NCBI RefSeq assembly: GCF_053078305.1
Contig: NZ_CP166879.1
Reading direction: 5' to 3' (one strand)
Length of the DNA stretch: 64,000 nucleotides
The notes under the pieces: model-generated
The model's database searches: none
What the model saw: the letters and a program-made list of their open reading frames with translations, nothing else
What the model was told of the DNA's origin: nothing
Made by a program: the position numbers and the translations under genes
Shown: positions 1 through 64,000 of the stretch, in pieces
Layout of the letters: the number at the start of each line of letters is the position of its first letter
Numbering within the stretch: position 1 is the stretch's first letter

Positions 1-79
1 CCACGGCGTGTTCTGGGTGATGGCGCTGGTGGCGCTTCCGGCAATGTTTTTGCGCCCGAAAGTTGTTCCCTCATGCTGA
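1..79 (+). CDS. 3' end of an ORF truncated by the window start; hydrophobic C-terminus, position consistent with hcaT-like transporter by synteny
   Basis: frame 2 open from window start to TGA at 77-79 (…HGVFWVMALVALPAMFLRPKVVPSC*); convergent with csiE; assignment by gene order only. Confidence 0.35.
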   Translation, partial: HGVFWVMALVALPAMFLRPKVVPSC

Positions 80-1351
80 TTCGAGCATTTTGCGGATCTG
101 CTCCTGTTGATGTGTTGTCAGTGTCAGGTCCGTATAGATCAGCGGTGGTGAAAAGAGCGGTAACGGCATGGTATAAGGAGCAATAATCAGTGCCGCGCCA
201 CGCGGAGCGCCTGTCTGCAAAAATGCCTTTACCGACATATGTTTAATGTTGAGCGGCAGTAACGTTAGTTCGCGTAACTGCTGCTCAATCTGCGCTTCTC
301 GCTCGCTATCATTCCCGGTCAGTAGAATAATCTGTTTTTCATGCAGATCGTTTTCCTGCATTAGCCAGGCACCGAAAATCACCGCGACCAGACCACTTTC
401 CTCATCAGAAAGATGGACGCCGTATTCACTTTCAAATCCGGCCAGCGCCGCGCGGGTGGTGCGTACCAGGCGTGGATACAGTCTGGCGAACTCTTCCGGC
501 AGGGTATTATCAATACCGATGGCAAACAAACTGCGATTTAACGCCTGGGCGAGGTGGGTATAAAGCTGATCACATAACCCCTGTTCATCATAAAAACAAA
601 CATTTCCCAGCTCACGAAAATGGTTTACCAGACGTTTGATAGACTGACGCAATTGTCTGTCCCGCTGATGCGCATCCCGCAATGGATCGGGAACCCGCAA
701 CATGGAAAAAAGTAGTGCCATAAACAGTGGCTCATCAGGTGGTACAGGCTGGAGCGCCCGACGCTGCCAGTGGCGTCCAATTTCCTGCGCTACCTGAAAT
801 TCAAGGCAGGATTCCGCCCAGCGACGTTGGAGCGGATTAAACTGAGGCGTAATTCCAGCGTGGTGCTGCAGCAAACAATATTGCAGATACAGACACAGGA
901 AATGAATATCGCGCGATTCAAAGCGTTTTTGCAGCCGTCGGGAGCAGAGATTCACTAACGCTTGTAGATTGGTATCGTCGTAAAAGTTACGCGCAATTCC
1001 GCGCCGCTTCAGTTCACTCTTCAGGGCGGGGGTGAATTGGCTGGTAATAAATGACGGACACAGACGGAAACCACGTCGTAGCCAGTGAAATAAACACAAA
1101 CGTTGGTTAAGCACTGTACCTTCAACCCGGTAGCTACCGTCATAACCAGTCGTCAGTGTGAGTTGATGATAGCGCAGGATCTCCCGTCCTGTTTCGCTGA
1201 TATCAAGACTGGCAATATCATCATCCACACCATTAAGCTCGCTGAAGGTTGCCATGGTGGCGGTCAACCCCGGCTGAAAGAGCGTCAGCAAGATCTGGCA
1301 GCGGCGCTGGGGAGCCGAAAGGACAGATGGTGGAGCAAGCGTAGGCATCAT
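71..1351 (-). CDS. csiE: stationary-phase inducible protein CsiE (PRD-domain protein)
   Basis: ORF track 71..1372; recognised protein begins at internal MMPTLAPPSV giving 426 aa. Confidence 0.8.
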   Translation of the reverse strand: MMPTLAPPSVLSAPQRRCQILLTLFQPGLTATMATFSELNGVDDDIASLDISETGREILRYHQLTLTTGYDGSYRVEGTVLNQRLCLFHWLRRGFRLCPSFITSQFTPALKSELKRRGIARNFYDDTNLQALVNLCSRRLQKRFESRDIHFLCLYLQYCLLQHHAGITPQFNPLQRRWAESCLEFQVAQEIGRHWQRRALQPVPPDEPLFMALLFSMLRVPDPLRDAHQRDRQLRQSIKRLVNHFRELGNVCFYDEQGLCDQLYTHLAQALNRSLFAIGIDNTLPEEFARLYPRLVRTTRAALAGFESEYGVHLSDEESGLVAVIFGAWLMQENDLHEKQIILLTGNDSEREAQIEQQLRELTLLPLNIKHMSVKAFLQTGAPRGAALIIAPYTMPLPLFSPPLIYTDLTLTTHQQEQIRKMLESA

Positions 1352-1541
1352 CTGTAGATCTCCCATAAGCATAATTGATAAGAATAGCTAAAGTTTGCTC
1401 AGGGAAATGGCGAAGGGAATGCTAATCATCAGAAATGTTGGCAAGCGTCACAGAATTTTTCTCATCTTAAACTGTTCTGACCAGTGGATTAGCATGTCTT
1501 AAGGTGGTTTTGTGAATGATTATCGTGCTAGCGATCATGGG

Positions 1542-2423
1542 TTAGTTCTGCGGATTCAACGCGCTAAGGATAAAGTCCACCATCTGTTCGCGATAAACAT
1601 CGCCGTGACGATCGGAAAAAGCATCAATGTGTTCGCCATCCGGGATTAGGATCAACCGTTTTGGCTCTTTTGCCAGGCTATACAACTTTTCGCTGTGCTG
1701 CCATGGGATAACGTGATCAGCTTTACCGTGAATGAGTAAAAGCGGGATCGGGCTGACGCTGGCGATGTAATTTTCGCCGCTGTAACTCTCATCAAGTAAG
1801 TAGCCACTGCCGGGGATCATCTGGTTGGCGATGGTTGCATAAGAGGCAAATGTGGAGTCGAGGATCACCGCACGTATGCCTTCACGATCACCCTGACCAA
1901 TAACAGCAAGAATATTCGCCCCGCCAATACTCTGCCCGAACAGCACCAGCCGTTGTGGGTTTACATCACTGCGATGGCGCACCACATTGATGGCGCTTTG
2001 CGTATCGTCCAGCAATCCGGCCTGGGACGGCGTGCCTTTTGATTTACCAAACCCGCGATAATCAAACATAAAAACGTTGAAATTACGCTCGGGTAACCAA
2101 CTGACCAGCGGCCAGTGGGCGGACATATTTCCGGCATTGCCGTGAGCATGAATGATGGTTGCGATGGCGTTGTCAGCAGGGCCCGTCGAAGAAGGGATAA
2201 ACCAGCCTTGCAGACGAGTACCGTCCTTAGCCGTAAATTCGACGGATTCCGCCGACCAGGGGTCGGGACCGTAAATTTTATCGTCAGGATAATAGAAGAA
2301 GTTGATGGCAACGCGCGGCACTAAATAAACGCAGAAGGCAACAACAAAGAGAATAAACAGAATTTTGAGAACGCGTTTGTTCACTGGCAGTGCCATAACC
2401 TTTCCTTGCGACTTCTTTATCAT
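1542..2423 (-). CDS. yfhR: alpha/beta hydrolase family protein YfhR
   Basis: 293-aa ORF with N-terminal TM segment and GQSIGG serine hydrolase motif; synteny next to suhB. Confidence 0.75.
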   Translation of the reverse strand: MIKKSQGKVMALPVNKRVLKILFILFVVAFCVYLVPRVAINFFYYPDDKIYGPDPWSAESVEFTAKDGTRLQGWFIPSSTGPADNAIATIIHAHGNAGNMSAHWPLVSWLPERNFNVFMFDYRGFGKSKGTPSQAGLLDDTQSAINVVRHRSDVNPQRLVLFGQSIGGANILAVIGQGDREGIRAVILDSTFASYATIANQMIPGSGYLLDESYSGENYIASVSPIPLLLIHGKADHVIPWQHSEKLYSLAKEPKRLILIPDGEHIDAFSDRHGDVYREQMVDFILSALNPQN

Positions 2424-2540
2424 CCATTAATCGGGGAAAGATGGTGGGAGAGTGACGAAAGAAAGTAAAGCGGTGAGGAAGTATTTCGGAATAGCGCCTG
2501 AAAGGCGAGGGCGGGTGAGTGATATCACCCGCCTGAGTCA

Positions 2541-3344
2541 TTAACGCTTCAGAGCGTCGCTTAACTCGTCACGCATGTTCGCCAGCATGGCTTTAACAAC
2601 ACGCGGGTTACCAGCAACGATGTTACCGGTCAGCATATAGTTATGACCACCGGTGAAGTCGCTGACGATGCCGCCCGCTTCACGAACCAGCAGCTCGCCT
2701 GCAGCGAAGTCCCACGGGCGCAGACCGATTTCAAAGAAACCGTCAACACGACCCGCAGCGACGTAAGCCAGATCCAGCGCCGCAGAACCGGTACGACGGA
2801 AGTCTGCACATTCGTTGAACAGTTTGCCGACGATGTTGATGTAGGTAGTGGCGTACTGTTTTGCTTTGAACGGGAAGCCGGTCGCCAGAATAGTACCGTC
2901 GAGATCGCGAGCGGTGCTGCCGCGCAGACGGTAGCCGTTCAGCTGTGCGCCCTGACCGCGAGTGGCGGTGAACAGTTCGTTACGCATAGGATCGTATACC
3001 ACAGCAACTTCGGTGCGGCCTTTGATACGAACGGCGATAGATACCGCGAAGTGCGGCAGACGTTTGATAAAGTTGGTAGTGCCATCCAGTGGATCGATAA
3101 CCCATTGAACATCCTGATCAGTACCTTCAAGTTCACCGCTTTCTTCGGTGATGATGGTGTGCTGTGGGTAAGATTTACGAATCGTGTCGATAATCACCGC
3201 TTCGGCAGCTTTATCTACGTTGGTCACGAAATCGTTACTGCCTTTCTGGCTCGCTTCTACAGCGTCCGGGGTTTCATAGTTTTTGGCAATTAAATTACCC
3301 GCCTTGCGCGCTGCGCGCACGGCGATGTTCAGCATCGGATGCAT
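2541..3344 (-). CDS. suhB: inositol monophosphatase SuhB
   Basis: 267-aa ORF, IMPase motifs (WVIDPLDGT), synteny. Confidence 0.9.
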   Translation of the reverse strand: MHPMLNIAVRAARKAGNLIAKNYETPDAVEASQKGSNDFVTNVDKAAEAVIIDTIRKSYPQHTIITEESGELEGTDQDVQWVIDPLDGTTNFIKRLPHFAVSIAVRIKGRTEVAVVYDPMRNELFTATRGQGAQLNGYRLRGSTARDLDGTILATGFPFKAKQYATTYINIVGKLFNECADFRRTGSAALDLAYVAAGRVDGFFEIGLRPWDFAAGELLVREAGGIVSDFTGGHNYMLTGNIVAGNPRVVKAMLANMRDELSDALKR

Positions 3345-3462
3345 CGGTCTCTCTCACTGGATGTTAAAGAACGGGAAAACGGCGCAGAGTATAGCAGCGA
3401 GATCGGCATCTGTCTTCGTTTTATGATAAGATGCGCGAATAATCTTTAGACGAAGAAAGACA

Positions 3463-4203
3463 ATGCTGCAAAATATTCGAATTGTGCTGGTGGAGACGTC
3501 ACACACCGGCAATATGGGTTCTGTTGCCCGTGCCATGAAAACAATGGGATTAACCAATCTGTGGCTGGTTAATCCACTGGTGAAACCTGACTCCCAGGCT
3601 ATTGCCCTGGCGGCGGGGGCCAGCGATGTGATTGGTAATGCTCACATCGTCGATACGCTCGACGAAGCGTTAGCCGGTTGTAGCCTGGTGGTGGGCACCA
3701 GCGCACGTTCCCGCACGCTGCCGTGGCCGATGCTCGACCCGCGCGAATGCGGTCTGAAAAGCGTCGCTGAAGCGGCAAATACCCCGGTGGCGCTGGTCTT
3801 TGGTCGCGAGCGCGTCGGCTTGACCAATGAAGAGTTGCAGAAATGCCATTATCATGTCGCGATTGCGGCAAACCCGGAATACAGTTCGCTGAACCTGGCA
3901 ATGGCGGTTCAGGTTATTGCCTATGAAGTGCGTATGGCCTGGCTGGCAACTCAGGAAAATGGCGAGCAGGTCGAGCATGAAGAGACGCCGTATCCGCTGG
4001 TCGATGATCTGGAGCGTTTTTATGGTCATCTGGAACAAACGCTGCTGGCAACCGGTTTTATCCGTGAAAACCATCCGGGGCAGGTGATGAATAAATTGCG
4101 CCGTCTGTTTACCCGTGCGCGCCCGGAAAGCCAGGAATTGAATATCCTGCGCGGGATTCTGGCTTCTATAGAGCAGCAGAATAAAGGTAATAAGGCCGAA
4201 TAA
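3463..4203 (+). CDS. trmJ: tRNA (cytidine/uridine-2'-O)-methyltransferase TrmJ
   Basis: 246-aa SPOUT-family ORF divergent from suhB. Confidence 0.9.
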
Positions 4204-4211
4204 CAGTGGTT

Positions 4212-4297
4212 GCCTGATGCGATGCTTAACGCGTCTTATCAGGCCTACAGTGAACAGAACCGTAGGTCGGATAAGGTGTTCACACCGCATCCGACAA
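4212..4297. repeat. REP/BIME palindromic elements downstream of trmJ
   Basis: GCCTGATGCGATGCTTAACGCGTCTTATCAGGCCTAC and GTAGGTCGGATAAGGTGTTCACACCGCATCCGACAA match REP consensus. Confidence 0.6.
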
Positions 4298-4337
4298 CAG
4301 GTACAAACGCCACGATAAAAAAATGGCACTGAAGGTT

Positions 4338-4403
4338 AAATACCCGACTAAATCAGTCAAGTAAATAGTTGACCAATTTACTCGGGAATGTCAGACTTGA
4401 CCC
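4338..4403 (+). promoter_or_regulatory. iscR promoter region with IscR type-1-like operator sequences
   Basis: AAATACCCGACTAAATCAGTCAAGTAAAT and following AT-rich repeat upstream of iscR; known autoregulation of isc operon. Confidence 0.45.
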
Positions 4404-4472
4404 TGCTATGCAATACCCCCACTTTTACAATAAAAAACCCCGGGCAGGGGCGAGTTTGAGGTGAAGTAAGAC

Positions 4473-4961
4473 ATGAGACTGACATCTAAAGGGCGCTATG
4501 CCGTGACCGCAATGCTTGACGTTGCGCTCAACTCTGAAGCGGGCCCGGTACCGTTGGCTGATATTTCCGAACGTCAGGGAATTTCCCTTTCTTATCTGGA
4601 ACAACTGTTTTCCCGTCTGCGTAAAAATGGTCTGGTTTCCAGCGTACGTGGACCAGGCGGTGGTTATCTGTTAGGCAAAGATGCCAGCAGCATCGCCGTT
4701 GGCGAAGTGATTAGCGCCGTTGACGAATCTGTAGATGCTACCCGTTGTCAGGGTAAAGGCGGTTGCCAGGGCGGCGATAAATGCCTGACCCACGCGCTGT
4801 GGCGTGATTTGAGCGACCGTCTCACCGGTTTTCTCAACAACATTACTTTAGGCGAACTGGTTAATAACCAGGAAGTGCTGGATGTGTCTGGTCGTCAGCA
4901 TACTCACGACGCGCCACGCACCCGCACACAAGACGCGATCGACGTTAAGTTACGCGCTTAA
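4473..4961 (+). CDS. iscR: Fe-S cluster assembly transcriptional regulator IscR
   Basis: 162-aa Rrf2-family ORF, first gene of isc operon. Confidence 0.95.
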
Positions 4962-5072
4962 TAAAAAGAATTCAGAATCAGGCCGGAGTGCTAAATACTC
5001 CGTAAACACGGTCGTACATCCAGCCGGTAGCCTGATTCCTTGCATTGAGTGATGTACGGAGTTTATAGAGCA

Positions 5073-6287
5073 ATGAAATTACCGATTTATCTCGACTACT
5101 CCGCAACCACGCCGGTGGACCCGCGTGTTGCCGAGAAAATGATGCAGTTTATGACGATGGACGGAACCTTTGGTAACCCGGCCTCCCGTTCTCACCGTTT
5201 CGGCTGGCAGGCTGAAGAAGCGGTAGATATCGCCCGTAATCAGATTGCCGATCTGGTCGGCGCTGATCCGCGTGAAATCGTCTTTACCTCTGGTGCAACC
5301 GAATCTGACAACCTGGCGATCAAAGGTGCAGCCAACTTTTATCAGAAAAAAGGCAAGCACATCATCACCAGCAAAACCGAACACAAAGCGGTACTGGATA
5401 CCTGCCGTCAGCTGGAGCGCGAAGGTTTCGAAGTCACCTACCTGGCACCGCAGCGTAACGGTATTATCGACCTGAAAGAACTCGAAGCGGCGATGCGTGA
5501 CGACACCATCCTCGTTTCTATCATGCACGTGAATAACGAAATCGGCGTGGTACAGGATATTGCGGCTATCGGCGAAATGTGCCGTGCTCGTGGCATTATC
5601 TATCACGTTGATGCAACCCAGAGCGTGGGCAAACTGCCTATCGACCTGAGCCAGTTGAAAGTTGACCTGATGTCTTTCTCCGGTCACAAAATCTATGGCC
5701 CGAAAGGTATCGGTGCGCTGTATGTGCGTCGTAAACCGCGCGTACGCATCGAAGCGCAAATGCACGGCGGCGGTCACGAACGCGGTATGCGTTCCGGCAC
5801 TCTGCCTGTTCACCAGATCGTCGGAATGGGCGAAGCCTATCGCATCGCAAAAGAAGAGATGGCGACCGAGATGGAACGTCTGCGCGGCCTGCGTAACCGT
5901 CTGTGGAACGGCATCAAAGATATCGAAGAAGTTTACCTGAACGGTGACCTGGAACACGGTGCGCCGAACATTCTCAACGTCAGCTTCAACTACGTTGAAG
6001 GTGAGTCGCTGATTATGGCGCTGAAAGACCTCGCGGTTTCTTCCGGTTCCGCCTGTACGTCAGCAAGCCTCGAACCGTCCTACGTGCTGCGCGCGCTGGG
6101 GCTGAACGACGAGCTGGCACATAGCTCTATCCGTTTCTCTTTAGGTCGTTTTACTACTGAAGAAGAGATCGACTACACCATCGAGTTAGTTCGTAAATCC
6201 ATCGGTCGTCTGCGTGACCTTTCTCCGCTGTGGGAAATGTACAAGCAGGGCGTGGATCTGAACAGCATCGAATGGGCTCATCATTAA
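5073..6287 (+). CDS. iscS: cysteine desulfurase IscS
   Basis: ORF track 5049..6287; recognised start [16 protein letters not shown] at 5073 with GGAG upstream; 404 aa. Confidence 0.95.
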
Positions 6288-6314
6288 TCGGTATCGGAAT
6301 CAGGAGAATTTATA

Positions 6315-6701
6315 ATGGCTTACAGCGAAAAAGTTATCGACCATTACGAGAATCCGCGTAACGTGGGTTCCTTTGACAACAACGACGAGAACGTCGGCAG
6401 CGGCATGGTGGGTGCACCGGCCTGTGGCGACGTGATGAAGTTGCAGATTAAAGTCAACGATGAAGGTATCATTGAAGACGCGCGTTTTAAAACTTACGGC
6501 TGCGGTTCCGCTATCGCTTCCAGCTCCCTGGTCACCGAATGGGTGAAAGGGAAGTCTCTCGACGAAGCGCAGGCGATCAAAAACACCGATATTGCTGAAG
6601 AACTTGAACTGCCGCCGGTGAAAATTCACTGTTCTATTCTGGCAGAAGACGCGATCAAAGCCGCCATTGCGGACTATAAAAGCAAACGTGAAGCAAAATA
6701 A
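6315..6701 (+). CDS. iscU: Fe-S cluster scaffold IscU
   Basis: 128-aa ORF MAYSEKVIDHYENPRNVG. Confidence 0.95.
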   Translation: MAYSEKVIDHYENPRNVGSFDNNDENVGSGMVGAPACGDVMKLQIKVNDEGIIEDARFKTYGCGSAIASSSLVTEWVKGKSLDEAQAIKNTDIAEELELPPVKIHCSILAEDAIKAAIADYKSKREAK

Positions 6702-6717
6702 GAGTTGAGGTTTGGTT

Positions 6718-7041
6718 ATGTCGATTACACTGAGCGACAGTGCAGCAGCGCGAGTAAATACCTTTCTGGCTAACCGCGGCAAAGGGTTTGGCCTGCGTCT
6801 GGGCGTGAGAACCTCCGGATGTTCAGGTATGGCTTATGTACTGGAATTTGTTGACGAACCGACGCCGGAAGACATCGTGTTTGAAGACAAAGGCGTGAAA
6901 GTCGTGGTCGATGGCAAAAGCCTGCAATTTCTGGACGGTACGCAGCTGGACTTCGTAAAAGAAGGCCTGAACGAAGGGTTTAAATTCACCAACCCGAACG
7001 TTAAAGATGAGTGTGGTTGCGGCGAAAGCTTCCACGTTTGA
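6718..7041 (+). CDS. iscA: Fe-S cluster insertion protein IscA
   Basis: ORF track starts at TTG 6712; ATG at 6718 gives [13 protein letters not shown], 107 aa. Confidence 0.9.
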
Positions 7042-7136
7042 TGCGCATACCGATAACCCCACCGTGGTCGCCTGCGCGTGGGGTTTGTTTTACCTGATTC
7101 GCCGTTATCGCGGCGGATCGCAGCCCTGAGAATGTT

Positions 7137-7652
7137 ATGGATTACTTCACCCTCTTTGGCTTGCCTGCCCGTTATCAACTCGATACCCAGGCGCTGAGCC
7201 TGCGTTTTCAGGATCTACAACGTCAGTATCATCCTGATAAATTCGCCAGCGGAAGCCAGGCGGAACAACTCGCCGCCGTACAGCAATCTGCAACCATTAA
7301 CCAGGCCTGGCAAACGCTGCGTCATCCGTTAATGCGCGCGGAATATTTGCTTTCTTTGCACGGCTTTGATCTCGCCAGCGAGCAGCATACTGTGCGCGAC
7401 ACCGCGTTCCTGATGGAACAGTTGGAGCTGCGCGAAGAGCTGGACGAGATCGAACAGGCGAAAGATGAAGCGCGGCTGGAAAGCTTTATCAAACGTGTGA
7501 AAAAGATGTTTGATACCCGCCATCAGTTGATGGTTGAACAGTTAGACAACGAGACCTGGGACGCGGCGGCGGATACCGTGCGTAAGCTGCGTTTTCTCGA
7601 TAAACTGCGAAGCAGTGCCGAACAACTCGAAGAAAAACTGCTCGATTTTTAA
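7137..7652 (+). CDS. hscB: co-chaperone HscB
   Basis: 171-aa J-domain ORF. Confidence 0.9.
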
Positions 7653-7668
7653 TTTCTGGAAGCTAAAC

Positions 7669-9519
7669 ATGGCCTTATTACAAATTAGTGAACCTGGTTT
7701 GAGTGCTGCGCCGCATCAGCGTCGTCTGGCGGCCGGTATTGACCTGGGCACAACCAACTCGCTGGTGGCGACAGTGCGCAGCGGTCAGGCCGAAACGTTA
7801 GCCGACCATGAAGGCCGTCACCTGCTGCCATCTGTTGTTCACTATCAACAGCAAGGGCATTCGGTGGGTTATGACGCGCGTACTAATGCAGCGCTCGATA
7901 CCGCCAACACAATTAGTTCTGTTAAACGCCTGATGGGACGCTCGCTGGCTGATATCCAGCAACGCTATCCGCATCTGCCTTATCAATTCCAGGCCAGCGA
8001 AAACGGCCTGCCGATGATTGAAACGGCGGCGGGGCTGCTGAACCCGGTGCGCGTTTCTGCGGACATCCTCAAAGCACTGGCGGCGCGGGCAACTGAAGCC
8101 CTGGCAGGCGAGCTGGATGGTGTAGTTATCACCGTTCCGGCGTACTTTGACGATGCCCAGCGTCAGGGCACCAAAGACGCGGCGCGTCTGGCGGGCCTTC
8201 ACGTCCTGCGCTTACTTAACGAACCGACCGCTGCGGCTATCGCCTACGGGCTGGATTCCGGTCAGGAAGGCGTGATCGCCGTTTATGACCTCGGTGGCGG
8301 GACGTTTGATATTTCCATTCTGCGCTTAAGTCGCGGCGTGTTTGAAGTGCTGGCAACCGGCGGTGATTCCGCGCTCGGCGGCGATGATTTCGACCATCTG
8401 CTGGCGGATTACATTCGCGAGCAGGCGGGCATTCCTGATCGTAGCGATAACCGCGTTCAGCGTGAACTGCTGGATGCCGCCATTGCAGCCAAAATCGCGC
8501 TGAGCGATGCGGACTCCGTGACCGTTAACGTTGCGGGCTGGCAGGGCGAAATCAGCCGTGAACAATTCAATGAACTGATCGCGCCACTGGTAAAACGAAC
8601 CTTACTGGCCTGTCGTCGCGCGCTGAAAGATGCGGGTGTTGAGGCTGACGAAGTACTGGAAGTGGTGATGGTGGGCGGTTCTACTCGCGTGCCGCTGGTG
8701 CGTGAACGGGTAGGCGAATTTTTCGGTCGTCCACCGCTGACTTCCATCGACCCGGATAAAGTCGTCGCTATTGGCGCGGCGATTCAGGCGGATATTCTGG
8801 TGGGTAACAAGCCAGACAGCGAAATGCTGTTGCTTGATGTGATCCCACTGTCGCTGGGCCTCGAAACGATGGGCGGCCTGGTGGAGAAAGTGATTCCGCG
8901 TAATACCACTATTCCGGTGGCCCGCGCTCAGGATTTCACCACCTTTAAAGATGGTCAGACGGCGATGTCTATCCATGTAATGCAGGGTGAGCGCGAACTG
9001 GTGCAGGACTGCCGCTCACTGGCGCGTTTTGCGCTGCGTGGTATTCCGGCGCTACCGGCTGGCGGTGCGCATATTCGCGTGACGTTCCAGGTCGATGCCG
9101 ACGGTCTTTTGAGCGTGACGGCGATGGAGAAATCCACCGGCGTTGAGGCGTCTATTCAGGTCAAACCGTCTTACGGTCTGACCGATAGCGAAATCGCTTC
9201 GATGATCAAAGACTCAATGAGCTATGCCGAGCAGGACGTAAAAGCCCGAATGCTGGCAGAACAAAAAGTAGAAGCGGCGCGTGTGCTGGAAAGTCTGCAC
9301 GGCGCGCTGGCTGCTGATGCCGCGCTGTTAAGCGCCGCAGAACGTCAGGTCATTGACGATGCTGCCGCTCACCTGAGTGAAGTGGCGCAGGGCGATGATG
9401 TTGACGCCATCGAACAAGCGATTAAAAACGTAGACAAACAAACCCAGGATTTCGCCGCTCGCCGCATGGACCAGTCGGTTCGTCGTGCGCTGAAAGGCCA
9501 TTCCGTGGACGAGGTTTAA
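7669..9519 (+). CDS. hscA: Fe-S cluster chaperone HscA (Hsp70 family)
   Basis: ORF track 7615..9519; recognised start [10 protein letters not shown] at 7669; 616 aa. Confidence 0.95.
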
Positions 9520-9520
9520 T

Positions 9521-9856
9521 ATGCCAAAGATTGTTATTTTGCCTCATCAGGATCTCTGCCCTGATGGCGCTGTTCTGGAAGCTAATAGCGGTGAAACCAT
9601 TCTCGACGCAGCGCTGCGTAACGGTATCGAGATTGAACACGCCTGTGAAAAATCCTGTGCTTGCACCACCTGCCACTGCATCGTTCGTGAAGGTTTTGAC
9701 TCACTGCCGGAAAGCTCAGAGCAGGAAGACGACATGCTGGACAAAGCCTGGGGACTGGAGCCGGAAAGCCGTTTAAGCTGCCAGGCGCGCGTCACCGACG
9801 AAGATTTAGTGGTCGAAATCCCGCGTTACACTATCAACCATGCGCGTGAGCATTAA
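9521..9856 (+). CDS. fdx: [2Fe-2S] ferredoxin Fdx
   Basis: 111-aa ORF with adrenodoxin-type Cys motif. Confidence 0.9.
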
Positions 9857-9867
9857 CAGAGGTTAGT

Positions 9868-10068
9868 ATGGGACTTAAGTGGACTGATAGCCGCGAAATT
9901 GGCGAAGCACTGTACGATGCGTATCCCGATCTTGATCCGAAAACGGTTCGATTCACCGATATGCATCAGTGGATTTGCGATCTGGAAGATTTCGACGACG
10001 ACCCGCAGGCATCCAACGAGAAAATCCTCGAAGCGATTTTGTTAGTCTGGCTGGACGAAGCCGAGTAA
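9868..10068 (+). CDS. iscX: Fe-S assembly protein IscX
   Basis: 66-aa acidic ORF at end of isc operon. Confidence 0.85.
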
Positions 10069-10071
10069 ATG

Positions 10072-10102
10072 AACGGGCTGCCTGGGGGTAGCCCGTTTTG
10101 CT
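10072..10102 (+). terminator. rho-independent terminator of isc operon
   Basis: hairpin AACGGGCT...AGCCCGTT followed by T-rich tract right after iscX stop. Confidence 0.55.
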
Positions 10103-10126
10103 GTTAAACGAATAAGGATAACTAAA

Positions 10127-11410
10127 ATGACAGAAGCGATGAAAATTACCCTTTCTACCCAACCTGCCGACGCGCGCTGGGGAGAAAAAGCAACTTACAG
10201 CATTAATAATGATGGCATTACCCTGCATTTGAACGGGGCAGACGATCTGGGGCTGATCCAGCGTGCGGCGCGCAAGATTGACGGTCTGGGCATCAAGCAT
10301 GTTCAGCTAAGCGGTGAAGGCTGGGATGCGGATCGCTGCTGGGCATTCTGGCAAGGTTACAAAGCCCCGAAAGGCACGCGTAAAGTGGAGTGGCCGGATC
10401 TGGACGATACCCAGCGCCAGGAACTCGATAACCGCCTGATGATCATCGACTGGGTGCGTGACACCATCAACGCACCGGCGGAAGAGCTGGGGCCATCGCA
10501 ACTGGCACAGCGTGCTGTTGATCTGATCAGCAACGTCGCGGGCGATCGTGTGACTTATCGGATCACCAAAGGCGAAGATCTGCGTGAGCAAGGTTATATG
10601 GGGCTGCACACCGTCGGACGCGGTTCAGAACGTTCTCCGGTATTGCTGGCGCTGGATTACAACCCAACTGGCGATAAAGAAGCGCCAGTGTACGCGTGCC
10701 TGGTAGGTAAAGGTATCACTTTTGACTCCGGTGGCTACAGCATCAAACAGACTGCGTTTATGGACTCGATGAAGTCGGACATGGGCGGCGCGGCAACGGT
10801 TACCGGGGCGCTGGCATTTGCCATTACGCGCGGACTGAACAAGCGCGTGAAGCTGTTCCTCTGCTGTGCGGATAACCTGATTAGCGGCAATGCGTTCAAG
10901 CTGGGCGATATCATCACCTATCGCAACGGTAAAAAAGTTGAAGTGATGAACACTGATGCCGAAGGGCGTCTGGTGCTTGCCGATGGTCTGATTGATGCCA
11001 GTGCGCAGAAACCGGAAATGATCATTGATGCGGCGACCCTCACCGGGGCGGCGAAAACTGCGCTGGGTAATGATTATCACGCGCTGTTCAGTTTTGACGA
11101 TGCGCTTGCCGGTCGTTTGCTGGCGAGTGCCTCACAAGAGAACGAACCATTCTGGCGTCTGCCGCTGGCGGAATTCCACCGCAGCCAGCTGCCGTCTAAC
11201 TTTGCCGAACTGAACAATACCGGAAGCGCGGCGTATCCGGCAGGCGCGAGCACGGCAGCGGGCTTCCTGTCGCACTTTGTTGAGAACTATCAGCAAGGCT
11301 GGCTGCATATCGACTGCTCGGCGACTTACCGTAAAGCGCCGGTTGAACAGTGGTCTGCGGGTGCTACGGGACTTGGTGTGCGCACGATTGCTAATCTGTT
11401 AACGGCGTAA
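10127..11410 (+). CDS. pepB: aminopeptidase B PepB (M17 family)
   Basis: 427-aa ORF, leucyl aminopeptidase motifs. Confidence 0.9.
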
Positions 11411-11418
11411 ACTAATAT

Positions 11419-11518
<100 letters not shown>

Positions 11519-11543
11519 TTGTGCCCCGAACGTTGAATGAATT

Positions 11544-12329
11544 GTGGTTCTTATGTCCGAAACAAAAAATGAACTTGAAGACCTGCTGGAAAAAGCAGCA
11601 ACCGAACCGGCGCACCGCCCGGCCTTTTTCCGTACTCTACTGGAATCCACCGTCTGGGTGCCTGGTACGGCGGCGCAGGGCGAGGCTGTGGTTGAAGATA
11701 GCGCGCTTGATTTACAGCACTGGGAAAAAGAAGACGGCACCAGCGTCATTCCTTTTTTTACCTCGTTAGAAGCACTTCAACAGGCGGTTGAAGACGAACA
11801 GGCATTTGTCGTAATGCCCGTTCGCACATTGTTTGAGATGACCCTTGGCGAAACGCTCTTCCTTAATGCCAAACTGCCGACCGGTAAAGAATTTATGCCG
11901 CGTGAAATCAGTTTGTTGATTGGTGAAGAGGGAAATCCGCTGAGCAGCCAGGAAATCCTGGAAGGCGGTGAATCGCTGATATTATCGGAAGTCGCAGAGC
12001 CGCCAGCACAAATGATTGATTCACTCACCACCTTATTTAAAACCATTAAGCCTGTGAAGCGTGCTTTTATTTGTTCAATTAAAGAGAACGAAGAGGCACA
12101 GCCTAATTTACTTATTGGCATTGAAGCCGATGGTGATATCGAAGAAATTATTCAGGTGGCGGGAAGTGTAGCGACCGATACATTACCTGGCGATGAACCA
12201 ATCGATATTTGTCAGGTGAAAAAAGGGGAAAAAGGAATTAGCCACTTTATTACCGAACATATTGCGCCATTCTATGAACGTCGCTGGGGTGGTTTTTTGC
12301 GTGACTTTAAACAGAATCGGATAATCTAA
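11544..12329 (+). CDS. sseB: serine sensitivity enhancing protein SseB
   Basis: 261-aa ORF; synteny; alternative start at 11553 (MSETKNE). Confidence 0.8.
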   Translation: MVLMSETKNELEDLLEKAATEPAHRPAFFRTLLESTVWVPGTAAQGEAVVEDSALDLQHWEKEDGTSVIPFFTSLEALQQAVEDEQAFVVMPVRTLFEMTLGETLFLNAKLPTGKEFMPREISLLIGEEGNPLSSQEILEGGESLILSEVAEPPAQMIDSLTTLFKTIKPVKRAFICSIKENEEAQPNLLIGIEADGDIEEIIQVAGSVATDTLPGDEPIDICQVKKGEKGISHFITEHIAPFYERRWGGFLRDFKQNRII

Positions 12330-12646
12330 AATATGCCGCCCCAAAGGGCGGCATTCGGGCTTACCTGCTGCTCTGAAGGTTGTTAATCACCAGTAAATTG
12401 TTACCGGAGAGACTCCGGTTATTATTTACCTCGGTTAACAGCGCACCAGAAACAATAAGTACGATACAAAAGCACCGTATCTTCATTGTGCGGTCCATGC
12501 GAAGACCGCATCACGACAGCACCACTGGCGATATTGCCGCGATAGCAAGCGCTGTGAAACACCTGCATTTACGGCCACGGAACATCCTTTCCTAAAGCCA
12601 GCGCCCGTTTGCGAGACGGCGGAAAGGGCCGGTGTCGATAATACGC
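12330..12646 (-). ncRNA. ryfA: ryfA-like RNA copy 1 (candidate small-protein mRNA, TimP/RyfA family)
   Basis: location between sseB and sseA; minus-strand terminator hairpin at 12332-12353; conserved internal hairpins; predicted length ~300 nt; 5' end inferred. Confidence 0.45.
12361..12498 (-). CDS. 45-codon small hydrophobic ORF inside ryfA-like copy 1 (MDRTMKIRCFCIVLIVSGALLTEVNNNRSLSGNNLLVINNLQSSR), candidate small membrane toxin
   Basis: hand-translated minus strand; conserved in copy 2 with 2 synonymous and 2 conservative changes; not in ORF track (below size cutoff). Confidence 0.4.
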   Translation of the reverse strand: MDRTMKIRCFCIVLIVSGALLTEVNNNRSLSGNNLLVINNLQSSR

Positions 12647-12661
12647 TAAATAAACAATAAT

Positions 12662-12704
12662 TACTCTCTTTTGCTTGACAAAAAGAGAGTTGCTGGCGAA
12701 TATT
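12662..12704. promoter_or_regulatory. palindromic divergent promoter region of ryfA-like locus copy 1
   Basis: inverted repeat ACTCTCTTTT-GCTTGAC-AAAAGAGAGT centred on TTGACA (plus) / TTGTCA (minus) -35-like hexamers. Confidence 0.35.
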
Positions 12705-12709
12705 GCTCT

Positions 12710-12812
12710 GCTGTGAAGCACCTGCGTTGCTCATGCAACACAAGTCAATCTGCTGGAGAGGCCGCGAACCAAACCGGCAACAAATAACCGCCTGATTTTG
12801 GCGGTTTTTTGT
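12710..12812 (+). ncRNA. candidate short plus-strand sRNA divergent from ryfA-like copy 1
   Basis: TTGACA-N18-AATATT promoter-like sequence at 12675-12704 and hairpin+T6 terminator at 12786-12812; internal hairpin GTTGC-loop-GCAAC conserved in copy 2 with loop change. Confidence 0.3.
12786..12812. terminator. bidirectional rho-independent terminator (copy 1)
   Basis: AACCGCC-TGATTT-GGCGGTT followed by TTTTTT. Confidence 0.55.
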
Positions 12813-12930
12813 TGCTTAAAGAAAGTGAATTTACATGTTTAAGTAATATCTTTTACCGGTTAGTATTTTTAATATTGAGCGGGATTTGTTTATATTTGTC
12901 TGAATTCGGACTAATAAGCCAGGTTATTTT

Positions 12931-13010
12931 ATTACTGACATATTGCGCCATTCTATGAACGTCGCTGGGGTGGTTTTTTGCATCACTTTAAACAGAATCG
13001 GATAATCTAA
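12931..13010 (+). pseudogene. duplicated 3' fragment of sseB carried on repeat unit 2
   Basis: near-identical to sseB codons for ...HIAPFYERRWGGFLRDFKQNRII* but without upstream gene. Confidence 0.55.
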
Positions 13011-13327
13011 AATATGCCGCCCCAAAGGGCGGCATTCGGGCTTACCTGCTGTTCTGAAGGTTGTTGACCACCAGTAAATTGTTGCCGGAGAGACTCCGGT
13101 TATTATTTACCTCGGTTAACAGCGCACCAGAAACAATAAGTACGATACAGAAGCACCGTATCTTCATTGTGCGGTCCATGCGAAGACCGCATCACGACAG
13201 CACCACTGGCGATATTGCCGCGATAGCAAGCACTGTGGGGTGCCTGTATTTACGGTCATGGAACATCCTTTCCTAAAGCCAGCGCCCGTTTGCGAGACGG
13301 CGAAAAGGGCCATTAAGAATAATACTC
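13011..13327 (-). ncRNA. ryfA: ryfA-like RNA copy 2
   Basis: 681-bp offset copy of 12330..12646 with conserved terminator hairpin at 13013-13034. Confidence 0.4.
13042..13179 (-). CDS. 45-codon small hydrophobic ORF, copy 2 (…VVNNLQNSR)
   Basis: same frame and length as 12361..12498; differences F(ttt>ttc) and G(ggt>ggc) synonymous, I>V and S>N conservative. Confidence 0.4.
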   Translation of the reverse strand: MDRTMKIRCFCIVLIVSGALLTEVNNNRSLSGNNLLVVNNLQNSR

Positions 13328-13391
13328 TCATGTTTGAATAATTACTCTGTTTATTATCTTGACACAGCCAGGCATAAAAGAGAGTATTTCA

Positions 13392-13495
13392 ACACTGTGG
13401 GGTGCCTGCGTTGCTCCGGCAACACAAGTCAACCTGCTGGAAAGGCCGCGAACCAGACCAGCAATAAAAAACCGCCAAATTCGGCGGTTTTTTAT
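13392..13495 (+). ncRNA. candidate short plus-strand sRNA, copy 2
   Basis: homolog of 12710..12812 ending at hairpin AAAAACCGCC-AAATTC-GGCGGTTTTT. Confidence 0.3.
13466..13495. terminator. bidirectional terminator shared by sseA and ryfA-like locus
   Basis: perfect hairpin flanked by A6 and T6, 15 bp beyond sseA stop. Confidence 0.6.
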
Positions 13496-13509
13496 TGCCT
13501 GTAAAAAGC

Positions 13510-14355
13510 TTATTTCAATGGCTCAACCGGTAAATCTGCCCGCGCGCCCCATTCACTCCATGCGCCGTCGTACAGTTTCACGTTTGGCACATCCAGCGTC
13601 GCGAGTGCCAACAAAACCACGGCTGCTGTTACACCAGAGCCGCAGCTGACGATAATCGGTTTGTCATAGCTGACGCCGCGACCAAAAAATATCGCATCCA
13701 GTTCATCGGTCGTTTTTAGTTCGCCTTCGCGCACCAGTTCCGTCCACGGAACGTTCAATGCACCTGGAATATGTCCGCGACGTAAACCTGGGCGAGGTTC
13801 ATCAACTTCTGCGTTAAAACGTGCAGCCGGGCGGGCATCAATAATTTGCGCCGTATTTTCATGGCTTGCCAATAACACATCGGTTACTTTCACCACTACT
13901 TCAGGATTAAACGCGGCGTTAAACTCTCCTTCCGGCAGCTCTACTGCACCTTCTTCTAACAACAGATCATCGCGCTGCCAGCCTGCAAGTCCACCCCCCA
14001 GAATCGACACTTTCTCTACACCAAAGGTGCGCAGCATCCACCATGCTCGTGGGGCTGAGAAAAGATTACCTTCGTCATAGACAATCAGGTGCTTATCCTG
14101 GTTAACGCCTAATTCACGCATCGCCACGGCGAACGTTTCCGGGCGCGGCAGCATGTGCGGAAGCGGGGAAGTGTGATCAGAAAGCGCTTCGATATCAAAA
14201 AACACTGCGCCGGGAATATGTCCATTCAGATACTCCTGAGCAACGTTACGATCTTCCTGTCCAGGCGACGCCATGCGGGCATCGATAATCTGAATTTCCG
14301 GGTCATCAATATGTTCGGCGAGCCAGTCGGCTCCTACAAACCATGTCGTGGACAT
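13510..14355 (-). CDS. sseA: 3-mercaptopyruvate sulfurtransferase SseA
   Basis: ORF track 13510..14514; recognised start MSTTWFVGADWL gives 281 aa; rhodanese CSGSGVTA motif. Confidence 0.9.
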   Translation of the reverse strand: MSTTWFVGADWLAEHIDDPEIQIIDARMASPGQEDRNVAQEYLNGHIPGAVFFDIEALSDHTSPLPHMLPRPETFAVAMRELGVNQDKHLIVYDEGNLFSAPRAWWMLRTFGVEKVSILGGGLAGWQRDDLLLEEGAVELPEGEFNAAFNPEVVVKVTDVLLASHENTAQIIDARPAARFNAEVDEPRPGLRRGHIPGALNVPWTELVREGELKTTDELDAIFFGRGVSYDKPIIVSCGSGVTAAVVLLALATLDVPNVKLYDGAWSEWGARADLPVEPLK

Positions 14356-14561
14356 AGGCATCTCCATTTTTGCCGGGGTTAGGCTAAATTGTCGGATGTT
14401 TAGTGAAAAGCGACAAGCAAAAGAGGCTGATTTGGCTGTCTGAGCCACAATTCTCACTAAAATTCGGATTGTATGGGCGTGATACTGAATTACATAACGT
14501 AAATTCTCACGCATAATAATTATTCGACGTTGCTAACGGGCCATTGTGGCAGGGATGAAAA

Positions 14562-17500
14562 ATGAAAAAGTTACGCGTAGCCGCCTGCATGCTAATGCTG
14601 GCGCTGGCAGGGTGCGACAACAACGATAACGCGCCAACAGCGGTGAAAAAAGATGCGCCTTCTGAAGTTACTAAAGCGGCCTCTTCAGAAAACGCGAGTT
14701 CAGCAAAACTCTCCGCGCCAGAGCGACAAAAACTGGCCCAACAGAGTGCCGGTAAGGCGCTGACATTGCTGGATCTCTCTGAAGTCCAACTTGATGGTGC
14801 AGCCACGCTGGTGCTGACGTTCTCCATCCCTCTCGACCCGGATCAGGATTTCTCACGCGTTATTCATGTCGTCGATAAAAAAAGCGGCAAAGTGGATGGT
14901 GCCTGGGAGCTGTCAGATAATCTTAAAGAGCTGCGTTTACGCCACCTCGAACCGAAACGTGATTTGATCGTTACTATTGGCAAGGAGGTCAAAGCACTCA
15001 ACAACGCAACCTTCAGTAAAGATTACGAAAAAACTATAACTACCCGCGACATCCAACCCAGCGTCGGTTTTGCCAGCCGTGGTTCGCTGCTGCCAGGTAA
15101 AGTCGTTGAAGGGCTGCCGGTAATGGCGCTCAACGTTAATAATGTCGATGTTAACTTCTTCCGCGTTAAGCCAGAATCTCTGCCAGCATTCATCAGCCAA
15201 TGGGAATACCGCAATTCGCTGGCGAACTGGCAGTCAGACAAACTGCTGCAGATGGCGGATCTGGTCTACACCGGACGGTTTGATCTCAATCCTGCGCGTA
15301 ACACCCGTGAAAAATTATTGCTGCCGCTGGGCGATATCAAACCGCTTCAGCAGGCGGGCGTGTATCTGGCTGTGATGAATCAGGCTGGACGTTACGATTA
15401 CAGTAATCCCGCGACGCTGTTTACGTTAAGTGATATCGGCGTTTCAGCTCATCGTTATCACAATCGTCTGGATATCTTTACCCAAAGTCTGGAAAACGGC
15501 GCGGCCCAGCAAGGAATTGAAGTCTCTTTATTAAATGAGAAAGGGCAGACTCTGACTCAGGCAACCAGTGACGCTCAGGGGCATGTGCAGCTGGAAAATG
15601 ATAAAAACGCCGCATTATTGCTGGCACGTAAAGACGGTCAGACAACGCTACTCGATTTAAAACTTCCGGCGCTGGACTTAGCAGAATTTAACATTGCTGG
15701 CGCGCCAGGCTATAGCAAACAGTTTTTCATGTTTGGCCCGCGCGATCTTTATCGCCCGGGAGAAACGGTCATCCTCAATGGTTTGCTGCGTGATGCAGAC
15801 GGTAAAGCGTTGCCCAATCAACCCATCAAGTTAGACGTGATTAAACCCGATGGGCAGGTACTCAGGAGCGTCGTTAGTCAGCCGGAAAATGGCCTCTACC
15901 ACTTTACCTGGCCACTCGATAGCAATGCGGCAACCGGTATGTGGCATATTCGTGCTAACACGGGCGATAACCAGTATCGGATGTGGGATTTCCACGTCGA
16001 AGATTTTATGCCAGAGCGTATGGCGCTGAATCTGACCGGTGAGAAAACCCCGCTTACGCCGAATGATGAAGTGAAATTCTCCGTGGTGGGATACTACCTG
16101 TACGGTGCGCCTGCTAATGGTAATACTTTGCAAGGGCAACTTTTCCTGCGCCCACTGCGTGAGGCTGTGTCAGCCTTACCTGGTTTTGAATTCGGCGATA
16201 TAGCTGCCGAAAACCTTTCCCGCACGCTGGATGAAGTTCAGTTGACGCTGGATGATAAAGGGCGCGGCGAAGTTTCTACAGAAAGCCAGTGGAAGGAAAC
16301 GCATTCCCCATTGCAGGTTATTTTCCAGGGCAGTTTGCTGGAATCGGGCGGTCGCCCGGTGACGCGCCGTGCTGAGCAGGCTATCTGGCCAGCCGATGCA
16401 TTGCCGGGGATCCGTCCGCAGTTCGCCTCGAAATCGGTTTACGATTATCGCACTGACAGCACGGTGAAACAGCCCATTGTTGATGAAGGCAGTAACGCCG
16501 CTTTTGACATCGTTTATAGCGATGCGCAAGGCGTGAAAAAAGCCGTGTCGGGCTTGCAGGTGCGCCTGATTCGCGAACGCCGCGATTACTACTGGAACTG
16601 GTCAGAAGATGAAGGCTGGCAATCACAGTTTGATCAAAAAGATCTGATTGAAAATGAACAAACTCTGGATCTGAAAGCGGACGAAACCGGCAAGGTCAGT
16701 TTCCCGGTAGAGTGGGGCGCTTATCGTCTGGAAGTCAAAGCGCCGAATGAAGCGGTCAGTAGTGTGCGTTTCTGGGCTGGCTATAGCTGGCAGGACAACA
16801 GCGACGGGAGCGGTGCCGTGCGACCCGACCGTGTCACGCTGAAACTAGATAAAGCCAGTTATCGCCCTGGCGATACCATTAAGTTGCATATTGCCGCGCC
16901 AACGGCGGGTAAAGGTTATGCGATGGTCGAGTCCAGTGAAGGGCCGCTGTGGTGGCAAGAGATTGATGTTCCGGCTCAAGGGCTTGATCTGACGATTCCG
17001 GTCGATAAAACCTGGAATCGTCATGATCTTTATTTGAGTACGCTGGTGGTGCGTCCTGGCGATAAATCTCGCTCCGCGACGCCAAAACGCGCGGTTGGTG
17101 TGTTGCATCTGCCGCTTGGTGATGAAAACCGTCGCCTCGGTCTGGCGCTGGAAACACCAGCAAAAATGCGTCCCAATCAACCATTAACCGTGAAAATTAA
17201 AGCCAGCACTAAAAATGGCGAGAAGCCTAAACAGGTGAATGTGCTGGTGTCTGCCGTTGATAGTGGTGTGCTGAATATTACTGACTACGTCACGCCAGAT
17301 CCGTGGCAGGCGTTCTTTGGTCAGAAACGCTATGGCGCAGACATTTACGATATTTACGGTCAGGTTATTGAAGGTCAGGGGCGTCTGGCAGCTCTGCGTT
17401 TCGGTGGCGATGGTGATGAGCTGAAACGTGGTGGTAAACCGCCGGTCAATCACGTCAATATTGTCGCGCAGCAGGCGCTGCCGGTAACGCTCAACGAACA

Positions 17501-19523
17501 GGGCGAAGGCTCGGTTACACTGCCGATTGGCGATTTTAACGGTGAATTGCGCGTCATGGCGCAAGCCTGGACGGCAGATGACTTCGGTAGCAACGAAAGC
17601 AAAGTGATAGTTGCCGCACCGGTGATTGCTGAACTGAACATGCCGCGCTTTATGGCGAGTGGCGATACCTCGCGTCTGACGCTGGATATCACTAATCTTA
17701 CCGATAAACCGCAAAAACTGAACGTTGCCCTGACCGCCAGTGGTTTGCTTGAACTGGTCAGCGATTCACCCGCAGCCGTTGAATTAGCGCCAGGTGTGCG
17801 TACTACGCTGTTTATCCCGGTGCGAGCATTGCCGGGTTATGGCGATGGAGAAATTCAGGCCACCATTAGCGGGTTAGCGTTACCGGGTGAAACCGTTGCC
17901 GATCAGCATAAGCAGTGGAAAATCGGCGTCCGTCCGGCGTTCCCGGCACAAACGGTTAATTACGGTACGGCGTTACAGCCTGGTGAGACATGGGCGATTC
18001 CGGCGGATGGATTGCAAAACTTCTCGCCTGTTACGCTGGAAGGGCAATTGTTGTTGAGCGGCAAACCACCGCTGAACATCGCACGTTATATCAAAGAGTT
18101 AAAAGCGTATCCGTACGGCTGTCTTGAGCAAACCGCCAGCGGCCTGTTCCCGTCACTTTATACCAACGCAGCCCAACTGCAGGCGTTGGGCATCAAAGGC
18201 GACAGTGATGAGAAACGCCGTGCATCGGTCGATATCGGCATTTCCCGTTTGCTGCAAATGCAACGTGATAACGGCGGCTTTGTGCTGTGGGATAAAAACG
18301 GTGACGAAGAGTACTGGCTGACGGCTTACGTGATGGATTTCCTGGTCCGCGCAGGCGAACAGGGTTACAGCGTGCCGACAGACGCCATTAACCGGGGTAA
18401 TGAGCGTCTGCTGCGCTATTTACAAGATCCGGGCATGATGTCGATCCCGTACGCGGATAATCTCAAAGCCAGTAAATTCGCCGTACAGTCTTACGCTGCG
18501 CTGGTGTTGGCCCGTCAGCAAAAGGCTCCGCTGGGTGCGCTGCGTGAAATCTGGGAGCATCGTGCAGATGCCGCTTCTGGTTTACCGCTGCTGCAACTTG
18601 GCGTTGCGCTGAAAACCATGGGTGATGCAACGCGTGGTGAAGAAGCGATTGTGCTGGCGCTGAAAACGCCGAGAAATAGTGATGAGCGGATATGGCTGGG
18701 TGATTACGGTAGTCCACTGCGCGACAACGCGTTAATGCTCTCCTTGCTGGAAGAAAATAAACTGCTACCCGATGAGCAGTACACTTTGCTGAACACACTT
18801 TCGCAGCAGGCGTTTGGTGAACGCTGGCTATCGACGCAGGAAAGTAACGCGTTGTTCCTGGCTGCCCGTACGATTCAGGATTTACCGGGTAAATGGCAGG
18901 CGCAAACCTCTTTCTCAGCTGAGCCGCTGACAGGCGAGAAAGCGCAAAACAGCAATCTGAATAGCGATCAACTTGCCACCTTGCAGGTGAGCAACAGTGG
19001 CGATCAGCCGTTATGGTTGCGTGTGGATGCCAGCGGTTATCCGCAATCCGCACCTTTACCGGCGAACAATGTGCTGCAAATCGAGCGTCATATTCTTGGT
19101 ACTGATGGTAAGAGCAAATCGCTGGACTCGTTACGTAGCGGCGATCTGGTGCTGGTGTGGTTGCAGGTAAAAGCCAGTAACAGCGTGCCGGATGCGTTGG
19201 TCGTGGATCTGCTGCCTGCGGGTCTGGAACTGGAAAACCAGAATCTGGCGAACGGTAGCGCCAGCCTGGAGCAAAGTGGTGGCGAAGTGCAGAACTTACT
19301 GAACCAGATGCAGCAGGCGAGTATTAAGCACATTGAGTTCCGTGACGATCGCTTTGTGGCGGCGGTTGCCGTTGATGAATACCAACCGGTAACGCTGGTG
19401 TATCTGGCGCGGGCGGTGACGCCGGGAACGTATCAGGTACCGCAACCGATGGTGGAATCAATGTATGTTCCCCAATGGCGGGCGACCGGCGCGGCTGAAG
19501 ATTTGCTGATTGTCAGACCGTAA
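14562..19523 (+). CDS. yfhM: alpha-2-macroglobulin family lipoprotein YfhM
   Basis: 1653-aa ORF with lipobox LAGC and thioester-region motif CLEQ. Confidence 0.9.
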   Translation: MKKLRVAACMLMLALAGCDNNDNAPTAVKKDAPSEVTKAASSENASSAKLSAPERQKLAQQSAGKALTLLDLSEVQLDGAATLVLTFSIPLDPDQDFSRVIHVVDKKSGKVDGAWELSDNLKELRLRHLEPKRDLIVTIGKEVKALNNATFSKDYEKTITTRDIQPSVGFASRGSLLPGKVVEGLPVMALNVNNVDVNFFRVKPESLPAFISQWEYRNSLANWQSDKLLQMADLVYTGRFDLNPARNTREKLLLPLGDIKPLQQAGVYLAVMNQAGRYDYSNPATLFTLSDIGVSAHRYHNRLDIFTQSLENGAAQQGIEVSLLNEKGQTLTQATSDAQGHVQLENDKNAALLLARKDGQTTLLDLKLPALDLAEFNIAGAPGYSKQFFMFGPRDLYRPGETVILNGLLRDADGKALPNQPIKLDVIKPDGQVLRSVVSQPENGLYHFTWPLDSNAATGMWHIRANTGDNQYRMWDFHVEDFMPERMALNLTGEKTPLTPNDEVKFSVVGYYLYGAPANGNTLQGQLFLRPLREAVSALPGFEFGDIAAENLSRTLDEVQLTLDDKGRGEVSTESQWKETHSPLQVIFQGSLLESGGRPVTRRAEQAIWPADALPGIRPQFASKSVYDYRTDSTVKQPIVDEGSNAAFDIVYSDAQGVKKAVSGLQVRLIRERRDYYWNWSEDEGWQSQFDQKDLIENEQTLDLKADETGKVSFPVEWGAYRLEVKAPNEAVSSVRFWAGYSWQDNSDGSGAVRPDRVTLKLDKASYRPGDTIKLHIAAPTAGKGYAMVESSEGPLWWQEIDVPAQGLDLTIPVDKTWNRHDLYLSTLVVRPGDKSRSATPKRAVGVLHLPLGDENRRLGLALETPAKMRPNQPLTVKIKASTKNGEKPKQVNVLVSAVDSGVLNITDYVTPDPWQAFFGQKRYGADIYDIYGQVIEGQGRLAALRFGGDGDELKRGGKPPVNHVNIVAQQALPVTLNEQGEGSVTLPIGDFNGELRVMAQAWTADDFGSNESKVIVAAPVIAELNMPRFMASGDTSRLTLDITNLTDKPQKLNVALTASGLLELVSDSPAAVELAPGVRTTLFIPVRALPGYGDGEIQATISGLALPGETVADQHKQWKIGVRPAFPAQTVNYGTALQPGETWAIPADGLQNFSPVTLEGQLLLSGKPPLNIARYIKELKAYPYGCLEQTASGLFPSLYTNAAQLQALGIKGDSDEKRRASVDIGISRLLQMQRDNGGFVLWDKNGDEEYWLTAYVMDFLVRAGEQGYSVPTDAINRGNERLLRYLQDPGMMSIPYADNLKASKFAVQSYAALVLARQQKAPLGALREIWEHRADAASGLPLLQLGVALKTMGDATRGEEAIVLALKTPRNSDERIWLGDYGSPLRDNALMLSLLEENKLLPDEQYTLLNTLSQQAFGERWLSTQESNALFLAARTIQDLPGKWQAQTSFSAEPLTGEKAQNSNLNSDQLATLQVSNSGDQPLWLRVDASGYPQSAPLPANNVLQIERHILGTDGKSKSLDSLRSGDLVLVWLQVKASNSVPDALVVDLLPAGLELENQNLANGSASLEQSGGEVQNLLNQMQQASIKHIEFRDDRFVAAVAVDEYQPVTLVYLARAVTPGTYQVPQPMVESMYVPQWRATGAAEDLLIVRP

Positions 19524-21836
19524 ATGCCTCGCTTGTTAACCAAACGCGGCTGCTGGATAACGCTGGCAGCTGCGCCATTTCTCCTTTTTCTTGCAGCGTG
19601 GGGAGCAGATAAACTCTGGCCTCTACCGCTGCATGAAGTCAATCCCGCACGAGTGGTCGTGGCGCAGGATGGTACGCCGCTCTGGCGCTTCGCCGATGCT
19701 GACGGCATCTGGCGTTATCCTGTAACAATCGAAGATGTTTCTCCACGTTACCTTGAAGCGCTGATCAATTATGAAGATCGCTGGTTCTGGAAGCATCCTG
19801 GGGTGAATCCATTCTCGGTGGCGCGCGCAGCATGGCAAGATTTCACTTCGGGACGGGTTATTTCCGGTGGCAGCACGCTCACTATGCAGGTTGCTCGTCT
19901 GCTTGATCCTCACCCCAAAACATTTGGCGGCAAAATTCGCCAGCTCTGGCGCGCGTTGCAACTGGAGTGGCATTTGTCTAAGCGTGAAATTCTGACCTTG
20001 TATCTTAACCGCGCTCCGTTTGGCGGTACGTTGCAGGGGATCGGTGCGGCAAGTTGGGCTTATCTCGGAAAATCGCCTGCGAATTTAAGCTATTCCGAGG
20101 CGGCAATGCTGGCGGTTTTGCCGCAAGCGCCCAGCCGTCTTCGCCCGGATCGTTGGCCGGAGCGTGCCGAAGCCGCGCGTAATAAAGTGCTCGAACGGAT
20201 GGCCGTGCAAGGTGTGTGGTCCCGTGAGCAGGTAAAAGAGTCAAGGGAAGAACCCATCTGGCTGGCACCCCGACAAATGCCGCAACTGGCACCGCTGTTT
20301 TCGCGCATGATGCTCGGTAAAAGTAAAAGCGACAAAATCGTTACTACGCTGGATGCCGGGCTTCAGCGACGTCTGGAAGAACTGGCGCAAAACTGGAAAG
20401 GACGATTGCCGCCGCGCAGCTCACTGGCGATGATCGTGGTTGATCATACCGATATGCGTGTTCGCGGCTGGGTGGGATCGGTAGATCTCAACGATGATTC
20501 ACGCTTTGGTCATGTTGATATGGTCAATGCGATCCGATCGCCAGGATCGGTGCTCAAACCGTTTGTTTATGGTCTGGCGCTGGATGAAGGCTTGATCCAC
20601 CCGGCATCACTGCTGCAAGACGTCCCCCGGCGCACCGGTGATTATCGACCAGGTAACTTTGATAGCGGTTTTCATGGCCCGATCAGCATGAGCGAGGCGC
20701 TGGTGCGCTCGCTGAATTTACCTGCTGTGCAGGTACTGGAAGCCTATGGACCGAAACGGTTTGCGGCAAAGTTACGCAATGTTGGATTGCCGTTATATTT
20801 GCCCAACGGTGCGGCGCCGAATCTTTCGCTCATTCTCGGCGGCGCTGGTGCAAAACTGGAAGATATGGCGGCAGCGTATACCGCGTTTGCTCGCCACGGC
20901 AAGGCAGGCAAATTGCGCTTACAGCCTGACGATCCGCTGCTTGAACGGCCTTTAATGTCGTCGGGGGCTGCGTGGATCATTCGCCGGATTATGGCTGATG
21001 AAGCGCAACCCTTGCCGGATGGTGCCTTGCCGCGCGTCGCCCCACTGGCATGGAAAACGGGCACCAGCTATGGCTATCGTGACGCCTGGGCGATTGGGGT
21101 TAACGCTCGCTATGTCATTGGGATCTGGACTGGCAGACCGGACGGCACGCCCGTTGTTGGTCAGTTTGGTTTTGCCAGCGCCGTACCATTGTTGAATCAG
21201 GTCAATAATATCTTACTGTCGCGCAGTGCTAATCTGCCGGAAGACCCGCGCCCGAACTCAGTCACTCGTGGCGTTATCTGCTGGCCGGGCGGACAGTCTT
21301 TGCCGGAAGGTGACGGTAACTGTCGCCGCCGCCTGGCAACCTGGCTGCTGGACGGGAGTCAGCCGCCAACTCTATTACTGCCGGAGCAGGAAGGCATTAA
21401 TGGCATTCGTTTCCCCATCTGGCTGGATGAAAATGGCAAACGTGTTGCCGCTGATTGCCCTCAGGCGCGACAAGAAATGATAAATGTCTGGCCGCTACCG
21501 CTGGAACCCTGGTTGCCCGCATCAGAACGCCGCGCTGTGCGCTTACCACCGGCCTCGACAATTTGCCCGCCATACGGTCACGATGCCCAGCTCCCGCTGC
21601 AGCTGACAGGCGTTCGCGATGGCGAGATTATTAAACGTTTACCGGGCGCAGCGGAAGCGACTTTGCCGTTGCAATCAAGTGGAGGGGCAGGTGAACGCTG
21701 GTGGTTTCTGAATGGCGAACCGTTAACTGAACGCGGGCGCAACGTGACCCTGCATTTGACGGATAAAGGTGATTATCAATTGCTGGTGATGGATGACGTA
21801 GGGCAAATCGCGTCAGTACATTTTTCATTTCAGTGA
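19524..21836 (+). CDS. pbpC: penicillin-binding protein 1C (PbpC)
   Basis: 770-aa ORF; glycosyltransferase and transpeptidase (SVLKP) motifs; start abuts yfhM stop. Confidence 0.9.
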   Translation: MPRLLTKRGCWITLAAAPFLLFLAAWGADKLWPLPLHEVNPARVVVAQDGTPLWRFADADGIWRYPVTIEDVSPRYLEALINYEDRWFWKHPGVNPFSVARAAWQDFTSGRVISGGSTLTMQVARLLDPHPKTFGGKIRQLWRALQLEWHLSKREILTLYLNRAPFGGTLQGIGAASWAYLGKSPANLSYSEAAMLAVLPQAPSRLRPDRWPERAEAARNKVLERMAVQGVWSREQVKESREEPIWLAPRQMPQLAPLFSRMMLGKSKSDKIVTTLDAGLQRRLEELAQNWKGRLPPRSSLAMIVVDHTDMRVRGWVGSVDLNDDSRFGHVDMVNAIRSPGSVLKPFVYGLALDEGLIHPASLLQDVPRRTGDYRPGNFDSGFHGPISMSEALVRSLNLPAVQVLEAYGPKRFAAKLRNVGLPLYLPNGAAPNLSLILGGAGAKLEDMAAAYTAFARHGKAGKLRLQPDDPLLERPLMSSGAAWIIRRIMADEAQPLPDGALPRVAPLAWKTGTSYGYRDAWAIGVNARYVIGIWTGRPDGTPVVGQFGFASAVPLLNQVNNILLSRSANLPEDPRPNSVTRGVICWPGGQSLPEGDGNCRRRLATWLLDGSQPPTLLLPEQEGINGIRFPIWLDENGKRVAADCPQARQEMINVWPLPLEPWLPASERRAVRLPPASTICPPYGHDAQLPLQLTGVRDGEIIKRLPGAAEATLPLQSSGGAGERWWFLNGEPLTERGRNVTLHLTDKGDYQLLVMDDVGQIASVHFSFQ

Positions 21837-21930
21837 AATATACAAAATATTTATTAATCTAATTATGGTATTTATATTTGGAATGCATTAATAATTTAAT
21901 AATCTCACGTTTTTTTAAACGACTAATTAT

Positions 21931-21944
21931 TTGATTGTTATCAG
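21931..21944 (+). promoter_or_regulatory. FNR-like binding site upstream of DMSO-reductase-family operon
   Basis: TTGATTGTTATCAG matches TTGAT-N4-ATCAA at 9/10; 56 bp upstream of ATG in an AT-rich region. Confidence 0.35.
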
Positions 21945-21999
21945 CATTGTTCTCGAATAAATACGTGAATATTTATTTTTTCATTTTCGGGAACGCAAG

Positions 22000-24381
22000 A
22001 TGGATACGCCAGACGAAAAGGAACGCATTACATTTCCGCAAGTATCACGACGTAGTTTTTTACAAGCGACTTCCGCGCTTATCACTTTGCCTTTTATTTC
22101 TTATACCGTAAAGGCGCAATCCCCAGATGCGTCGCCAGAAGTTACAGCTCCAGTAGCTGATAAAGTCGTGCCCACCTGTAGCACATTTGACTGCGGTGGT
22201 AAGTGCGATATTCGGGCGCATATGCGCGACGGTGTGGTGACGCAAATTACCACGCTTCCCGATAACGAACTGGATCCACAAATGCCGATTATGCGCGCCT
22301 GTGTTCGTGGTTGCGGCTATCGTAAATTTGTTTATCATCCAGACCGCCTCAAATATCCGATGAAACGGGTCGGTAAACGGGGCGAGGGGAAATTTGAGCG
22401 TATTTCATGGGATGAGGCGACGACCTTAATTGCCGATAACCTGAAAAGGATCACGCAACAATATGGCCCGGCTTCACGTTATGTCCATGTCGGGACGGCT
22501 GTTTCTGGTGGAACATTTTCTGGTGATGCGATGGCGCGTCGGCTGTTAAATTTAACCGGTGGTTATCTTGAATATTATCACTCAGTTAGTCTGGGTAATA
22601 CTGCGGCGGCAACGCCTTACACGTATGGCGTGGCGGCCAGCGGTAACTCGATGGATACTCTTCTGGATACCAAACTGGTGATCCTCTGGGGGCATAACCC
22701 AACGGAAACCATCTTCGGTCACACCAATTACTTTTTTCAAAAAATGAAGCAAAACGGTACGCGTTTTATCGTGGTAGATCCGCGTTATTCCGACACTGTA
22801 TCTTCGCTTGCCGATCAGTGGATCCCGCTGCTGCCGACCACGGACAATGCGTTGATGGACGCGATGATGTACGTCATTATCAGCGAAAATCTCCACAATA
22901 AGACATTTATCGACACATATACTCTCGGTTTTGATGAAAACTCTATGCCAGAAGGCGTACCAGCCAACGAATCGTTGGTTGCCTACCTTTTTGGCGCAAA
23001 AGATGGGATACACAAAACGCCGGAATGGGCAGAAAAAATTACCCACGTTCCAGCACAATCCATTCGTCAACTGGCACGCGATTACGCCACTACAAAACCC
23101 GCAGCGTTGATTCAGGGATGGGGGCCACAGCGACATATTTGCGGCGAACGCACCGCCCGAGGTTCAACTTTACTGGCCTCGATTACCGGTAACGTCGGCA
23201 TCAAAGGTGGCTGGGCGGCAGGTTACGGCGGTAGTTCTAATCGTAAATTCTGCGTTGGACCAGATATGCCAGAAAATCCGGTACAAGCGAAAATCTCGAT
23301 TATGAACTGGATGCAGGCGGCGGATGATGCTTCTAAAGTTACGCCGCAAGATGGGCTTAAAGGTGTCGATAAACTCGACAGTAATATCCGCCTGCTGTTC
23401 TCACTGGCAGGTAATTATCTGGCGAACCAGAACCCGGACGTCCACCAGGCCGCGAAGCTCCTTGAAGACGAATCTAAAATAGAATTCATCGTACTCAGCG
23501 ATCTGTTCATGACTCCGAGCGCGAAATATGCCGATGTGTTGCTGCCGGAAACCAGCTTTATGGAACGCTGGAATATCGGCGAAACATGGGGAACTGCGAG
23601 CTATCTTATTCTGTCAGAAAAACTGATTGAGCCGGATTTTGAACGTCGCACCGATTATGACTGGTTGCGTGACGTGGCGAAAAAACTGGGTGTCGAAGCC
23701 GAGTTCAGTCAAGGACGTGATGAGAAGCAATGGGTAGAGCATATCTGGGAGCAAACTCGTCTGGCGATGCCGGATGAAAATTTGCCGGACTTCGCGACCC
23801 TGCAAAAAACACGTCGACATCTTTTTAAAAGTGCGCCGCACATCGCTTTCGAAGCAAATATTCGCGATCCGCAGAATAATCCTTTCCCGACGCCTTCCGG
23901 CAAAATTGAGATCTTCTCTAAGCGTCTTTTTGATATGCAAGATCCAGAAATTCCCGCGCTTTCGCACTATGTCCCTGCATTTGAAGGGCCAGAAGATAAA
24001 CTGACGGCGAAATACCCGTTGCAGCTCATCACCTGGAAAGGGAAAAACCGTGCTAATTCCACCCAGTATGCTAACCCGTGGCTGCAAGAAGTTCAGACGC
24101 AAAAACTCTGGCTGAATCCGCAAGATGCAAAACAGCGCGGGATTAGCGAAGGAGATAGCGTAAAAATTTATAACGATCGTGGTGTGAGCATTATCCCGGT
24201 GGAAATAACCCCCCGTATCATCCCTGGCGTAGTTGCTATGCAGGCGGGGGCATGGTGGCAACCGGATGCACAAGGTATCGATCGCGGAGGCTGTGCCAAT
24301 GTACTGAGTTCGACCCGCATTACGGCGCTGGCGAAAGGGAATTCGCATCAAACAATGCTGGTGGAGGTTGAGAAAGCATGA
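22000..24381 (+). CDS. molybdopterin (DMSO reductase family) oxidoreductase catalytic subunit with Tat signal
   Basis: 793 aa; SRRSFLQATSAL twin-arginine motif; N-terminal CxxCxxxC Fe-S motif (CSTFDCGGKC). Confidence 0.85.
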   Translation: MDTPDEKERITFPQVSRRSFLQATSALITLPFISYTVKAQSPDASPEVTAPVADKVVPTCSTFDCGGKCDIRAHMRDGVVTQITTLPDNELDPQMPIMRACVRGCGYRKFVYHPDRLKYPMKRVGKRGEGKFERISWDEATTLIADNLKRITQQYGPASRYVHVGTAVSGGTFSGDAMARRLLNLTGGYLEYYHSVSLGNTAAATPYTYGVAASGNSMDTLLDTKLVILWGHNPTETIFGHTNYFFQKMKQNGTRFIVVDPRYSDTVSSLADQWIPLLPTTDNALMDAMMYVIISENLHNKTFIDTYTLGFDENSMPEGVPANESLVAYLFGAKDGIHKTPEWAEKITHVPAQSIRQLARDYATTKPAALIQGWGPQRHICGERTARGSTLLASITGNVGIKGGWAAGYGGSSNRKFCVGPDMPENPVQAKISIMNWMQAADDASKVTPQDGLKGVDKLDSNIRLLFSLAGNYLANQNPDVHQAAKLLEDESKIEFIVLSDLFMTPSAKYADVLLPETSFMERWNIGETWGTASYLILSEKLIEPDFERRTDYDWLRDVAKKLGVEAEFSQGRDEKQWVEHIWEQTRLAMPDENLPDFATLQKTRRHLFKSAPHIAFEANIRDPQNNPFPTPSGKIEIFSKRLFDMQDPEIPALSHYVPAFEGPEDKLTAKYPLQLITWKGKNRANSTQYANPWLQEVQTQKLWLNPQDAKQRGISEGDSVKIYNDRGVSIIPVEITPRIIPGVVAMQAGAWWQPDAQGIDRGGCANVLSSTRITALAKGNSHQTMLVEVEKA

Positions 24382-25007
24382 GCCAATTTAAAGAATTTGC
24401 ATCTGTCAGCGACAAACAATTAGGGTTCTTTATTGACTCTTCGCGTTGTTCTGGCTGTAAAGCGTGTCAGGTGGCCTGTAAAGACAAAAACAACCTTGAG
24501 GTTGGGCGACGTTTTCGCCGCGTGTATGAAGTGAACGGCGGTGGCTTCATCGCCACTGGAGAGGGCGGTGTGAGTCATAATGTCTTTGCTTATACCCTTT
24601 CTGTTTCCTGTAACCATTGCGCGGATCCGATCTGTACCAAAAATTGCCCGACGATGGCGATGCATAAGCGTCCCGGAGACGGCATTGTGCGCGTGAATAC
24701 TGATAAGTGCGTCGGTTGCGGTTACTGCGCCTGGTCCTGTCCTTACGGCGCACCACAAATGAATGAGCAGACCGGGCAGATGTCGAAATGCGATTTCTGT
24801 ATTGATCTGCAAGCTAAAGGAGAACAACCCATTTGCGTGGCAACGTGCCCGTTGGGGGCGATTAAGTTCGGCCCTATTGATGAGTTGCGTGAAAAGTATG
24901 GCGATGTCAGTGATGTGAAAGGTTTACCTGATTCGTCGATTACGCAGCCAAATCTGGTGATTAAACCGCATCAGGGCGCGGAAAAGGAGGCGTCACATCA
25001 TGCATGA
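24378..25007 (+). CDS. 4Fe-4S ferredoxin-type electron transfer subunit (DmsB-like)
   Basis: 209 aa with multiple CxxCxxCxxxCP motifs; ATGA overlap with upstream gene. Confidence 0.85.
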   Translation: MSQFKEFASVSDKQLGFFIDSSRCSGCKACQVACKDKNNLEVGRRFRRVYEVNGGGFIATGEGGVSHNVFAYTLSVSCNHCADPICTKNCPTMAMHKRPGDGIVRVNTDKCVGCGYCAWSCPYGAPQMNEQTGQMSKCDFCIDLQAKGEQPICVATCPLGAIKFGPIDELREKYGDVSDVKGLPDSSITQPNLVIKPHQGAEKEASHHA

Positions 25008-25821
25008 ATTACCGTTAATGGCTTTTACGCTGTTGTTACAGGCATCGGTCGGTATGACGTTGTGGCTGGCGTTTCTTCATCGTCATATTTTAATCACCTC
25101 CAGTGCCCGCCCGGTTATGCGACCGCCATTACTGTTGGCTTTTTTGGCCGGGGCAGTAGGGTTACTGATTTCTACCTTACACCTGGGTTATCCACTTAAT
25201 GCGATGCATGCGCTAAGTCACTTTTCCAGTTCATGGCTGAGTCGGGAAATTATCTTTGGTGCGCTGTATCTGGCGCTATTGGGTTTAACCACATTACTGG
25301 TCATGTTACACAAAGGCGGCTGGCAACTCCTTCTTATGCTAGCGGCAGTGGTCGGAATTGTTGATGTTTTCTGCATGGCGCAAGTTTACATCCATACGTC
25401 GATTATCACCTGGCAGCATTACAACACGCTGATTATGTTCTTAGGTACAGTGGGAATTCTCGGTTCAGCGCTGGTAGCAGTGTTTCGTATTAGCGGAATT
25501 TTGCCGCAGATTGATGCCCTGCGTAATGGATGCGTGTTGGTGATCGCTCTCCTGGTTCTGTTGCGCTTGTTGGTTCAGCCGTTGTGGGTAGGGGATTTAA
25601 CGGCGAATGCGATGCAGATAGCTACACTGCCACATGCGCCATTAGCGATGCTGGGACAGTTAAAACCCATACTGACACTAAGCTGGGGAATTTCCGTCAT
25701 TGGGATGATGTTCTTTGCTGTCGGTGGTTGTAAAAAGAATATCCCTGCGGCGTTATTCGGTAGCGTACTGCTAGTGGGCAGTGAAGTTATGCTGCGTTTT
25801 GTCTTTTTTAGTATCGGCTAA
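25000..25821 (+). CDS. integral membrane anchor subunit (DmsC-like)
   Basis: 273 aa, highly hydrophobic multi-TM; 8-bp overlap with upstream gene. Confidence 0.75.
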   Translation: MHELPLMAFTLLLQASVGMTLWLAFLHRHILITSSARPVMRPPLLLAFLAGAVGLLISTLHLGYPLNAMHALSHFSSSWLSREIIFGALYLALLGLTTLLVMLHKGGWQLLLMLAAVVGIVDVFCMAQVYIHTSIITWQHYNTLIMFLGTVGILGSALVAVFRISGILPQIDALRNGCVLVIALLVLLRLLVQPLWVGDLTANAMQIATLPHAPLAMLGQLKPILTLSWGISVIGMMFFAVGGCKKNIPAALFGSVLLVGSEVMLRFVFFSIG

Positions 25822-26675
25822 TGTTAAGTCATAACATAACGATTGGCGCGGAATGCGCGCGCCAACGCTTTCGTTTTGCAACATGTCATGCCTGTGTCGA
25901 GGCTTGCCCGGCACAGGCGCTAACGCTGACAGAAGAGGGCATAGCGGTCGACGCGGAACAATGTATTGAGTGTGCGGTTTGCCAGTTTATTTGTCCGCAA
26001 GAGGCTATTCGTGGCGTTAATTCCCCTTTACGTTATTTTCGCAATCACACCCTGGTCGCACCTTTCACCACTATTGCGCCGACGCTGGAAGAACTTTTGC
26101 TATGGCATAAAGAGCAGGGGATCACAGCGATCGCGATTGATCTGAGTCAGGCGAAGGCATGGGAGCGCGCATTATTGCTGTTAAACGAACGCTTACGGCA
26201 ATATGGCGAGGAAGGCTGGTCTGTGGTATCTCCACATACCAGTGAGGTGAATGTTTCCCGGCGTCGTTTGTTCCATGTGCAGCGTGCGGATGTTCAGATG
26301 ACACAAATACAACCAGGATTACGTCGGTTACATTATTTATGGCCCCAGATTAGTGATGCTCGCCCGATGATGGATCCTCAAAAGTGTCAGCTTTGCGGTG
26401 CATGCTGGCGGGCCTGCGAGCAACAGGTCTTTTCGCTTAACGAAGGCCATTTACAAATCAATGATGCCTTGTGTAACGGATGCCAAAATTGTATTGCTGT
26501 TTGTTTTCATCAGGCAATGACCGTTGAATTGACGATTCTACCGGCAAAAATTGTGAATCTTCATGCTAATCGCAAAGTCTGTAAAACCTGTCAAAAATCC
26601 TTTCTTACTTTTCAGCAAAATGCGCAAAATTGTCTTTATTGCCAACGTCATCGCTATGGGATGAGAGCACCATAA
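25821..26675 (+). CDS. cysteine-rich ferredoxin-like protein, fourth gene of the operon
   Basis: 284 aa; motifs CHACVEACP, CIECAVCQFICP, CQLCGACWRAC, CNGCQNCIAVC; TAATG stop/start overlap. Confidence 0.7.
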   Translation: MLSHNITIGAECARQRFRFATCHACVEACPAQALTLTEEGIAVDAEQCIECAVCQFICPQEAIRGVNSPLRYFRNHTLVAPFTTIAPTLEELLLWHKEQGITAIAIDLSQAKAWERALLLLNERLRQYGEEGWSVVSPHTSEVNVSRRRLFHVQRADVQMTQIQPGLRRLHYLWPQISDARPMMDPQKCQLCGACWRACEQQVFSLNEGHLQINDALCNGCQNCIAVCFHQAMTVELTILPAKIVNLHANRKVCKTCQKSFLTFQQNAQNCLYCQRHRYGMRAP

Positions 26676-26815
26676 AAGTCGAGTTGTTGCTAAAACTCAT
26701 TTTATTTTAAAAAAATGTTACCTTCATCAATAGTCAACGGCCCTGTTGCTCATTATAATCCGCGCCATCTCGTACGCTGGTACAGACAACAACAGAACAA
26801 TTTACAGAGGTAAAA

Positions 26816-27247
26816 ATGGCTATTGAACGTACTTTTTCCATTATCAAACCGAACGCGGTAGCAAAAAACGTCATTGGTAATATCTTTGCGCGCTTTGAAG
26901 CTGCAGGGTTCAAAATTGTCGGCACCAAAATGCTGCACCTGACCGTTGAACAGGCACGTGGCTTTTATGCTGAACACGATGGAAAACCGTTCTTTGATGG
27001 TCTGGTTGAATTCATGACCTCTGGCCCGATCGTGGTTTCCGTGCTGGAAGGTGAAAACGCCGTTCAGCGTCACCGCGATCTGCTGGGCGCGACCAATCCG
27101 GCAAACGCACTGGCCGGTACTCTGCGCGCTGATTACGCTGACAGCCTGACCGAAAACGGTACCCACGGTTCTGATTCCGTCGAATCTGCCGCTCGCGAAA
27201 TCGCTTATTTCTTCGGCGAAGGCGAAGTGTGCCCGCGCACCCGTTAA
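26816..27247 (+). CDS. ndk: nucleoside diphosphate kinase
   Basis: 143-aa [18 protein letters not shown]. Confidence 0.95.
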
Positions 27248-27307
27248 TAATTTCGTAAATGCCGCGTGCAAACGTGGCATCCGTGCGCCAGAATTTGTAC
27301 AATGCAG

Positions 27308-27350
27308 CGCCCCCGGACGAGCAGCCGCTCACCGGGGCGTTTCTTTTTTC
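27308..27350 (+). terminator. ndk terminator
   Basis: GC-rich hairpin CGCCCCCGG...CCGGGGCG followed by TTTCTTTTTT. Confidence 0.5.
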
Positions 27351-27396
27351 AACCCTCCAGGGGCCATAACGTGTAATAACGAGGCCGGAATAGCAT

Positions 27397-28551
27397 ATGT
27401 CTGAACAATTAGTCACACCTGAAAACGTCACCACCAAAGATGGAAAAATCAACCTGCTGGATCTCAACCGTCAGCAGATGCGGGAGTTTTTTAAAGATTT
27501 AGGTGAAAAACCCTTCCGCGCCGATCAGGTGATGAAGTGGATGTATCACTATTGCTGCGACAACTTTGATGAGATGACTGACATCAACAAAGTGTTGCGC
27601 GGCAAACTGAAAGAGGTGGCGGAGATCCGCGCACCGGAAGTGGTTGAAGAACAGCGTTCATCTGACGGCACCATTAAATGGGCGATCGCCGTAGGCGATC
27701 AGCGCGTCGAAACGGTGTATATCCCGGAAGACGACCGTGCCACGCTCTGCGTCTCTTCGCAGGTGGGGTGTGCGCTGGAGTGTAAATTCTGTTCCACCGC
27801 CCAGCAGGGCTTTAACCGCAACCTGCGGGTATCGGAAATTATCGGCCAGGTTTGGCGTGCGGCGAAAATCGTCGGCGCAGCAAAAGTCACCGGTCAGCGC
27901 CCAATCACTAACGTAGTGATGATGGGCATGGGCGAGCCGCTGCTCAACCTGAACAACGTCGTTCCGGCGATGGAAATCATGCTTGATGATTTCGGTTTTG
28001 GCCTGTCTAAACGTCGCGTGACGCTTTCCACTTCCGGTGTAGTTCCAGCGCTGGATAAACTGGGCGATATGATCGACGTTGCGCTGGCAATTTCCCTGCA
28101 CGCGCCGAACGACGAAATTCGTGACGAAATTGTGCCGATCAACAAAAAGTACAATATCGAAACGTTCCTTGCTGCGGTGCGCCGTTATCTGGAGAAATCC
28201 AACGCCAATCAAGGCCGAGTCACTATTGAATACGTGATGCTTGACCACGTTAACGACGGCACTGAACACGCGCACCAACTGGCGGAACTGCTGAAAGATA
28301 CGCCGTGTAAGATCAACCTGATCCCGTGGAACCCGTTCCCGGGCGCACCGTATGGACGCAGCTCGAACAGCCGTATCGACCGTTTCTCAAAAGTGCTGAT
28401 GAGCTACGGTTTCACCACTATTGTGCGTAAAACGCGTGGTGATGATATCGATGCTGCCTGTGGTCAGTTGGCGGGCGATGTTATCGACCGTACGAAACGT
28501 ACCCTGCGTAAACGGATGCAGGGTGAAGCCATCGACATTAAAGCGGTCTGA
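27397..28551 (+). CDS. rlmN: 23S rRNA/tRNA A-C2 methyltransferase RlmN (radical SAM)
   Basis: 384-aa ORF with CALECKFC radical-SAM motif. Confidence 0.9.
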
Positions 28552-28554
28552 TAG

Positions 28555-28599
28555 CCATTACGCCACGGTTACTTTATGTACCGTGGCGTAATGTTTTAT
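28555..28599 (+). terminator. rlmN terminator
   Basis: 14-bp stem CCATTACGCCACGG/CCGTGGCGTAATG followed by TTTTAT. Confidence 0.6.
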
Positions 28600-28835
28600 G
28601 AATGAAGTATTAAGTTGCAATTGTCTGGTCAATATTAACGGTGCGTTTTTGCTGACTTTAAGGCAGTATGTAACGATGCAACAGTAAGTTAGCCTTAGTG
28701 AATGTGGACTTTGTCACGAGCACACAGACGGTCTTATACTGTATGATAACGGTTAACTTAACGGATGTTTCGCGGTGTGGGTGAGCATGATGGTTCACCG
28801 GCATCTCAATTCTCATTTAAACGTACCTGCAGCGA

Positions 28836-29849
28836 ATGAATACTGAAGCCACGCACGACCAAAATGAAGCACTTACTACCGGCGCTCGCCTGCGTAATGC
28901 TCGCGAACAACTAGGACTTAGTCAGCAGGCCGTTGCCGAGCGACTTTGCCTGAAGGTTTCCACGGTACGCGACATTGAAGAAGATAAGGCACCCGCCGAT
29001 CTTGCTTCAACATTCCTGCGCGGATATATCCGCTCTTATGCGCGTCTGGTACATATTCCAGAAGAAGAACTGCTGCCAGGGCTGGAAAAGCAGGCTCCAC
29101 TACGGGCTGCAAAAGTTGCGCCGATGCAGAGTTTTTCCCTCGGTAAACGCCGCAAAAAACGCGACGGCTGGCTGATGACCTTCACCTGGCTGGTGTTGTT
29201 TGTGGTTATCGGCCTGAGCGGTGCCTGGTGGTGGCAAGACCACAAAGCTCAGCAGGAAGAGATCACCACTATGGCCGATCAATCTTCGGCGGAACTGAGC
29301 AGTAATAGCGAGCAGGGGCAGAGTGTTCCGTTAAATACGTCGACAACTACAGACCCGGCTACAACGTCCACGCCGCCAGCGTCTGTGGATACTACCGCAA
29401 CCAACACGCAAACACCTGCCGTAACTGCGCCAGCACCAGCTGTTGATCCGCAACAGAATGCGGTTGTTTCGCCTTCGCAGGCAAATGTTGATACCGCCGC
29501 GACCCCGGCACCAACGGCAGCAACAACGCCAGATGGTGCTGCGCCGTTGCCAACCGATCAGGCTGGCGTGACCACGCCGGTGGCTGATCCGAATGCGCTG
29601 GTGATGAACTTTACTGCCGATTGCTGGCTGGAGGTCACTGATGCTACCGGTAAAAAATTGTTTAGCGGTATGCAGCGTAAAGACGGTAATTTGAACTTAA
29701 CCGGCCAGGCACCATACAAACTGAAAATTGGTGCGCCAGCCGCAGTACAGATCCAGTATCAAGGGAAACCTGTCGATCTGAGTCGTTTTATCAGAACTAA
29801 CCAGGTTGCGCGTCTGACCCTCAATGCCGAACAATCACCGGCGCAGTAA
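28836..29849 (+). CDS. rodZ: cytoskeleton protein RodZ
   Basis: 337-aa ORF; N-terminal HTH, TM segment, Pro/Thr/Ala-rich linker. Confidence 0.9.
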
Positions 29850-29875
29850 CAGACGGGTAACGCGGGAGATTTTTC

Positions 29876-30994
29876 ATGCATAACCAGGCTCCAATTCAAC
29901 GTAGAAAATCAACACGTATTTACGTTGGGAATGTGCCGATTGGCGATGGTGCTCCCATCGCCGTACAGTCCATGACCAATACGCGTACGACAGATGTCGA
30001 AGCAACGGTCAATCAAATCAAGGCGCTGGAACGCGTTGGCGCTGATATCGTCCGTGTCTCCGTACCGACGATGGACGCGGCAGAAGCGTTCAAACTCATC
30101 AAACAGCAGGTTAACGTGCCGCTGGTGGCTGACATCCACTTCGACTATCGCATTGCGCTGAAAGTAGCGGAATACGGTGTCGATTGTCTGCGTATTAACC
30201 CTGGCAATATCGGTAATGAAGAGCGTATTCGCATGGTGGTTGACTGTGCGCGCGATAAAAACATTCCGATCCGTATTGGCGTTAACGCCGGATCGCTGGA
30301 AAAAGATCTGCAAGAAAAGTATGGCGAACCGACGCCGCAGGCGTTGCTGGAATCCGCCATGCGCCATGTTGATCATCTCGATCGCCTGAACTTCGATCAG
30401 TTCAAAGTCAGCGTGAAAGCGTCTGACGTCTTCCTCGCTGTTGAGTCTTATCGTTTGCTGGCAAAACAAATCGATCAGCCGCTGCATCTGGGGATCACCG
30501 AAGCGGGTGGCGCGCGCAGCGGGGCAGTAAAATCCGCCATTGGTTTAGGTCTGCTGCTGTCTGAAGGCATCGGCGACACGCTGCGCGTATCACTGGCGGC
30601 CGATCCGGTCGAAGAGATCAAAGTCGGTTTCGATATTTTGAAATCGCTTCGTATCCGTTCGCGAGGTATCAACTTCATCGCCTGTCCGACCTGTTCGCGT
30701 CAGGAATTTGATGTTATCGGTACAGTTAACGCGCTGGAGCAACGCCTGGAAGATATCATCACTCCGATGGACGTTTCGATTATTGGCTGCGTGGTGAATG
30801 GCCCGGGTGAGGCGCTGGTATCTACACTCGGCGTCACCGGCGGCAACAAGAAAAGCGGTCTCTATGAAGATGGCGTGCGCAAAGACCGTCTGGACAACAA
30901 CGATATGATCGACCAGCTGGAGGCACGCATTCGTGCGAAAGCCAGTCAGCTGGACGAAGCGCGTCGAATTGACGTTCAGCAGGTTGAAAAATAA
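29876..30994 (+). CDS. ispG: HMBPP synthase IspG
   Basis: 372-aa [26 protein letters not shown]. Confidence 0.95.
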
Positions 30995-31104
30995 TAACGT
31001 GATGGGAAGCGCCTCGCTTCCCGTGTATGATTGAACCCGCATGGCTCCCGAAACATTGAGGGAAGCGTTGAGGGTTCATTTTTATATTCAGAAAGAGAAT
31101 AAAC

Positions 31105-32379
31105 GTGGCAAAAAACATTCAAGCCATTCGCGGCATGAACGATTACCTGCCTGGCGAAACGGCCATCTGGCAGCGCATTGAAGGCACACTGAAAAACGTG
31201 CTCGGCAGCTACGGTTACAGTGAAATCCGCTTGCCGATTGTAGAGCAGACCCCGCTATTCAAACGTGCGATTGGTGAAGTCACCGACGTGGTTGAAAAAG
31301 AGATGTACACCTTTGAGGATCGCAATGGCGACAGCCTGACTCTGCGCCCTGAAGGGACGGCGGGCTGTGTACGCGCCGGCATCGAGCATGGTCTTCTGTA
31401 CAATCAGGAACAGCGTCTGTGGTATATCGGGCCGATGTTCCGTCACGAGCGTCCGCAGAAAGGGCGTTATCGTCAGTTCCATCAGTTGGGCTGCGAAGTT
31501 TTCGGTCTGCAAGGTCCGGATATCGACGCTGAACTGATTATGCTCACCGCCCGCTGGTGGCGCGCGCTGGGTATTTCCGAACACGTAACTCTTGAGCTGA
31601 ATTCTATCGGTTCGCTGGAAGCACGCGCCAATTACCGCGATGCGCTGGTGGCATTCCTTGAGCAGCATAAAGAAAAGCTGGACGAAGACTGCAAACGCCG
31701 CATGTACACTAACCCGCTGCGCGTGCTGGATTCAAAAAATCCGGAAGTGCAGGCGCTTCTCAACGACGCTCCGGCATTAGGTGATTATCTGGACGAGGAA
31801 TCTCGTGAGCATTTTGCCGGTCTGTGCAAACTGCTTGAGAGCGCGGGGATCGCTTACACCGTAAACCAGCGTCTGGTGCGTGGTCTGGATTACTACAACC
31901 GTACCGTTTTCGAGTGGGTGACTAACAGTCTCGGCTCCCAGGGCACCGTGTGTGCAGGCGGTCGTTATGACGGTCTTGTGGAACAACTGGGCGGCCGTGC
32001 AACACCGGCTGTCGGTTTTGCGATGGGCCTCGAACGTCTTGTATTGTTAGTACAGGCCGTTAATCCGGAATTTAAAGCCGATCCTGTTGTCGATATATAC
32101 CTGGTGGCTTCAGGTGCTGATACACAATCTGCGGCTATGGCATTAGCTGAGCGTCTGCGTGATGAATTACCGGGCGTGAAATTGATGACCAACCACGGCG
32201 GCGGCAACTTTAAGAAACAGTTTGCCCGTGCTGATAAATGGGGTGCCCGCGTTGCTGTGGTGCTGGGTGAGTCTGAAGTGGCTAACGGCACAGCAGTAGT
32301 GAAGGATTTGCGCTCTGGTGAGCAAACGGCAGTTGCGCAGGATAGCGTAGCCGCGCATTTGCGCACGTTACTGGGTTAA
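31105..32379 (+). CDS. hisS: histidine--tRNA ligase
   Basis: 424-aa class II aaRS ORF. Confidence 0.95.
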
Positions 32380-32396
32380 GGAAGGAGAAGGACAGC

Positions 32397-33017
32397 GTGG
32401 AAATTTACGAGAACGAAAACGACCAGGTAGAAGCGGTTAAACGCTTTTTTGCTGAAAATGGCAAAGCACTGGCTGTTGGGGTGATTTTGGGCGTTGGCGC
32501 ACTGATTGGCTGGCGCTACTGGAACAGCCATCAGGTTGATTCTGCACGCTCCGCTTCTCTTGCCTATCAAAATGCGGTTACCGCAGTGAGCGAAGGCAAA
32601 CCGGATAGCATCCCGGCGGCGGAAAAATTTGCTGCTGAAAATAAAAATACTTATGGTGCGCTGGCTTCTTTGGAACTTGCGCAGCAATTTGTTGACAAAA
32701 ATGAACTAGAGAAAGCTGCCGCCCAGTTACAACAGGGGCTGGCAGACACGAGCGATGAAAATCTCAAAGCCGTGATAAATCTGCGTCTTGCTCGCGTTCA
32801 GGTACAGCTCAAGCAGGCTGATGCCGCGCTGAAAACCCTTGATACCATCAAAGGTGAAGGGTGGGCTGCCATTGTTGCCGACCTGCGTGGTGAAGCATTG
32901 CTGAGCAAAGGTGATAAGCAAGGTGCGCGTAGTGCATGGGAAGCAGGCGTGAAAAGCGATGTTACTCCGGCACTGAGCGAAATGATGCAGATGAAAATTA
33001 ATAATTTGTCCATCTGA
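32397..33017 (+). CDS. yfgM: TPR-like membrane protein YfgM
   Basis: 206-aa ORF with GTG start; synteny between hisS and bamB. Confidence 0.8.
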   Translation: MEIYENENDQVEAVKRFFAENGKALAVGVILGVGALIGWRYWNSHQVDSARSASLAYQNAVTAVSEGKPDSIPAAEKFAAENKNTYGALASLELAQQFVDKNELEKAAAQLQQGLADTSDENLKAVINLRLARVQVQLKQADAALKTLDTIKGEGWAAIVADLRGEALLSKGDKQGARSAWEAGVKSDVTPALSEMMQMKINNLSI

Positions 33018-33027
33018 GAGGGACCCG

Positions 33028-34206
33028 ATGCAATTGCGTAAATTACTGCTGCCAGGACTGCTTTCCGTTACCCTTTTAAGCGGCTGTTCGCTGTTTAACA
33101 GCGAAGAAGATGTGGTAAAGATGTCCCCATTGCCAACCGTTGAAAACCAGTTTACGCCGACCACGGCGTGGAGCACTTCCGTTGGTAGCGGCATTGGCAA
33201 CTTCTATTCCAATCTTCATCCGGCACTGGCGGACAACGTTGTCTATGCAGCGGACCGCGCTGGTTTAGTAAAAGCGCTGAATGCGGATGATGGCAAAGAA
33301 ATCTGGTCTGTCAGCCTGGCCGAGAAAGATGGCTGGTTCTCTAAAGAGCCTGCATTACTTTCTGGCGGTGTGACCGTGTCTGGTGGGCATGTCTACATTG
33401 GCAGCGAAAAGGCGCAGGTTTACGCGCTGAATACCAGCGATGGTACTGTGGCATGGCAAACTAAAGTCGCGGGTGAAGCACTTTCGCGCCCGGTGGTCAG
33501 CGACGGTCTGGTGTTAATCCACACCAGTAACGGTCAGTTACAAGCGCTGAACGAAGCTGACGGCGCTGTCAAATGGACAGTTAACCTCGATATGCCTTCG
33601 CTCTCTTTGCGTGGCGAGTCTGCGCCGGCAACGGCTTTTGGTGCGGCCGTCGTGGGTGGCGATAATGGTCGCGTCAGCGCAGTGCTGATGGAACAGGGCC
33701 AGATGATTTGGCAGCAGCGTATTTCCCAGGCGACCGGTTCTACCGAAATTGACCGTCTGAGCGATGTTGACACGACTCCCGTCGTTGTTAACGGCGTTGT
33801 TTTCGCGCTGGCCTATAATGGTAACCTGACGGCGCTTGATCTGCGCAGTGGTCAGATTATGTGGAAACGCGAACTGGGTTCGGTGAATGATTTCATCGTC
33901 GACGGCAATCGCATCTATCTGGTCGATCAAAATGACCGGGTGATGGCGTTGACCATTGATGGCGGCGTTACGCTGTGGACACAAAGCGATCTGCTGCATC
34001 GCCTGCTGACTTCTCCGGTGCTGTATAATGGCAACCTGGTGGTCGGTGACAGTGAAGGTTATCTGCACTGGATTAACGTCGAAGATGGTCGTTTCGTTGC
34101 CCAGCAAAAAGTTGATAGTTCCGGTTTCCAGACTGAACCGGTTGCCGCTGACGGCAAACTGCTGATCCAGGCAAAAGACGGAACCGTGTACTCTATTACA
34201 CGTTAA
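33028..34206 (+). CDS. bamB: outer membrane protein assembly factor BamB
   Basis: 392-aa lipoprotein (LLSGCS lipobox), PQQ-like beta-propeller repeats. Confidence 0.9.
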   Translation: MQLRKLLLPGLLSVTLLSGCSLFNSEEDVVKMSPLPTVENQFTPTTAWSTSVGSGIGNFYSNLHPALADNVVYAADRAGLVKALNADDGKEIWSVSLAEKDGWFSKEPALLSGGVTVSGGHVYIGSEKAQVYALNTSDGTVAWQTKVAGEALSRPVVSDGLVLIHTSNGQLQALNEADGAVKWTVNLDMPSLSLRGESAPATAFGAAVVGGDNGRVSAVLMEQGQMIWQQRISQATGSTEIDRLSDVDTTPVVVNGVVFALAYNGNLTALDLRSGQIMWKRELGSVNDFIVDGNRIYLVDQNDRVMALTIDGGVTLWTQSDLLHRLLTSPVLYNGNLVVGDSEGYLHWINVEDGRFVAQQKVDSSGFQTEPVAADGKLLIQAKDGTVYSITR

Positions 34207-34323
34207 TCGTCTCTGTCGTTCACTTTGAAAACGGCTCCTGGACAGGGGCCGTTTTCCTGTTTTTAACAACGACGCGAATATAGCGTGCGTTGTCTGATGA
34301 TTTATAAAAATGAGGCTTTAAAC

Positions 34324-35796
34324 ATGGTACCTGTGGTCGCGCTTGTCGGGCGCCCTAACGTAGGAAAATCCACGTTATTTAACCGTCTAACTCGCACCCG
34401 AGATGCGCTGGTTGCGGATTTCCCGGGTCTGACTCGTGACCGTAAGTACGGTCGTGCGGAAATTGAAGGCCGTGAGTTTATCTGTATTGATACCGGCGGG
34501 ATTGATGGCACAGAAGACGGTGTAGAAACCCGCATGGCGGAACAGTCGCTGCTGGCGATTGAAGAAGCGGACGTCGTACTGTTTATGGTGGATGCGCGCG
34601 CGGGCCTGATGCCGGCAGATGAAGCGATTGCCAAACATCTGCGCTCCCGTGAAAAACCGACCTTCCTGGTGGCAAACAAAACTGACGGTCTGGATCCCGA
34701 TCAGGCAGTGGTTGATTTCTACTCGCTTGGTTTAGGTGAAATCTACCCGATCGCCGCGTCTCACGGTCGTGGCGTATTAAGTCTGCTGGAGCATGTGCTA
34801 CTGCCGTGGATGGAAGATCTCGCACCGCAAGAGGAAGTCGACGAAGACGCTGAATACTGGGCGCAATTTGAAGCGGAAGAGAACGGCGAAGAAGAAGAGG
34901 AAGACGACTTCGACCCGCAAAGTCTGCCGATCAAACTGGCGATTGTGGGTCGTCCGAACGTAGGTAAGTCTACACTCACTAACCGTATTCTTGGTGAAGA
35001 GCGCGTTGTTGTTTATGACATGCCTGGTACGACGCGTGACAGTATCTACATTCCAATGGAACGCGATGGACGTGAGTATGTGCTCATTGACACCGCTGGC
35101 GTACGTAAACGCGGCAAAATCACCGATGCTGTAGAGAAATTCTCCGTAATCAAAACGTTGCAGGCCATTGAAGACGCCAACGTGGTGATGTTAGTGATTG
35201 ATGCGCGCGAAGGTATTTCCGATCAGGATCTCTCGCTGCTGGGCTTTATTCTCAATAGTGGGCGCTCACTTGTCATTGTGGTGAATAAGTGGGATGGCCT
35301 GAGTCAGGAAGTGAAAGAGCAGGTGAAAGAAACGCTGGACTTCCGTCTGGGCTTTATCGATTTTGCTCGTGTGCACTTTATCTCTGCCTTGCACGGCAGT
35401 GGTGTTGGTAACTTGTTTGAATCAGTACGTGAAGCGTATGACAGCTCCACCCGTCGTGTGGGGACCTCTATGCTGACGCGCATCATGACGATGGCTGTTG
35501 AAGATCACCAACCGCCGCTGGTACGCGGTCGTCGTGTGAAGCTGAAATATGCACACGCCGGTGGTTATAATCCGCCGATTGTGGTGATTCACGGTAATCA
35601 GGTGAAAGACCTGCCTGATTCCTACAAGCGTTACTTGATGAACTACTTCCGCAAATCGCTGGACGTAATGGGATCGCCGATTCGTATTCAGTTCAAAGAA
35701 GGGGAAAACCCGTATGCGAACAAGCGTAACACCCTGACGCCAACCCAGATGCGTAAACGTAAGCGTCTGATGAAGCACATCAAGAAAAATAAATAA
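34324..35796 (+). CDS. der: ribosome-associated GTPase Der (EngA)
   Basis: ORF track 34285..35796; recognised start [16 protein letters not shown]; two GKS P-loops; 490 aa. Confidence 0.9.
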
Positions 35797-35864
35797 TTAT
35801 CCGTAAGTATTTTATCTGCCATTCCCTCTATGAATGTAGAGGGGTGGCTACCGGAGGAATTCAT

Positions 35865-37477
<1,613 letters not shown>

Positions 37478-37559
37478 TTATTCAGTCGATAGTAACCCGC
37501 CCTTCGGGGATAGCAAGCATTTTTTGCAAAAAGGGGTAGATGCAATCGGTTACGCTCTG

Positions 37560-37565
37560 TATAAT
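37560..37565 (+). promoter_or_regulatory. guaB promoter -10 hexamer
   Basis: perfect TATAAT 44 bp upstream of guaB ATG; -35 not resolved. Confidence 0.4.
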
Positions 37566-37608
37566 GCCGCGGCAATATTTATTAACCACTCTGGTCGAGA
37601 TATTGCCC

Positions 37609-39075
37609 ATGCTACGTATCGCTAAAGAAGCTCTGACGTTTGACGACGTTCTCCTCGTTCCTGCTCATTCTACTGTTCTGCCGAATACTGCTGACCTCAG
37701 CACCCAGCTGACGAAAACTATTCGTCTGAATATCCCTATGCTTTCCGCAGCAATGGATACCGTAACGGAAGCGCGCCTGGCTATTGCTCTGGCTCAGGAA
37801 GGCGGTATCGGCTTTATCCACAAAAACATGTCCATTGAACGCCAGGCAGAAGAAGTTCGCCGTGTGAAAAAACACGAATCTGGCGTGGTGACTGATCCGC
37901 AGACTGTTCTGCCAACCACGACGCTGCGCGAAGTGAAAGAACTGACCGAGCGTAACGGTTTTGCGGGCTATCCGGTCGTTACCGAAGAAAACGAACTGGT
38001 GGGTATTATCACCGGTCGTGACGTGCGTTTTGTTACCGACCTGAACCAGCCGGTTAGCGTTTACATGACGCCGAAAGAGCGTCTGGTCACCGTGCGTGAA
38101 GGTGAAGCCCGTGAAGTGGTGCTGGCAAAAATGCACGAAAAACGCGTTGAAAAAGCGCTGGTGGTTGATGACGAATTCCACCTGATCGGCATGATCACCG
38201 TGAAAGATTTCCAGAAAGCGGAACGTAAACCGAACGCCTGTAAAGACGAGCAAGGCCGTCTGCGTGTTGGTGCTGCAGTTGGCGCAGGTGCGGGTAACGA
38301 AGAGCGTGTTGACGCGCTGGTTGCCGCTGGCGTTGACGTTCTGCTGATCGACTCCTCCCACGGTCACTCAGAAGGCGTTTTGCAGCGTATCCGTGAAACC
38401 CGTGCTAAATATCCGGATCTGCAAATCATCGGCGGCAACGTGGCAACAGCTGCAGGTGCACGCGCTCTGGCAGAAGCTGGTTGCAGCGCGGTTAAAGTCG
38501 GTATCGGCCCTGGTTCTATCTGTACGACTCGTATCGTTACTGGCGTAGGTGTTCCGCAGATCACTGCCGTTGCTGACGCAGTTGAAGCCCTGGAAGGCAC
38601 CGGTATTCCGGTTATCGCAGATGGTGGTATTCGCTTCTCCGGCGACATCGCCAAAGCTATCGCCGCTGGCGCAAGCGCGGTGATGGTAGGTTCCATGCTG
38701 GCGGGTACTGAAGAATCTCCGGGTGAAATCGAACTCTACCAGGGCCGTTCTTACAAATCTTACCGTGGTATGGGTTCCCTGGGCGCGATGTCCAAAGGTT
38801 CCTCTGACCGTTATTTCCAGAGCGATAACGCTGCCGACAAACTGGTGCCGGAAGGTATCGAAGGTCGCGTAGCTTATAAAGGTCGCCTGAAAGAGATCAT
38901 TCACCAGCAGATGGGCGGCCTGCGCTCCTGTATGGGTTTGACCGGCTGTGGTACTATCGACGAACTGCGTACTAAAGCGGAGTTTGTACGTATCAGCGGT
39001 GCGGGCATTCAGGAAAGCCACGTTCACGACGTGACCATTACTAAAGAGTCCCCGAACTACCGTCTGGGCTCCTGA
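37609..39075 (+). CDS. guaB: IMP dehydrogenase GuaB
   Basis: ORF track 37540..39075; recognised start [21 protein letters not shown]; 488 aa. Confidence 0.95.
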
Positions 39076-39081
39076 TTCTCT

Positions 39082-39110
39082 TCGCCCGACTTCATGTCGG
39101 GCGATTTATA
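39082..39110 (+). terminator. intercistronic hairpin between guaB and guaA
   Basis: TCGCCCGAC-TTCAT-GTCGGGCGA followed by TTTAT; probably partial terminator/processing site within guaBA operon. Confidence 0.35.
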
Positions 39111-39143
39111 TTATCTGTTTCACTTGCCTCGGAATAAGCGTCA

Positions 39144-40721
39144 ATGACGGAAAACATTCATAAGCATCGCATCCTCATTCTGGACTTCGGTTCTCAGTAC
39201 ACTCAACTGGTTGCGCGCCGCGTGCGTGAGCTGGGTGTTTACTGCGAACTGTGGGCGTGGGATGTGACAGAAGCACAAATTCGTGACTTCAATCCAAGCG
39301 GCATTATTCTTTCCGGCGGCCCGGAAAGTACTACTGAAGAAAACAGTCCGCGTGCGCCGCAGTATGTCTTTGAAGCAGGCGTACCGGTATTCGGCGTTTG
39401 CTATGGCATGCAGACCATGGCAATGCAGTTGGGCGGTCACGTTGAAGCCTCTAACGAACGTGAATTTGGCTACGCGCAGGTTGAAGTCGTAAACGACAGC
39501 GCACTGGTTCGCGGTATCGAAGATGCGCTGACCGCAGACGGTAAACCGCTGCTCGATGTCTGGATGAGCCACGGCGATAAAGTTACCGCTATCCCGTCCG
39601 ACTTCGTCACCGTAGCCAGCACCGAAAGCTGCCCGTTTGCCATTATGGCTAACGAAGAAAAACGCTTCTATGGCGTACAGTTCCACCCGGAAGTGACTCA
39701 CACCCGCCAGGGTATGCGCATGCTGGAGCGTTTTGTGCGTGATATCTGCCAGTGTGAAGCCCTGTGGACGCCAGCGAAAATTATCGACGATGCTGTAGCT
39801 CGCATCCGCGAGCAGGTAGGCGACGATAAAGTCATCCTCGGCCTCTCTGGTGGTGTGGATTCCTCCGTAACCGCAATGCTGCTGCACCGCGCTATCGGTA
39901 AAAACCTGACTTGCGTATTCGTCGACAACGGCCTGCTGCGTCTCAACGAAGCAGAGCAGGTTCTGGATATGTTTGGCGATCACTTTGGTCTTAACATTGT
40001 TCACGTACCGGCAGAAGATCGCTTCCTGTCAGCGCTGGCTGGCGAAAACGATCCGGAAGCAAAACGTAAAATCATCGGTCGCGTTTTCGTTGAAGTATTC
40101 GATGAAGAAGCGCTGAAACTGGAAGACGTGAAGTGGCTGGCACAGGGCACCATCTACCCTGACGTTATCGAATCTGCGGCGTCTGCAACCGGTAAAGCAC
40201 ACGTCATCAAATCTCACCACAACGTGGGCGGCCTGCCGAAAGAGATGAAGATGGGCCTGGTTGAACCGCTGAAAGAGCTGTTCAAAGACGAAGTGCGTAA
40301 GATTGGTCTGGAGCTGGGTCTACCGTACGACATGCTGTACCGTCACCCGTTCCCGGGACCAGGCCTTGGCGTTCGTGTTCTGGGTGAAGTGAAGAAAGAG
40401 TACTGTGACCTGCTGCGCCGTGCTGACGCCATCTTCATTGAAGAACTGCGTAAAGCGGATCTGTACGACAAAGTCAGCCAGGCGTTCACCGTCTTCCTGC
40501 CAGTACGTTCCGTTGGCGTAATGGGCGATGGTCGTAAGTATGACTGGGTTGTCTCTCTGCGTGCTGTCGAAACCATCGACTTTATGACCGCACACTGGGC
40601 GCATCTGCCGTACGATTTCCTCGGTCGCGTTTCCAACCGCATTATCAATGAAGTGAACGGTATTTCCCGCGTGGTGTATGACATCAGCGGCAAGCCGCCA
40701 GCTACCATTGAGTGGGAGTGA
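39144..40721 (+). CDS. guaA: GMP synthase (glutamine-hydrolysing) GuaA
   Basis: 525-aa ORF, GATase and ATP-PPase (SGGVDSSV) motifs. Confidence 0.95.
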
Positions 40722-40760
40722 GGCTATTATTTAAACTATTGTTTTATTTGATTTAGTGAG

Positions 40761-40800
40761 TGCCATTGATGATATTGACTGCATTATCAATGGCATTTTT
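40761..40800 (+). terminator. guaA terminator
   Basis: imperfect stem TGCCATTGATGAT / ATTATCAATGGCA followed by ATTTTT. Confidence 0.5.
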
Positions 40801-41105
40801 CATGGTATAAGGCCGACGCTGAATCGAAGATATAGCAAATACCATGTGACTGTATCAGCAAATGCCATGGTATCGACAACCGGGGGCATTGCAGCGCTGT
40901 GCTGATGCCATCGATGCCCGCTTTTAGTCAGAACACTCTCTCGACCCAAGCCTCCAGATCCTTAAATATGCGCCAGAGGAGCACCTCGTGATCGAAATTA
41001 TGAACAAGACAGCCGCCGCTCGGAATCGAAGTCTCCATATGGGTGAATAAGGTTTGCGGAAAACACGCTGAGAAAATAGAAAAGCGTCAATGAAGGGACA
41101 TAGCA

Positions 41106-42386
41106 ATGGCGATTAACGGAGTGGACGGTGTTAGCGCAGTCACCGTGGATGAACTACTCAAGCAAGGCCTTCGGATACCGAACTATCAACGCCCATACAG
41201 TTGGGAAGTATCGACCGCTCTACAACTGGTGGATGATCTCAGCGAAGCTCTTCGAGATACCGAAAGAAAAGATATTCCCTATGTTTTGGGTGCAATCATT
41301 CTTCACGATGATGGTGAGTATCTCAATGTAGTCGACGGACAGCAACGTCTGCTGACTTTGCGAATGATTCTTGCGGCCTTAGATCCGATAAATCACCAAA
41401 TTTCGGTGTCTGGTAACAGAGAAACCTCTGTCTCCCTGGTTTGGATAGAGCTTCAAAGGCGCCTGTCGCAGTTGGAAGATAAAAAAGAATTTTTGGATTT
41501 TATCTGTCACAAATGTCAGTTGGTGCGTATTGTGACGGACGATATTGATGAGGCATTCCGTGTCTTTGATTCCCAGAACTATCGCGGCAAACCGCTTGCC
41601 CCTCATGACTTGCTCAAAGCACACCACCTGCGCGAAATGCACGATGAGTCCGCTGCTATGAAAGTGGCTGTCGTTGAGGCTTGGGAAGCCGTAAATGATG
41701 AGGATCTGGACAGGCTTTTTTCTACTTTTTTATACCGGATATCCAAGTGGTCACGAGGAGAAAGCTCGCTCGAATTTGCTATTCGGGACATCGGTATGTT
41801 CAAGGGAATTTCATCACGATCCCACAGATCATTTTCGCCAAATCTGCGATATCACCTTGCAGCACAAGCCGCTATGCCACTTCTAAGTGCATGGGCGGTG
41901 TCCTCGACACATGATGCTCGAAATGCCGGGCGCAGCCGCTTTCAGCTTGATGCCCCGATAATCGCTGGGCGCTCATTTTTCGAGATGGTGGCATTCATGC
42001 TTGACGAATTGAAGATACTGGAAAAAGAGGTTATCGACAAAGGTTTCAAAAACTTTGGCCCATCTCAAAGTCGCTACCGCTACGTGTACGAATTGTTCAT
42101 TGCCGCTCTGCTTTGCTATACAAACAAGTTTGGCGATGAAGATGTGGATGAAGTGCGAAATAGGTTATTCGCATGGGCATATGCCTTGCGGGTCGAGTTA
42201 CTTCGTGTGCAATTTGTATCTGCTGACAACCGAGCTCGAGGTAAAAACGATGCAAATAAATCGCCTTTTGTTTTGCTACGCAACGCGATGACTGGAAGTG
42301 TTGTCCGCAAACTTCCAATAGCAAGTCAGCCATACAACGATAACCACGAAAAGGAACTCATTGCTTTTATCAAGGGGCTGCAATGA
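41106..42386 (+). CDS. DUF262-like (ParB/Srx-fold, GmrS-like) protein without nuclease domain; first gene of accessory two-gene cassette
   Basis: 426 aa; N-terminal IPNYQRPYSW and DGQQRL motifs at ~aa 25-80, later FDSQNYRGKPL motif; SD AAGGGA upstream; stop overlaps next start. Confidence 0.8.
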   Translation: MAINGVDGVSAVTVDELLKQGLRIPNYQRPYSWEVSTALQLVDDLSEALRDTERKDIPYVLGAIILHDDGEYLNVVDGQQRLLTLRMILAALDPINHQISVSGNRETSVSLVWIELQRRLSQLEDKKEFLDFICHKCQLVRIVTDDIDEAFRVFDSQNYRGKPLAPHDLLKAHHLREMHDESAAMKVAVVEAWEAVNDEDLDRLFSTFLYRISKWSRGESSLEFAIRDIGMFKGISSRSHRSFSPNLRYHLAAQAAMPLLSAWAVSSTHDARNAGRSRFQLDAPIIAGRSFFEMVAFMLDELKILEKEVIDKGFKNFGPSQSRYRYVYELFIAALLCYTNKFGDEDVDEVRNRLFAWAYALRVELLRVQFVSADNRARGKNDANKSPFVLLRNAMTGSVVRKLPIASQPYNDNHEKELIAFIKGLQ

Positions 42387-44335
42387 GCAAGAAGGAGTTG
42401 AAACCCGAACTGCTAACAGTAGGCAAGCTATTCACGGACAATTATCTGATTCCTATTTATCAACGGAACTATGCTTGGCGGGCCGAACAGATTGAGCAAC
42501 TTATCAGCGATATTCAAGACTCGGTTGTTGGGGGCCAGGACGACTATTTTCTTGGAAACCTTGTTGTAATCAAGCGGGGTAGAGAGGACGAGTTCGAGGT
42601 CATAGATGGACAACAACGACTTACAACCCTCTATCTGCTTCTGACCTTCCTGGAGCAAGACGGTGAGGGTGGGAAGCCGTCGATTGGCCATGCAGGCCAC
42701 TTGCAATATGAGTCGCGTGCACGGGCAACGGAAGCCCTGCGGCGAGTAGCACAGGAGGCGGCTAAGGGGCACGTCCGACCGCAGGGCTCCACGAGTAATG
42801 CAGATGCTGGCATCCATGAAGGCTACAGCATCATCAATCAGTTCTTCAAACAAAATGAAACCCTTAATTGCTCACGCGAAAAATTCTCCGATTTCTTGCT
42901 AACGAAGGTTACTGTCGTCCGTGCCTCGCTGCCACCCAATACAGATCTCAATCGCTACTTCGAGATCATGAACACTCGTGGGCAGCAACTCAAGCAGGTT
43001 GATATTGTTAAGGCTCGCCTGATGAGCAAGCTGCCCAATCAATATGAACGCGAATGCTTCGCCTGGGTTTGGGATGCCTGTGCTGAGATGGATTCTTATG
43101 TCCAGATGTCTCTGACCCGTGGTGACACCAGTTTGCGAAACAAAGTATTTGGCGATGAATGGTCCTGGCTGGAGGTGACCAGCTTCGCGTCGTTAATGGA
43201 AAGTCGTCCGCAATCCGGCATCAATTCTTCAAGGCAATCCTCCGAAGGGGTATCGTTGTCCTTGGATGAGGCGTTGTCAAAATACGCTAAAGAGATCGAG
43301 TCAAATTCCACTGAAGACGAGGGCAACGAGCGGTTTCGTTCGACTATTGAGTTTCCGGCCTTTCTGCTACACGTTCTAAGAATTATGAAAGGCGATGAGG
43401 TCGAAGACGAAGGCCAGCTTGACGACAAACGCCTCATCAAGTCATTTGACGACGCTGTAAATAATGTACCCGATGCTAAAGCCGATTGGGTGCGTAACTT
43501 TACATTCATGCTCCTCAAGTGCCGCAACCTCTTCGATGGCTTCATTTTGAAGCGTCAATTCACGGCGAACATCGGTGACGATGGCGATTGGTCTCTCCAG
43601 CGATTGAAGAAAGGCGGCGCGGACAAGAAGCCAACCCCGACGTATATCCATGTTTTCTCGGCCAGCAATGGAAACTTAGAGGAGGACGGCGGTGCTGACC
43701 CACATACCCGAGATGTATTGCTGCTTCAGTCCATGCTTCGGATAACCTACACTTCTCCGCGAACGATGCACTGGATTACCAAAGTTCTTCGCTGGCTATC
43801 CGTCAAAGCCCCTCAAGACGCGAAACATGCGGATCTTGCCGATTTGTTGAAGGGGTATGCCCGCAGCAAGGTCAAAGAGACATTCCCCTTTGAGGAAGAT
43901 CAGCAACCACAAGGGTTTGGTATCAGCCGCATCGTCTTTTCGTATCTCGACTATCTTCTGTTGAGCGATTCCTCAAAACGAGATTTCAAATTTCAGTTCA
44001 GAACTTCCATTGAGCACTTTTATCCACAGCATCCGGACAAAGAACAGTCGGGCGCGGTTGTTTCAGGTTCTAGCCTTAACCTGCTTGGCAACCTTGCGCT
44101 CGTAAGCGTCAGCGCGAACTCAAAATTCAGCAATAGCCTTCCCAGAGCGAAGGCCGAAAACTTCAAGGATACGATTGAACTTCAAAGTCCCAAGCTCAAG
44201 AGAATGGCGGAAATCACTCGAAATACAAGCTGGGACGATCAGCAGATAACAGCTCATCATGAAGAGATGGTGACATTGCTTCGTGATGATGTAAGTCTGG
44301 TGGAGGCAAGCGGAAGATCCTACCCGGGGCGTTGA
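42383..44335 (+). CDS. GmrSD/SspE-like protein: N-terminal DUF262-like domain fused to C-terminal DUF1524-like His-Me finger nuclease domain (putative modification-dependent or defence endonuclease)
   Basis: 650 aa; IPIYQRNYAW and DGQQRLTTL motifs; FEIMNTRGQQL; C-terminal SIEHFYPQHP ... GNLALVSVSANSKFSN. Confidence 0.8.
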   Translation: MSKKELKPELLTVGKLFTDNYLIPIYQRNYAWRAEQIEQLISDIQDSVVGGQDDYFLGNLVVIKRGREDEFEVIDGQQRLTTLYLLLTFLEQDGEGGKPSIGHAGHLQYESRARATEALRRVAQEAAKGHVRPQGSTSNADAGIHEGYSIINQFFKQNETLNCSREKFSDFLLTKVTVVRASLPPNTDLNRYFEIMNTRGQQLKQVDIVKARLMSKLPNQYERECFAWVWDACAEMDSYVQMSLTRGDTSLRNKVFGDEWSWLEVTSFASLMESRPQSGINSSRQSSEGVSLSLDEALSKYAKEIESNSTEDEGNERFRSTIEFPAFLLHVLRIMKGDEVEDEGQLDDKRLIKSFDDAVNNVPDAKADWVRNFTFMLLKCRNLFDGFILKRQFTANIGDDGDWSLQRLKKGGADKKPTPTYIHVFSASNGNLEEDGGADPHTRDVLLLQSMLRITYTSPRTMHWITKVLRWLSVKAPQDAKHADLADLLKGYARSKVKETFPFEEDQQPQGFGISRIVFSYLDYLLLSDSSKRDFKFQFRTSIEHFYPQHPDKEQSGAVVSGSSLNLLGNLALVSVSANSKFSNSLPRAKAENFKDTIELQSPKLKRMAEITRNTSWDDQQITAHHEEMVTLLRDDVSLVEASGRSYPGR

Positions 44336-44632
44336 CTTCTTTGAATAACCGCTTTTGGACGAATGTCCCTTGTGGAGTGCAAGTTGTCAGTTTAAAAGTG
44401 TTTTGCGTCGGGCGACACGATCAGTACAGCTCCCAGGTTTTTTTACCATGGTATTTTGTGTGGTATCGACATGCAAAGATAATGCTATTTTGTTGATTTT
44501 ATAGTGTTTTAAGGCGGCATTGATCATCGAGTGGGAATAAACCCTGTACATATTGCTGAAGTTTTCTTTTCGGATAAAACTTCAGCAGATTTTCACAGCA
44601 AACCCCTCTTATCTCTGGAGGTTTTTTTTACG

Positions 44633-44667
44633 CAAATTAAAAACCCATAACTCTCACGAATCATGGG
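44633..44667 (-). terminator. yfgI terminator
   Basis: minus-strand hairpin CCCATGATTCGTGAGAGTTATGGG followed by T-rich run. Confidence 0.4.
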
Positions 44668-44686
44668 CTTTGTGGTAGAAAGACGA

Positions 44687-45226
44687 TTAATTAAACCAAC
44701 CGTCCGATTTATTCTCTTCTGCTTTACCCACGCTTTTCATCAAATCGCGACCGCCTTCTGTCACATTTCTGTTAGCGTCAGCTTCAGATTGCACGACATC
44801 AGTTTGCGCGGCTTTGTGCTTCAGCTCCTGGTCGATAAACTCGTTCTCTCGCTTAACGCGGGCTTCTTCTTTCGCCAGCGCCAGCTTTTGTTTCTGAATC
44901 TCTAAGCTGCGCAGCTCATCTTCATAACTTTGATCGCGTTTTTTATCCGCGGTGGCTTCGGCGTCCAGTTTATCCTGACGAGCTTTCTTATCCGCTGCTG
45001 CTGCCGCCGCTCTTTTGTTAGCGGCGGCCTGGGCATTTGCGCGACGTTGCTTCTCTTGCTGGATTTCCCTGTTGCGCTCCGCGACCCATTCGTCATGCTG
45101 CCTTTGCTCTTCATTTTTACCTTGCTGTTCCGCTTCTGCGACAGCAGAGAGTTGATCCTGCAATGATGAGGCGATAGCCGGATAGCTTAAGGAGACCAAG
45201 ATGGCGCAAAGAAAAACTTTCTTCAT
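44687..45226 (-). CDS. yfgI: secreted coiled-coil protein YfgI
   Basis: 179-aa ORF with signal peptide and charged coiled-coil; synteny. Confidence 0.8.
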   Translation of the reverse strand: MKKVFLCAILVSLSYPAIASSLQDQLSAVAEAEQQGKNEEQRQHDEWVAERNREIQQEKQRRANAQAAANKRAAAAAADKKARQDKLDAEATADKKRDQSYEDELRSLEIQKQKLALAKEEARVKRENEFIDQELKHKAAQTDVVQSEADANRNVTEGGRDLMKSVGKAEENKSDGWFN

Positions 45227-45241
45227 GACTCCTCCTGATTA

Positions 45242-45760
45242 TTAGCTCTTTTCAGGACATTTGGTATTTGGCTGAATACGCGTTTCGTTATACGTCGTGG
45301 TAATAACAACGGCTAAACCTGTCGTAAACTGGCACTCTTTACCCACCTGAGTAGAGGTATACACTTTGGTGCCTTCCTTATACGTTAAAGAAACACCTTC
45401 CACTAAGGTTTTATCATTCACCATAGAACCCGCTGCCGCGCCTACAGCTCCGCCGCCAACTGCACCTGCCGTCGTTCCGGAATTGCTGCCAGACCCGACG
45501 TTGTGGCCGATAACACCGCCAGCGACTGCGCCAATAAGCGCGCCGAAGGCTTGTGCGTTCCGTTTATTTTGGGAGTTGTCTACGGCAACTTTTGCGGGAA
45601 GAATGGAAATAATATTAACGGTTTTAGTTTCTTGTTTGGTATTCAGTTGATCGGTTTGATAAACATCGGCGGCATGATCGTCAGCATTTGACTGGCATCC
45701 TGCCAGAGTGAATGACGCTAACATTGCCACAGGCAGAAGACATTTTTTAAATTTCATCAC
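45242..45760 (-). CDS. yfgH: glycine-zipper outer membrane lipoprotein YfgH
   Basis: 172-aa ORF, lipobox LAGC, Gly-rich GAxxG repeats. Confidence 0.8.
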   Translation of the reverse strand: MMKFKKCLLPVAMLASFTLAGCQSNADDHAADVYQTDQLNTKQETKTVNIISILPAKVAVDNSQNKRNAQAFGALIGAVAGGVIGHNVGSGSNSGTTAGAVGGGAVGAAAGSMVNDKTLVEGVSLTYKEGTKVYTSTQVGKECQFTTGLAVVITTTYNETRIQPNTKCPEKS

Positions 45761-46059
45761 TATTCCTTGTTATACACATTACGAAAAATAAGACATTTAA
45801 GATCATCAAAAGAGGAAAGTAAATGTATTGCGTATAAAGGGATAGATTAAATTTATTAAAATTCACGTGGGGAATAATTTATGAAAACACATCATTACAA
45901 CATATATATTAATTTTGCAGCCAAACAGGATAAACATCAGTCAGGACAAAGACGTAAAATTTAAGATGAAAGAATATCTGCCGCTTTGATAATTCCAAAG
46001 AGCAAAAGCATCCGACAGCGAAGCGCCGTTATGTTCTGTGAAAGTGGAGAAGGTAACCG

Positions 46060-46251
46060 CTAACGTTGTACCGGTGATTCGACGGAGAGTGTGGATTGCT
46101 GAGCTTCTTTTTTGCTCTGATGGTGCTGCCAGGCACCGACGGACGAGTAGATAAAACGGCCAAAGAAGAAGATAAAGCTGATGAGCAGTACGATACGGGT
46201 CATGCGACTGTTAAATCGGTGTCGTTTTCGCATACTGGTTGCCTGACTCAC
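46060..46251 (-). CDS. yfgG: small membrane protein YfgG
   Basis: 63-aa ORF with single TM segment; synteny. Confidence 0.65.
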   Translation of the reverse strand: MSQATSMRKRHRFNSRMTRIVLLISFIFFFGRFIYSSVGAWQHHQSKKEAQQSTLSVESPVQR

Positions 46252-46461
46252 AAAAGGTTCCTTGAAGTATGTCCCACGCTGTGGACGGTACTTACATTAA
46301 GGCACAACAGGACAAAATGGTCAATTCTTCGTTATGTAAAAAAGCGTCAGTGGATACATATTTTAATGTTATGGAAGTTAATTTAATTATTTACAATGAT
46401 GATGTAATAATGATGAATTAACATGATAAACGTAATAATTCATTAATCAGGGTTATTTTGT

Positions 46462-46475
46462 TTGATATATATCAA
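46462..46475 (+). promoter_or_regulatory. FNR binding site upstream of pdeF
   Basis: TTGATATATATCAA is a perfect TTGAT-N4-ATCAA palindrome 128 bp upstream of pdeF start. Confidence 0.5.
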
Positions 46476-46602
46476 TTGGAACTTTCATATGACACTTAGA
46501 ATCAATGCTCTCTATAGTGATGAATAATCATCATTCGAAGTCAGGTGGGATGCCTGTCTGAATACACCTCCTTCAGGATGTGGGGGATTCTGCTGAGCAT
46601 CT

Positions 46603-48846
46603 ATGAAACTGAATGCAACTTATATAAAAATACGTGATAAATGGTGGGGGCTTCCGCTGTTCCTGCCTTCTTTAATCTTGCCCATTTTCGCCCACATTAA
46701 TACTTTCGCGCATATTTCTTCCGGTGAGGTTTTTCTCTTTTATCTGCCTTTGGCACTGATGATCAGCATGATGATGTTTTTCAGCTGGGCGGCATTGCCA
46801 GGGATCGCCTTAGGGATTTTTGTCCGCAAATATGCAGAGCTTGGTTTTTACGAAACGCTCTCATTAACGGCTAATTTTATTATCATTATCATTCTCTGTT
46901 GGGGCGGTTACAGGGTCTTTACTCCCCGCCGTAACAACGTTTCACATGGTGATACCCGTTTAATTTCCCAGCGTATATTCTGGCAGATTGTGTTTCCTGC
47001 AACGCTGTTTCTGATACTTTTCCAGTTTGCTGCGTTTGTAGGATTACTGGCGAGCAGAGAAAATCTGGTCGGCGTCATGCCTTTTAACCTCGGGACCTTA
47101 ATCAATTATCAGGCCTTACTGGTGGGTAATCTGATCGGTGTCCCGCTGTGCTACTTCATCATTCGGGTAGTGCGAAATCCATTTTATTTACGTAGCTATT
47201 ATTCGCAATTAAAACAGCAGGTTGATGTCAAAGTCACCAAAAAAGAGTTCGCACTCTGGCTACTGGCATTAGGTGCTTTACTGTTGCTGTTATGCATGCC
47301 GTTAAATGAAAAAAGCACAATTTTTAGCACCAATTATACCTTGTCATTATTGCTGCCCCTGATGATGTGGGGAGCGATGCGCTATGGTTATAAGCTGATT
47401 TCGCTGCTCTGGGCGGTCGTGTTGATGATCAGCATCCACAGCTATCAAAATTACATTCCCATTTATCCTGGCTATACCACGCAGCTGACCATAACCTCCT
47501 CCAGTTATCTGGTATTCTCTTTTATTGTCAATTATATGGCTGTACTGGCAACCCGTCAGAGAACGGTAGTCAGACGCATTCAGCGGCTTGCGTATGTGGA
47601 CCCGGTGGTTCATCTGCCAAATGTTCGCGCCCTGAATCGCGCGTTGCGTGATGCCCCCTGGTCTGCGCTTTGTTATTTACGCATCCCTGGCATGGAAATG
47701 CTGGTTAAGAACTATGGCATCATGCTGCGGATTCAATACAAGCAAAAACTTTCTCACTGGCTGTCACCCTTGCTGGAACCGGGTGAAGATGTTTATCAGC
47801 TTTCGGGTAACGATCTCGCGCTGCGACTGAATACAGAATCGCACCAGGAGCGCATTGCCGCACTGGATAGCCATCTCAAGCAATTTCGTTTCTTTTGGGA
47901 TGGCATGCCGATGCAACCGCAGATTGGCGTCAGTTACTGCTATGTGCGCTCGCCAGTGAATCATATCTACCTGCTGCTGGGAGAGCTAAATACGGTCGCC
48001 GAACTTTCCATCGTGACCAACGCCCCGGAAAATATGCAGCGTCGCGGGGCAATGTATTTGCAACGCGAATTGAAAGATAAAGTCGCGATGATGAATCGAC
48101 TACAGCAGGCGCTGGAACACAACCATTTTTTCCTGATGGCCCAGCCGATTACCGGTATGCGTGGTGATGTTTACCATGAAATTCTTCTGCGCATGAAAGG
48201 TGAGAATGATGAACTGATCGGCCCCGATAGCTTCTTGCCGGTCGCGCACGAATTTGGTTTATCGTCGAGTATCGACATGTGGGTCATTGAGCATACGCTG
48301 CAATTTATGGCTGAAAACAGAGCGAAGATGCCCGCTCACCGTTTTGCTATTAATCTGTCTCCAACCTCGGTATGTCAGGCTCGTTTTCCTGTTGAAGTCA
48401 GTCAGTTGCTGGATAAATATCAGATTGAAGCGTGGCAACTTATTTTTGAAGTCACCGAAAGTAATGCTCTGACCAATGTTAAGCAGGCGCAAATCACCTT
48501 GCAGCATCTTCAGGAATTAGGCTGCCAGATTGCGATTGATGATTTCGGCACCGGCTACGCCAGCTATGCGCGGCTTAAAAATGTGAATGCCGATCTGCTT
48601 AAAATTGACGGCAGTTTTATCCGCAATATTGTGTCAAATAGTCTGGATTATCAGATAGTGGCATCGATTTGCCACCTGGCGCGAATGAAGAAAATGCGGG
48701 TAGTGGCAGAGTACGTTGAAAACGAAGAGATCCGCGAGGCGGTGCTCTCTTTGGGGATCGATTATATGCAGGGTTATCTTATTGGTAAGCCGCAGCCGTT
48801 AATTGATACGTTGAATGAAATCGAACCCATTCGCGAAAGTGCCTGA
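46603..48846 (+). CDS. pdeF: c-di-GMP phosphodiesterase PdeF (YfgF); MASE1 membrane domain, degenerate GGDEF, EAL
   Basis: 747-aa ORF with multi-TM N-terminus and EAL-domain motifs. Confidence 0.85.
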   Translation: MKLNATYIKIRDKWWGLPLFLPSLILPIFAHINTFAHISSGEVFLFYLPLALMISMMMFFSWAALPGIALGIFVRKYAELGFYETLSLTANFIIIIILCWGGYRVFTPRRNNVSHGDTRLISQRIFWQIVFPATLFLILFQFAAFVGLLASRENLVGVMPFNLGTLINYQALLVGNLIGVPLCYFIIRVVRNPFYLRSYYSQLKQQVDVKVTKKEFALWLLALGALLLLLCMPLNEKSTIFSTNYTLSLLLPLMMWGAMRYGYKLISLLWAVVLMISIHSYQNYIPIYPGYTTQLTITSSSYLVFSFIVNYMAVLATRQRTVVRRIQRLAYVDPVVHLPNVRALNRALRDAPWSALCYLRIPGMEMLVKNYGIMLRIQYKQKLSHWLSPLLEPGEDVYQLSGNDLALRLNTESHQERIAALDSHLKQFRFFWDGMPMQPQIGVSYCYVRSPVNHIYLLLGELNTVAELSIVTNAPENMQRRGAMYLQRELKDKVAMMNRLQQALEHNHFFLMAQPITGMRGDVYHEILLRMKGENDELIGPDSFLPVAHEFGLSSSIDMWVIEHTLQFMAENRAKMPAHRFAINLSPTSVCQARFPVEVSQLLDKYQIEAWQLIFEVTESNALTNVKQAQITLQHLQELGCQIAIDDFGTGYASYARLKNVNADLLKIDGSFIRNIVSNSLDYQIVASICHLARMKKMRVVAEYVENEEIREAVLSLGIDYMQGYLIGKPQPLIDTLNEIEPIRESA

Positions 48847-48884
48847 ATAATGCGGGCCGACATTTCTCGTCGGCCCGCAAAGCA

Positions 48885-52497
<3,613 letters not shown>

Positions 52498-52667
52498 TAC
52501 CACTTTTACTCCGTTTTATTCACGGGACACTGCCTGGATATTATGGCGAGCAATATTGGCAGATGTCCAACTATGCCAGAAAAGGGGGAAAAAAACTGCT
52601 GGAGCTTGCGATTTACAGGTGAATTGAAAAACGCCAGCGGCAGAGCTGGCGCTTTAACTACGGGGCA

Positions 52668-53305
52668 TTACTCGTCGGCAGCGTAGCCCTGCGGCGGCAG
52701 ACGTTGACCATCCAGCCACGCGGCGTTTTCGTGCATTTTCAGACGACCATCGGCAAACCAGCTAATCACCAGTGGATAAATGGCGTGTTCCTGGGTTTGC
52801 ACGCGGGCGGTGACGTCATCTTCCGTATCACCAGCAAATACCGGGACTTTCGCCTGTAAAATAACCGGGCCACCGTCCAGTTCATCGGTGACGAAATGCA
52901 CCGATGTACCGTGCTCTTCATCACCATTTTCCAGCGCCTGACGATGGGTGTGTAATCCGGGATATTTCGGCAGCAGAGAAGGGTGAATGTTCAGCAAACG
53001 CCCGGCATAGTGGGAGACAAACGCCGGGCTGAGAATGCGCATAAAACCAGCCAGCACGACCACATCGGGTGCGTACATGTCGATTTCATGAATCAACTCC
53101 CGGTCATAGGCTTCACGACTGTCAAACGCGCTGGCGATGAGCGTATGCGTTGCAATACCCGCCTGGCGGGCGCGTTCAAGGCCGAACGCGTCGGCCTTAT
53201 TGCTGAAAACTGCCCGTACGGTGCCTTTAATTTTGTTGGTTTTACAGGCGTCAATAATTGCCTGCAAATTACTTCCGTTGCCGGAAATAAGCACCACAAT
53301 ATTCA

Positions 53306-53306
<1 letters not shown>
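52668..53306 (-). CDS. purN: phosphoribosylglycinamide formyltransferase PurN
   Basis: 212-aa ORF MNIVVLISGNGSNLQAIIDA. Confidence 0.95.
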
Positions 53307-54361
<1,055 letters not shown>

Positions 54362-54407
54362 TTACTTGCGGTAGAAAAATAAAATTCGGCGCAATTCTAA
54401 CAGGGAA

Positions 54408-54423
54408 AGCAAACGTTTGCGAG
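54408..54423. promoter_or_regulatory. PurR operator (pur box) upstream of purMN
   Basis: AGCAAACGTTTGCGAG contains the palindromic GCAAACGTTTGC core. Confidence 0.6.
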
Positions 54424-54667
54424 ACTGCTTTACACAACCTTTTTGCACGTCTTTTCCCCAGGCGCGCGGCGAAAGAAGATTTGTGCCAGGGCAAAGGTTA
54501 GTTTTCGGATGGAATAATCTTCTTTCATAACCATTTGAATATAAAATAACTTTATCTCAAACCGTTATCATTTTGACTAAAGTCAACGAAAATAATATTG
54601 CCGCCTTGAAGAAAGGAGGTATAATCCGTCGATTTTTTTTGTGGCTGCCCCTCAAAGGAGAAAGAGT

Positions 54668-55294
54668 ATGAAGATCGTGGAAGTCAAACACCCACTCGTC
54701 AAACACAAGCTGGGACTGATGCGTGAGCAAGATATCAGCACCAAGCGCTTTCGCGAACTCGCTTCCGAAGTGGGTAGCCTGCTGACTTACGAAGCGACCG
54801 CCGACCTCGAAACGGAAAAAGTAACTATCGAAGGCTGGAACGGCCCGGTAGAAATCGACCAGATCAAAGGTAAGAAAATTACCGTTGTGCCAATTCTGCG
54901 TGCGGGTCTGGGGATGATGGACGGTGTGCTGGAAAACGTTCCGAGCGCGCGCATCAGCGTTGTCGGTATGTACCGTAATGAAGAAACGCTGGAGCCGGTA
55001 CCGTACTTCCAGAAACTGGTTTCTAACATCGATGAGCGTATGGCGCTGATCGTTGACCCAATGCTGGCAACCGGTGGTTCCGTTATCGCGACCATCGACC
55101 TGCTGAAAAAAGCGGGCTGCAGCAGCATCAAAGTTCTGGTGCTGGTAGCTGCACCAGAAGGTATCGCTGCGCTGGAAAAAGCGCATCCGGACGTCGAACT
55201 GTATACCGCATCGATTGACCAGGGACTGAACGAGCACGGATACATTATTCCGGGCCTCGGCGATGCCGGTGACAAAATCTTTGGTACGAAATAA
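54668..55294 (+). CDS. upp: uracil phosphoribosyltransferase Upp
   Basis: ORF track 54641..55294; recognised start [15 protein letters not shown]; 208 aa. Confidence 0.95.
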
Positions 55295-55311
55295 AGAATA
55301 AAAATAATTAA

Positions 55312-55340
55312 AGCCGACTTTAAGAGTCGGCTTTTTTTTG
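55312..55340 (+). terminator. hairpin between upp and uraA (attenuator/terminator)
   Basis: AGCCGACT-TTAAG-AGTCGGCT followed by T8. Confidence 0.55.
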
Positions 55341-55379
55341 AGTAAAGCGCCTATAACACATAATACAGAGGATAATACT

Positions 55380-56669
55380 ATGACGCGCCGTGCTATCGGG
55401 GTGAGTGAAAGACCGCCACTTTTACAGACAATCCCGCTTAGTTTGCAACATTTGTTCGCCATGTTTGGTGCAACCGTCCTGGTGCCCGTCTTATTTCATA
55501 TTAACCCGGCGACTGTACTGTTATTTAACGGTATTGGAACGCTGCTGTATCTCTTCATCTGTAAAGGGAAAATTCCGGCTTATCTTGGTTCCAGCTTTGC
55601 CTTTATTTCACCGGTATTGCTGCTGTTGCCGTTGGGGTATGAAGTCGCGCTGGGCGGCTTTATTATGTGCGGCGTGCTGTTTTGCCTGGTTTCTTTTATC
55701 GTGAAGAAAGCGGGGACCGGCTGGCTGGACGTGCTGTTTCCACCTGCGGCAATGGGCGCAATCGTTGCCGTCATCGGTCTGGAGCTGGCGGGCGTAGCTG
55801 CCGGTATGGCGGGTTTACTCCCGGCTGAAGGGCAAACGCCAGACTCCAAAACCATCATCATCTCTATTACCACCCTGGCGGTCACGGTTTTAGGTTCCGT
55901 GCTGTTCCGTGGTTTCCTGGCAATTATCCCGATTTTAATTGGCGTGCTGGTGGGGTACGCGCTCTCTTTCGCAATGGGAATTGTCGATACCACGCCGATT
56001 ATTAATGCTCACTGGTTTGCGCTGCCAACCCTCTATACGCCGCGCTTCGAGTGGTTTGCCATTCTGACTATTCTGCCAGCGGCGTTAGTGGTTATTGCCG
56101 AACACGTAGGGCACCTGGTAGTAACGGCTAATATCGTCAAAAAAGATCTGCTGCGCGATCCAGGTCTGCACCGTTCGATGTTTGCTAACGGCTTGTCGAC
56201 CGTGATTTCCGGCTTCTTTGGCTCCACGCCAAACACCACCTACGGGGAAAACATTGGCGTGATGGCGATCACCCGTGTTTACAGTACCTGGGTTATCGGC
56301 GGGGCGGCGATTTTCGCTATCCTGCTTTCCTGCGTCGGTAAACTGGCTGCCGCTATCCAGATGATCCCATTGCCGGTGATGGGCGGCGTTTCGCTGCTGC
56401 TTTATGGTGTCATCGGTGCTTCCGGTATTCGTGTTTTGATCGAATCGAAAGTGGATTACAACAAAGCACAGAACCTGATCCTGACTTCCGTGATTTTGAT
56501 CATCGGCGTCAGTGGCGCGAAGGTAAACATCGGCGCGGCGGAGTTGAAAGGTATGGCGCTGGCGACCATCGTCGGTATCGGCTTAAGTTTGATTTTCAAA
56601 CTGATCAGTGTGCTGCGCCCTGAAGAAGTGGTGCTGGACGCAGAAGACGCGGATATAACAGACAAATAA
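55380..56669 (+). CDS. uraA: uracil:proton symporter UraA
   Basis: ORF track 55338..56669; recognised start [16 protein letters not shown]; 429 aa. Confidence 0.9.
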
Positions 56670-56763
56670 TGTACCGACCGGGCAGTGTTGCTGCCCGGTT
56701 CAAACATCATGGCATTCTGTGGTAAACTTCTCGCGATTTTGTGAAATCCTGGTTGAGGTATCT

Positions 56764-57465
56764 CTGAACACACCGGCACAGCTCTCTTTGCCACTTTATC
56801 TTCCTGACGACGAAACCTTTGCAAGTTTCTGGCCGGGGGATAACTCCTCTTTACTGGCCGCGCTGCAAAACGTGCTGCGTCAGGAACATAGCGGTTACAT
56901 CTATCTCTGGGCACGCGAAGGCGCGGGGCGCAGCCATCTGCTGCACGCGGCTTGCGCGGAATTGTCGCAGCGTGGCGATGCGGTGGGCTATGTCCCGCTG
57001 GATAAACGCACCTGGTTTGTTCCGGAAGTGCTCGACGGTATGGAGCATTTGTCGCTGGTCTGTATCGACAACATTGAGTGTATTGCAGGCGATGAGTTGT
57101 GGGAGATGGCGATTTTCGATCTCTACAATCGAATTCTGGAATCGGGCAAAACACGGTTGTTGATCACCGGCGATCGTCCACCGCGGCAGTTGAATCTGGG
57201 ATTACCGGATCTCGCGTCGCGACTCGACTGGGGGCAGATCTACAAATTGCAGCCACTTTCTGATGAAGATAAGTTGCAGGCGCTACAGTTACGCGCGCGT
57301 TTGCGTGGTTTTGAACTGCCGGAAGATGTGGGGCGTTTCTTGCTGAAGCGGCTCGACAGAGAAATGCGCACGCTATTTATGACGTTGGATCAGTTGGATC
57401 GTGCGTCGATTACCGCGCAACGTAAATTGACCATTCCGTTTGTGAAAGAAATTCTGAAGTTGTAG
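56764..57465 (+). CDS. hda: DnaA regulatory inactivator Hda
   Basis: ORF track 56719..57465 starts at GTG; recognised 233-aa protein begins at CTG codon 56764 ([12 protein letters not shown]), as I recall from the literature. Confidence 0.75.
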
Positions 57466-57479
57466 ATAAGGTGTGTATT

Positions 57480-57574
57480 GTCGGATGCGGCGCGAACGCC
57501 TTATCCGAACTACGCGAAGTTAATCCATAGTATTCGTAGGCCGGATAAGACGTGGCAAGCGTCGCATCCGGCAA
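57480..57574. repeat. REP/BIME elements between hda and yfgD
   Basis: GTCGGATGCGGCGCGAACGCCTTATCCGAACTAC and GTAGGCCGGATAAGACGTGGCAAGCGTCGCATCCGGCA. Confidence 0.6.
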
Positions 57575-57602
57575 TGTGCTTCAACTAGCGATGGAGCACA
57601 TC

Positions 57603-57962
57603 TTAACCCACGATTTCCAGTACCTGCTCCGGTGGACGACCAATCCGCGCTTTGCCATTCGCGACCACAATCGGGCGCTCCATCAGCTTCGGATTATCCA
57701 CCATTGCCTGAATTAGCGCCTCTTCGCTAAGCGAACTGTCAGCCAGGTTCAGTTCTTTATAAAGATCCTCTTTCTGGCGCATCAATTCACGGGCGCTATT
57801 CATCCCCAGCATTTTCAGCAAATCGCGCAGCGTTGCCGCATCGGCGGGTGTCTCAAGGTAGAGCACCACTTCTGGCTCCACGCCGTTTTCTTTCAGCAGG
57901 TTCAGCGTTTCCCGGCTCTTTGAACAGCGTGGGTTATGGTAGATTTTTACCTGTTTGGTCAT
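57603..57962 (-). CDS. yfgD: ArsC-family (arsenate reductase-like) protein YfgD
   Basis: 119-aa ORF MTKQVKIYHNPRCSKSRETL. Confidence 0.85.
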   Translation of the reverse strand: MTKQVKIYHNPRCSKSRETLNLLKENGVEPEVVLYLETPADAATLRDLLKMLGMNSARELMRQKEDLYKELNLADSSLSEEALIQAMVDNPKLMERPIVVANGKARIGRPPEQVLEIVG

Positions 57963-57982
57963 TGTTCTTCCTTTAATGCGAA

Positions 57983-59446
57983 TTACATCTTGGTATAAGG
58001 CTTAAAGCGTTCCTGCAGCTGGCGCAACTGGTCGATGCGCGCATCGTAACGCGCTTGTTGCAGGCTGCCTAATTTCACCTGCGAACTGGCGCTACTCAAC
58101 AGCGAAATAGCCTGATCGAGTCGCCCGGCGAGCGCATAACCTTCTGCTCGCGCAGCCAGTTCCTGATCGCGGTTATTTAGCGCGGCTTCCGCCTGTGCCA
58201 GTAAATCCCAGCCGTTACTGTCATCTTTATTATTAAAGGTGTAGCGATTAAGAATATTGGCCGCTTCTTGTGGTTGACCGCCTTGTAGATAAGCGTTCGC
58301 CAGGTTGAGCTGCAACACAGGATTGGTGCGCAAATCGCGGGCATTTTTCAGACGATTGATCGCCTCATTGGCTTTGTTTTGCCCAAGATCGATATCAGTA
58401 GCCAGATCGAGATACCATGCGTTGCCAGGTTCTGCCGCCAGTAACGGTTGCAGCGTTTTACGCGCCTCGTCGTATTTATTGGCTTCCATCGCCTGTAAAG
58501 CACGACCATATTGTGCTGCTCGTTGCTGACGAACGTTTCCTTTCGCCCATTCATCCAGCAAATCACTGGTGAGCTGGTTACGTCCGGAATTATACATCCC
58601 CAGTGTGCGCGCTTTCGCCAGATAGAAATCTTCCGACGACTGCACCACCATCGGGCGCATCTGATTAGCACGGTTGCGGGCATCTGCCAGACGACTTTCC
58701 GGCAACGGGTGAGTCAATAAAATTTCCGGCGGACGCGAGGAGTAACGCGCCTGATCGAGTAATTTTTCGAGGAAGGTCGGCATCGCCTGCGGATCGAATC
58801 CTGAGCGTTGCAGCACCTGAATACCAATGCGGTCCGCTTCCTGTTCATTTTGCTGGGTGAAACTGATCATCCCCTGACGCGTTCCCGCCAGTGTACCGGT
58901 CAGCGCCGCCATCCCCGCCTGCGGACTGGCCATCGCCAGTAAAATAGAACCTAACGCGCCGACCCAGGTCAGCGGCGCGCTGCGCTGCTGATCTTCCATC
59001 GCTCGCGCCAGGTGACGTTGGGTGACGTGGGAGATTTCGTGCGCCATAACTGAAGCCAGTTGACTTTCGTTATCGGAATAACGGAACAGGGCAGAGTGCA
59101 GCACCACGTTGCCGCCAAAGAAAGCAAAGGCGTTAATTTCGTCGTTGTTGATCAGAAAGAAATGAAACGGTGTCTTAACCGAATTGGCATGCGAAACCAG
59201 ACGCATCCCCAGCGAATTAATATATTGCGTTAACAGCGGGTCATTAATTAACGGCGCGCTGCCGCGTAGCTGGCGGACATAATAGTCGCCCATCTGCATT
59301 TCCTGACCAATGGAAAGCGTGCTTCCTGCGGAGGTTCCCATATCCGGCAAGGTGTCTGCGCTGTCGGCAAACGCCGGGGCTACCTGACCAATGGTCATAG
59401 CAGCAATGAGGGTTGCAACCAGGTTTTTTTTCAACTGCCTGAACAT
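57983..59446 (-). CDS. bepA: periplasmic M48 metalloprotease/chaperone BepA (YfgC)
   Basis: 487-aa ORF, signal peptide, HEISH zinc motif, C-terminal TPR. Confidence 0.9.
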
Positions 59447-59658
59447 AACCTCTATCCTGTATTTCTGAAGATAGTCATTTGACCGATACTGTGAAATATC
59501 GTTCCCACCGCGCCGCCTTTGAGTGTAACGGCGAAGATTAGCCCACTCAAATGACTTTTCAGTTTCCTGAATCCGTCATAAAAAGCGAAGTCTTTTTTGT
59601 GACATTTCGATACAATTGCGGATCGCAATCCCGCTCTTGAGGTTCAGGGAAGGTCTTT

Positions 59659-60720
59659 ATGCTCGAAATGTTGATGCAATGGTATCGCCGCCGTTTTAGC
59701 GACCCGGAAGCGATTGCCTTGCTGGTTATTTTAGTTGCCGGATTTGGCATTATCTTTTTCTTTAGTGGCCTGCTTGCTCCGTTGCTGGTGGCTATTGTGC
59801 TGGCCTATTTGCTGGAATGGCCAACCGTGCGCCTGCAATCTATTGGCTGCTCCCGCCGCTGGGCGACGTCGATTGTATTGGTGGTTTTCGTCGGTATATT
59901 GCTACTGATGGCGTTCGTGGTACTGCCTATCGCCTGGCAACAGGGCATCTACTTAATCCGCGATATGCCGGGGATGCTCAATAAGCTTTCTGACTTTGCC
60001 GCCACGTTGCCGCGCCGCTATCCGGCGTTAATGGACGCGGGCATTATTGATGCAATGGCCGAAAATATGCGCAGTCGGATGCTGACCATGGGCGATTCGG
60101 TGGTGAAAATTTCCCTCGCCTCGCTGGTCGGTTTGCTGACCATTGCCGTCTATCTGGTGCTGGTGCCATTGATGGTCTTCTTCCTGCTGAAAGACAAAGA
60201 GCAGATGCTGAATGCCGTTCGCCGGGTGCTGCCGCGTAACCGTGGGCTGGCAGGACAGGTGTGGAAGGAGATGAATCAACAAATCACCAACTATATCCGC
60301 GGCAAAGTGCTGGAGATGATCGTGGTGGGGATCGCCACCTGGCTGGGGTTCTTGCTCTTTGGGCTGAACTATTCGCTGCTGCTGGCGGTGCTGGTCGGCT
60401 TCTCGGTACTTATTCCGTACATTGGCGCATTTGTGGTGACCATTCCTGTGGTTGGCGTGGCGCTATTCCAGTTTGGTGCAGGCACGGAATTCTGGAGCTG
60501 CTTCGCAGTGTATCTGATTATTCAGGCGCTGGACGGTAATCTGTTAGTACCGGTGTTGTTCTCCGAAGCGGTTAACCTGCATCCGCTGGTGATTATTTTA
60601 TCGGTGGTGATCTTCGGTGGTTTGTGGGGATTCTGGGGCGTATTCTTCGCCATTCCATTGGCGACGCTGATCAAAGCCGTGATCCACGCCTGGCCCGATG
60701 GTCAAATAGCGCAAGAATAA
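59659..60720 (+). CDS. perM: AI-2E family membrane transporter PerM (YfgO)
   Basis: 353-aa multi-TM ORF. Confidence 0.85.
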   Translation: MLEMLMQWYRRRFSDPEAIALLVILVAGFGIIFFFSGLLAPLLVAIVLAYLLEWPTVRLQSIGCSRRWATSIVLVVFVGILLLMAFVVLPIAWQQGIYLIRDMPGMLNKLSDFAATLPRRYPALMDAGIIDAMAENMRSRMLTMGDSVVKISLASLVGLLTIAVYLVLVPLMVFFLLKDKEQMLNAVRRVLPRNRGLAGQVWKEMNQQITNYIRGKVLEMIVVGIATWLGFLLFGLNYSLLLAVLVGFSVLIPYIGAFVVTIPVVGVALFQFGAGTEFWSCFAVYLIIQALDGNLLVPVLFSEAVNLHPLVIILSVVIFGGLWGFWGVFFAIPLATLIKAVIHAWPDGQIAQE

Positions 60721-60757
60721 TCTTCAGCCCGACGAACTGTTTCGCCGGGCTGATTTT

Positions 60758-61606
60758 TCAGGATTCCTGACGTAAATAAATAGCCCGATAACAAATACTC
60801 ACCAGCACTGCACCGCCGATAATATTACCCAGCATCACCGGGAGCAGATTGGCGGTAATAAAATGGCTGACCGTCAGTGCAGGAAAATTGTCTGCGCTAC
60901 TGTGCGCCAGTTGCCAGAAGGGGCGTGGGGCAAAATGGCGAATGGCAATGGCGAACGGAATCACAAACAAATTGGCGATACAGTGCTCAAAGCCACTGGC
61001 GACAAACAGGGTGATGGGCAAAATCATGGCGACGATTTTGTCGCATAACGAACGCCCGCAATAACTCATCCACAGCGCCAGGCAAACCATCAGATTGCAC
61101 ATAATGCCGAGGCTGACAGATTCAGTAAATGTATGATGCATTTTGCCCTCGGCGCAGTGTAAAACCGCGACTCCCCACATCGCGTTTTCACTCATCACCA
61201 GCCCGGAAAACCAGATTAACAAACTGAAACAGGCAATACCTGCCAGATTACCGCAGGCCACCAGAAGTGCGTTAATCAGCCAAGTTCGCCAACTAATAAC
61301 GCCCCGACTTTTTGCCATCACCGTCATTACCGACGAGGTGAACAGGCTGGTGCCACAAACCGCCAGCAAAATAAAGCCGAGTGTAAAGCAAAGGCCGCCC
61401 ACCAGATGGGTTAATGCCTGTGAAGACGGGGCATCGGCGATAACGGAAAGGTAAAAAGTAAATCCAATCGCCATAAACACGCCAGCGGACATCGCCATTA
61501 AAAAGACCGATACATTGCTGCGGGCAATTTTATGGGCAGCAATCCGTTCAGCGATTGCCGCTTTTCTGGCGCTCAACTGCAAGTCGAAAGAGAGTTTATT
61601 TCTCAT
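60758..61606 (-). CDS. focB: formate channel FocB (FNT family)
   Basis: 282-aa multi-TM ORF; synteny with hyf operon. Confidence 0.85.
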   Translation of the reverse strand: MRNKLSFDLQLSARKAAIAERIAAHKIARSNVSVFLMAMSAGVFMAIGFTFYLSVIADAPSSQALTHLVGGLCFTLGFILLAVCGTSLFTSSVMTVMAKSRGVISWRTWLINALLVACGNLAGIACFSLLIWFSGLVMSENAMWGVAVLHCAEGKMHHTFTESVSLGIMCNLMVCLALWMSYCGRSLCDKIVAMILPITLFVASGFEHCIANLFVIPFAIAIRHFAPRPFWQLAHSSADNFPALTVSHFITANLLPVMLGNIIGGAVLVSICYRAIYLRQES

Positions 61607-61627
61607 GCATACTCCTGCAAAAACAGA

Positions 61628-63643
61628 TTACAACACCTCGCGAACCGAGATCCCCAGACGCTGCATTCGTGACAGCAGCGTGGTGCGCTTCATCCCTAAT
61701 CGTGTCGCCGCGCCACGGGGCCCGGCAACAATGCCATTGGTTTCTCGCAATACCTGAACAATGCGCTGACGTTCTTCTTCGTCATTCTCTGGCGTCGTCG
61801 GGTGCAGCAACTGCGCCATTGAACTGCGAAGCGCTGAATCTTCATTTAGCGTCGGCAGTAAACGGCTTTGTCGGACATTAAGATGTAAATTCAGACTGTT
61901 ACCGCGAGTCAGCAGTACCGCTCGCTCAATCACGTTTTCCAGCTCGCGCACGTTGCCCGGCCAGTCCCACGACATCAACTGGCGTAGCGCCTCGGTTGGG
62001 ATGGCGTCAATTGCGCGATTCATATGGCGCGCCATTTTTTGCGTGAAATGTTTTGCTAAAAGAGGGATATCTTCCGGACGGTCGCGTAGCGGCGGCAATT
62101 CCAGTGGGAAGACATTCAGGCGATAAAAGAGATCGCTGCGAAACTGGCGATCTTCAACCATTTGCCACAAATCACGGTTGGTGGCGGCAATGACTCTGAC
62201 ATTCACCGGGATCGTTCTACTCCCGCCGAGACGCTCAATCTCCCGCTCCTGCAATACGCGCAGCAATTTAGGCTGAAGTTCTAACGGCAGATCGCCAATT
62301 TCATCGAGAAACAACGTGCCGCCATCGGCAATTTCAAAACGACCACGATGGGTATTAATCGCACCAGTAAACGCCCCTTTGTCATGACCGAATAACTCAC
62401 TTTCCAGAAGACTGGCGGGGATGGCAGCGCAGTTGATTTTGACCAGCGGTTTGTCGCGTCGCGGGCTAAGTTGATGGATCGCTCTGGCGATCACCTCTTT
62501 GCCGGTTCCGGTTTCACCGCAAATCAACACCGTACTGTCGCTCTTCGCCACAATATCTACCTGCTGGAGCAGGTCTTCCATTGCCTGGCTTTGATAGATA
62601 ATGTCACCGACGCCCAGATTCGAAAGGAGCTGCTCGCTAAGCTGGTGGTTTTCTTGCTGCAAACTTTCCTGCAAATCGGTCATGCTACGCCAGGCATCGG
62701 CATTGCCAACGGCAATAGCGATGCGATCGGCTATGTGTTGTAGTAGCTGGCAGTTTTCCTCACTAAAGAGAGTGGAAGAGGTATGCGCCAGCAACAATGC
62801 ACCCGGTGTATGGTTGCCAAAGGTAAGCGGTATCAGGAGCGCAGATTCGCAGCCGTTAGATGCAAGTAAGTGTAATAATGGGTCGCGTTGCCAGAGAAAC
62901 AGATCGTCTGCACGGTGCGTCAAGGTCGGTTGTCGGGTTTGTAGCGTTTGTGTCAGCAATACACTGTCGCCAGGCATATTGCGTGGCAGACACGCACAAT
63001 GTGAGGCAGAAAGATCGCTGCACCACAGGCTGAACTTCTCGTTCTTTCGATGATCGCCCAGTACCATACTGACTGAAGCCAGACCGAAAAAATGATGGAT
63101 CTCACGGGCGACGTCAGCGATCAGATCGTCGAGATCAAGATGTGACAGCACTGCATTAGTGATATCCACCAGTACCCGATGATGATCGCGATCTTTCTCC
63201 AGCAAACGCAGCGCCACCTGTTGTTCTTCATCATTGAGCCATGATTGCAGAACCGGGGTGATAATGCGTGCCAGCCAGTTAAACAGTGTGCAATCCTGGG
63301 GAGTAAAACGGCTGCCGTGGGTACGAATAAAGCGTAGCTCCGCCATTCCACTACTGCCGAGAAGGACGGCGTGACGCGAATAATCGACCATCTCGCCCTG
63401 ATACTCTACTGTTGCCGTCACATCGCTGCCATCATCATGGTAGCGGTAATAGAAGTTGCTTTTGAGAACATGCAGTTCAATAAGTTGTACCGGGCTGAAC
63501 GGCGGCGGCAGCGGGATGAAGGCGCGTAATAAAGACGCCTTGCCGTGTTTCTGCGCTAACCGCTCCGCGAGCATTCCGTTTACCGCTTCAATTGTTATTC
63601 CTTGCGGCGGGGCAAACATCGCCTCGTCTGACATAGCCATCAA
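61628..63643 (-). CDS. hyfR: sigma54-dependent transcriptional activator HyfR (GAF + AAA+ + HTH)
   Basis: 671-aa ORF with GETGTGKE Walker A and GAFTGA motif. Confidence 0.9.
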
Positions 63644-63669
63644 CAGTCCTTATTAATGAGAAATCCTTC

Positions 63670-64000
63670 TCACGCAATTTTTCTGGCCATCAGATAGATG
63701 GCCGGTTCCAGCACAATTTCATCCAACAGATGAATGAATTGAATGCTACGCGCCTGCCACGCCGACGTCGCGTCATCTGCCAGTGGCGCGAATGCCCGGG
63801 TCAACAGGGCGGTGTGGCTGGCGTCAATAACAATCTCACCAAAGGTCATCACCCCCAGCATCTTACGTCGGGCTTGCTTCTCTTCGACCTGTGCAAGCCA
63901 ATCTTCGTATTCCGTCTGTGGGCAGCGGAAGGCGACATTCAGACAATCAATCACGCCAACGTGATGACCGATAGCCAACGAGTAATACATTACCTGGGAG
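63670..64000 (-). CDS. hyfJ: HycH-like hydrogenase maturation protein HyfJ, 5' end probably beyond window
   Basis: frame stays open from ATG at 63990 to window end; synteny. Confidence 0.6.
   Translation of the reverse strand, partial: SQVMYYSLAIGHHVGVIDCLNVAFRCPQTEYEDWLAQVEEKQARRKMLGVMTFGEIVIDASHTALLTRAFAPLADDATSAWQARSIQFIHLLDEIVLEPAIYLMARKIA

Follow-up and report, generated by a model that had tools for sequence, protein, structure and literature searches.

The pbpC gene raises the question of how ribosomes reach its start codon, which follows the stop codon of the gene upstream, yfhM, without a gap. The stretch of DNA analysed here (the window; 64 000 nucleotides of contig NZ_CP166879.1) is E. 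coli chromosome. The original prediction, made from the letters alone, held that the abutting codons point to translational coupling of the two genes. Our analysis suggests that this is an ordinary two-gene operon junction at which most PBP1C (the pbpC product) is probably synthesised by ribosomes that have completed ECAM (the yfhM product) immediately before.

The features discussed below are collected in Table 1. The yfhM product is a type I bacterial alpha-2-macroglobulin (A2M) lipoprotein: it has the Pfam domains bMG1, bMG2, bMG3, bMG5, bMG6, bMG10, MG2, A2M bait region, A2M, TED and CUB, a lipobox (LAGC, with the cysteine at residue 18 and an aspartate at +2) and a CLEQ thioester motif at residue 1187. 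The pbpC product has Transgly, Transpeptidase and BiPBP_C domains, which place it among the class A PBPs of the PbpC type, and carries the motifs EDRWFWKHPG, SVLK, SLN and KTG (patterns EDxxFxxHxG, SxxK, SxN and KTG). Its N-terminal signal anchor consists of MPRLLTKRG followed by CWITLAAAPFLLFLAAW. The predicted gene identities, an alpha-2-macroglobulin gene followed by a gene for a peptidoglycan synthase, are borne out by these domains and motifs.

Table 1. Features of the yfhM–pbpC region (positions are those of the window)
Feature	Position	Strand	Basis and remarks
Sigma-70-like promoter match ATTACA-17-CATAAT	14489..14517	+	Consensus scan; candidate operon promoter
yfhM (ECAM), 1653 aa	14562..19523	+	ORF, Pfam, motifs, RefSeq
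Predicted junction hairpin	19476..19538	+	Fold prediction; Escherichia only
yfhM–pbpC junction TAAATG	19521..19526	+	Sequence and ORFs; spacer 0 nt, same frame
pbpC (PBP1C), 770 aa	19524..21836	+	ORF, Pfam, motifs
11-bp hairpin GCGGCTGCTGG-ATAACG-CTGGCAGCTGC	19546..19573	+	pbpC codons 8–17 (pbpC +23..+50); covariation

The TAA stop codon of yfhM (19521–19523) is followed directly by the ATG of pbpC (19524–19526), so that the spacer is 0 nt, and the two open reading frames share a single frame. RefSeq draws the boundaries in the same abutting way in every E. coli record inspected; the absence of intergenic space is thus confirmed by the sequence, the open reading frames and the annotation. The TAAATG hexamer is unremarkable in itself, with 26 occurrences in the window against 36 expected; what gives it weight is that it falls where one long open reading frame meets the next, and that it is conserved there. 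In 5425 of the 5426 complete E. coli genomes a 40-mer centred on the junction is matched with no more than about three mismatches, and the most divergent matches inspected still have CCGTAAATGCC at the junction. A 651-nt stretch around the junction is likewise matched in 5425 of 5426 complete genomes, at least 80% of it being covered at 90–100% identity in 5424 of them; strains of phylogroup B2 have 92–93% identity over the 651 nt, with GTCAGACCGTAAATGCCTCGC unchanged. The same TAAATG junction is found in E. albertii and in two Citrobacter species. A search of the junction region against Rfam gave no family at E ≤ 1. The 651-nt stretch also matches NZ_CP065615.1 (FDAARGOS_943) at 100%; colinearity of the whole window with that record was rejected despite this match, and IS1 copies and pseudogenes are a property of the NZ_CP065615.1 strain that has no place in the account of the window.

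Spacing of the pair in relatives was assessed from an alignment of 33 diverse PbpC proteins and from a genome scan with one genome per species. The diversity of this set comes from a representative search together with the genome scan, a first search having returned only clusters of near-identical Citrobacter and E. coli sequences. In 68 of the 80 other genomes pbpC is directly preceded, on its own strand, by the C-terminus of an A2M homologue and, by a conservative count, an in-frame pbpC start is found −4 to +11 nt from the A2M stop codon in about 28–30 of these 68. The geometry differs between lineages. Every genus of Enterobacteriaceae sampled has a spacing of 0 to +11 nt: the stop and start codons abut as TAAATG in Escherichia and Citrobacter (0 nt, with a frame common to both open reading frames), are one nucleotide apart in Enterobacter, Superficieibacter and Kluyvera (TAAnATG or TAAnGTG; +1, with the frame broken) and lie at +3 in Mangrovibacter and at +11 in Enterobacter sp. 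Ag1. An ATGA overlap (−4) is found in many alphaproteobacteria, in one betaproteobacterium and in others, and Stenotrophomonas ginsengisoli has a TGATG overlap (−1). Longer spacers are seen in Yersinia and Photorhabdus (about 50–60 nt, containing an inverted repeat) and in Pseudomonas (430–755 nt). Tight spacing is therefore common, in several geometries, but it is not obligatory. Its recurrence in distant lineages at 0, +1, −1 and −4 looks, from the sequences compared, like something maintained rather than accidental. A Shine–Dalgarno (SD) sequence was absent from the tight-junction loci of the Enterobacteriaceae; in Yersinia artesiana (L013) the scoring gave an SD-like match, in the two Photorhabdus loci the matches were weak, and for Y. 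aldovae no pbpC start candidate was picked.

The pbpC gene of the window has no SD sequence either: its best duplex with the 3′ end of 16S rRNA is calculated at +0.4 kcal/mol. The comparison set for this value and for the cost of opening the start region was 48 annotated genes of a related strain, taken from the corresponding part of its chromosome, for which the median duplex is −5.95 kcal/mol; pbpC ranks 1 of 48, i.e. weakest. Opening the region from −15 to +12 around the pbpC start is predicted to cost 16.9 kcal/mol compared with a median of 8.5 kcal/mol, the second highest value of the 48 and exceeded only by that of the small toxin gene timP. This high predicted cost is due to the predicted junction hairpin, one side of which is formed by the final ∼16 codons of yfhM and the other by the G of the AUG together with pbpC codons 2–5; the stop and start codons lie within or adjoin an internal loop. 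The fold of 120 nt around the junction has a predicted energy of −48.5 kcal/mol (z = −3.29), and none of 200 shuffled sequences was equally stable. The fold recurs in one B2 strain and in E. albertii. As a family-wide element the hairpin was rejected, being missing from the RNAalifold consensus of 11 Enterobacteriaceae, and we therefore take it to be an Escherichia-specific feature with only modest support; the substitutions within this genus are transitions opposite G, which preserve pairing almost by default.

Since pbpC lacks its own ribosome-binding site and has the AUG right behind the yfhM stop codon, PBP1C would be made mainly by ribosomes that terminate on ECAM. In the mechanism that we propose, yfhM and pbpC would form a two-gene operon transcribed from a promoter upstream of yfhM, for which the sigma-70-like match that precedes the yfhM ATG by 45 nt is a candidate. 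A ribosome terminating at the TAA would already be positioned over the adjacent AUG and could restart there; because the AUG would be covered in this way and there is little for an independent 30S subunit to bind, termination–reinitiation is the best-supported route. In Escherichia the same ribosome may also melt the hairpin that would otherwise hide the pbpC start (RNA unfolding). The expected outcome is that PBP1C is produced only when ECAM is, in a fixed and probably lower ratio. The analysis shows directly which genes these are, the 0-nt junction and its conservation, the lack of an SD sequence and the predicted structure; co-transcription, the dependence of pbpC on yfhM translation and the ratio of the products are what we infer here from sequence; our literature search returned no polar-mutation, reporter, ribosome-profiling or transcript-mapping result on yfhM/pbpC in the accessible papers.

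This reading agrees with what has been described for coupled genes. Coupling works best at spacings of −4 to +3 nt, it is aided by an SD sequence but does not depend on one, and coupled downstream genes are often silent on their own, from structure or from weak 30S affinity (PMC12548453). A spacing of −8 to +10 nt has been treated as predictive of termination–reinitiation (PMC10666635), and the co-directional yfhM and pbpC, at a distance of 0, fall within this range. Pairs known for termination–reinitiation (PMC6728339, PMC10666635, PMC12548453) are likewise co-directional; here the spacing is 0 nt and the footprint of a ribosome terminating on yfhM would take in the pbpC start. The commonest geometries among coupled pairs are ATGA (−4) and TGATG or TAATG (−1), whereas yfhM/pbpC has 0, and their downstream genes usually have an SD sequence, whereas pbpC has none. 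In coupling by RNA unfolding, as in phage f1 VII/IX, MS2 coat/lysis and E. coli rpmI–rplT (PMC12548453), a hairpin spans the upstream end and the downstream start and silences the latter until it is translated through. A similar arrangement is predicted here, although unlike in those systems the yfhM/pbpC hairpin is known from prediction and is confined to Escherichia. The original prediction of translational coupling is in this sense supported by the sequence, through the SD-less pbpC start, the high predicted cost of opening it and the tight spacing in many distant lineages.

The most serious competing explanation, which we nevertheless consider rather unlikely, is that the zero spacing reflects genome compaction and nothing more: the two genes would share an mRNA, 30S subunits would initiate independently at the SD-less pbpC start, and translation of yfhM would have little effect. 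The anti-SD duplexes of xseA, ppx, trmJ and rodZ, which are expressed neighbours, are as weak as that of pbpC, genes are known that initiate independently without an SD sequence, and several lineages retain the A2M/pbpC pair with long spacers and an SD sequence for pbpC. Furthermore, no role is known for PBP1C under standard laboratory conditions (PMC7554673), so that a weak independent start might suffice. What compaction accounts for less well is the predicted cost of opening the pbpC start region, which is unusually high, the physical covering of the AUG by a ribosome terminating at the TAA, and the recurrence of tight spacing in distant lineages with different geometries.

An alternative that we regard as highly improbable is that pbpC has a promoter to itself towards the 3′ end of yfhM and perhaps also begins at a start codon further downstream. 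The original prediction named, as the observation that would speak against coupling, a pbpC start further downstream that is served by a separate promoter; as far as the sequence allows, none was found. The in-frame alternatives to the annotated pbpC start are a TTG at codon 4 and then a GTG at codon 44, with none in between. The TTG is unconserved, being CTG in B2 strains and in E. albertii, and a start at the GTG would remove the membrane anchor of PBP1C. Some gene callers do begin PbpC at codon 12 or 13 (P0001 and P0039); their 758-residue protein, which begins inside the anchor, arises because B2-type strains have an ATG at codon 12, a codon that is ATG solely in those strains and ACG in the window. 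Judged by sequence, the ATG at 19524 is the sole start that would retain both the positively charged N-terminus and the anchor, one or all of which a downstream start would lose.

The transcription signals point the same way. From 14517 to 21603 the scan of the plus strand gave no sigma-70-like match, and it gave nothing terminator-like at the junction or close to it. On the plus strand the closest matches to a terminator are at 16159 in yfhM (∼3.3 kb upstream) and at 20278 (∼0.75 kb into pbpC); both lie within coding regions, and the total count of such matches equals the shuffle expectation. These calls are consensus pattern matches; in favour of an internal promoter, scans of this kind miss weak and alternative-sigma promoters. 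Genomic SELEX has placed a site for the RpoE holoenzyme inside yfhM, at K-12 coordinate 2649866 (PMC5493296). By the K-12 gene coordinates, however, this position should fall near the 5′ end of yfhM.

Read-through of the TAA to give an ECAM–PBP1C fusion has a vanishingly small probability: the single frame of the two genes would permit it, but the frame shared at 0 nt in Escherichia and Citrobacter is broken in relatives at +1, +11, −1 and −4, which effectively refutes a fusion, of the nine other tight-junction loci in Enterobacteriaceae eight also end the A2M gene in TAA, no A2M-sized fusion occurs among the homologues listed and, going by domains and motifs, the fusion would put the PBP1C anchor behind a periplasmic lipoprotein and so invert its topology.

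A second hairpin lies wholly within pbpC. Enterobacteriaceae with the tight SD-less junction keep it, with compensatory changes, and neither Yersinia nor Photorhabdus showed it. In the alignment 91.5% of its cells are paired compared with 25–62% in slid controls, both sides have changed in five of the 11 pairs, and the covariation score is 0.455 compared with 0.185 in shuffled alignments, none of 500 of which reached 0.455. It matches no Rfam family. As an intrinsic terminator it was rejected: a U-run follows directly in some genera only, and the terminator scan made no call. The bases of the U-run are also the Phe and Leu codons of the membrane anchor. The hairpin could be a tuner of reinitiation, an attenuator where the U-run follows, or a by-product of the codons for W-x-W-L-A. 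Structure just behind an upstream stop codon is reported to lower coupling efficiency (PMC12548453), and the hairpin might therefore weaken reinitiation rather than help it. A more speculative idea, which we hold to be doubtful, is that in Enterobacteriaceae the SD-less abutting start and this hairpin may form one cis-element that makes PBP1C strictly dependent on ECAM translation at a fixed, low PBP1C:ECAM ratio, with the hairpin acting as a brake on reinitiation or, with the U-run, as an attenuator whose effect the coupled ribosome would lift.

The junction itself is correctly described, ordinary and already catalogued. The occurrence of a thioester-type A2M gene next to pbpC goes back to Budd et al. 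(2004), as cited in later work (PMC3328433, PMC4498604, PMC5764988). Subsequent structural papers name the pair an operon and propose, without demonstrating it, a joint role in defence and repair (PMC3328433, PMC4498604, PMC5764988, PMC7554673); calling the two a known functional pair, as the original prediction did, was thus an overstatement, joint action of ECAM and PBP1C being a proposal in this literature (PMC3328433, PMC4498604, PMC7554673). For E. coli K-12, Huber et al. (2023) list b2520 (yfhM) and b2519 (pbpC) at a distance of 0 with the entry ‘CMPLX not’ (PMC10666635), i.e. the products are not known as subunits of one complex. For the corresponding COG pair (COG2373@COG4953) the same study gives a median distance of 9.2 nt (first quartile −4, third quartile 65, n = 337; PMC10666635).

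The significance of the junction goes little beyond housekeeping. If coupling operates as proposed, insertions or nonsense mutations in yfhM would be expected to lower PBP1C as well, and pbpC cloned without the upstream yfhM sequence would need a foreign ribosome-binding site. Measured coupling would lend mild support to the long-standing proposal of ECAM and PBP1C as one periplasmic unit for defence and repair. The pair in the window is the same as the type I bacterial A2M/PBP1C pair known from elsewhere, in which the gene for a CLEQ lipoprotein A2M immediately precedes pbpC in the same orientation. The window strain additionally has an accessory reductase cluster downstream of pbpC that leaves the junction untouched.

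The tight junction, at which the yfhM stop codon directly abuts the pbpC start codon with no Shine–Dalgarno sequence, occurs together with an 11-bp hairpin within codons 8–17 of pbpC. In an alignment of 11 Enterobacteriaceae this hairpin shows covariation, with both-side changes in five pairs; 91.5% of cells are paired and the covariation score was reached by none of 500 shuffles. No such hairpin was seen in Yersinia or Photorhabdus and a search of Rfam gave no match to it. In these two genera (loci L013 ∼5922–5975, L024, L025 and L061) the α-2-macroglobulin (A2M) gene and pbpC are separated by a spacer of 50–60 nt containing a G+C-rich inverted repeat, which in Y. artesiana (L013) is followed by a Shine–Dalgarno-like match. 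The gap in Pseudomonas (L015, L017–L022 and L064) is 430–755 nt.

At 19557–19562, codon 12 of pbpC is ATG in B2-type strains as opposed to ACG in the window. Some gene callers place the PbpC start at codon 12 or 13, within the membrane anchor (P0001 and P0039), and a 758-residue form with a start of this type is the representative of a cluster of 10805 sequences; the N-termini of PbpC in the databases are thus inconsistent. In NCTC9100 (L002, 3325–3500) a deletion that starts at roughly codon 7 of pbpC extends through ndk, and in UM146 (L003, 825–1651) the pbpC annotation is a frameshifted pseudogene. In natural E. coli strains such as these two, yfhM is retained and pbpC is dispensable.

The stretch immediately 3′ of pbpC is very AT-rich. 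A 4.85 kb accessory cluster of four ORFs encoding a molybdopterin reductase of the DMSO/selenate family lies between pbpC and ndk (∼21829–26683, + strand); of 5426 complete E. coli genomes, only 379 carry the full cluster. A second accessory segment, in the guaA–yfgI interval (∼40722–44653, + strand), carries two ORFs joined by an ATGA overlap, a pair that resembles a type IV restriction or defence-like system.

Coordinates of features in the window
Feature	Position	Strand	Evidence
11-bp hairpin, pbpC codons 8–17	19546–19573	+	Covariation
Molybdopterin reductase A subunit	22000–24381	+	
Reductase 4Fe-4S subunit	24378–25007	+	
DmsC-like anchor	25000–25821	+	
Second 4Fe-4S protein	25821–26675	+	
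ORF with GmrSD_N and DUF7834	41106–42386	+	
ORF with GmrSD_N and GmrSD_C	42383–44335	+	

By K-12 gene coordinates, position 2649866 presumably falls near the 5′ end of yfhM, which would be far from the junction. Genomic SELEX placed a binding site for the RpoE holoenzyme within yfhM at this position, tabulated between sseA and pbpC (PMC5493296). The small toxin gene timP, in the sseB–sseA interval (L005, 13049–13174, − strand), has a predicted start-region opening cost (−15 to +12) of 24.8 kcal/mol, the highest among the 48 genes compared.

Follow-up and report, generated by a model that had tools for sequence, protein, structure and literature searches.

A DmsABC-Type Reductase Operon between pbpC and ndk of Escherichia coli, a Probable Counterpart of Salmonella STM2530-2527

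Results

Gene Content of the Locus and Its Salmonella Counterpart

The four-gene operon located between pbpC and ndk in the 64,000-nucleotide stretch of E. coli DNA analysed here (the window; contig NZ_CP166879.1 of RefSeq assembly GCF_053078305.1) appears, with a probability of about 0.7, to be the E. coli counterpart of Salmonella STM2530-2527, i.e., a gene set of long standing in Enterobacteriaceae that codes for an anaerobically induced, membrane-bound DmsABC-type reductase, has always resided at the pbpC-ndk site and was lost from most E. coli by one ancient clean deletion. This reading builds on gene content, family assignment, conservation of cofactor ligands, synteny, distribution and purifying selection.

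The ORF listing of the window places genes A, B, C and D on the + strand at positions 22000-26675. As proposed in the initial annotation, they constitute a DMSO-reductase-family operon of tightly overlapping genes: the A/B, B/C and C/D overlaps are 4, 8 and 1 nt, and the genes are translationally coupled. Gene A (22000-24381, 793 aa) codes for a Mo-bisPGD catalytic subunit of the DmsA/YnfE subfamily, B (24378-25007, 209 aa) for a four-cluster [4Fe-4S] electron-transfer subunit, C (25000-25821, 273 aa) for a DmsC-type membrane anchor and quinol oxidase, and D (25821-26675, 284 aa) for a putatively cytoplasmic protein with 20 invariant cysteines. The operon is already annotated in Sakai as ECs_3381-3384 (A, B, C and D being ECs_3384, ECs_3383, ECs_3382 and the “hypothetical protein” ECs_3381, respectively), and other E. 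coli in RefSeq have the identical four genes annotated with identical starts. A literature search found no papers citing ECs3381-3384.

In Salmonella, the corresponding genes are STM2530-STM2527 (STM14_3103-3100; “psr1”, PMC12636705). The S. enterica loci that we compared, those of subsp. arizonae and diarizonae, likewise have A, B, C and D in this order at the pbpC-ndk site, and share with the window the C-x4-C-x3-C FS0 motif and an upstream FNR box. Their A and B proteins are ca. 83% and 86% identical to those of the window, while C and D are only ca. 51-53% and 40% identical. The equivalence to STM2530-2527 is based on these two subspecies loci, on the published four-gene description, on the published identity of STM2530 to DmsA (43%, the same as that of window A) and on the neighbouring genes STM2526 and STM2531, which we take to be ndk and pbpC.

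Subunits A, B and C

A profile search with A retrieved the molybdopterin oxidoreductase models PF00384, PF01568 and TIGR02166, the last with 1118 bits at a cutoff of 778; thus, the Mo-bisPGD domain is present. As can be seen from the leader motif S16-R-R-S-F-L-Q22 (22045-22065, + strand; read from the sequence, in the context VSRRSFLQ), A carries a twin-arginine signal, and its export through Tat, also anticipated in the initial annotation, is predicted. Most aligned A orthologues retain an SRRxF(L/I/V)(Q/K) motif, with variants SRRDALK in Enterobacillus and NRRQFIK in one further locus (L020). The ligands of the FS0 cluster, Cys60, Cys65, Cys69 and Cys101 (22177-22302, + strand), are spaced C-x4-C-x3-C-x31-C and followed by the bridging Arg103. 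The C-x4 spacing was reported for the Salmonella Psr1A clade (PMC12636705). Ser197 (22588-22590, + strand) aligns with the molybdenum ligand Ser147 of Rhodobacter DMSO reductase (phmmer alignment to 4dmr_A) and is invariant among aligned A orthologues.

Subunit B matches the DmsB equivalog model TIGR02951 with 266 bits (cutoff 214), retains all 16 DmsB cysteines and is 58% identical to DmsB. Subunit C matches PF04976, has hydrophobic segments along its whole length and conserves the counterparts of the DmsC quinol-site residues His65 and Glu87. The DmsB-like and DmsC-like assignments made earlier are thus borne out. The E. coli DMSO and selenate/tellurate reductases DmsABC and YnfEFGH-DmsD have the same subunit architecture and NCBIfam subfamily, Tat leader, Ser molybdenum ligand, FS0, 16-Cys B subunit and DmsC-type anchor with quinol-site His and Glu. 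In contrast to YnfEFGH-DmsD, the window operon ends with the gene for the 20-Cys Fe-S protein, and a DmsD gene is not part of it.

Upstream Region and Proposed Pathway

The regulatory spacer between pbpC and A (21837-21999) is 163 bp long and has a GC content of 22%, matching the ca. 160-bp AT-rich region described initially. The spacer gave no Rfam matches, and no strong σ70 consensus promoter was found in it. An FNR-like box, TTGATtgttATCAG (21931-21944, + strand), has 9 of 10 consensus bases and is centred 62 nt before the ATG of A. Although FNR-type matches in the window alone are not above chance (4 found vs. 2.7 expected), all ten orthologous loci that were scanned have such a box with 0-2 mismatches in front of A, at a distance of 33-62 nt from the start taken for the ORF, within spacers that are otherwise unalignable; it is perfect in Salmonella and has one mismatch in the window. 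This conserved putative FNR box is new here. The Salmonella counterpart gene is reported to be strongly activated by FNR (PMC12636705).

How the operon is regulated, the topology and electron path of the enzyme, its class of substrate and the function of D are inferred, and the scheme that we propose is as follows. FNR would switch on a promoter in the AT-rich spacer. In the cytoplasm, A would receive the FS0 [4Fe-4S] cluster and Mo-bisPGD and then bind B with its four [4Fe-4S] clusters, and the A-B pair would leave via Tat using the twin-arginine leader of A and dock onto C. Electrons from menaquinol oxidised by C would then pass through B, FS0 and molybdenum to a periplasmic oxo-acceptor.

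Protein D

The fourth protein, noted as Cys-rich in the initial annotation, contains four CxxCxxCxxxC-type motifs and a C-terminal CxxC-x13-CxxC module, as well as a middle domain of no assignment. All 20 cysteines are invariant across 51 family members of 22-54% identity. No named family was found for D, generic Fer4 models being the sole profile matches; in sequence and fold, it is most similar to polyferredoxins and to modules of the NuoI/HycF type. Neither a signal peptide nor a transmembrane segment was found in D, which is consistent with a protein that stays in the cytoplasm.

We examined nine further loci, which come from Bacillaceae, from Citrobacter and other Enterobacterales, and from metagenomes. 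In every one, the D-family gene has as neighbours a molybdopterin-subunit gene, a gene for an Fe-S subunit and one for an anchor of the DmsC or NrfD type; in one of them, on a truncated contig, only the end of the molybdopterin-subunit gene is seen. A PF02613 chaperone gene is also present in five of the nine, and a TatA/B/E gene follows in one. The D family thus spans several phyla beside DmsABC/PsrABC-type clusters, often with TorD-type chaperone genes, an association that is new here. From this association, we consider D to be most likely an Fe-S maturation or proofreading factor that acts on A-B before export, probably alongside, and not in place of, a TorD/DmsD-type chaperone.

Its role would resemble that of NapF, a four-cluster Fe-S protein of the cytoplasm that matures the periplasmic nitrate reductase NapA and, in Wolinella, attaches to the membrane through a quinol dehydrogenase (PMC10609526). 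Like D, NapF has four tetra-cysteine motifs, and its gene accompanies that of a Tat-exported Mo-bisPGD enzyme; NapF is non-essential and has a patchy distribution. Nevertheless, the two proteins are not related: the similarity is limited to one 47-residue ferredoxin module, D is 120 residues longer and has an extra middle domain and a C-terminal CxxC...CxxC module, and its role in cluster insertion is putative. The Haemophilus influenzae dmsABCDE operon, in which a DmsD chaperone gene and the gene of DmsE, a NapF-like putative chaperone, accompany dmsABC (PMC8340005), parallels the ABCD plus PF02613 arrangements. No Haemophilus proteins are among the named D-family matches, and homology of D and DmsE seems unlikely.

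We judge it unlikely that D is instead a stoichiometric fourth electron-transfer subunit, a polyferredoxin wire that either joins the export of A-B or lies on C at its cytoplasmic side. The ferredoxin-type motifs and best matches of D, and its coupling to C by the 1-nt overlap, are what one would expect of such a subunit. D evolves ca. 4 times faster than A, a rate that would fit a loosely constrained wire just as well; C is also fast-evolving, and a weak residual correlation of 0.37 links C and D (−0.06 for B and D). However, DmsC-type anchors have no haem and thus no known route by which electrons could cross the membrane to a partner in the cytoplasm, while D has no Tat signal with which to leave. 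Moreover, in Mesobacillus the D-family gene is divergently transcribed and lies beside the chaperone gene, outside the structural operon, and elsewhere it is located between chaperone and TatA genes or beside chaperone and radical-SAM genes.

A Private R105C Allele

Codon 105 of A (22312-22314, + strand) is TGC, which substitutes Cys for the Arg of the motif RAC(V/L/I)RGR. The Arg is invariant in all orthologues examined at this position as well as in DmsA, YnfE and YnfF, and the Salmonella proteins also differ from the window allele here. The 61-nt stretch that surrounds the codon has no exact match in any of the 379 operon-bearing genomes, the best hit having one mismatch. This private substitution beside FS0 is new here, and the enzyme of this strain may be impaired. 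That the operon is for this reason functionally impaired and heading for loss is rather improbable, even though the locus is demonstrably loss-prone and one Pseudocitrobacter copy is in two pieces, apparently frameshifted. All four ORFs are intact, R105C, a lone transition, may be neutral or may stem from an error in sequencing, and residue 105 is at +4 from the last FS0 ligand, while the known bridging Arg is at +2 and is retained.

Electron Acceptor

The initial annotation called the substrate unknown. This statement needs an update: the acceptor is probably neither DMSO nor methionine sulfoxide, and sulfate has been claimed. According to an unreviewed 2025 preprint, the Salmonella counterpart is a periplasmic, Mo-independent sulfate reductase (“Psr1”) with FS0 as the catalytic site, whose sulfite feeds sulfur assimilation: membranes oxidise viologen in a sulfate-dependent manner, mutants are lower in sulfite and H2S, and the Ser ligand is dispensable (PMC12636705). 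The same preprint carried out its Mo-independence and EPR work on Psr3, a YnfE-like enzyme, not on Psr1 (PMC12636705). Window A has the Psr1A-type FS0 spacing and is close in sequence to the Salmonella protein, yet we regard this activity as quite improbable for the enzyme studied here. Reduction of free sulfate (E0′ ca. −516 mV) by menaquinol (ca. −74 mV) is, from established redox values, strongly endergonic, and all known pathways of sulfate reduction begin with the activation of sulfate to APS. In addition, strong purifying selection acts on A and B over the entire Mo-bisPGD fold, which, together with the invariant Ser, would not be expected were molybdenum irrelevant.

It is very unlikely that the operon codes for a redundant third DMSO/methionine-sulfoxide reductase equivalent to DmsABC and YnfEFGH, despite the shared subfamily and subunit set, the retained Ser ligand and the name “anaerobic dimethyl sulfoxide reductase” in RefSeq and Sakai. 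A shares only 40-43% identity with DmsA, YnfE and YnfF, and these three share 66-71% with one another; A falls outside their cluster and scores far below the model cutoffs for all three. Their FS0 spacing is C-x3-C-x3-C, and compared with them the loop before the Mo-ligand Ser of A has a 5-residue deletion and changed residues. Finally, two studies found no such phenotype in Salmonella: STM2530 did not confer DMSO-dependent growth (10.1101/2022.11.29.517730), and mutants of the counterpart respired DMSO and methionine sulfoxide normally (PMC12636705).

Distribution and Origin of the Operon

Among 5426 complete E. coli genomes, 379 (ca. 7%), mostly O157:H7 and O55:H7, contain the operon, in line with the statement in the initial annotation that a similar locus exists next to ndk in Salmonella and some E. 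coli; according to published papers, it is fixed in non-typhoidal Salmonella. Some 93% of E. coli, including K-12, lack it, and 5010 of the 5426 genomes share one common clean deletion junction, that of K-12. The identity of this junction among the 5010 genomes is 90-100%, and the deletion is therefore old. One E. coli genome has an independent IS1-mediated deletion under way.

In K-12 MG1655, as stated in the initial annotation, pbpC and ndk are adjacent, separated by a 148-bp gap with no gene inside. The right edge of the K-12 deletion is at 26683/26684, where the ndk promoter block (26684-26815, + strand; with TAGTCA-17-TATAAT at 26731-26759) begins. This block precedes ndk (26816-27247, + strand), is the same in K-12 and is conserved across genera, starting 3-15 nt past the D stop codon in every genus compared. 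On the left, the final eight codons of pbpC (19524-21836, + strand) differ between the window and K-12. Cross-genus alignment of the tails gives the pattern x-V-x-F-x-(F/L/M)-Q-stop for the window and K-12 as well as for Citrobacter and a cryptic Escherichia clade; the end of pbpC is a homologous, variable tail in both haplotypes, and the left edge of the block is therefore the pbpC stop codon.

The order yfhM-pbpC-ABCD-ndk-rlmN-rodZ was observed in Salmonella arizonae and diarizonae, Enterobacter sp., Lelliottia, Huaxiibacter, Pseudocitrobacter and Citrobacter freundii, and partial loci of two cryptic Escherichia clades fit this order. Between genera, A and B are 82-89% identical, and the flanking pbpC and yfhM 77-82%; within E. 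coli, dS is 0.057 for A and 0.083 for C, compared with 0.056 for pbpC and 0.074 for rlmN. All four genes have dN/dS values of 0.06-0.13 when compared with the most divergent Escherichia clade and are thus under purifying selection. Their GC content is 48-50%, and that of the window 51%. A check of ORFs and features of the locus revealed no mobility genes, integrase, transposase or tRNA, no meaningful border repeats were found around the operon, and in operon-bearing complete E. coli genomes it is never on a plasmid. Given synteny in seven or more genera, flanks that have diverged to the same degree and the absence of a mobility signature, the operon is ancestral at the pbpC-ndk site and K-12 represents an old deletion, which reverses the polarity implied by “inserted” in the initial annotation.

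Against this shared site and gene order, flank-like divergence and conserved edges, it is highly improbable that the block is a genomic island which a minority of E. coli lineages acquired horizontally at the pbpC-ndk site, its low frequency in E. coli, the AT-rich spacer, a GC content slightly below that of the flanks, ABCD at other loci in deeper relatives and a mosaic similarity in the cryptic clade E1V33 notwithstanding. In E1V33, the block is nearer to the window than pbpC is (dS 0.015-0.10 vs. 0.29), which indicates that the block moves between Escherichia lineages by homologous recombination. Cruz et al. suggested that Salmonella gained the operon after its split from Escherichia; our data point to its presence already at the Escherichia-Salmonella-Citrobacter node. 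For the ancestral reductase set that we propose, confirmation of the sulfate-reductase data would shift the mechanism from Mo-based to FS0-based catalysis.

The Operon Between pbpC and ndk

Six-frame translation of the window gives the following order of open reading frames, all on the plus strand: yfhM (14562-19523), pbpC (19524-21836), four genes designated here A (22000-24381, 793 aa), B (24378-25007, 209 aa), C (25000-25821, 273 aa) and D (25821-26675, 284 aa), then ndk (26816-27247) and rlmN (27397-28551). The overlaps between A and B, B and C, and C and D are 4, 8 and 1 nt, respectively, and a 163-bp spacer with a GC content of 22% (21837-21999) separates pbpC from A. In E. coli K-12 MG1655, the block is absent, and the end of pbpC is separated from ndk by 148 bp containing no gene. 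The initial annotation had described four tightly overlapping genes at this place; judged by the ORF list and by the comparison with MG1655, its description and coordinates are correct, and the finding is real and was rightly read except for the word “inserted”.

In strain Sakai, the operon corresponds to ECs_3384 through ECs_3381; there, A is annotated as subunit A of an S- and N-oxide reductase, B and C as chains B and C of DMSO reductase and D as a hypothetical protein. The locus has thus been on record since the Sakai genome was annotated, and its Salmonella counterpart has already been studied, so that the locus itself is not novel. Among the papers searched, none cites ECs3381-3384, and the locus tags of Sakai and EDL933 led to nothing relevant. 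A scan of positions 21500-27500 against Rfam gave 0 matches, which means that neither a Moco riboswitch nor any other known RNA is present there.

Origin and Distribution of the Operon

Loci from other genomes were collected by scanning one genome per species with a profile of the D family, which yielded ten loci, and further loci were added by exact-protein look-up. The order yfhM-pbpC-A-B-C-D-ndk-rlmN-rodZ is found in Salmonella enterica subsp. arizonae and diarizonae, an Enterobacter sp., Lelliottia, Huaxiibacter, Pseudocitrobacter and Citrobacter freundii, and partial loci of two cryptic Escherichia clades are consistent with it. Identity of the window to these loci is 82-90% for A and B and a comparable 77-82% for their neighbors pbpC and yfhM. 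When the window is compared with an O157-like strain, A and C show synonymous divergences of 0.057 and 0.083, and pbpC and rlmN in the flanks show 0.056 and 0.074; the GC content of the operon (48-50%) can be set beside the 51% of the whole window. On the right side, the conserved ndk promoter block starts 3-15 nt past the D stop codon in every genus, and the block in K-12 is identical to that of the window from position 26684 onward. On the left side, the last eight pbpC codons of the window differ from those of K-12; as can be seen from a multi-genus alignment, pbpC tails are homologous, variable and of equal length in Escherichia and Citrobacter. From the gene order, the flank-like divergence, the GC content, the lack of a mobility signature, the ndk block and the pbpC tails, we conclude that the operon is ancestral at the pbpC-ndk site and has been lost from most E. 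coli, K-12 carrying an old clean deletion. This is the first of our modest additions.

Recombination also moves the block. In Enterobacillus, Chimaeribacter and two metagenomic contigs, all of them deeper relatives, ABCD lie at other locations, and the cryptic clade strain Escherichia sp. E1V33 (locus L004), when compared with positions 19600-26600 of the window, is a mosaic whose identity ranges from 85% to 100% per 400-nt window. Its synonymous divergence from the window is 0.29 in pbpC and 0.015-0.10 in A, B and C, suggesting that E. coli and the cryptic clade have exchanged the block by recombination. Such movement does not account for the E. coli pattern. Insertion of a genomic island, implied by the wording of the initial annotation, is contradicted by the conserved gene order in other genera, by the flank-like divergence and by the lack of mobility genes. 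A search for marks of a mobile element at the operon revealed no gene for an integrase or transposase, no bordering tRNA or repeat, no foreign composition and no variability of the site; the site is identical in all 379 E. coli carriers and in at least seven genera, and the sole border repeat matches are AT-rich and due to chance. The suggestion of Cruz et al. that Salmonella gained the operon after its split from Escherichia (bioRxiv 10.1101/2022.11.29.517730) is likewise contradicted by synteny. A left edge located ca. 24 nt inside pbpC, with the K-12 tail being a chimera with the 3′ end of D, is ruled out by the homologous pbpC tails, and a foreign replacement of the C-D half in E. coli is ruled out since C and D evolve fast wherever genera are compared (ca. 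3.4 and 4.3 times the rate of A, respectively, in every genus pair; window positions 25000-26675 compared with loci L005-L013).

Among complete E. coli genomes, 379 of 5426 contain the whole block; it is chromosomal in each of them, occupies the same site and has 97.9-99.4% identity. Together with its presence at the same site in S. enterica subspecies, this bears out the statement in the initial annotation that similar loci exist in Salmonella and some E. coli. The carriers are mostly O157:H7 or O55:H7 strains, with scattered others. A full-length K-12-type junction, i.e., pbpC-ndk without the operon, was found in 5010 genomes with 90-100% identity (90-95% to K-12 in 1459 of them), a spread that fits an old deletion event. 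One example of the divergent junctions was inspected individually. About 37 genomes lack both the complete operon and a complete junction of the K-12 type; strain P276M was left out because of its low-quality assembly. In strain ZF8-1 (locus L016, 4001-5175), A is reduced to its first 108 nt and D to its last 315 nt, with a copy of IS1A in place of everything between them, which shows that an independent IS1-mediated deletion has occurred and that the locus is still being lost. The K-12 junction itself (locus L001, 1738-1753) contains 16 bases, TCTGTTTTGTCCCTGA, between the pbpC stop codon and the ndk promoter block, and no counterpart of them was found in operon-bearing genomes.

Subunits A, B and C

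The dN/dS ratios relative to the most divergent Escherichia clade are 0.07, 0.06, 0.13 and 0.125 for A, B, C and D, respectively, and despite the fast evolution of C and D, cofactor ligands are invariant throughout. Protein A matches Pfam profiles PF00384 (1.7e-52) and PF01568 (1.4e-23) and, with a weak score, the Fe4S4 domain. Against TIGR02166, the model of the DmsA/YnfE subfamily, it scores 1118 bits (cutoff 778), so that the initial assignment of the catalytic subunit to the DMSO reductase family holds, Mo-bisPGD domains being recognized by profile. It is not an equivalog of DmsA, YnfE or YnfF, its 701, 664 and 686 bits falling far short of the respective cutoffs (1600, 1675 and 1650). Its identity to these three K-12 proteins is 43, 40 and 42%, respectively, while they are 66-71% identical to each other.

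The leader of A carries a twin-arginine motif, V-S-R-R-S-F-L-Q, retained in orthologues with small variations, followed by a hydrophobic stretch and VKA-QS. All four ligands of its [4Fe-4S] cluster, FS0, are there (Cys60, Cys65, Cys69 and Cys101); their spacing is C-x4-C-x3-C, as against C-x3-C-x3-C in DmsA, YnfE and YnfF. A also retains the bridging Arg at the second position past the fourth FS0 cysteine, and its Ser197 aligns with Ser147, the molybdenum ligand of Rhodobacter DMSO reductase (DorA). Judged by the subfamily model, the predicted Tat leader, the FS0 cysteines and the Ser ligand, A probably belongs to the DMSO/selenate family (DmsABC/YnfEFGH type). The apparent loss of equivalents of DorA Tyr114/Trp116 was considered as a case against DMSO as a substrate and dropped, since alignments conflict in that loop.

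Codon 105 of A in the window (22312-22314) is TGC and in two E. coli loci checked is CGC, resulting in an R105C substitution four residues past the last FS0 cysteine. Arg105 is part of a motif, RAC(V/L/I)RGR, in which it is invariant in every orthologue examined there and in DmsA, YnfE and YnfF. None of the 379 operon-bearing complete E. coli genomes shares the substitution, which is private to the window allele and could be impairing, neutral or a sequencing error. Separately, in Pseudocitrobacter faecalis DSM 27453 (locus L006, 5166-7537), A is split into two overlapping reading-frame pieces with B, C and D intact, likely a frameshifted pseudogene.

Protein B passes the DmsB equivalog model TIGR02951 (266 bits, cutoff 214) and keeps 16 of the 16 DmsB cysteines. 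Protein C is a member of the DmsC family (PF04976) with hydrophobic segments end to end, and the equivalents of the DmsC quinol-site residues His65 and Glu87 are kept.

The Fourth Protein

Protein D, rightly noted as Cys-rich in the initial annotation, contains exactly 20 cysteines, arranged in four ferredoxin-type motifs and a C-terminal CxxC-x13-CxxC, and no signal peptide or membrane segment was found in it. Its only profile matches are to generic Fer4 models. D has no full-length homology to NapF: no NapF model is among its 25 best NCBIfam matches, and hhalign covers 47 columns, i.e., one ferredoxin module only. D does not belong to the TorD/DmsD/NarJ family (PF02613) either, having no Pfam match to it and no similarity to DmsD.

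When 1.84 billion representative proteins were searched with a profile, ca. 80 clusters were retrieved at E < 1e-30, most aligning over the full length of about 280-310 residues. The named members stem from Enterobacterales, a Betaproteobacterium and Bacillaceae; each bears the generic name “4Fe-4S binding protein”. All 20 cysteines are invariant in 51 family members with 22-54% identity. In nine of nine further loci, the D-family gene neighbors genes encoding an Fe-S subunit, an anchor of the DmsC or NrfD type and a molybdopterin subunit, the last being represented by its end only in one truncated contig. The family, which is uncharacterized, spans several phyla and is tied to the DmsABC/PsrABC class of molybdoenzymes, is the second modest addition.

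A TorD/DmsD/NarJ-family chaperone gene is also present in five of these nine loci, and, since the two kinds of genes co-occur, D is not a substitute for DmsD and rather appears to be an accessory factor acting alongside a DmsD-type chaperone. In one distant relative (locus L027, 6001-7121), the D-family gene is flanked by a chaperone gene and, immediately 3′, by a TatA/B/E gene; in another (locus L028, 6001-8955), a radical-SAM gene and a gene for a TorD-type chaperone come after it. Both neighborhoods hint at a role in maturation or export. In Mesobacillus, the D-family gene is oriented divergently to the structural genes and the chaperone gene.

As a functional precedent, NapF comes nearest: this cytoplasmic protein, which has four tetra-Cys motifs, is required for Fe-S assembly in NapA before Tat export (PMC10609526); the Wolinella NapF is membrane-attached via the quinol dehydrogenase (PMC10609526). 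D has in common with NapF a predicted cytoplasmic location, the four tetra-Cys motifs and being encoded with a predicted Tat-exported molybdoenzyme; with homology limited to one ferredoxin module, the resemblance is in the possible mode of action and not in family membership. We tentatively propose, with a probability of ca. 0.3, that D represents an unrecognized family of ca. 290-305 residues and 20 cysteines whose members are dedicated accessory factors of DmsABC/PsrABC enzymes and, together with a TorD-type chaperone, insert or proofread Fe-S clusters before Tat export. The cluster served by D is perhaps the unusual FS0. A bolder and less likely variant is that D docks on the anchor subunit and feeds the complex with low-potential electrons from the cytoplasm. 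The residual distance correlation of 0.37 for C-D (-0.06 for B-D), weak and not significant as evidence, is compatible with D contacting C.

Putative FNR Regulation

An FNR-like box, TTGATtgttATCAG, is located at 21931-21944, 62 nt before the A start codon. Taken alone, the box in the window is not above chance. A box with 0-2 mismatches is present upstream of A in 10 of 10 orthologous loci scanned, in spacers that are otherwise unalignable, and the Salmonella one is perfect (TTGATAAATATCAA). The conserved putative FNR box is the third modest addition. Its spacing would suit an FNR promoter of class II whose weak -10 element lies near 21968-21973; a promoter scan revealed no strong σ70 promoter before A. 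The Salmonella counterpart gene has been listed among the most FNR-activated loci (preprint PMC12636705). A scan of the region between D and ndk found no terminator-like site, and ndk retains its own consensus promoter, the sole one standing out in the σ70 scan.

Elsewhere in the window, a perfect FNR consensus, TTGATATATATCAA, is found at 46462-46475, ca. 130 nt upstream of a 747-aa ORF (46603-48846). By position, this ORF matches yfgF of Sakai (annotated there as a cyclic-di-GMP phosphodiesterase), a gene known to be FNR-dependent.

The Salmonella Counterpart and the Substrate

The operon groups with STM2530-2527 (“Psr1”) by the presence of ABCD between pbpC and ndk, the C-x4-C-x3-C spacing of FS0 and the putative FNR box, the comparison having been made with the loci of subsp. 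arizonae and diarizonae. STM2530, whose operon includes the fourth gene, is 43% identical to E. coli DmsA and did not support DMSO-dependent growth; in S. Typhi and Paratyphi A, the operon carries frameshifts (10.1101/2022.11.29.517730). In a Research Square preprint, Kim et al. rename STM2530 psr1A, remark on the C-x4-C spacing of the Psr1A clade, report normal DMSO and methionine-sulfoxide respiration in mutants and sulfate-dependent viologen oxidation by membranes, and propose FS0, not molybdenum, as the catalytic centre (PMC12636705). Molybdenum-independent sulfate reductase activity is a claim of this preprint only, and its molybdenum-independence and EPR work concerned Psr3, not Psr1 (PMC12636705). 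The fourth gene and the E. coli copy are treated in neither 10.1101/2022.11.29.517730 nor PMC12636705.

In A, the whole Mo-bisPGD fold and the Ser ligand are strongly constrained. Quinol reduction of free sulfate is strongly endergonic, as follows from established redox values. Because of this constraint, the endergonic reaction and the Psr3-based work, we treat the sulfate claim as unconfirmed.

Biological Meaning

None of what follows comes as a large surprise to specialists. At this locus, K-12 represents the derived state, an instance of model-strain bias, and O157:H7 and ca. 7% of E. coli keep an extra anaerobic reductase of the FNR type, as does Salmonella. The fourth gene lends itself well to studies of enzyme maturation. 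A sulfate reductase without molybdenum is a controversial claim resting on Salmonella operons, and the E. coli copy offers an independent test system for it, with natural operon-plus and operon-minus backgrounds.

Follow-up and report, generated by a model that had tools for sequence, protein, structure and literature searches.

A predicted class II FNR-dependent promoter upstream of an accessory reductase operon in O157:H7-type Escherichia coli

The sequence TTGATTGTTATCAG is located on the + strand at positions 21931 to 21944 of the 64,000-nucleotide stretch of DNA analysed in this work (contig NZ_CP166879.1; referred to as the window), 56 to 69 nucleotides 5' of the ATG at position 22000. 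It is probably a genuine FNR site, through which FNR would activate the four-gene reductase operon at 22000-26675 from a class II, FNR-dependent sigma-70 promoter. This assignment is based on sequence comparisons, from which we infer FNR binding, the transcription start and O2 dependence in E. coli itself. The window was found to be E. coli DNA, and the stretch in question is 100% identical to O157:H7 strains. Promoters of this type are well known and the element is an ordinary one among them; its identification leaves the understanding of FNR and of promoter architecture unchanged. It does provide a concrete, predicted anaerobic control element for an accessory respiratory operon that is a marker of O157:H7-type E. 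coli. In the accessible parts of the literature, no description of this site in E. coli was found, and FNR control of the Salmonella ortholog is already reported there.

The FNR box and the predicted promoter

The FNR consensus, TTGAT-N4-ATCAA (TTGATNNNNATCAA), is matched by the box at 9 of 10 positions. The sole mismatch is a G in place of an A at position 14, and G3 and C12, the G/C pair of the half-sites, are both kept. The same box was found in every copy from E. coli and Escherichia sp. that was inspected, with the exception of one cryptic-clade genome. A preliminary description of this DNA, made from the sequence alone, had referred to an FNR-like box 56-69 bp upstream of the start codon in an AT-rich promoter region. 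These points hold: the distance to the ATG is exact, the half-sites are not only close to the consensus but also kept across orthologous loci, and the G+C content amounts to 22% for the 163-nt intergenic region 21837-21999 and to 25.5% for 21800-21999. The ATG at 22000 is also the start annotated by RefSeq in a 99.6%-identical E. coli genome.

The predicted -10 hexamer follows the box at a 22-nt gap and places the predicted transcription start about 21 nt before the ATG (Table 1). The box centre, at 21937.5, is accordingly predicted to lie at -41.5, which corresponds to the class II geometry; the preliminary description had proposed a site near -41.5 and a start some 20 nt before the ATG, and the present prediction agrees with it. 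In K-12, an FNR site at -41.5 +/- 4 is present in 19 of the 23 directly FNR-activated promoters with a known start. A -10-like hexamer is also found elsewhere, in the form of GAGAAT or GAAAAT in orthologs and of TAATAT in one E. coli strain.

A scan of 21700-22150 with the sigma-70 consensus identified no promoter, as compared with 1.5 expected in shuffled sequences. The lack of a canonical -35/-10 pair is as expected, because the activator site takes the -35 position in class II promoters, and this result lends weak support to activator dependence. An Rfam scan of 21500-22300 (E<=1) returned nothing, including molybdenum cofactor (Moco) or other riboswitches. Two further elements may bear on expression. 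The conserved T-rich tract at 21976-21987 is possibly a U-rich translational enhancer or a part of the initial transcribed sequence, and the AT-rich segment 21837-21930 is a candidate for occupancy by H-NS, IHF or Fis.

According to the mechanism proposed, dimeric holo-FNR, with its O2-sensing [4Fe-4S] cluster, would bind the inverted repeat centred at 21937.5 when O2 is absent. The FNR site would overlap the place where a -35 hexamer would sit, and FNR would recruit RNA polymerase to the weak -10 hexamer GAATAT, with transcription starting near 21979. In the presence of O2, FNR would lose its cluster and the promoter, having no usable -35 hexamer, would be silent.

Table 1. Coordinates of the observed and predicted features of the operon and its upstream region (window numbering)
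Feature	Coordinates	Strand	Remarks
Accessory segment, including the whole promoter and the box	21829..26683		Between the end of pbpC and the region upstream of ndk
AT-rich upstream part of the intergenic region	21837..21930		Not conserved between genera
Predicted FNR box TTGATTGTTATCAG	21931..21944	+	Left half-site TTGAT 21931-21935, spacer TGTT 21936-21939, right half-site ATCAG 21940-21944
Predicted -10 hexamer GAATAT	21967..21972	+	Starts 22 nt past the box; -11A and -7T invariant (15 sequences)
Conserved T-rich tract	21976..21987	+	Predicted initial transcribed region/leader, in otherwise little-conserved intergenic DNA
Predicted transcription start	21979 (about +/-2 nt)	+	From the position of the -10 hexamer; leader of about 21 nt
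Shine-Dalgarno-like GGGAA	21989..21993	+	6 nt before the ATG; AGGAA in orthologs; G21990 invariant
DMSO/selenate-family molybdoenzyme A subunit	22000..24381	+	Tat signal SRRSFL; TIGR02166, 1118 bits (cut-off 777.7)
DmsB-type 4x[4Fe-4S] electron-transfer subunit	24378..25007	+	TIGR02951, 265.8 bits (cut-off 214.1)
DmsC-type membrane anchor	25000..25821	+	PF04976, 85.3 bits; annotation
4Fe-4S dicluster (polyferredoxin) protein	25821..26675	+	Fourth gene, also in most orthologous loci

The reductase operon and its distribution

The operon consists of four ORFs that overlap or abut and is dmsABC-like with an additional polyferredoxin gene. That an accessory reductase operon lies downstream of the box, as stated in the preliminary description, is confirmed by the TIGR02166, TIGR02951 and PF04976 matches and by the strain distribution. 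Of 5426 complete E. coli genomes, 379 carry the full operon, most of them O157:H7 and relatives, and about 93% lack it. An identity of the A subunit with DmsA, YnfE or YnfF proper was rejected, as it scored 701, 664 and 686 bits against the NCBIfam cut-offs of 1600, 1675 and 1650, respectively. It is a member of a distinct paralog group and is orthologous to Salmonella STM2530.

The four gene products differ largely in their conservation. Between E. coli and S. enterica subsp. diarizonae, sequence identities are 83% for A, 87% for B, 52% for the anchor and 38% for the polyferredoxin; the corresponding values between subsp. diarizonae and Enterobacter are 91%, 94%, 69% and 51%. The loci set against window positions 25000-26675 were L004, L006, L009, L012 and L019. 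A foreign origin of the distal half of the E. coli operon was considered and ruled out: the anchor and the polyferredoxin evolve fast between all genera compared, and the divergence is therefore no E. coli-specific mosaic.

The box and its operon are preceded by yfhM (14562-19523) and pbpC (19524-21836) and followed by ndk and rlmN. In the non-carriers, which include K-12, the alignment ends at about 21828 and resumes just 5' of ndk, and in MG1655 the homology picks up again at TTGTTGCTAAAACTC, at about 26684. Upon informal inspection of the segment junctions (about 21829 and 26683), no repeats or mobility genes were seen. The same slot between pbpC and ndk is used in Salmonella, Enterobacter, Superficieibacter, Huaxiibacter and one Lelliottia, which suggests ancestral presence and a loss in most E. 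coli rather than a gain in O157.

The Salmonella ortholog is the four-gene operon STM2530-STM2527 (STM14_3103-3100), which occupies the same pbpC-ndk position and was named psr1 in a 2025 preprint (PMC12636705). This preprint, citing the fnr-mutant microarray of Fink et al. 2007, counts STM2530/STM14_3103 as one of the loci with the strongest activation by FNR. The report of FNR activation concerns serovar Typhimurium, and a perfect box, TTGATAAATATCAA, was identified at the equivalent position in S. enterica subsp. arizonae and diarizonae. A literature search with the STM locus tags retrieved no promoter data, and one with presumed O157 locus tags retrieved unrelated papers only. The designation of the enzyme as a periplasmic sulfate reductase is found in the 2025 preprint only (PMC12636705).

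Strength of the box and the possibility of decay

The strength of the box was assessed with a position weight matrix (PWM) derived from 62 ChIP-seq-positive K-12 FNR sites (Table S6 of Myers et al. 2013, PMC3688515) and symmetrised; the yfgF site was left out of the training set because it lies in the window. The box scored 8.82 bits, ranking 18th among the 63,987 window positions, with an ln p of about -8.9 in an exact dynamic-programming calculation. About 6 bits are lost through the terminal G and about 3 bits through the TGTT spacer. A scan with an FNR matrix had been named as a check in the preliminary description, and its outcome is divided. On the one hand, the score is below that of all 63 high-quality ChIP-positive K-12 sites (minimum 11.9 bits), and its ln p falls short of the published threshold of -10.75 for high-quality predictions (PMC3688515). 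On the other hand, the motif scores of classical K-12 promoters that are bound in ChIP span this value, with published ln p values of -10.34 (dmsA), -10.3 (nrfA), -9.55 (nikA), -8.05 (pepT) and -5.15 (frdA) (Table S5, PMC3688515). Since the matrix was trained on sites pre-selected as strong, it over-penalises deviations, and 8.8 bits is therefore a conservative estimate.

Among close orthologs, the Escherichia box is the weakest version. Restoring A14 would lift it from 8.8 to 15 bits, boxes of the Salmonella/Enterobacter type score about 17 bits, and in the cryptic-clade Escherichia genome the right half-site is altered once more (GTCAG, 6.9 bits). As ATCAG is weaker than the perfect palindromes of most other genera, activation in Escherichia is probably weaker or needs fully active FNR.

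These data also bear on the main alternative, according to which the box is a decaying relic, namely, an ancestral FNR site that was weakened in Escherichia by the A14 to G change and is covered by nucleoid proteins, so that FNR contributes little, the operon being silent under ordinary conditions or driven by read-through from pbpC or by a substrate-specific regulator. Apart from the low score and the second change in the cryptic-clade genome, this reading is favoured by the loss of the operon from most complete E. coli genomes and by the low G+C content of the region, given that nucleoid proteins often mask FNR sites in K-12. Of the 187 high-quality sites predicted in K-12, no more than 63 are occupied in vivo, and H-NS, IHF or Fis covers about 90% of those that are silent. 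No terminator was predicted after pbpC, and read-through from yfhM-pbpC could therefore add oxygen-independent expression. Furthermore, one study, whose authors suspected a regulation unlike that of other dms operons, found no DMSO-dependent growth phenotype for Salmonella STM2530 and no effect in anaerobic rich medium. In E. coli strain 4FM (locus L082), an IS1A element (2615-3440) is inserted right after the FNR box, at about window positions 21941-21950, with a 9-bp target duplication (TCAGCATTG). The insertion moves the box about 0.8 kb away from the -10 hexamer and the operon and is a natural promoter disruption.

Against decay, however, the E. coli carriers inspected show almost no variation in the box, the -10 hexamer and the four ORFs, all of which are intact, and the critical G and C of the two half-sites are retained. 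In addition, K-12 has bound and functional sites whose motif scores do not exceed that of the box, and the dcuC site CTGATTAAAATCAA, which has the same outer-position deviation as the box, is ChIP-seq positive in K-12 (PMC3688515). Taken together, a decayed site is unlikely, and a functional FNR site is preferred.

Chance expectation and conservation in orthologous loci

A palindrome that arose by chance in AT-rich DNA and has no regulatory role would be another alternative. Counts of consensus matches over the whole window are weak evidence and cannot tell the box from chance: four matches with at most one mismatch were found versus 2.73 +/- 1.52 expected, 25 of 100 shuffles reached four, and two of the four (at 7835 and 19372) fall within coding ORFs. 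The modest PWM rank of the box is likewise compatible with a chance origin. At the local level, by contrast, a match of at least 9/10 has a probability of 0.026 anywhere in 163 nt of such composition and of 0.005 when restricted to the class II-compatible distance of 50-77 nt before the ATG.

The conservation of the box was analysed in a scan with one genome per species that yielded 80 Enterobacterales loci with relatives of the A subunit (67-98% identity), to which the window was added, giving 81 loci. The sampled genera were Escherichia, Salmonella, Enterobacter, Citrobacter, Leclercia, Lelliottia, Superficieibacter, Atlantibacter, Rahnella, Photorhabdus, Proteus, Morganella, Providencia and others. 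Positions in orthologs were counted from the conserved twin-arginine codons, and the 60-nt zone matching the box of the window was searched. A box matching the consensus at 9 or 10 of 10 positions was present in this zone in 45 of the 81 loci, as compared with 0.46 expected from composition-matched shuffles. The best box per locus was a 10/10 match in 29 cases, a 9/10 match in 16 and an 8/10 match in 14, for which 0.03, 0.43 and 5.2, respectively, were expected per 81 loci. Half-sites at the same position were found in orthologs of at least a dozen genera. The spacer is free to vary between genera (AAAT, AATT, ATGT, TCAT and others), whereas TTGAT and ATCAA are kept; fixed half-sites around a variable spacer are the signature of a protein-binding palindrome. 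Since the box is found with the operon between pbpC and ndk and also in unrelated genomic contexts, it belongs to the operon and travels with it. The loci that lack the box are mainly a more distant set (67-69% identity) from Proteus, Providencia and Morganella.

A MAFFT alignment made without using the box as an anchor gave a corresponding result. It contained 15 intergenic regions in the pbpC context, from at least 7 genera, with a mean column identity of 54%. The half-sites are invariant in it, whereas conservation of the intergenic DNA around them is poor. All 15 sequences agree at TTGA (21931-21934), TC (21941-21942), A21961, A21968, T21972 and G21990, as well as at the T columns T21979, T21981 and T21984-21986. 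This conservation across orthologs is the statistically decisive evidence that the box is more than a chance match, and it leaves chance as a highly improbable explanation.

Two groups of loci showed additional particularities. In the Proteus loci L049, L051-L053, L055, L056, L060 and L071, a second, weaker FNR-like box with an 8/10 match (TTGATACAACTTAA or TTGATGCAACTTAA) is conserved at -226 from the twin-arginine anchor, about 105 nt 5' of the perfect box, which is at -121.5. This second box may represent a tandem or class I-type site, or else it may belong to the upstream gene. The Photorhabdus loci L039, L041-L046, L048 and L073, in which the A subunit has 74-75% identity, have no detectable DmsB, DmsC or ferredoxin homologs within the 3-kb downstream flank. 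Where an FNR-like box was found in these loci, it is about 20 nt further upstream, and the operon organisation is different.

That CRP or another member of the CRP/FNR family, rather than FNR, reads the site has very little probability: the sites of CRP are related to those of FNR, some FNR-bound K-12 promoters are co-activated by CRP, and the 16-mer TTTGATTGTTATCAGC matches the core TGTGA-N6-TCACA, but at 7 of 10 positions only and lacking the G that CRP prefers at the base discriminating the two regulators (the first T of TTGA), which is T in the left half-site of the window and in both half-sites of every perfect ortholog box. The right half-site of the window has a C at the symmetrical position, a signal for neither FNR nor CRP, the flanks beyond the 14-mer are not conserved in the 15-sequence alignment, and the Salmonella ortholog is reported as FNR-activated in the preprint cited above (PMC12636705).

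Implications

The assignment of the box as an FNR site has practical consequences. Preprints have connected the Salmonella ortholog with virulence and with a new enzymatic activity that is contested. In studies of the enzyme, expression should be looked for in strictly anaerobic cultures, and perhaps in strains with an hns background. Where phenotypes are weak or absent, the lineage-specific weakening of the box is a possible reason.

A more tentative idea, which is doubtful at present, concerns the evolution of the promoter. Escherichia may have fixed the weakening of ATCAA to ATCAG while most E. coli deleted the operon. The O157-type copy would then be either an intermediate on the way to gene loss or a promoter retuned to maximal FNR activity or to relief from H-NS in a niche such as the bovine gut. 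If either reading were true, expression of the reductase would be restricted to that niche.

Comparison with known FNR promoters

The putative promoter shares its main features with the class II promoters dmsABC P1, narG, nirB, frdA, nrfA and ynfE, namely, a 14-bp inverted repeat with a centre predicted at about -41.5. As in dmsABC P1 and its class II kin, the -10 hexamer is weak and a -35 hexamer is lacking. A further likeness to dmsABC P1 is that a Tat-exported molybdoenzyme with DmsB- and DmsC-type partners is encoded downstream, whereas the operon differs from dmsABC and ynfEFGH by its fourth gene, which encodes a polyferredoxin. Expression of dmsA is repressed by nitrate. In contrast to dmsABC P1, a NarL heptamer (TACYYMT, both strands) is absent from 21837-22010.

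The window also contains an internal positive control. The gene yfgF/pdeF (46603-48846), encoding a 747-amino-acid MASE1-EAL protein, is preceded at a distance of 128-141 nt by the perfect FNR palindrome TTGATATATATCAA (46462-46475, 18.9 bits). The yfgF promoter has been characterised experimentally as a class II promoter with its box at -41.5 and the -10 hexamer TAGAAT (PMC3718329), and the site is ChIP-seq positive in K-12 (Table S6 of Myers 2013, PMC3688515). TAGAAT is located 21 nt past its box and GAATAT 22 nt past the box at 21931-21944, so that the two geometries agree within 1 nt. The two promoters differ in that yfgF is a core-genome gene with a leader of about 90 nt, whereas the operon is accessory and its predicted leader measures 21 nt.

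Two other sequences in the window correspond to known sites: TTGACTAAAGTCAA (54573-54586, 15.6 bits) and GTGAGCGAGATCAA (37448-37461, 12.5 bits) are the reverse complements of the K-12 FNR ChIP-seq sites upp/purM and guaB/xseA, respectively. With the yfgF site, the window therefore contains at least three FNR sites verified in K-12. The distance between the yfgF box and the guaB/xseA-type sequence is about 9.0 kb in the window versus about 5.2 kb from K-12 coordinates, a difference that suggests either another copy or an indel with respect to K-12.

The closest counterpart is the Salmonella STM2530-STM2527 operon, to which the E. coli locus is linked by orthology, by the position between pbpC and ndk and by the equivalent position of the box. 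The two loci differ in the quality of the box, which is perfect in subsp. arizonae and diarizonae and a 9/10 match in E. coli, and in the AT-rich DNA upstream of it, which is unrelated between the Salmonella and the E. coli locus.

What the first reader, a model, noticed from the sequence alone, without database searches (positions are those of the whole stretch)
25821..26675. Fourth operon gene is a multi-cluster ferredoxin-like protein rather than a TorD/DmsD-type chaperone
Canonical dmsABC and ynfEFGH loci are accompanied by a DmsD/TorD-family Tat chaperone. Here the terminal 284-aa gene instead carries four Cys-rich motifs (CHACVEACP, CIECAVCQFICP, CQLCGACWRAC, CNGCQNCIAVC), suggesting an additional Fe-S electron-transfer or maturation component. 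Its role is unclear.
Basis: partly seen in the sequence, partly recalled or inferred. Interest (0 to 1): 0.4.

Follow-up and report, generated by a model that had tools for sequence, protein, structure and literature searches.

The report
Unnamed iron-sulfur helper of DMSO-type reductase
The last gene of this accessory E. coli reductase operon encodes a real, conserved protein with four iron-sulfur cluster sites; it belongs to a widespread family with no functional name that always sits beside DMSO-reductase-type enzymes, and it most likely helps build the enzyme rather than being a working part of it.

Summary
ORF 25821-26675 (+) encodes 284 aa, and its start overlaps the dmsC-like stop (TAATG). 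It has two 2x[4Fe-4S] ferredoxin domains and no TorD/DmsD domain.

- The first motif's fourth ligand is C12 (C-x9-C-x2-C-x3-C).
- A fifth Cys4 site lies at C254/C257/C271/C274.
- A twin-arginine-like motif (S-R-R-x-[LFW]-[LF]; SRRRLF here, residues 146-151) sits inside the protein.

All 20 cysteines are invariant in 61 relatives that are 22-71% identical.

The protein belongs to an unnamed family. Public names are only "4Fe-4S binding protein", "ferredoxin" or "polyferredoxin". Nearly all loci examined encode it within a DmsA-type molybdoenzyme operon. One Bacillota locus has it about 5 kb upstream of one, and one contig was too short to tell. A TorD-family chaperone gene is often adjacent or one gene away. 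So it is an addition to the chaperone, not a replacement.

It fails the NapF family model. Neither the whole protein nor its 115-aa middle domain has a solved structural relative beyond the ferredoxin domains.

Best reading (about 0.5): a cytoplasmic, NapF-like maturation factor for the Tat-exported DmsA paralogue. No experiment supports this yet. The four-gene island is present in 379 of 5426 complete E. coli genomes and corresponds by position and sequence to Salmonella STM2530-2527.

The parts
21931..21944 (+). FNR-like box TTGATTGTTATCAG (9 of 10 matches to TTGAT-N4-ATCAA), ending 55 bp before the dmsA-like start codon
   Evidence: The pattern is not enriched in the window (4 matches found, 2.7 expected), so this is only a positional hint of anaerobic control.
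22000..24381 (+). dmsA-like catalytic subunit (793 aa), a Mo-bisPGD enzyme of the DmsA/YnfE clade of unknown substrate
   Evidence: TIGR02166 scores 1118 bits (cutoff 777.7) but falls below the DmsA, YnfE and YnfF exception cutoffs. Pfam finds Molybdopterin, Molydop_binding and Molybdop_Fe4S4.
22045..22065 (+). Twin-arginine (Tat) motif SRRSFLQ of the DmsA-like precursor
   Evidence: Read from the translation and aligned with the K-12 DmsA, YnfE and YnfF leaders. The leader also shares the (I/L)TLPF element with them.
24378..25007 (+). dmsB-like four-cluster electron-transfer subunit (209 aa)
   Evidence: TIGR02951 scores 265.8 bits (cutoff 214.1); Fer4_11. Its start overlaps the dmsA stop by 4 nt.
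25000..25821 (+). dmsC-like membrane anchor (273 aa)
   Evidence: PF04976 DmsC, 6.2e-24.
25821..26675 (+). The gene in question ('X'): a 284-aa protein with sites for four [4Fe-4S] clusters plus a Cys4 site, in an unnamed family
   Evidence: RefSeq calls it '4Fe-4S dicluster domain-containing protein'.
25854..25994 (+). N-terminal 2x[4Fe-4S] ferredoxin domain: C12, C22, C25, C29 and C48, C51, C54, C58
   Evidence: hhalign matches it to E. coli NapF residues 94-158, including the atypical long-spaced first motif.
26010..26366 (+). Cysteine-free alpha/beta middle domain (residues 64-182) with the conserved E-L-L core (EELLLWH in the closest relatives), N122, L125 and, in most members, W114
26256..26273 (+). 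Internal twin-arginine-like motif SRRRLF (residues 146-151) in a lower-confidence, probably flexible segment
   Evidence: Column counts: the two arginines are kept in 51 and 59 of 61 sequences in the X subfamily and in 36 and 38 of 38 in the sister subfamily. pLDDT is 63 for residues 141-150. The motif aligns to the N-terminal SRRGIL of NapF.
26385..26504 (+). C-terminal 2x[4Fe-4S] ferredoxin domain: C189, C192, C195, C199 and C218, C221, C224, C228
26580..26651 (+). C-terminal Cys4 site, ribbon-like by motif spacing: C254, C257, C271, C274 and then H277. The metal is unknown (Zn or Fe).
   Evidence: The four cysteines are invariant in alignments A1, A2 and A4; H277 is invariant in A1. Motif list.

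Best explanation
X is a soluble, cytoplasmic iron-sulfur accessory protein dedicated to a DmsA-clade molybdoenzyme. It has sites for four [4Fe-4S] clusters in two ferredoxin domains plus a C-terminal Cys4 metal site. It most likely acts during maturation of the Tat-exported DmsA-like/DmsB-like pair, before export, in the way NapF is thought to act for the periplasmic nitrate reductase. It would either supply or repair the enzyme's Fe-S cluster(s), or keep cofactors reduced while the TorD/DmsD-type chaperone holds the precursor. Its conserved internal S-R-R-x-F/L-F/L segment is proposed as a docking handle that resembles a Tat signal n-region. Shown here: the cluster-binding architecture, family-wide conservation, the strict genomic link to DmsA-type operons, the frequent TorD neighbour, the absence of an N-terminal signal or membrane segment, and purifying selection. 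Inferred: cytoplasmic location, the maturation role, and any function of the RR motif.
For: (1) Architecture. Two dicluster domains, 20 of 20 cysteines invariant over 61 relatives, and a confident AF2 model (pLDDT 92.7, pTM 0.89).
(2) Location. The first invariant ligand is residue 12, which leaves no room for a cleavable signal peptide. The maximum 19-residue hydropathy is 1.42, so no membrane helix is expected.
(3) Genomic link. X lies in the same operon as a DmsA-like gene in the 18 loci first collected and in every later locus, with two exceptions: L019, where it sits about 5 kb upstream, and L023, a 1.4-kb contig too short to tell. Six operon architectures are seen. Every distant partner enzyme scanned has TIGR02166 as its best family, as does the window's own DmsA.
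(4) Grouping with maturation genes rather than structural genes. X precedes a radical-SAM gene and TorD, upstream of A-B-C, in L020 and L024. It follows TorD in L021, L025-L027 and L034. It sits between DmsB and TorD in Paraferrimonas, which has no DmsC at all, so X does not depend on the membrane anchor.
(5) Evolutionary rate. In syntenic pbpC|ABCX|ndk loci, identity to E. coli is 38-44% for X, against 82-83% for DmsA (L011 is split into two segments of 75% and 82%), 86-89% for DmsB, about 80% for PbpC and about 95% for Ndk. Within Escherichia, dN/dS is 0.125-0.167 for X and 0.073 for DmsA (comparisons with L009 and L010). That is a constrained but fast-evolving surface, typical of an accessory factor rather than a permanent redox subunit.
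(6) NapF resemblance. hhalign gives 96.7% probability between the N-terminal domain and NapF residues 94-158, sharing the odd long-spaced first motif. The C-terminal half aligns from its SRR motif to NapF's N-terminal SRRGIL at 96.9%. NapF is described as a cytoplasmic four-cluster protein that interacts with NapA and is needed for its Fe-S assembly (PMC10609526).
(7) Precedent for the docking idea. NarJ/TorD/DmsD-type chaperones bind Tat or remnant-Tat peptides, and FS0 insertion precedes Moco insertion (PMC10609526).
(8) Precedent for extra dms accessory genes. H. influenzae dmsABCDE encodes DmsD plus a NapF-like DmsE (PMC8340005). Deleting dmsH in Shewanella impairs DMSO growth and iodate reduction (PMC11302344).
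Against: There is no experimental datum for X or any confirmed family member. X does not reach the NapF model TIGR00402, while the E. coli NapF control scores 248 bits. The hhalign matches cover generic ferredoxin motifs plus short features. The role of NapF is itself debated. The RR motif is internal and not followed by a hydrophobic h-region, whereas chaperone binding to signal peptides is largely through hydrophobic contacts. Tight translational coupling to dmsC would also fit a stoichiometric subunit. STM2530, the corresponding Salmonella enzyme, has no known substrate and gave no DMSO phenotype, so there is no assay yet. Homology of X to Shewanella DmsH or Haemophilus DmsE could not be tested.
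Confidence: 0.5

Rival explanations
1. X is an extra redox subunit of the mature enzyme. It would fold with its clusters in the cytoplasm, be carried across the membrane with the DmsA-like/DmsB-like pair on DmsA's Tat signal, and extend or branch the periplasmic electron-transfer chain.
For: It has four cluster sites like a polyferredoxin. The best PDB sequence matches are MvhB and FwdF (4e-16 and 1e-9; Foldseek hits to FwdF and HycF). It is translationally coupled to dmsC at the end of the structural genes. DmsB also lacks a signal peptide of its own. Paraferrimonas has A-B-X without DmsC, so X could stand in as the partner there.
Against: Gene position varies and tracks TorD and radical-SAM genes, not the structural genes. 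X diverges far faster than DmsA and DmsB (38-44% against 82-89% identity), which is unusual for a permanently docked electron-transfer subunit. E. coli DmsABC and YnfFGH work without such a subunit (established knowledge; searches show no such gene beside them). The C-terminal Cys4 site, ribbon-like by spacing, and the flexible internal RR segment are not features of known DmsB-type partners.
Confidence: 0.15
2. X is a cytoplasmic electron carrier rather than a cluster donor. It would pass low-potential electrons to a partner: the radical-SAM enzyme encoded next to it in some operons, a reductive activation step of the Mo cofactor, or a cytoplasmic donor/acceptor pathway feeding the quinone pool.
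For: Two ferredoxin domains in one confident, compact model (pTM 0.89) would suit electron transfer. X is immediately followed by a radical-SAM gene in L020 and L024, and a radical-SAM/SPASM gene lies nearby in L019. The sister subfamily carries a further Cys4 motif in the middle domain, giving a longer putative wire.
Against: The E. coli island and most enterobacterial operons have no radical-SAM gene. DmsC has no redox cofactor that could accept electrons from the cytoplasmic side (established knowledge of DmsABC). No dehydrogenase or flavin domain is fused to X or conserved next to it.
Confidence: 0.2
3. X is a redox- or Fe-S-based sensor or regulator of the operon.
For: In the sister subfamily the gene is directly followed by a HAMP/PAS histidine kinase and a sigma-54 response regulator. 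In L019 a two-component pair lies nearby.
Against: X has no DNA-binding or signalling domain. The enterobacterial loci have no adjacent regulator. In L026 and L027 the kinase and regulator lie divergently upstream of the operon rather than next to X.
Confidence: 0.05
4. X is a decaying or functionless remnant in E. coli, where the chaperone gene has been lost and the island is absent from most strains.
For: The island is complete in only 379 of 5426 complete genomes. There is no TorD-family gene in the island.
Against: The ORF is intact and all 20 cysteines are kept. dN/dS is 0.125-0.167. The 90%-identity cluster holds 380 member sequences. DmsD is encoded elsewhere in E. coli, and the DmsA-like leader shares the (I/L)TLPF element of the K-12 DmsA, YnfE and YnfF leaders.
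Confidence: 0.03

Closest known systems
NapF (ferredoxin-type protein of the periplasmic nitrate reductase operon, TIGR00402)
   Same: Both are soluble, have four Cys4 motifs and lack an export signal. Both are encoded in the operon of a Tat-exported Mo-bisPGD enzyme next to that enzyme's chaperone. They share one atypical long-spaced motif (C-x9-C-x2-C-x3-C in X, C-x7-C-x2-C-x3-C in NapF) and a non-exporting S-R-R motif. A maturation role is proposed for NapF (PMC10609526).
   Different: X does not reach the NapF model. X is 284 aa against 164. The domain order is different: the NapF-C-terminal-like domain comes first and the RR motif is internal. X has an extra 115-aa middle domain of unknown fold and an extra C-terminal Cys4 site. 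Its partner is a DmsA-clade enzyme, not NapA.
TorD/DmsD/NarJ redox-enzyme maturation chaperones (PF02613)
   Same: Both occupy the 'accessory gene' slot of S-/N-oxide reductase operons, and both are probably cytoplasmic and act before export.
   Different: They are unrelated in sequence and fold: all-helical and cofactor-free against ferredoxin domains with 20 cysteines. They are often encoded side by side with X, so X is not their replacement.
Haemophilus influenzae DmsE (fifth gene of dmsABCDE) and Shewanella oneidensis DmsH (last gene of dmsEFABGH)
   Same: Both are extra accessory genes at the end of dms operons beside a TorD-like gene. DmsE is described as NapF-homologous (PMC8340005). 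DmsH is described as predicted cytoplasmic with unknown function, and its deletion lowers DMSO growth (OD 0.25 against 1.26) and iodate reduction (35.6% against 100%) (PMC11302344). The gene order A-B-TorD-X in the sister subfamily mirrors dmsA-B-G-H.
   Different: S. piezotolerans DmsH is annotated only as a 'conserved hypothetical protein'.
Archaeal polyferredoxins (MvhB, FwdF, VhuB) and HycF-type subunits
   Same: These are the best sequence and structure matches in the PDB. They have tandem 2x[4Fe-4S] ferredoxin domains.
DmsB/YnfG four-cluster subunit (TIGR02951, PF13247)
   Same: It also has four [4Fe-4S] sites and is encoded in the same operon.
   Different: X has no Fer4_11 hit and only 26.6 bits to TIGR02951 (cutoff 214.1) for its N-terminal domain alone. 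The true DmsB homologue is the second gene of the operon.

Membership tests
TorD/DmsD/NarJ chaperone family (PF02613) | Match to the Nitrate_red_del domain and an all-helical fold | tested here: not met
   No PF02613 hit at E<=0.01. tblastn with a PF02613 protein from L006 finds nothing in the window. The AF2 model consists of ferredoxin domains plus an alpha/beta domain.
Bacterial 2x[4Fe-4S] ferredoxin domain (PF00037, PF12838, PF14697) | Two CxxCxxCxxxC(P) motifs per domain, above the Pfam gathering score | tested here: met
NapF (TIGR00402) | Score above the curated cutoff of the NapF equivalog model | tested here: not met
   TIGR00402 is not among the listed hits for the whole protein or for either half (the best 25 are shown per query). 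E. coli NapF scores 248 bits (cutoff 102.2) in the same run.
NapF (TIGR00402) | Four cysteine clusters in a soluble protein without a functional export signal | tested here: met
   Four Cys4 motifs. The first ligand is at residue 12 and maximum hydropathy is 1.42. This is sequence-level evidence only.
NapF (TIGR00402) | Encoded in a nap operon and interacting with NapA | tested here: not met
   The operon is dmsABC-like, not nap. Interaction with the catalytic subunit cannot be tested here.
NapF (TIGR00402) | N-terminal vestigial twin-arginine motif | tested here: inconclusive
   X has a conserved S-R-R-x-L/F-L/F motif, but it is internal (residues 146-151). It aligns with NapF's SRRGIL at 96.9% hhalign probability, against a single NapF sequence.
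DmsB/YnfG (TIGR02951, PF13247) | Fer4_11 four-cluster fold above cutoff | tested here: not met
   No PF13247 hit. 26.6 bits against a cutoff of 214.1.
Polyferredoxin (VhuB NF045874, FwdF NF042909) | Score above the curated cutoff; six to eight tandem cluster motifs | tested here: not met
   39.5 bits against 600, and 40.0 against 375. X has only four canonical motifs.
Unnamed 'X' family defined here (alignments A2 and A4) | Architecture: ferredoxin domain, middle domain, S-R-R motif, ferredoxin domain, then C-terminal CxxC-x(13-20)-CxxC, with all 20 cysteines conserved | tested here: met
   All 20 cysteines are invariant in 61 sequences. 76 representative clusters score E<1e-30. The sister subfamily aligns over its full length at hhalign probability 100%, E 4.5e-53, and at least 688 proteins score E<=1e-20 to its profile.
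Unnamed 'X' family defined here (alignments A2 and A4) | Encoded in or next to an operon for a DmsA-clade Mo-bisPGD enzyme | tested here: met
   with partner-enzyme typing. One Bacillota locus has it about 5 kb upstream rather than inside the operon. One short contig (L023) is uninformative.
Shewanella DmsH / Haemophilus DmsE | Sequence homology to SO_1432 or HI_1043 | not testable with these tools
   No sequence could be retrieved. Only descriptions in papers were available.

The most novel reading that the evidence does not exclude
X defines a new class of maturation factor for DmsA-type molybdoenzymes. Its conserved internal S-R-R-x-F-F segment would be a signal-peptide mimic. By docking onto the TorD/DmsD-type chaperone (or the TatBC receptor) it would bring four Fe-S clusters to the held precursor and couple Fe-S insertion to Tat proofreading. 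That checkpoint component would be missing from current models built on E. coli K-12, which lacks the gene.
Probability: 0.2. Interest if true: 0.7.

Novelty: new variant of a known kind. Interest (0 to 1): 0.5.

Why it matters
Maturation of Tat-exported molybdoenzymes is modelled almost entirely on K-12 systems with a single TorD-type chaperone. How the catalytic subunit's Fe-S cluster is delivered before Moco insertion remains an open question (PMC10609526). This work identifies a large family with no functional name that is tied to DmsA-type enzymes. It has 76 clusters at 50% identity below E 1e-30 for the short form, and at least 688 proteins at E<=1e-20 for the long form. It occurs in Enterobacterales (E. 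coli O157:H7, Salmonella, the Enterobacter cloacae complex, Proteus, Citrobacter), Vibrionaceae, Alpha- and Betaproteobacteria and Bacillota. The family gives a concrete, genetically tractable candidate for that delivery step. It may also explain why the Salmonella STM2530 enzyme could not be made to work from a plasmid carrying the catalytic gene alone. For genome annotation, it replaces a generic '4Fe-4S binding protein' label with a specific context.

Tried and rejected
- TorD/DmsD identity: rejected. There is no PF02613 hit and no tblastn hit.
- NapF membership: rejected on the curated model, with a positive control.
- DmsB-like or polyferredoxin membership: all scores are far below cutoff.
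- The afdb50 library was unavailable.
- The search for related loci with the 61-sequence alignment failed because no stretch was conserved enough. With the 13-sequence alignment only one peptide pattern was used, giving 10 loci.
- A shared peculiarity of the partner enzymes' FS0 motif was looked for and is not consistent. The X-subfamily partners aligned (E. coli island, L004, L006) and Paraferrimonas have C-x4-C-x3-C, L020 and L024 have C-x3-C-x3-C, and sister-subfamily partners have C-x3-C-x3-H.
- An internal translation start before the RR motif was considered and rejected. There is no Met in E. coli X, and the position two residues before the RR pair is merely hydrophobic.
- Literature searches for O157 locus tags and for SO_1432 gave nothing usable about the protein. 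PMC1450229, tried from memory as the id of the Gralnick 2006 Shewanella paper, is not held.
- Cluster look-ups gave organism names but no functional names and no Haemophilus or Shewanella members.
- The promoter/terminator scan showed nothing above shuffled expectation.
Full report
**What is at the coordinates.** The window is an Escherichia coli chromosome segment with the gene order yfhM, pbpC, four extra genes, ndk, rlmN, rodZ, ispG. The four extra genes form a tightly packed + strand operon:
- a dmsA-like gene at 22000-24381, which scores 1118 bits to TIGR02166 and carries the Tat motif SRRSFLQ;
- a dmsB-like gene at 24378-25007;
- a dmsC-like gene at 25000-25821;
- the ORF in question, here called X, at 25821-26675, encoding 284 aa.

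The ATG of X overlaps the dmsC stop codon (TAATG). Pfam resolves them into two 2x[4Fe-4S] ferredoxin domains at residues about 20-65 and 180-235, with no TorD/DmsD domain.

An alignment of 13 relatives, later extended to 61 relatives at 22-71% identity, shows that every one of the protein's 20 cysteines is invariant.
- The first motif is completed by C12, giving C-x9-C-x2-C-x3-C.
- A fifth motif, C254-x2-C257-x13-C271-x2-C274, forms a C-terminal Cys4 site. H277 follows it and is invariant in the 13 closest relatives.
- A cysteine-free domain of about 115 residues lies between the ferredoxin domains. Its conserved features are the E-L-L core (EELLLWH in the closest relatives), N122 and L125.
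- Just after that domain comes the best-conserved non-cysteine feature of the family, S-R-R-x-[L/F/W]-[L/F]. In E. coli it reads SRRRLF at residues 146-151. The two arginines are kept in 51 and 59 of 61 sequences.

That motif matches the n-region consensus of twin-arginine signal peptides, SRRxFLK (consensus as given in the abstract of PMC3712460). Here it is internal, is not followed by a hydrophobic stretch, and lies in the lowest-confidence segment of the model other than the C-terminal tail. The model is otherwise very confident (pLDDT 92.7, pTM 0.89; pLDDT 63 for residues 141-150).

**Is it a known family?** No curated NCBIfam model reaches its cutoff. Two alternatives were tested specifically.
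- NapF (TIGR00402) is not among the listed hits for the whole protein or for either half, while E. coli NapF scores 248 bits in the same run.
- The DmsB model scores 26.6 bits against a cutoff of 214.1.

**Size and spread of the family.** A profile scan of 1.84 billion representative proteins gives 76 clusters below E 1e-30. About 60 of them are full-length proteins of 280-311 aa with the same architecture. A sister group of 330-365 aa aligns over the whole length (hhalign probability 100%, E 4.5e-53). It carries four further invariant cysteines in the middle domain, and at least 688 proteins score E<=1e-20 to its profile. Named members come from:
- Enterobacterales: Escherichia, Citrobacter, Salmonella arizonae and diarizonae, Leclercia, the Enterobacter cloacae complex, Lelliottia, Siccibacter, Proteus, Rahnella and Chimaeribacter;
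- other Gammaproteobacteria: Photobacterium, Paraferrimonas, Thioploca and Chromatiaceae;
- other groups: Uliginosibacterium, Rhodobacter and Mesobacillus.

**Genomic context, the main evidence for function.** Apart from one 1.4-kb contig that is uninformative, every locus examined pairs X with a DmsA-clade molybdoenzyme. TIGR02166 is the best family for all three distant partner enzymes scanned (L021, L025, L024) and for the window's own DmsA. Seven arrangements were seen:
- A-B-C-X: the pbpC/ndk locus of Enterobacteriaceae, a Rahnella megaplasmid, and L004.
- A-B-C-X-TorD: L003, L006-L008 and Chimaeribacter.
- A-B-X-TorD with no DmsC: Paraferrimonas.
- TorD-A-B-C-X between IS26 and ISKpn26 on a Citrobacter IncFIB plasmid.
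- X, radical-SAM gene, TorD, then A-B-C.
- Cytochrome, A, B, TorD, X: the sister subfamily, where a histidine kinase and sigma-54 regulator follow X in two loci (L025, L034).
- X about 5 kb upstream of an FeS, NrfD, Mo-enzyme operon in a Bacillota genome.

Three conclusions follow. X is an addition to the TorD-type chaperone, not a substitute. It does not depend on DmsC. Its position tracks the maturation genes rather than the structural genes.

**Evolutionary behaviour.** The pbpC|ABCX|ndk arrangement is shared by Escherichia, Salmonella, Pseudocitrobacter, Enterobacter, Lelliottia and Huaxiibacter. The island is therefore probably ancestral and lost in most E. coli. It is complete in 379 of 5426 complete genomes, including O157:H7, and absent from K-12.

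Across these syntenic loci, identity to the E. coli proteins is as follows:

| Protein | Identity to E. coli |
|---|---|
| DmsA | 82-83% (Pseudocitrobacter L011 splits into segments of 75% and 82%) |
| DmsB | 86-89% |
| PbpC | about 80% |
| Ndk | about 95% |
| DmsC | about 50% |
| X | 38-44% |

Within Escherichia, using the two comparisons with enough divergence (L009, L010), dN/dS is 0.125-0.167 for X against 0.073 for DmsA. X is therefore a functional gene. Its cluster ligands are frozen while its surface changes quickly. This fits an accessory factor better than a permanently docked electron-transfer subunit.

**Relation to NapF.** Profile comparison aligns the N-terminal domain of X with NapF residues 94-158. 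The alignment includes NapF's own long-spaced motif (C-x7-C-x2-C-x3-C) and has 96.7% probability. The C-terminal half of X aligns from its SRR motif to NapF's N-terminal SRRGIL at 96.9%. These are short, partly generic matches against a single NapF sequence. I treat them as a functional analogy and possibly distant kinship, not as family membership.

According to the review PMC10609526, NapF is cytoplasmic, carries four labile [4Fe-4S] clusters, interacts with NapA, and was required for in vitro Fe-S reconstitution of Rhodobacter NapA. The review also notes that its importance varies between organisms. The same review states that NarJ/TorD/DmsD-type chaperones bind Tat or remnant-Tat peptides and that Fe-S insertion precedes Moco insertion.

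**Most likely mechanism.**
- Shown: X can bind four [4Fe-4S] clusters plus one Cys4 metal. The first ligand at residue 12 leaves no room for an N-terminal signal peptide, and there is no membrane segment (maximum hydropathy 1.42).
- Inferred: X stays in the cytoplasm and acts on the DmsA-like/DmsB-like precursor before Tat export. It would either donate or repair Fe-S clusters or provide reducing equivalents. In E. coli it would work with DmsD encoded elsewhere. The island DmsA leader shares the (I/L)TLPF element of the K-12 DmsA, YnfE and YnfF leaders.
- Speculative: the internal RR segment docks X onto the chaperone or onto the Tat receptor.

I put about 0.5 on the maturation role. The rivals are a cytoplasmic electron carrier, for example for the adjacent radical-SAM enzyme (0.2), a co-exported extra redox subunit (0.15), a sensor (0.05) and a decaying gene (0.03).

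**Literature.** Salmonella STM2530-2527 is described as a dmsABC-like operon with a fourth gene. I equate it with this island because Salmonella arizonae and diarizonae carry the A-B-C-X operon between pbpC and ndk. LT2 itself was not examined here. The preprint notes the fourth gene without giving it a function. STM2530 supplied alone in trans did not restore DMSO-dependent growth, and its substrate is unknown (bioRxiv 10.1101/2022.11.29.517730).

Two other dms operons have extra accessory genes. H. influenzae dmsABCDE encodes DmsE, described as NapF-homologous (PMC8340005). S. oneidensis dmsEFABGH encodes DmsH, of unknown function and predicted cytoplasmic; its deletion cuts DMSO growth and iodate reduction (PMC11302344). 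This is the cheapest decisive check.

**Verdict.** The gene is a conserved member of a large family with no functional name, specifically tied to DmsA-type molybdoenzymes. It resembles NapF in probable role but differs from it in architecture. Its internal twin-arginine-like motif does not appear in any paper read here. It is not categorically new biology, but it is a well-defined and testable candidate for a missing maturation step.

Noticed in passing
window 21837-26684: The four-gene dms-like island is a presence/absence polymorphism in E. coli. It is complete in 379 of 5426 complete genomes (including O157:H7) and absent from K-12. In K-12 only about 16 nt separate the pbpC stop from the shared ndk upstream sequence, and the last codons of pbpC differ between the two forms. 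The same pbpC|island|ndk arrangement occurs in Salmonella, Enterobacter, Lelliottia, Pseudocitrobacter and Huaxiibacter, which suggests ancestral presence and repeated loss.
   Followed up: partly
window 21931-21944: An FNR-like half-palindrome, TTGATTGTTATCAG, ends 55 bp before the dmsA-like start codon. This would fit anaerobic induction, but the pattern is not enriched in the window.
   Followed up: no
window 22174-22203 (DmsA-like residues 59-68): The FS0 cluster motif of the island DmsA is CSTFDCGGKC (C-x4-C-x3-C). That is one residue longer than in K-12 DmsA, YnfE and YnfF (C-x3-C-x3-C). The identical motif occurs in the Paraferrimonas partner enzyme. Partner enzymes of the sister subfamily have His in place of the third Cys (CAHNCGSRH).
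   Followed up: partly
window 25843-25865: A GC-rich inverted repeat (TTGGCGCGGAATGCGCGCGCCAA) lies 22 nt into the X coding sequence, just after the overlapping stop/start. It could modulate translational coupling between dmsC and X.
   Followed up: no
L020 6634-7974; L024 7876-9207: In one branch of the family, X is immediately followed by an uncharacterised radical-SAM protein of about 445 aa (best NCBIfam hit only 45 bits, to HxsC) and then by the TorD-family gene, upstream of the Mo enzyme. This hints at a further maturation or modification step for that enzyme clade.
   Followed up: partly
alignment A4 (for example L021 5607-6659, L026 8001-9059): The 330-365 aa sister subfamily has four extra invariant cysteines in the middle domain (C96, C110, C137, C140 in P0106). 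That is a possible additional metal or Fe-S cluster site that the E. coli-type proteins have lost or never had.
   Followed up: partly
L032 (C. freundii plasmid NZ_CP099223.1) 2106-8852: A complete cassette of AraC regulator, TorD, DmsA-like, DmsB, DmsC and X sits on a 53-kb IncFIB plasmid between IS26 and ISKpn26, so this type of module can be mobile.
   Followed up: no
protein cluster of P0026: One 90%-identity cluster lists 262-aa DmsC/YnfH proteins of Enterobacter together with the 291-aa X homologues. This could be a clustering artefact, or it could come from fused or overlapping gene calls at the dmsC-X junction.
   Followed up: no

What the first reader, a model, noticed from the sequence alone, without database searches (positions are those of the whole stretch)
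40722..44686. ~3.6 kb insertion between convergent guaA and yfgI with no mobility genes; shared flanking motif
In the K-12 arrangement I recall, yfgI lies directly downstream of guaA with a few hundred bp between them; here the spacing is 3965 bp. The guaA terminator hairpin (40761-40800) is intact on the left. The motif ACCATG...TGGTATCGACA occurs both at 40841-40878 and at 44445-44471, bracketing the two-gene cassette as a possible imperfect direct repeat or insertion scar. No integrase, transposase, IS inverted repeats or tRNA are present, as is typical of small defence islets gained by homologous recombination at variable hotspots.
Basis: partly seen in the sequence, partly recalled or inferred. 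Interest (0 to 1): 0.55.

Follow-up and report, generated by a model that had tools for sequence, protein, structure and literature searches.

The report
Integrase-less defence mini-island at guaA
The extra 3.8 kb between guaA and yfgI is a small mobile unit with no recombinase gene: recombination-site ends of the known GIsul2/PIME island family enclose a known two-gene anti-phage restriction system, so it is a new member of known kinds rather than a new kind of thing.

Summary
The insertion is real. K-12 has 92 bp between guaA and yfgI, and this window has 3,965 bp. The cassette occurs in 80 of 5,426 complete E. coli genomes.

It belongs to ATGGTAT repeats found at both ends of every GIsul2/PIME-type island at this site. 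This is the published crossover site of GIsul2-family integrases at the 3' end of guaA.

Between the cores lie a ~215-bp left arm, a two-gene cargo and a ~190-bp right arm, with no integrase.

The same core-to-core unit (94-98% nt identity) also occurs:
- at the guaA end of Shewanella, Kluyvera and Providencia;
- next to integrase-bearing PIME islands in tandem arrays;
- on 468 plasmids, 464 of them from Klebsiella.

The cargo is a TgvAB-family doublet: a GmrS-like protein plus a GmrSD nuclease (type IV restriction). It is already catalogued as CLS_016/017.

Best reading: a unit whose ends are integrase attachment (att) sites and which borrows a neighbour's integrase. Movement in trans is inferred, not shown.

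Verdict: new member of known kinds, moderate interest.

The parts
40710..40721 (+). Left core (attL crossover region) GAGTGGGAGTGA. It forms the last codons and stop of guaA (Glu-Trp-Glu-stop is preserved; K-12 has GAGTGGGAATGA).
   Evidence: One of only two matches to GAGTGGGARTRA in the window, against 0.02 expected. It contains the published GIsul2 core GAGTGGGA at the guaA 3' end (PMC9376610). It is the left end of homology in all other hosts.
40722..40936 (+). Left arm (attP P-arm-like), non-coding. It holds a hairpin followed by a U-run at 40758-40798 that would terminate guaA transcription. It also holds ATGGYAT arm-type repeats: 40790-40796 (ATGGCAT), 40802-40808 (ATGGTAT), 40839-40845 (ATACCAT, inverted) and 40867-40873 (ATGGTAT).
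   Evidence: Present in every copy of the element, 94-99% identical across genera. Absent from more distant cassette homologues, whose homology starts at 40937/40956. The layout (direct pair with the same 5-nt gap, then an inverted copy, then a direct copy) is the same in the left arms of integrase-bearing islands L003 and L026. Hairpin.
40937..41105 (+). Conserved upstream region of the cassette, presumed to hold its promoter and RBS. It travels with the genes even outside the att-bounded element.
   Evidence: Homology to cassette copies in unrelated contexts (L015, L017; 87-90% nt) begins at 40937-40956. No strong sigma-70 consensus was found on the + strand.
41106..42386 (+). Gene A, 426 aa. 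It has a GmrSD_N/DUF262 domain (YQRPY, DGQQR at residue 77, FDSQN) plus DUF7834 and no nuclease domain. It is the TgvA-like / 'GmrS1'-like partner and belongs to cluster CLS_017.
   Evidence: Pfam PF03235 E = 1.3e-27 and PF25202 E = 5.6e-55. BLASTP to V. cholerae TgvA: 25% over 377 aa, E = 1e-27. WP_001625659, the D8 annotation of this gene, is listed in CLS_017.
42383..44335 (+). Gene B, 650 aa. It has GmrSD_N/DUF262 (DGQQR at 75) plus GmrSD_C/DUF1524, a His-Me finger nuclease (EH at 544-545, then N...N). It is the TgvB-like GmrSD effector and belongs to cluster CLS_016. Its start overlaps the stop of gene A (ATGA).
   Evidence: Pfam PF03235 E = 2.2e-33 and PF07510 E = 1.1e-13. Motifs. BLASTP to TgvB: 29% over 420 aa, E = 8e-37. 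WP_001625657 is listed in CLS_016. The A-B pair with overlapping stop/start is kept at 68% identity in Pseudoduganella.
44336..44528 (+). Right arm (attP P'-arm-like), non-coding. It holds a tandem arm-type pair: ATGGTAT at 44448-44454 and a degenerate GTGGTAT at 44460-44466, which are 81 and 69 nt upstream of the core. Its last ~18 nt imperfectly repeat the guaA 3' end.
   Evidence: ATGGTAT sits at -80/-81 (and usually also at -68/-69) from the core in 12 of the 13 GIsul2/PIME-type right ends scored, representing nine distinct arm sequences. These include the GIsul2/CR2-sul2 attR, whose core lies 296 bp upstream of sul2. The Kluyvera copy has a mutated site, and the prophage end lacks the motif. 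The arm is absent from distant cassette homologues, whose homology ends at 44324-44354.
44529..44540 (+). Right core (attR crossover region) GAGTGGGAATAA.
   Evidence: The second of the two matches in the window. Homology with all other copies ends at 44535-44540.
44541..44683 (.). Rare, divergent version of the guaA-yfgI spacer. It is not part of the element. It replaces the 89-bp K-12-type spacer and contains a hairpin (44554-44587) and a weak terminator-like stem with a T-run (44605-44629).
   Evidence: Found at 100% identity in only 11 of 5,426 genomes, all of which carry the element, with no diverged copies elsewhere. TUM13936 carries the same element allele with the K-12-type spacer, and the break falls in the core. 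Folds.

Best explanation
Window 40710-44540 is a discrete 3.83-kb integrative element that has no recombinase gene. It sits in the attachment site (attB) that GIsul2/PIME-family tyrosine integrases use at the last codons of guaA.

Its anatomy is that of an attP site split open by cargo:
- a core repeat GAGTGGGA(+4) at each end;
- a ~215-bp left arm and a ~190-bp right arm, carrying ATGGTAT repeats in the same number, orientation and spacing as in integrase-bearing islands of this family (inferred arm-type integrase-binding sites);
- between the arms, only a two-gene operon.

Shown here: the anatomy, the exact boundaries, repeated insertion into different guaA alleles and genera, tandem arrays with integrase-bearing PIMEs, and carriage on conjugative plasmids.

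Inferred: it is integrated and excised by an integrase, plus an AlpA-type excisionase, supplied by a co-resident GIsul2/PIME island. This could happen in trans on the free unit. Alternatively, a tandem composite is mobilised and the partner later excises alone. The precedent is GIsul2 Int, which has been shown experimentally to move the integrase-less CR2-sul2 unit.

The cargo is a TgvAB-family type IV (modification-dependent) restriction system. A (DUF262 + DUF7834) and B (DUF262 + His-Me nuclease) would act together. Their DGQQR NTPase domains sense modified (glucosyl-hmC) phage DNA and license the nuclease of B. This function is inferred from homologues; it was not tested here.

This particular copy probably reached its present host with a divergent right flank by homologous recombination.
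For: Boundaries and core:
- The core repeat occurs only at the two boundaries and equals the published GIsul2 core at the guaA 3' end (PMC9376610).
- E. coli 18KM2445 and TUM13936 have the unit inserted cleanly, with the K-12 spacer intact after the right core.

Tandem arrays:
- 2017.20.01CC, HKUOPY1 and EcPF16 have three cores: guaA | integrase-bearing island | core | this unit | core.

Other hosts:
- Shewanella indica, Kluyvera sichuanensis and Providencia rettgeri carry the unit (94-98% nt) directly at their own guaA, which is more diverged. Each has a species-specific sequence after the right core.
- In Buttiauxella it follows another island's right end.
- 468 plasmids, 464 from Klebsiella and mostly conjugative, hold exactly core-to-core.

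Arms:
- The arms are delimited by comparison with cassette copies that lack them.
- The right-arm ATGGTAT pair sits at -80/-68 from the core in nine distinct arm sequences, including the GIsul2 attR.
- The left-arm layout is shared with islands L003 and L026.
- The motif is enriched in the window.

Integrases:
- The integrases of the two neighbouring island types are 86% identical to each other.
- No homologue was found in this window or in the Buttiauxella, Shewanella, Kluyvera and plasmid loci.

Counts and precedent:
- 52 genomes have the unit abutting guaA, and 28 more have it in second position.
- Precedent for movement in trans: PMC9376610.

Cargo:
- Pfam domains and catalytic motifs.
- A matches TgvA and B matches TgvB beyond the shared domain, while the cross-comparisons match only ~70 aa.
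- Near-identical proteins are listed as TgvAB hits in Table S5 of PMC11411939 and as doublet CLS_016/017 in PMC12373910.
- The gene pair is conserved in distant taxa.
Against: - No excision product or circular form was observed. Movement in trans is inference from anatomy, distribution and one published precedent.
- Some arm repeats are degenerate: GTGGTAT in this window's right arm, ATGGTTT in the 96% allele's left arm, ATGATAT in Kluyvera. Individual copies may therefore be crippled.
- No helper integrase lies within this 64-kb window, so this copy may currently be immobile.
- The arms are slightly less conserved than the genes (right arm 91-96%).
- On plasmids the right junction is a truncated core (GAGTGGG|T), and no empty target site could be reconstructed.
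- The rare right flank of this copy points to homologous recombination for the last step.
- The anti-phage activity of this exact cassette could not be read from the papers held: the result for CLS_016/017 is in a figure, and references 42 and 43 of the PIME preprint could not be resolved.
Confidence: 0.75

Rival explanations
1. It is a dead remnant. A PIME/GIsul2-type island lost its integrase and backbone by deletion, leaving arms and cargo. The remnant is now immobile and is inherited vertically or moved only by homologous recombination of its flanks.
For: There is no integrase inside the unit or nearby. Some arm repeats are degenerate. This copy is linked to a divergent right flank and a diverged yfgI 3' end, as expected for a recombined tract. 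Another islet at this site (UPEC132) retains only the right arm motif and looks decayed.
Against: - The same unit with the same two boundaries lies at the guaA end of Shewanella, Kluyvera and Providencia. Their right flanks are non-homologous and their guaA genes more diverged, which homologous recombination cannot produce.
- The same 99.5% allele sits in two different attB alleles, with the break in the core.
- It is also on 468 plasmids from core to core.
- No integrase-bearing island with these arms was found in 5,426 E. coli genomes: all 80 chromosomal copies of the left arm are accounted for by the 52 guaA-adjacent and 28 second-position copies of the unit.
Confidence: 0.12
2. It is a defence islet with no mobility genes that entered a variable hotspot by homologous recombination between conserved flanking genes, and the shared motif is a scar or chance repeat.
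For: The site is highly variable. The cassette also exists without these arms in other genomic contexts. This copy's right flank suggests a recombined tract.
Against: The motif is statistically non-random and positionally conserved in unrelated islands. The boundaries are integrase cores. There are insertions in other genera and on plasmids that lack shared flanks.
Confidence: 0.05
3. It is not a separate unit but the distal accessory region of a PIME. Solo copies arise when the PIME backbone excises through a secondary internal core, and the unit never integrates on its own.
For: The PIME preprint treats the whole guaA-yfgI interval of EcPF16 as one PIME with immune cargo. Tandem arrangements are common, with 28 copies. 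Providencia has integrase fragments beside the unit.
Against: - The unit has a complete left arm with the same repeat layout as bona fide island left arms, not just a stray core.
- It is paired with at least three different partner islands (L009, L010, L060) and with other partners on plasmids and in Buttiauxella.
- In Providencia the integrase remnant lies to the right of the unit, not the left.

This rival differs from the best explanation only in whether free-circle integration occurs.
Confidence: 0.08

Closest known systems
CR2-sul2 unit of GIsul2 (Zhang et al. 2022, PMC9376610)
   Same: Both are integrase-less segments bounded by GAGTGGGA att cores at the guaA 3' end. The left core region reads GAGTGGGAGTGA in both. 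The right end has the same ATGGTAT pair at -80/-68 (L009). CR2-sul2 was shown to be excised and integrated by the GIsul2 integrase supplied from the neighbouring island.
   Different: The cargo here is phage defence rather than ISCR2 plus sul2, and there is no rcr2 transposase. This unit has a full left arm with arm-type repeats. It is found alone at guaA in several genera and on Klebsiella IncF plasmids. Its mobility is untested.
PIMEs (Pseudomonadota integrative mobilizable elements, e.g. PIME1_EcPF16; bioRxiv 10.64898/2026.01.12.698999) and GIsul2
   Same: Same attB next to guaA, same core, and the same kind of arm repeats. Both carry immune systems. The unit lies in tandem with PIME1-type islands in EcPF16 and 2017.20.01CC.
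   Different: PIMEs are defined by int, alpA, a replicase, trbJ and trbL. This unit has none of them.
CIMEs (cis-mobilizable elements) of Streptococcus thermophilus ICESt1/ICESt3 (from my own knowledge; not checked in the library)
   Same: The concept is the same: att-flanked elements without recombination or transfer genes, found accreted in tandem with an integrase-bearing element that can mobilise them.
   Different: The phylum, integrase family and attB are all different. CIMEs are viewed as decayed ICEs. Here the unit is reduced to arms plus one operon and is spread across genera and plasmids.
TgvAB of Vibrio cholerae VPI-2 (PMC11411939; PMC11014532)
   Same: Both are two adjacent genes: A with DUF262 only, B with DUF262 + DUF1524. 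DGQQR is present in both proteins and a His-Me finger in B. A matches TgvA and B matches TgvB over ~380-420 aa. Near-identical proteins are listed as TgvAB-model hits. TgvAB needs both genes and restricts phages with glucosyl-hmC DNA.
   Different: Only 25-29% amino-acid identity. The operon is not embedded in a type I R-M locus. Its target modification is untested.
GmrSD-ECOR17 doublet (GmrS1 + GmrSD2; CLS_003/004) and the catalogue of GmrSD groups in PMC12373910
   Same: Same doublet architecture. This cassette is one of the three two-gene groups listed there (CLS_016/017). In ECOR17 both genes and the EH nuclease motif are required, and the system blocks T2, T6 and T4 lacking ip3.
   Different: It is a different sequence cluster: the EH motif is at 544-545 here against 582-583 in GmrSD2. 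Whether the synthesised CLS_016/017 representative was active could not be read from the text held.

Membership tests
GIsul2 / PIME family of integrative mobilizable elements at guaA | Integration at the 3' end of guaA at the core 5'-GAGTGGGA-3', with the core repeated at both ends | tested here: met
   Cores lie at 40710-40721 and 44529-44540, the only two matches in the window. Published core: PMC9376610.
GIsul2 / PIME family of integrative mobilizable elements at guaA | Own tyrosine integrase next to attL, plus an alpA regulator/excisionase | tested here: not met
   Only two long ORFs lie inside, both DUF262 proteins. tblastn with two family integrases finds nothing in the 64-kb window.
GIsul2 / PIME family of integrative mobilizable elements at guaA | Replication and transfer module (repA/repC, trbJ, trbL, +/- traJ/traI), as used to define PIMEs | tested here: not met
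   No such ORFs lie between the cores. Compare islands L010 and L060, which have them.
GIsul2 / PIME family of integrative mobilizable elements at guaA | Arm regions with the family's repeated motif at a fixed distance from the core (a feature derived here, not a published criterion) | tested here: met
   ATGGTAT lies at -81 from the right core (the partner at -69 is degenerate). The left-arm layout of pair, inverted copy and direct copy matches L003 and L026.
Integrase-less att-bounded units mobilised by a neighbour's integrase (CR2-sul2 unit; CIME concept) | Flanked by att sites of an integrase family while encoding no recombinase | tested here: met
Integrase-less att-bounded units mobilised by a neighbour's integrase (CR2-sul2 unit; CIME concept) | Found accreted in tandem with integrase-bearing elements that share the att site | tested here: met
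   L009, L010 and L060 each have three cores. 28 chromosomal copies lie away from the guaA end.
Integrase-less att-bounded units mobilised by a neighbour's integrase (CR2-sul2 unit; CIME concept) | Integrase-dependent excision and integration of the unit demonstrated | not testable with these tools
   This needs PCR or trap-plasmid assays. The indirect support is independent insertions in at least 4 genera and in two E. coli attB alleles, all with identical boundaries.
TgvAB-type two-protein GmrSD-like type IV restriction systems | Adjacent gene pair: partner with DUF262 only, effector with DUF262 + DUF1524 | tested here: met
   Pfam results. The two genes overlap by 4 nt. The pair is conserved in distant taxa.
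TgvAB-type two-protein GmrSD-like type IV restriction systems | DGQQR NTPase motif in both proteins, and the His-Me finger H...N...N motif in the effector | tested here: met
   DGQQR is at A77 and B75. The effector reads EHFYPQH...GNLALVSVSANSKFSN from B544.
TgvAB-type two-protein GmrSD-like type IV restriction systems | Sequence homology to TgvA and TgvB beyond the shared DUF262 domain | tested here: met
   A vs TgvA: 25% over 377 aa, E = 1e-27. B vs TgvB: 29% over 420 aa, E = 8e-37. Cross-pairs match only ~70 aa. Only the first 400 aa of TgvA and TgvB were available. Near-identical proteins appear in the authors' TgvAB hit table.
TgvAB-type two-protein GmrSD-like type IV restriction systems | Both genes required, and restriction of phages with glucosyl-hmC DNA | not testable with these tools
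   Shown for TgvAB and GmrSD-ECOR17. Possibly tested for this cluster in PMC12373910 and in the PIME preprint, but the results could not be retrieved.
Single-chain GmrSD / BrxU / SspE / HEC-06 | One polypeptide carries the whole system, with full-length similarity to those families | tested here: not met
   PADLOC hits to HEC-06, Orf5 and SspE models match mainly the N-terminal DUF262 domain (best stretches ~70-210 aa) of models 530-790 positions long. PDB hits (SspE, DUF262 proteins) are likewise confined to the N-terminal domain. NCBIfam gave no hit.

The most novel reading that the evidence does not exclude
The 3.8-kb unit is a functional 'miniature integrative element': essentially a split attP carrying one defence operon. 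It parasitises the integrase and excisionase of PIME/GIsul2 islands, and through them or through IncF/IncP plasmids the conjugation machinery, to spread a type IV restriction system across Gammaproteobacteria. If so, some 'mobility-gene-free' defence islets at hotspots are really integrase hitch-hikers. Published PIME boundaries, such as PIME1_EcPF16, would then merge two independently mobile modules.
Probability: 0.5. Interest if true: 0.5.

Novelty: new member of a known kind. Interest (0 to 1): 0.35.

Why it matters
It offers a concrete, testable answer to how a defence operon with no mobility genes comes to lie in a hotspot. The operon is wrapped in the attachment-site arms of a widespread integrase family and can probably borrow that family's recombinase.

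That would explain three things seen here:
- its presence at guaA in several genera;
- its pairing with different PIME islands;
- its abundance on Klebsiella conjugative plasmids (468 records).

It also suggests a simple sequence signature, ATGGTAT-N5-ATGGTAT about 55 nt upstream of GAGTGGGA, for finding other such hitch-hikers and for setting the true boundaries of PIME/GIsul2 islands.

The cargo and the site are both already known, so the advance is incremental.

Tried and rejected
- Origin of the divergent right flank (44541-44683). Megablast and sensitive blastn against 5,426 E. coli genomes found only the 11 carriers. Two exact-pattern scans of the metagenome contigs found nothing. The donor remains unknown.
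- An 'empty' plasmid target site. A synthetic left+right junction matched no plasmid contiguously. Plasmids without the element share only the right backbone, from the base after GAGTGGG, with an unrelated left side. No target duplication could be defined.
- Exact-sequence contig look-up of protein A returned only a 4-kb contig.
- NCBIfam gave no family for either protein. Rfam found no RNA. There is no tRNA.
- PADLOC hits (HEC-06, Orf5, SspE) were rejected as family assignments because they match mainly the DUF262 domain. HEC-06 is a single-protein system.
- Identity with GmrSD-ECOR17 was rejected because the EH motif positions differ.
- The outcome of the phage test for CLS_016/017 (in a figure) and references 42/43 of the PIME preprint could not be retrieved.
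- IS- or transposon-mediated insertion was considered and rejected. There are no terminal inverted repeats beyond the palindromic part of the arm motif (I1) and no transposase.

Full report
**Observation**

guaA (39144-40721, +) and yfgI (44687-45226, -) converge and are 3,965 bp apart. In K-12 DH1 they are 92 bp apart. BLAST against K-12 shows homology ending exactly at the guaA stop codon (40721) and resuming at 44684.

Among 5,426 complete E. coli genomes, 4,463 have the uninterrupted K-12-type junction. Only 80 hold the two-gene cassette, in three allele classes (about 99.3%, 97.9% and 96.0% identity).

- TGGTATCGACA occurs 3 times in 64 kb against 0.03 expected.
- CATGGTAT occurs 6 times against 1.38 expected, four of them at the two ends of the insert.

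There is no tRNA, no Rfam family and no integrase homologue in the window.

**What bounds the insert**

Other E. coli carry integrase-bearing islands at the same place (STEC309, KFu015, HKUOPY1, 2017.20.01CC, EcPF16). Each of them ends on the right with a repeat of the last bases of guaA, GAGTGGGAATGA, followed by the intact K-12 spacer.

The window has the same thing. GAGTGGGAGTGA forms the end of guaA (40710-40721) and GAGTGGGAATAA lies at 44529-44540. These are the only two matches to GAGTGGGARTRA in 64 kb, against 0.02 expected. They sit within an imperfect 26-nt direct repeat spaced 3,819 bp apart (D4).

GAGTGGGA is the published crossover core of the GIsul2 integrase at the 3' end of guaA (PMC9376610). 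The exchange keeps the GuaA C-terminus: GAG TGG GAG TGA here against GAG TGG GAA TGA in K-12.

**The unit is discrete**

Homology between the window and every other copy runs from core to core.

- E. coli 18KM2445 and TUM13936 have the unit between the guaA core and an intact K-12 spacer. This is a clean insertion.
- 2017.20.01CC, HKUOPY1 and EcPF16 have three cores: guaA | int-alpA-repA-traJ-trbJ-trbL island with other cargo | core | this unit | core | yfgI.
- 52 genomes have the unit abutting guaA. 28 further chromosomal copies of its left arm lie away from the guaA end.
- In PLSDB, 468 plasmids carry the segment from window 40707/40710 to 44535. Of these, 464 are from Klebsiella and most are conjugative, with IncFIB replicons in the three loci examined. 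On these plasmids the left core is preceded by another island's right-end remnant, and the right core is truncated (GAGTGGG|TAACAT). This resembles the secondary-site insertions described for GIsul2 on plasmids.
- In the species-representative genome set, the unit is present at 94-98% nt identity in Buttiauxella agrestis, Shewanella indica, Kluyvera sichuanensis and Providencia rettgeri.
- In Shewanella, Kluyvera and Providencia it lies directly at the host's own guaA, and the combined guaA-plus-unit alignments are only 89-94% identical. The right core GAGTGGGAATAA is followed by unrelated, species-specific sequence.
- In Buttiauxella it follows another island's right end.

Homologous recombination cannot place one segment between non-homologous flanks with identical end points. 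Site-specific recombination can.

**Arms and cargo**

More distant copies of the cassette (87-90% nt, in unrelated contexts) share only 40937/40956-44324/44354 with the window and have no cores. That leaves a left arm of about 215 bp (40722-40936) and a right arm of about 190 bp (44336-44528) that belong to the mobile unit rather than to the operon.

Right arm. It has ATGGTAT at -81 from the core and a degenerate copy (GTGGTAT) at -69. The same pair, at -80/-81 and -68/-69, is present in the right ends of nine otherwise unrelated arm sequences:
- two different PIME1 islands;
- the traI/trbL-bearing island of HKUOPY1 and its KFu015 relative;
- the STEC309 island;
- the UPEC132 islet;
- a plasmid remnant;
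- the sul2-proximal end of HKUOPY1.

The core of that last end lies 296 bp upstream of sul2, which identifies it as the GIsul2/CR2-sul2 attR studied experimentally. A prophage that uses the same core lacks the pair.

Left arm. It has a direct pair (ATGGCAT-N5-ATGGTAT, 40790-40808), an inverted copy (40839-40845) and a further direct copy (40867-40873). Integrase-bearing islands L003 and L026 show the same order downstream of their left cores. I read these as arm-type integrase-binding sites. That is an inference; the GIsul2 paper does not describe arm sites.

The hairpin at 40758-40798 is part of the left arm and would supply guaA with a terminator after insertion. The native terminator is a different sequence that stays to the right of the unit.

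**No recombinase**

The integrases of the two neighbouring island types are 86% identical to each other. tblastn with both finds nothing in the window, in the Buttiauxella, Shewanella and Kluyvera loci, or in the plasmid loci. In Providencia it finds only pseudogene fragments to the right of the unit.

**How it probably moves**

Zhang et al. showed in recA- E. coli that the GIsul2 integrase excises and integrates GIsul2 itself. It also moves the integrase-less CR2-sul2 unit, which is bounded by an internal core (GAGTGGGAGTGA...) and attR.

The islands found next to this unit match the recently described PIMEs. These integrate beside guaA, are induced by IncP helper plasmids and carry immune systems.

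The simplest account is that this unit is recombined by such an integrase. That could happen in trans on the free unit, or by accretion with a PIME followed by separate excision of the partner. No tool here can show this.

Points against present-day activity of this copy:
- one degenerate right-arm repeat;
- no helper integrase within 64 kb;
- arms slightly less conserved than the genes.

**This copy's last step**

The 143 bp between the right core and yfgI (44541-44683) differ from the K-12 spacer. They occur in only 11 genomes, all carriers, and have no diverged relatives in other E. coli. The adjacent 3' end of yfgI is unusually diverged, at 92.7% against a background of about 99%.

TUM13936 carries the same 99.5% allele with the K-12-type flank, and the break falls in the core. 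So one allele sits in two attB alleles. The variant one ends in ...GAATAA, as guaA does in Kluyvera, Shewanella and Providencia.

A likely history is integration in an unsampled relative, followed by import into E. coli by homologous recombination. The donor was not found.

**Cargo**

- Gene A (426 aa) has GmrSD_N/DUF262 plus DUF7834.
- Gene B (650 aa) has GmrSD_N plus GmrSD_C/DUF1524.
- Both have DGQQR, and B has the EH...N...N His-Me finger.
- The genes overlap by ATGA. The pair is kept together at 68% identity in a betaproteobacterium (Pseudoduganella danionis) and in metagenome contigs.

This is the architecture of V. cholerae TgvAB, in which both genes and both DGQQR motifs are needed and which blocks T-even phages. 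Direct comparison gives:
- A vs TgvA: 25% over 377 aa (E = 1e-27).
- B vs TgvB: 29% over 420 aa (E = 8e-37).
- The cross-pairs match only about 70 aa.

Near-identical proteins from Shimwellia, Pectobacterium and Klebsiella plasmids are in the authors' table of TgvAB-model hits.

The RefSeq proteins of this locus (WP_001625659 and WP_001625657; plasmid allele WP_004182042 and WP_000037308) are listed as clusters CLS_017 and CLS_016 in PMC12373910. This is one of three 'GmrS + GmrSD doublet' groups in Enterobacteria. The characterised doublet, GmrSD-ECOR17, is a different cluster.

PADLOC, PDB and NCBIfam give only domain-level hits or none.

The PIME preprint reports that a 'previously characterized' system from the accessory regions of PIME1_EcRHB23-C07 or PIME1_EcPF16 protects against T2, T4 and T6. 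EcPF16 carries the 96% allele of this cassette. I could not confirm that this cassette is the system meant.

**Verdict**

It is wrong on mechanism and on the meaning of the motif.

The site, the integrase family, the idea of integrase-less att-bounded units and the cargo family are all published. In the papers I read, I found no explicit recognition of this 3.8-kb unit as a separate att-bounded module, of the conserved arm-repeat layout, or of its spread over several genera and hundreds of Klebsiella plasmids.

I rate it a new member of known kinds, of moderate interest.

Noticed in passing
window 21829-26683: About 4.85 kb is absent from K-12 DH1 between pbpC and ndk. In E. coli D8 the same place holds DMSO/selenate-family reductase A, B and anchor subunits plus a 4Fe-4S protein.
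   Followed up: no
window 44684-45000 (3' end of yfgI): This short tract is only 92.7% identical to K-12, against a background of about 99%. It adjoins the rare 143-bp spacer. The yfgI 3' end is also only ~86% identical between this window and two other E. coli strains, STEC309 and CS5L.
   Followed up: partly
L025:16581-19909 (E. coli UPEC132): A different ~3.3-kb integrase-less islet (response regulator, IS remnant, AAA ATPase) sits at the same site. It is bounded by GAGTGGGAGTAG and GAGTGGGAATGA. The ATGGTAT arm motif is present only on its right side.
   Followed up: partly
L024:~1-19943 (E. coli MS10858): A podovirus-like prophage occupies the same guaA core. Its right junction is aataatt|GAGTGGGAATGA, and it lacks the ATGGTAT pair, so a different integrase type shares this attB.
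   Followed up: partly
L012:7445-12834 (plasmid pLGP4, MF116002.1): An IncF plasmid carries a complete E. coli-type guaA (98.7% to K-12) fused to the element, next to IS genes. This suggests the plasmid captured a chromosomal guaA-element junction.
   Followed up: partly
L033:11597-12207 (Providencia rettgeri RB151): Fragments of a GIsul2/PIME-type integrase (63-75% aa identity in the two best pieces) lie immediately to the right of the element's right core. They look like a decayed neighbouring island.
   Followed up: no
L060:4601-23435 (E. coli EcPF16): The interval published as PIME1_EcPF16 contains an internal core with its own arm pair at 19607. It therefore reads as a PIME plus the separate DUF262 unit, with an IS66 inserted in the spacer to the right.
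   Followed up: yes
window 12616-13493: This stretch is only 87-91% identical to K-12, with rearranged, overlapping alignments. It is possibly repeat-rich intergenic DNA.
   Followed up: no
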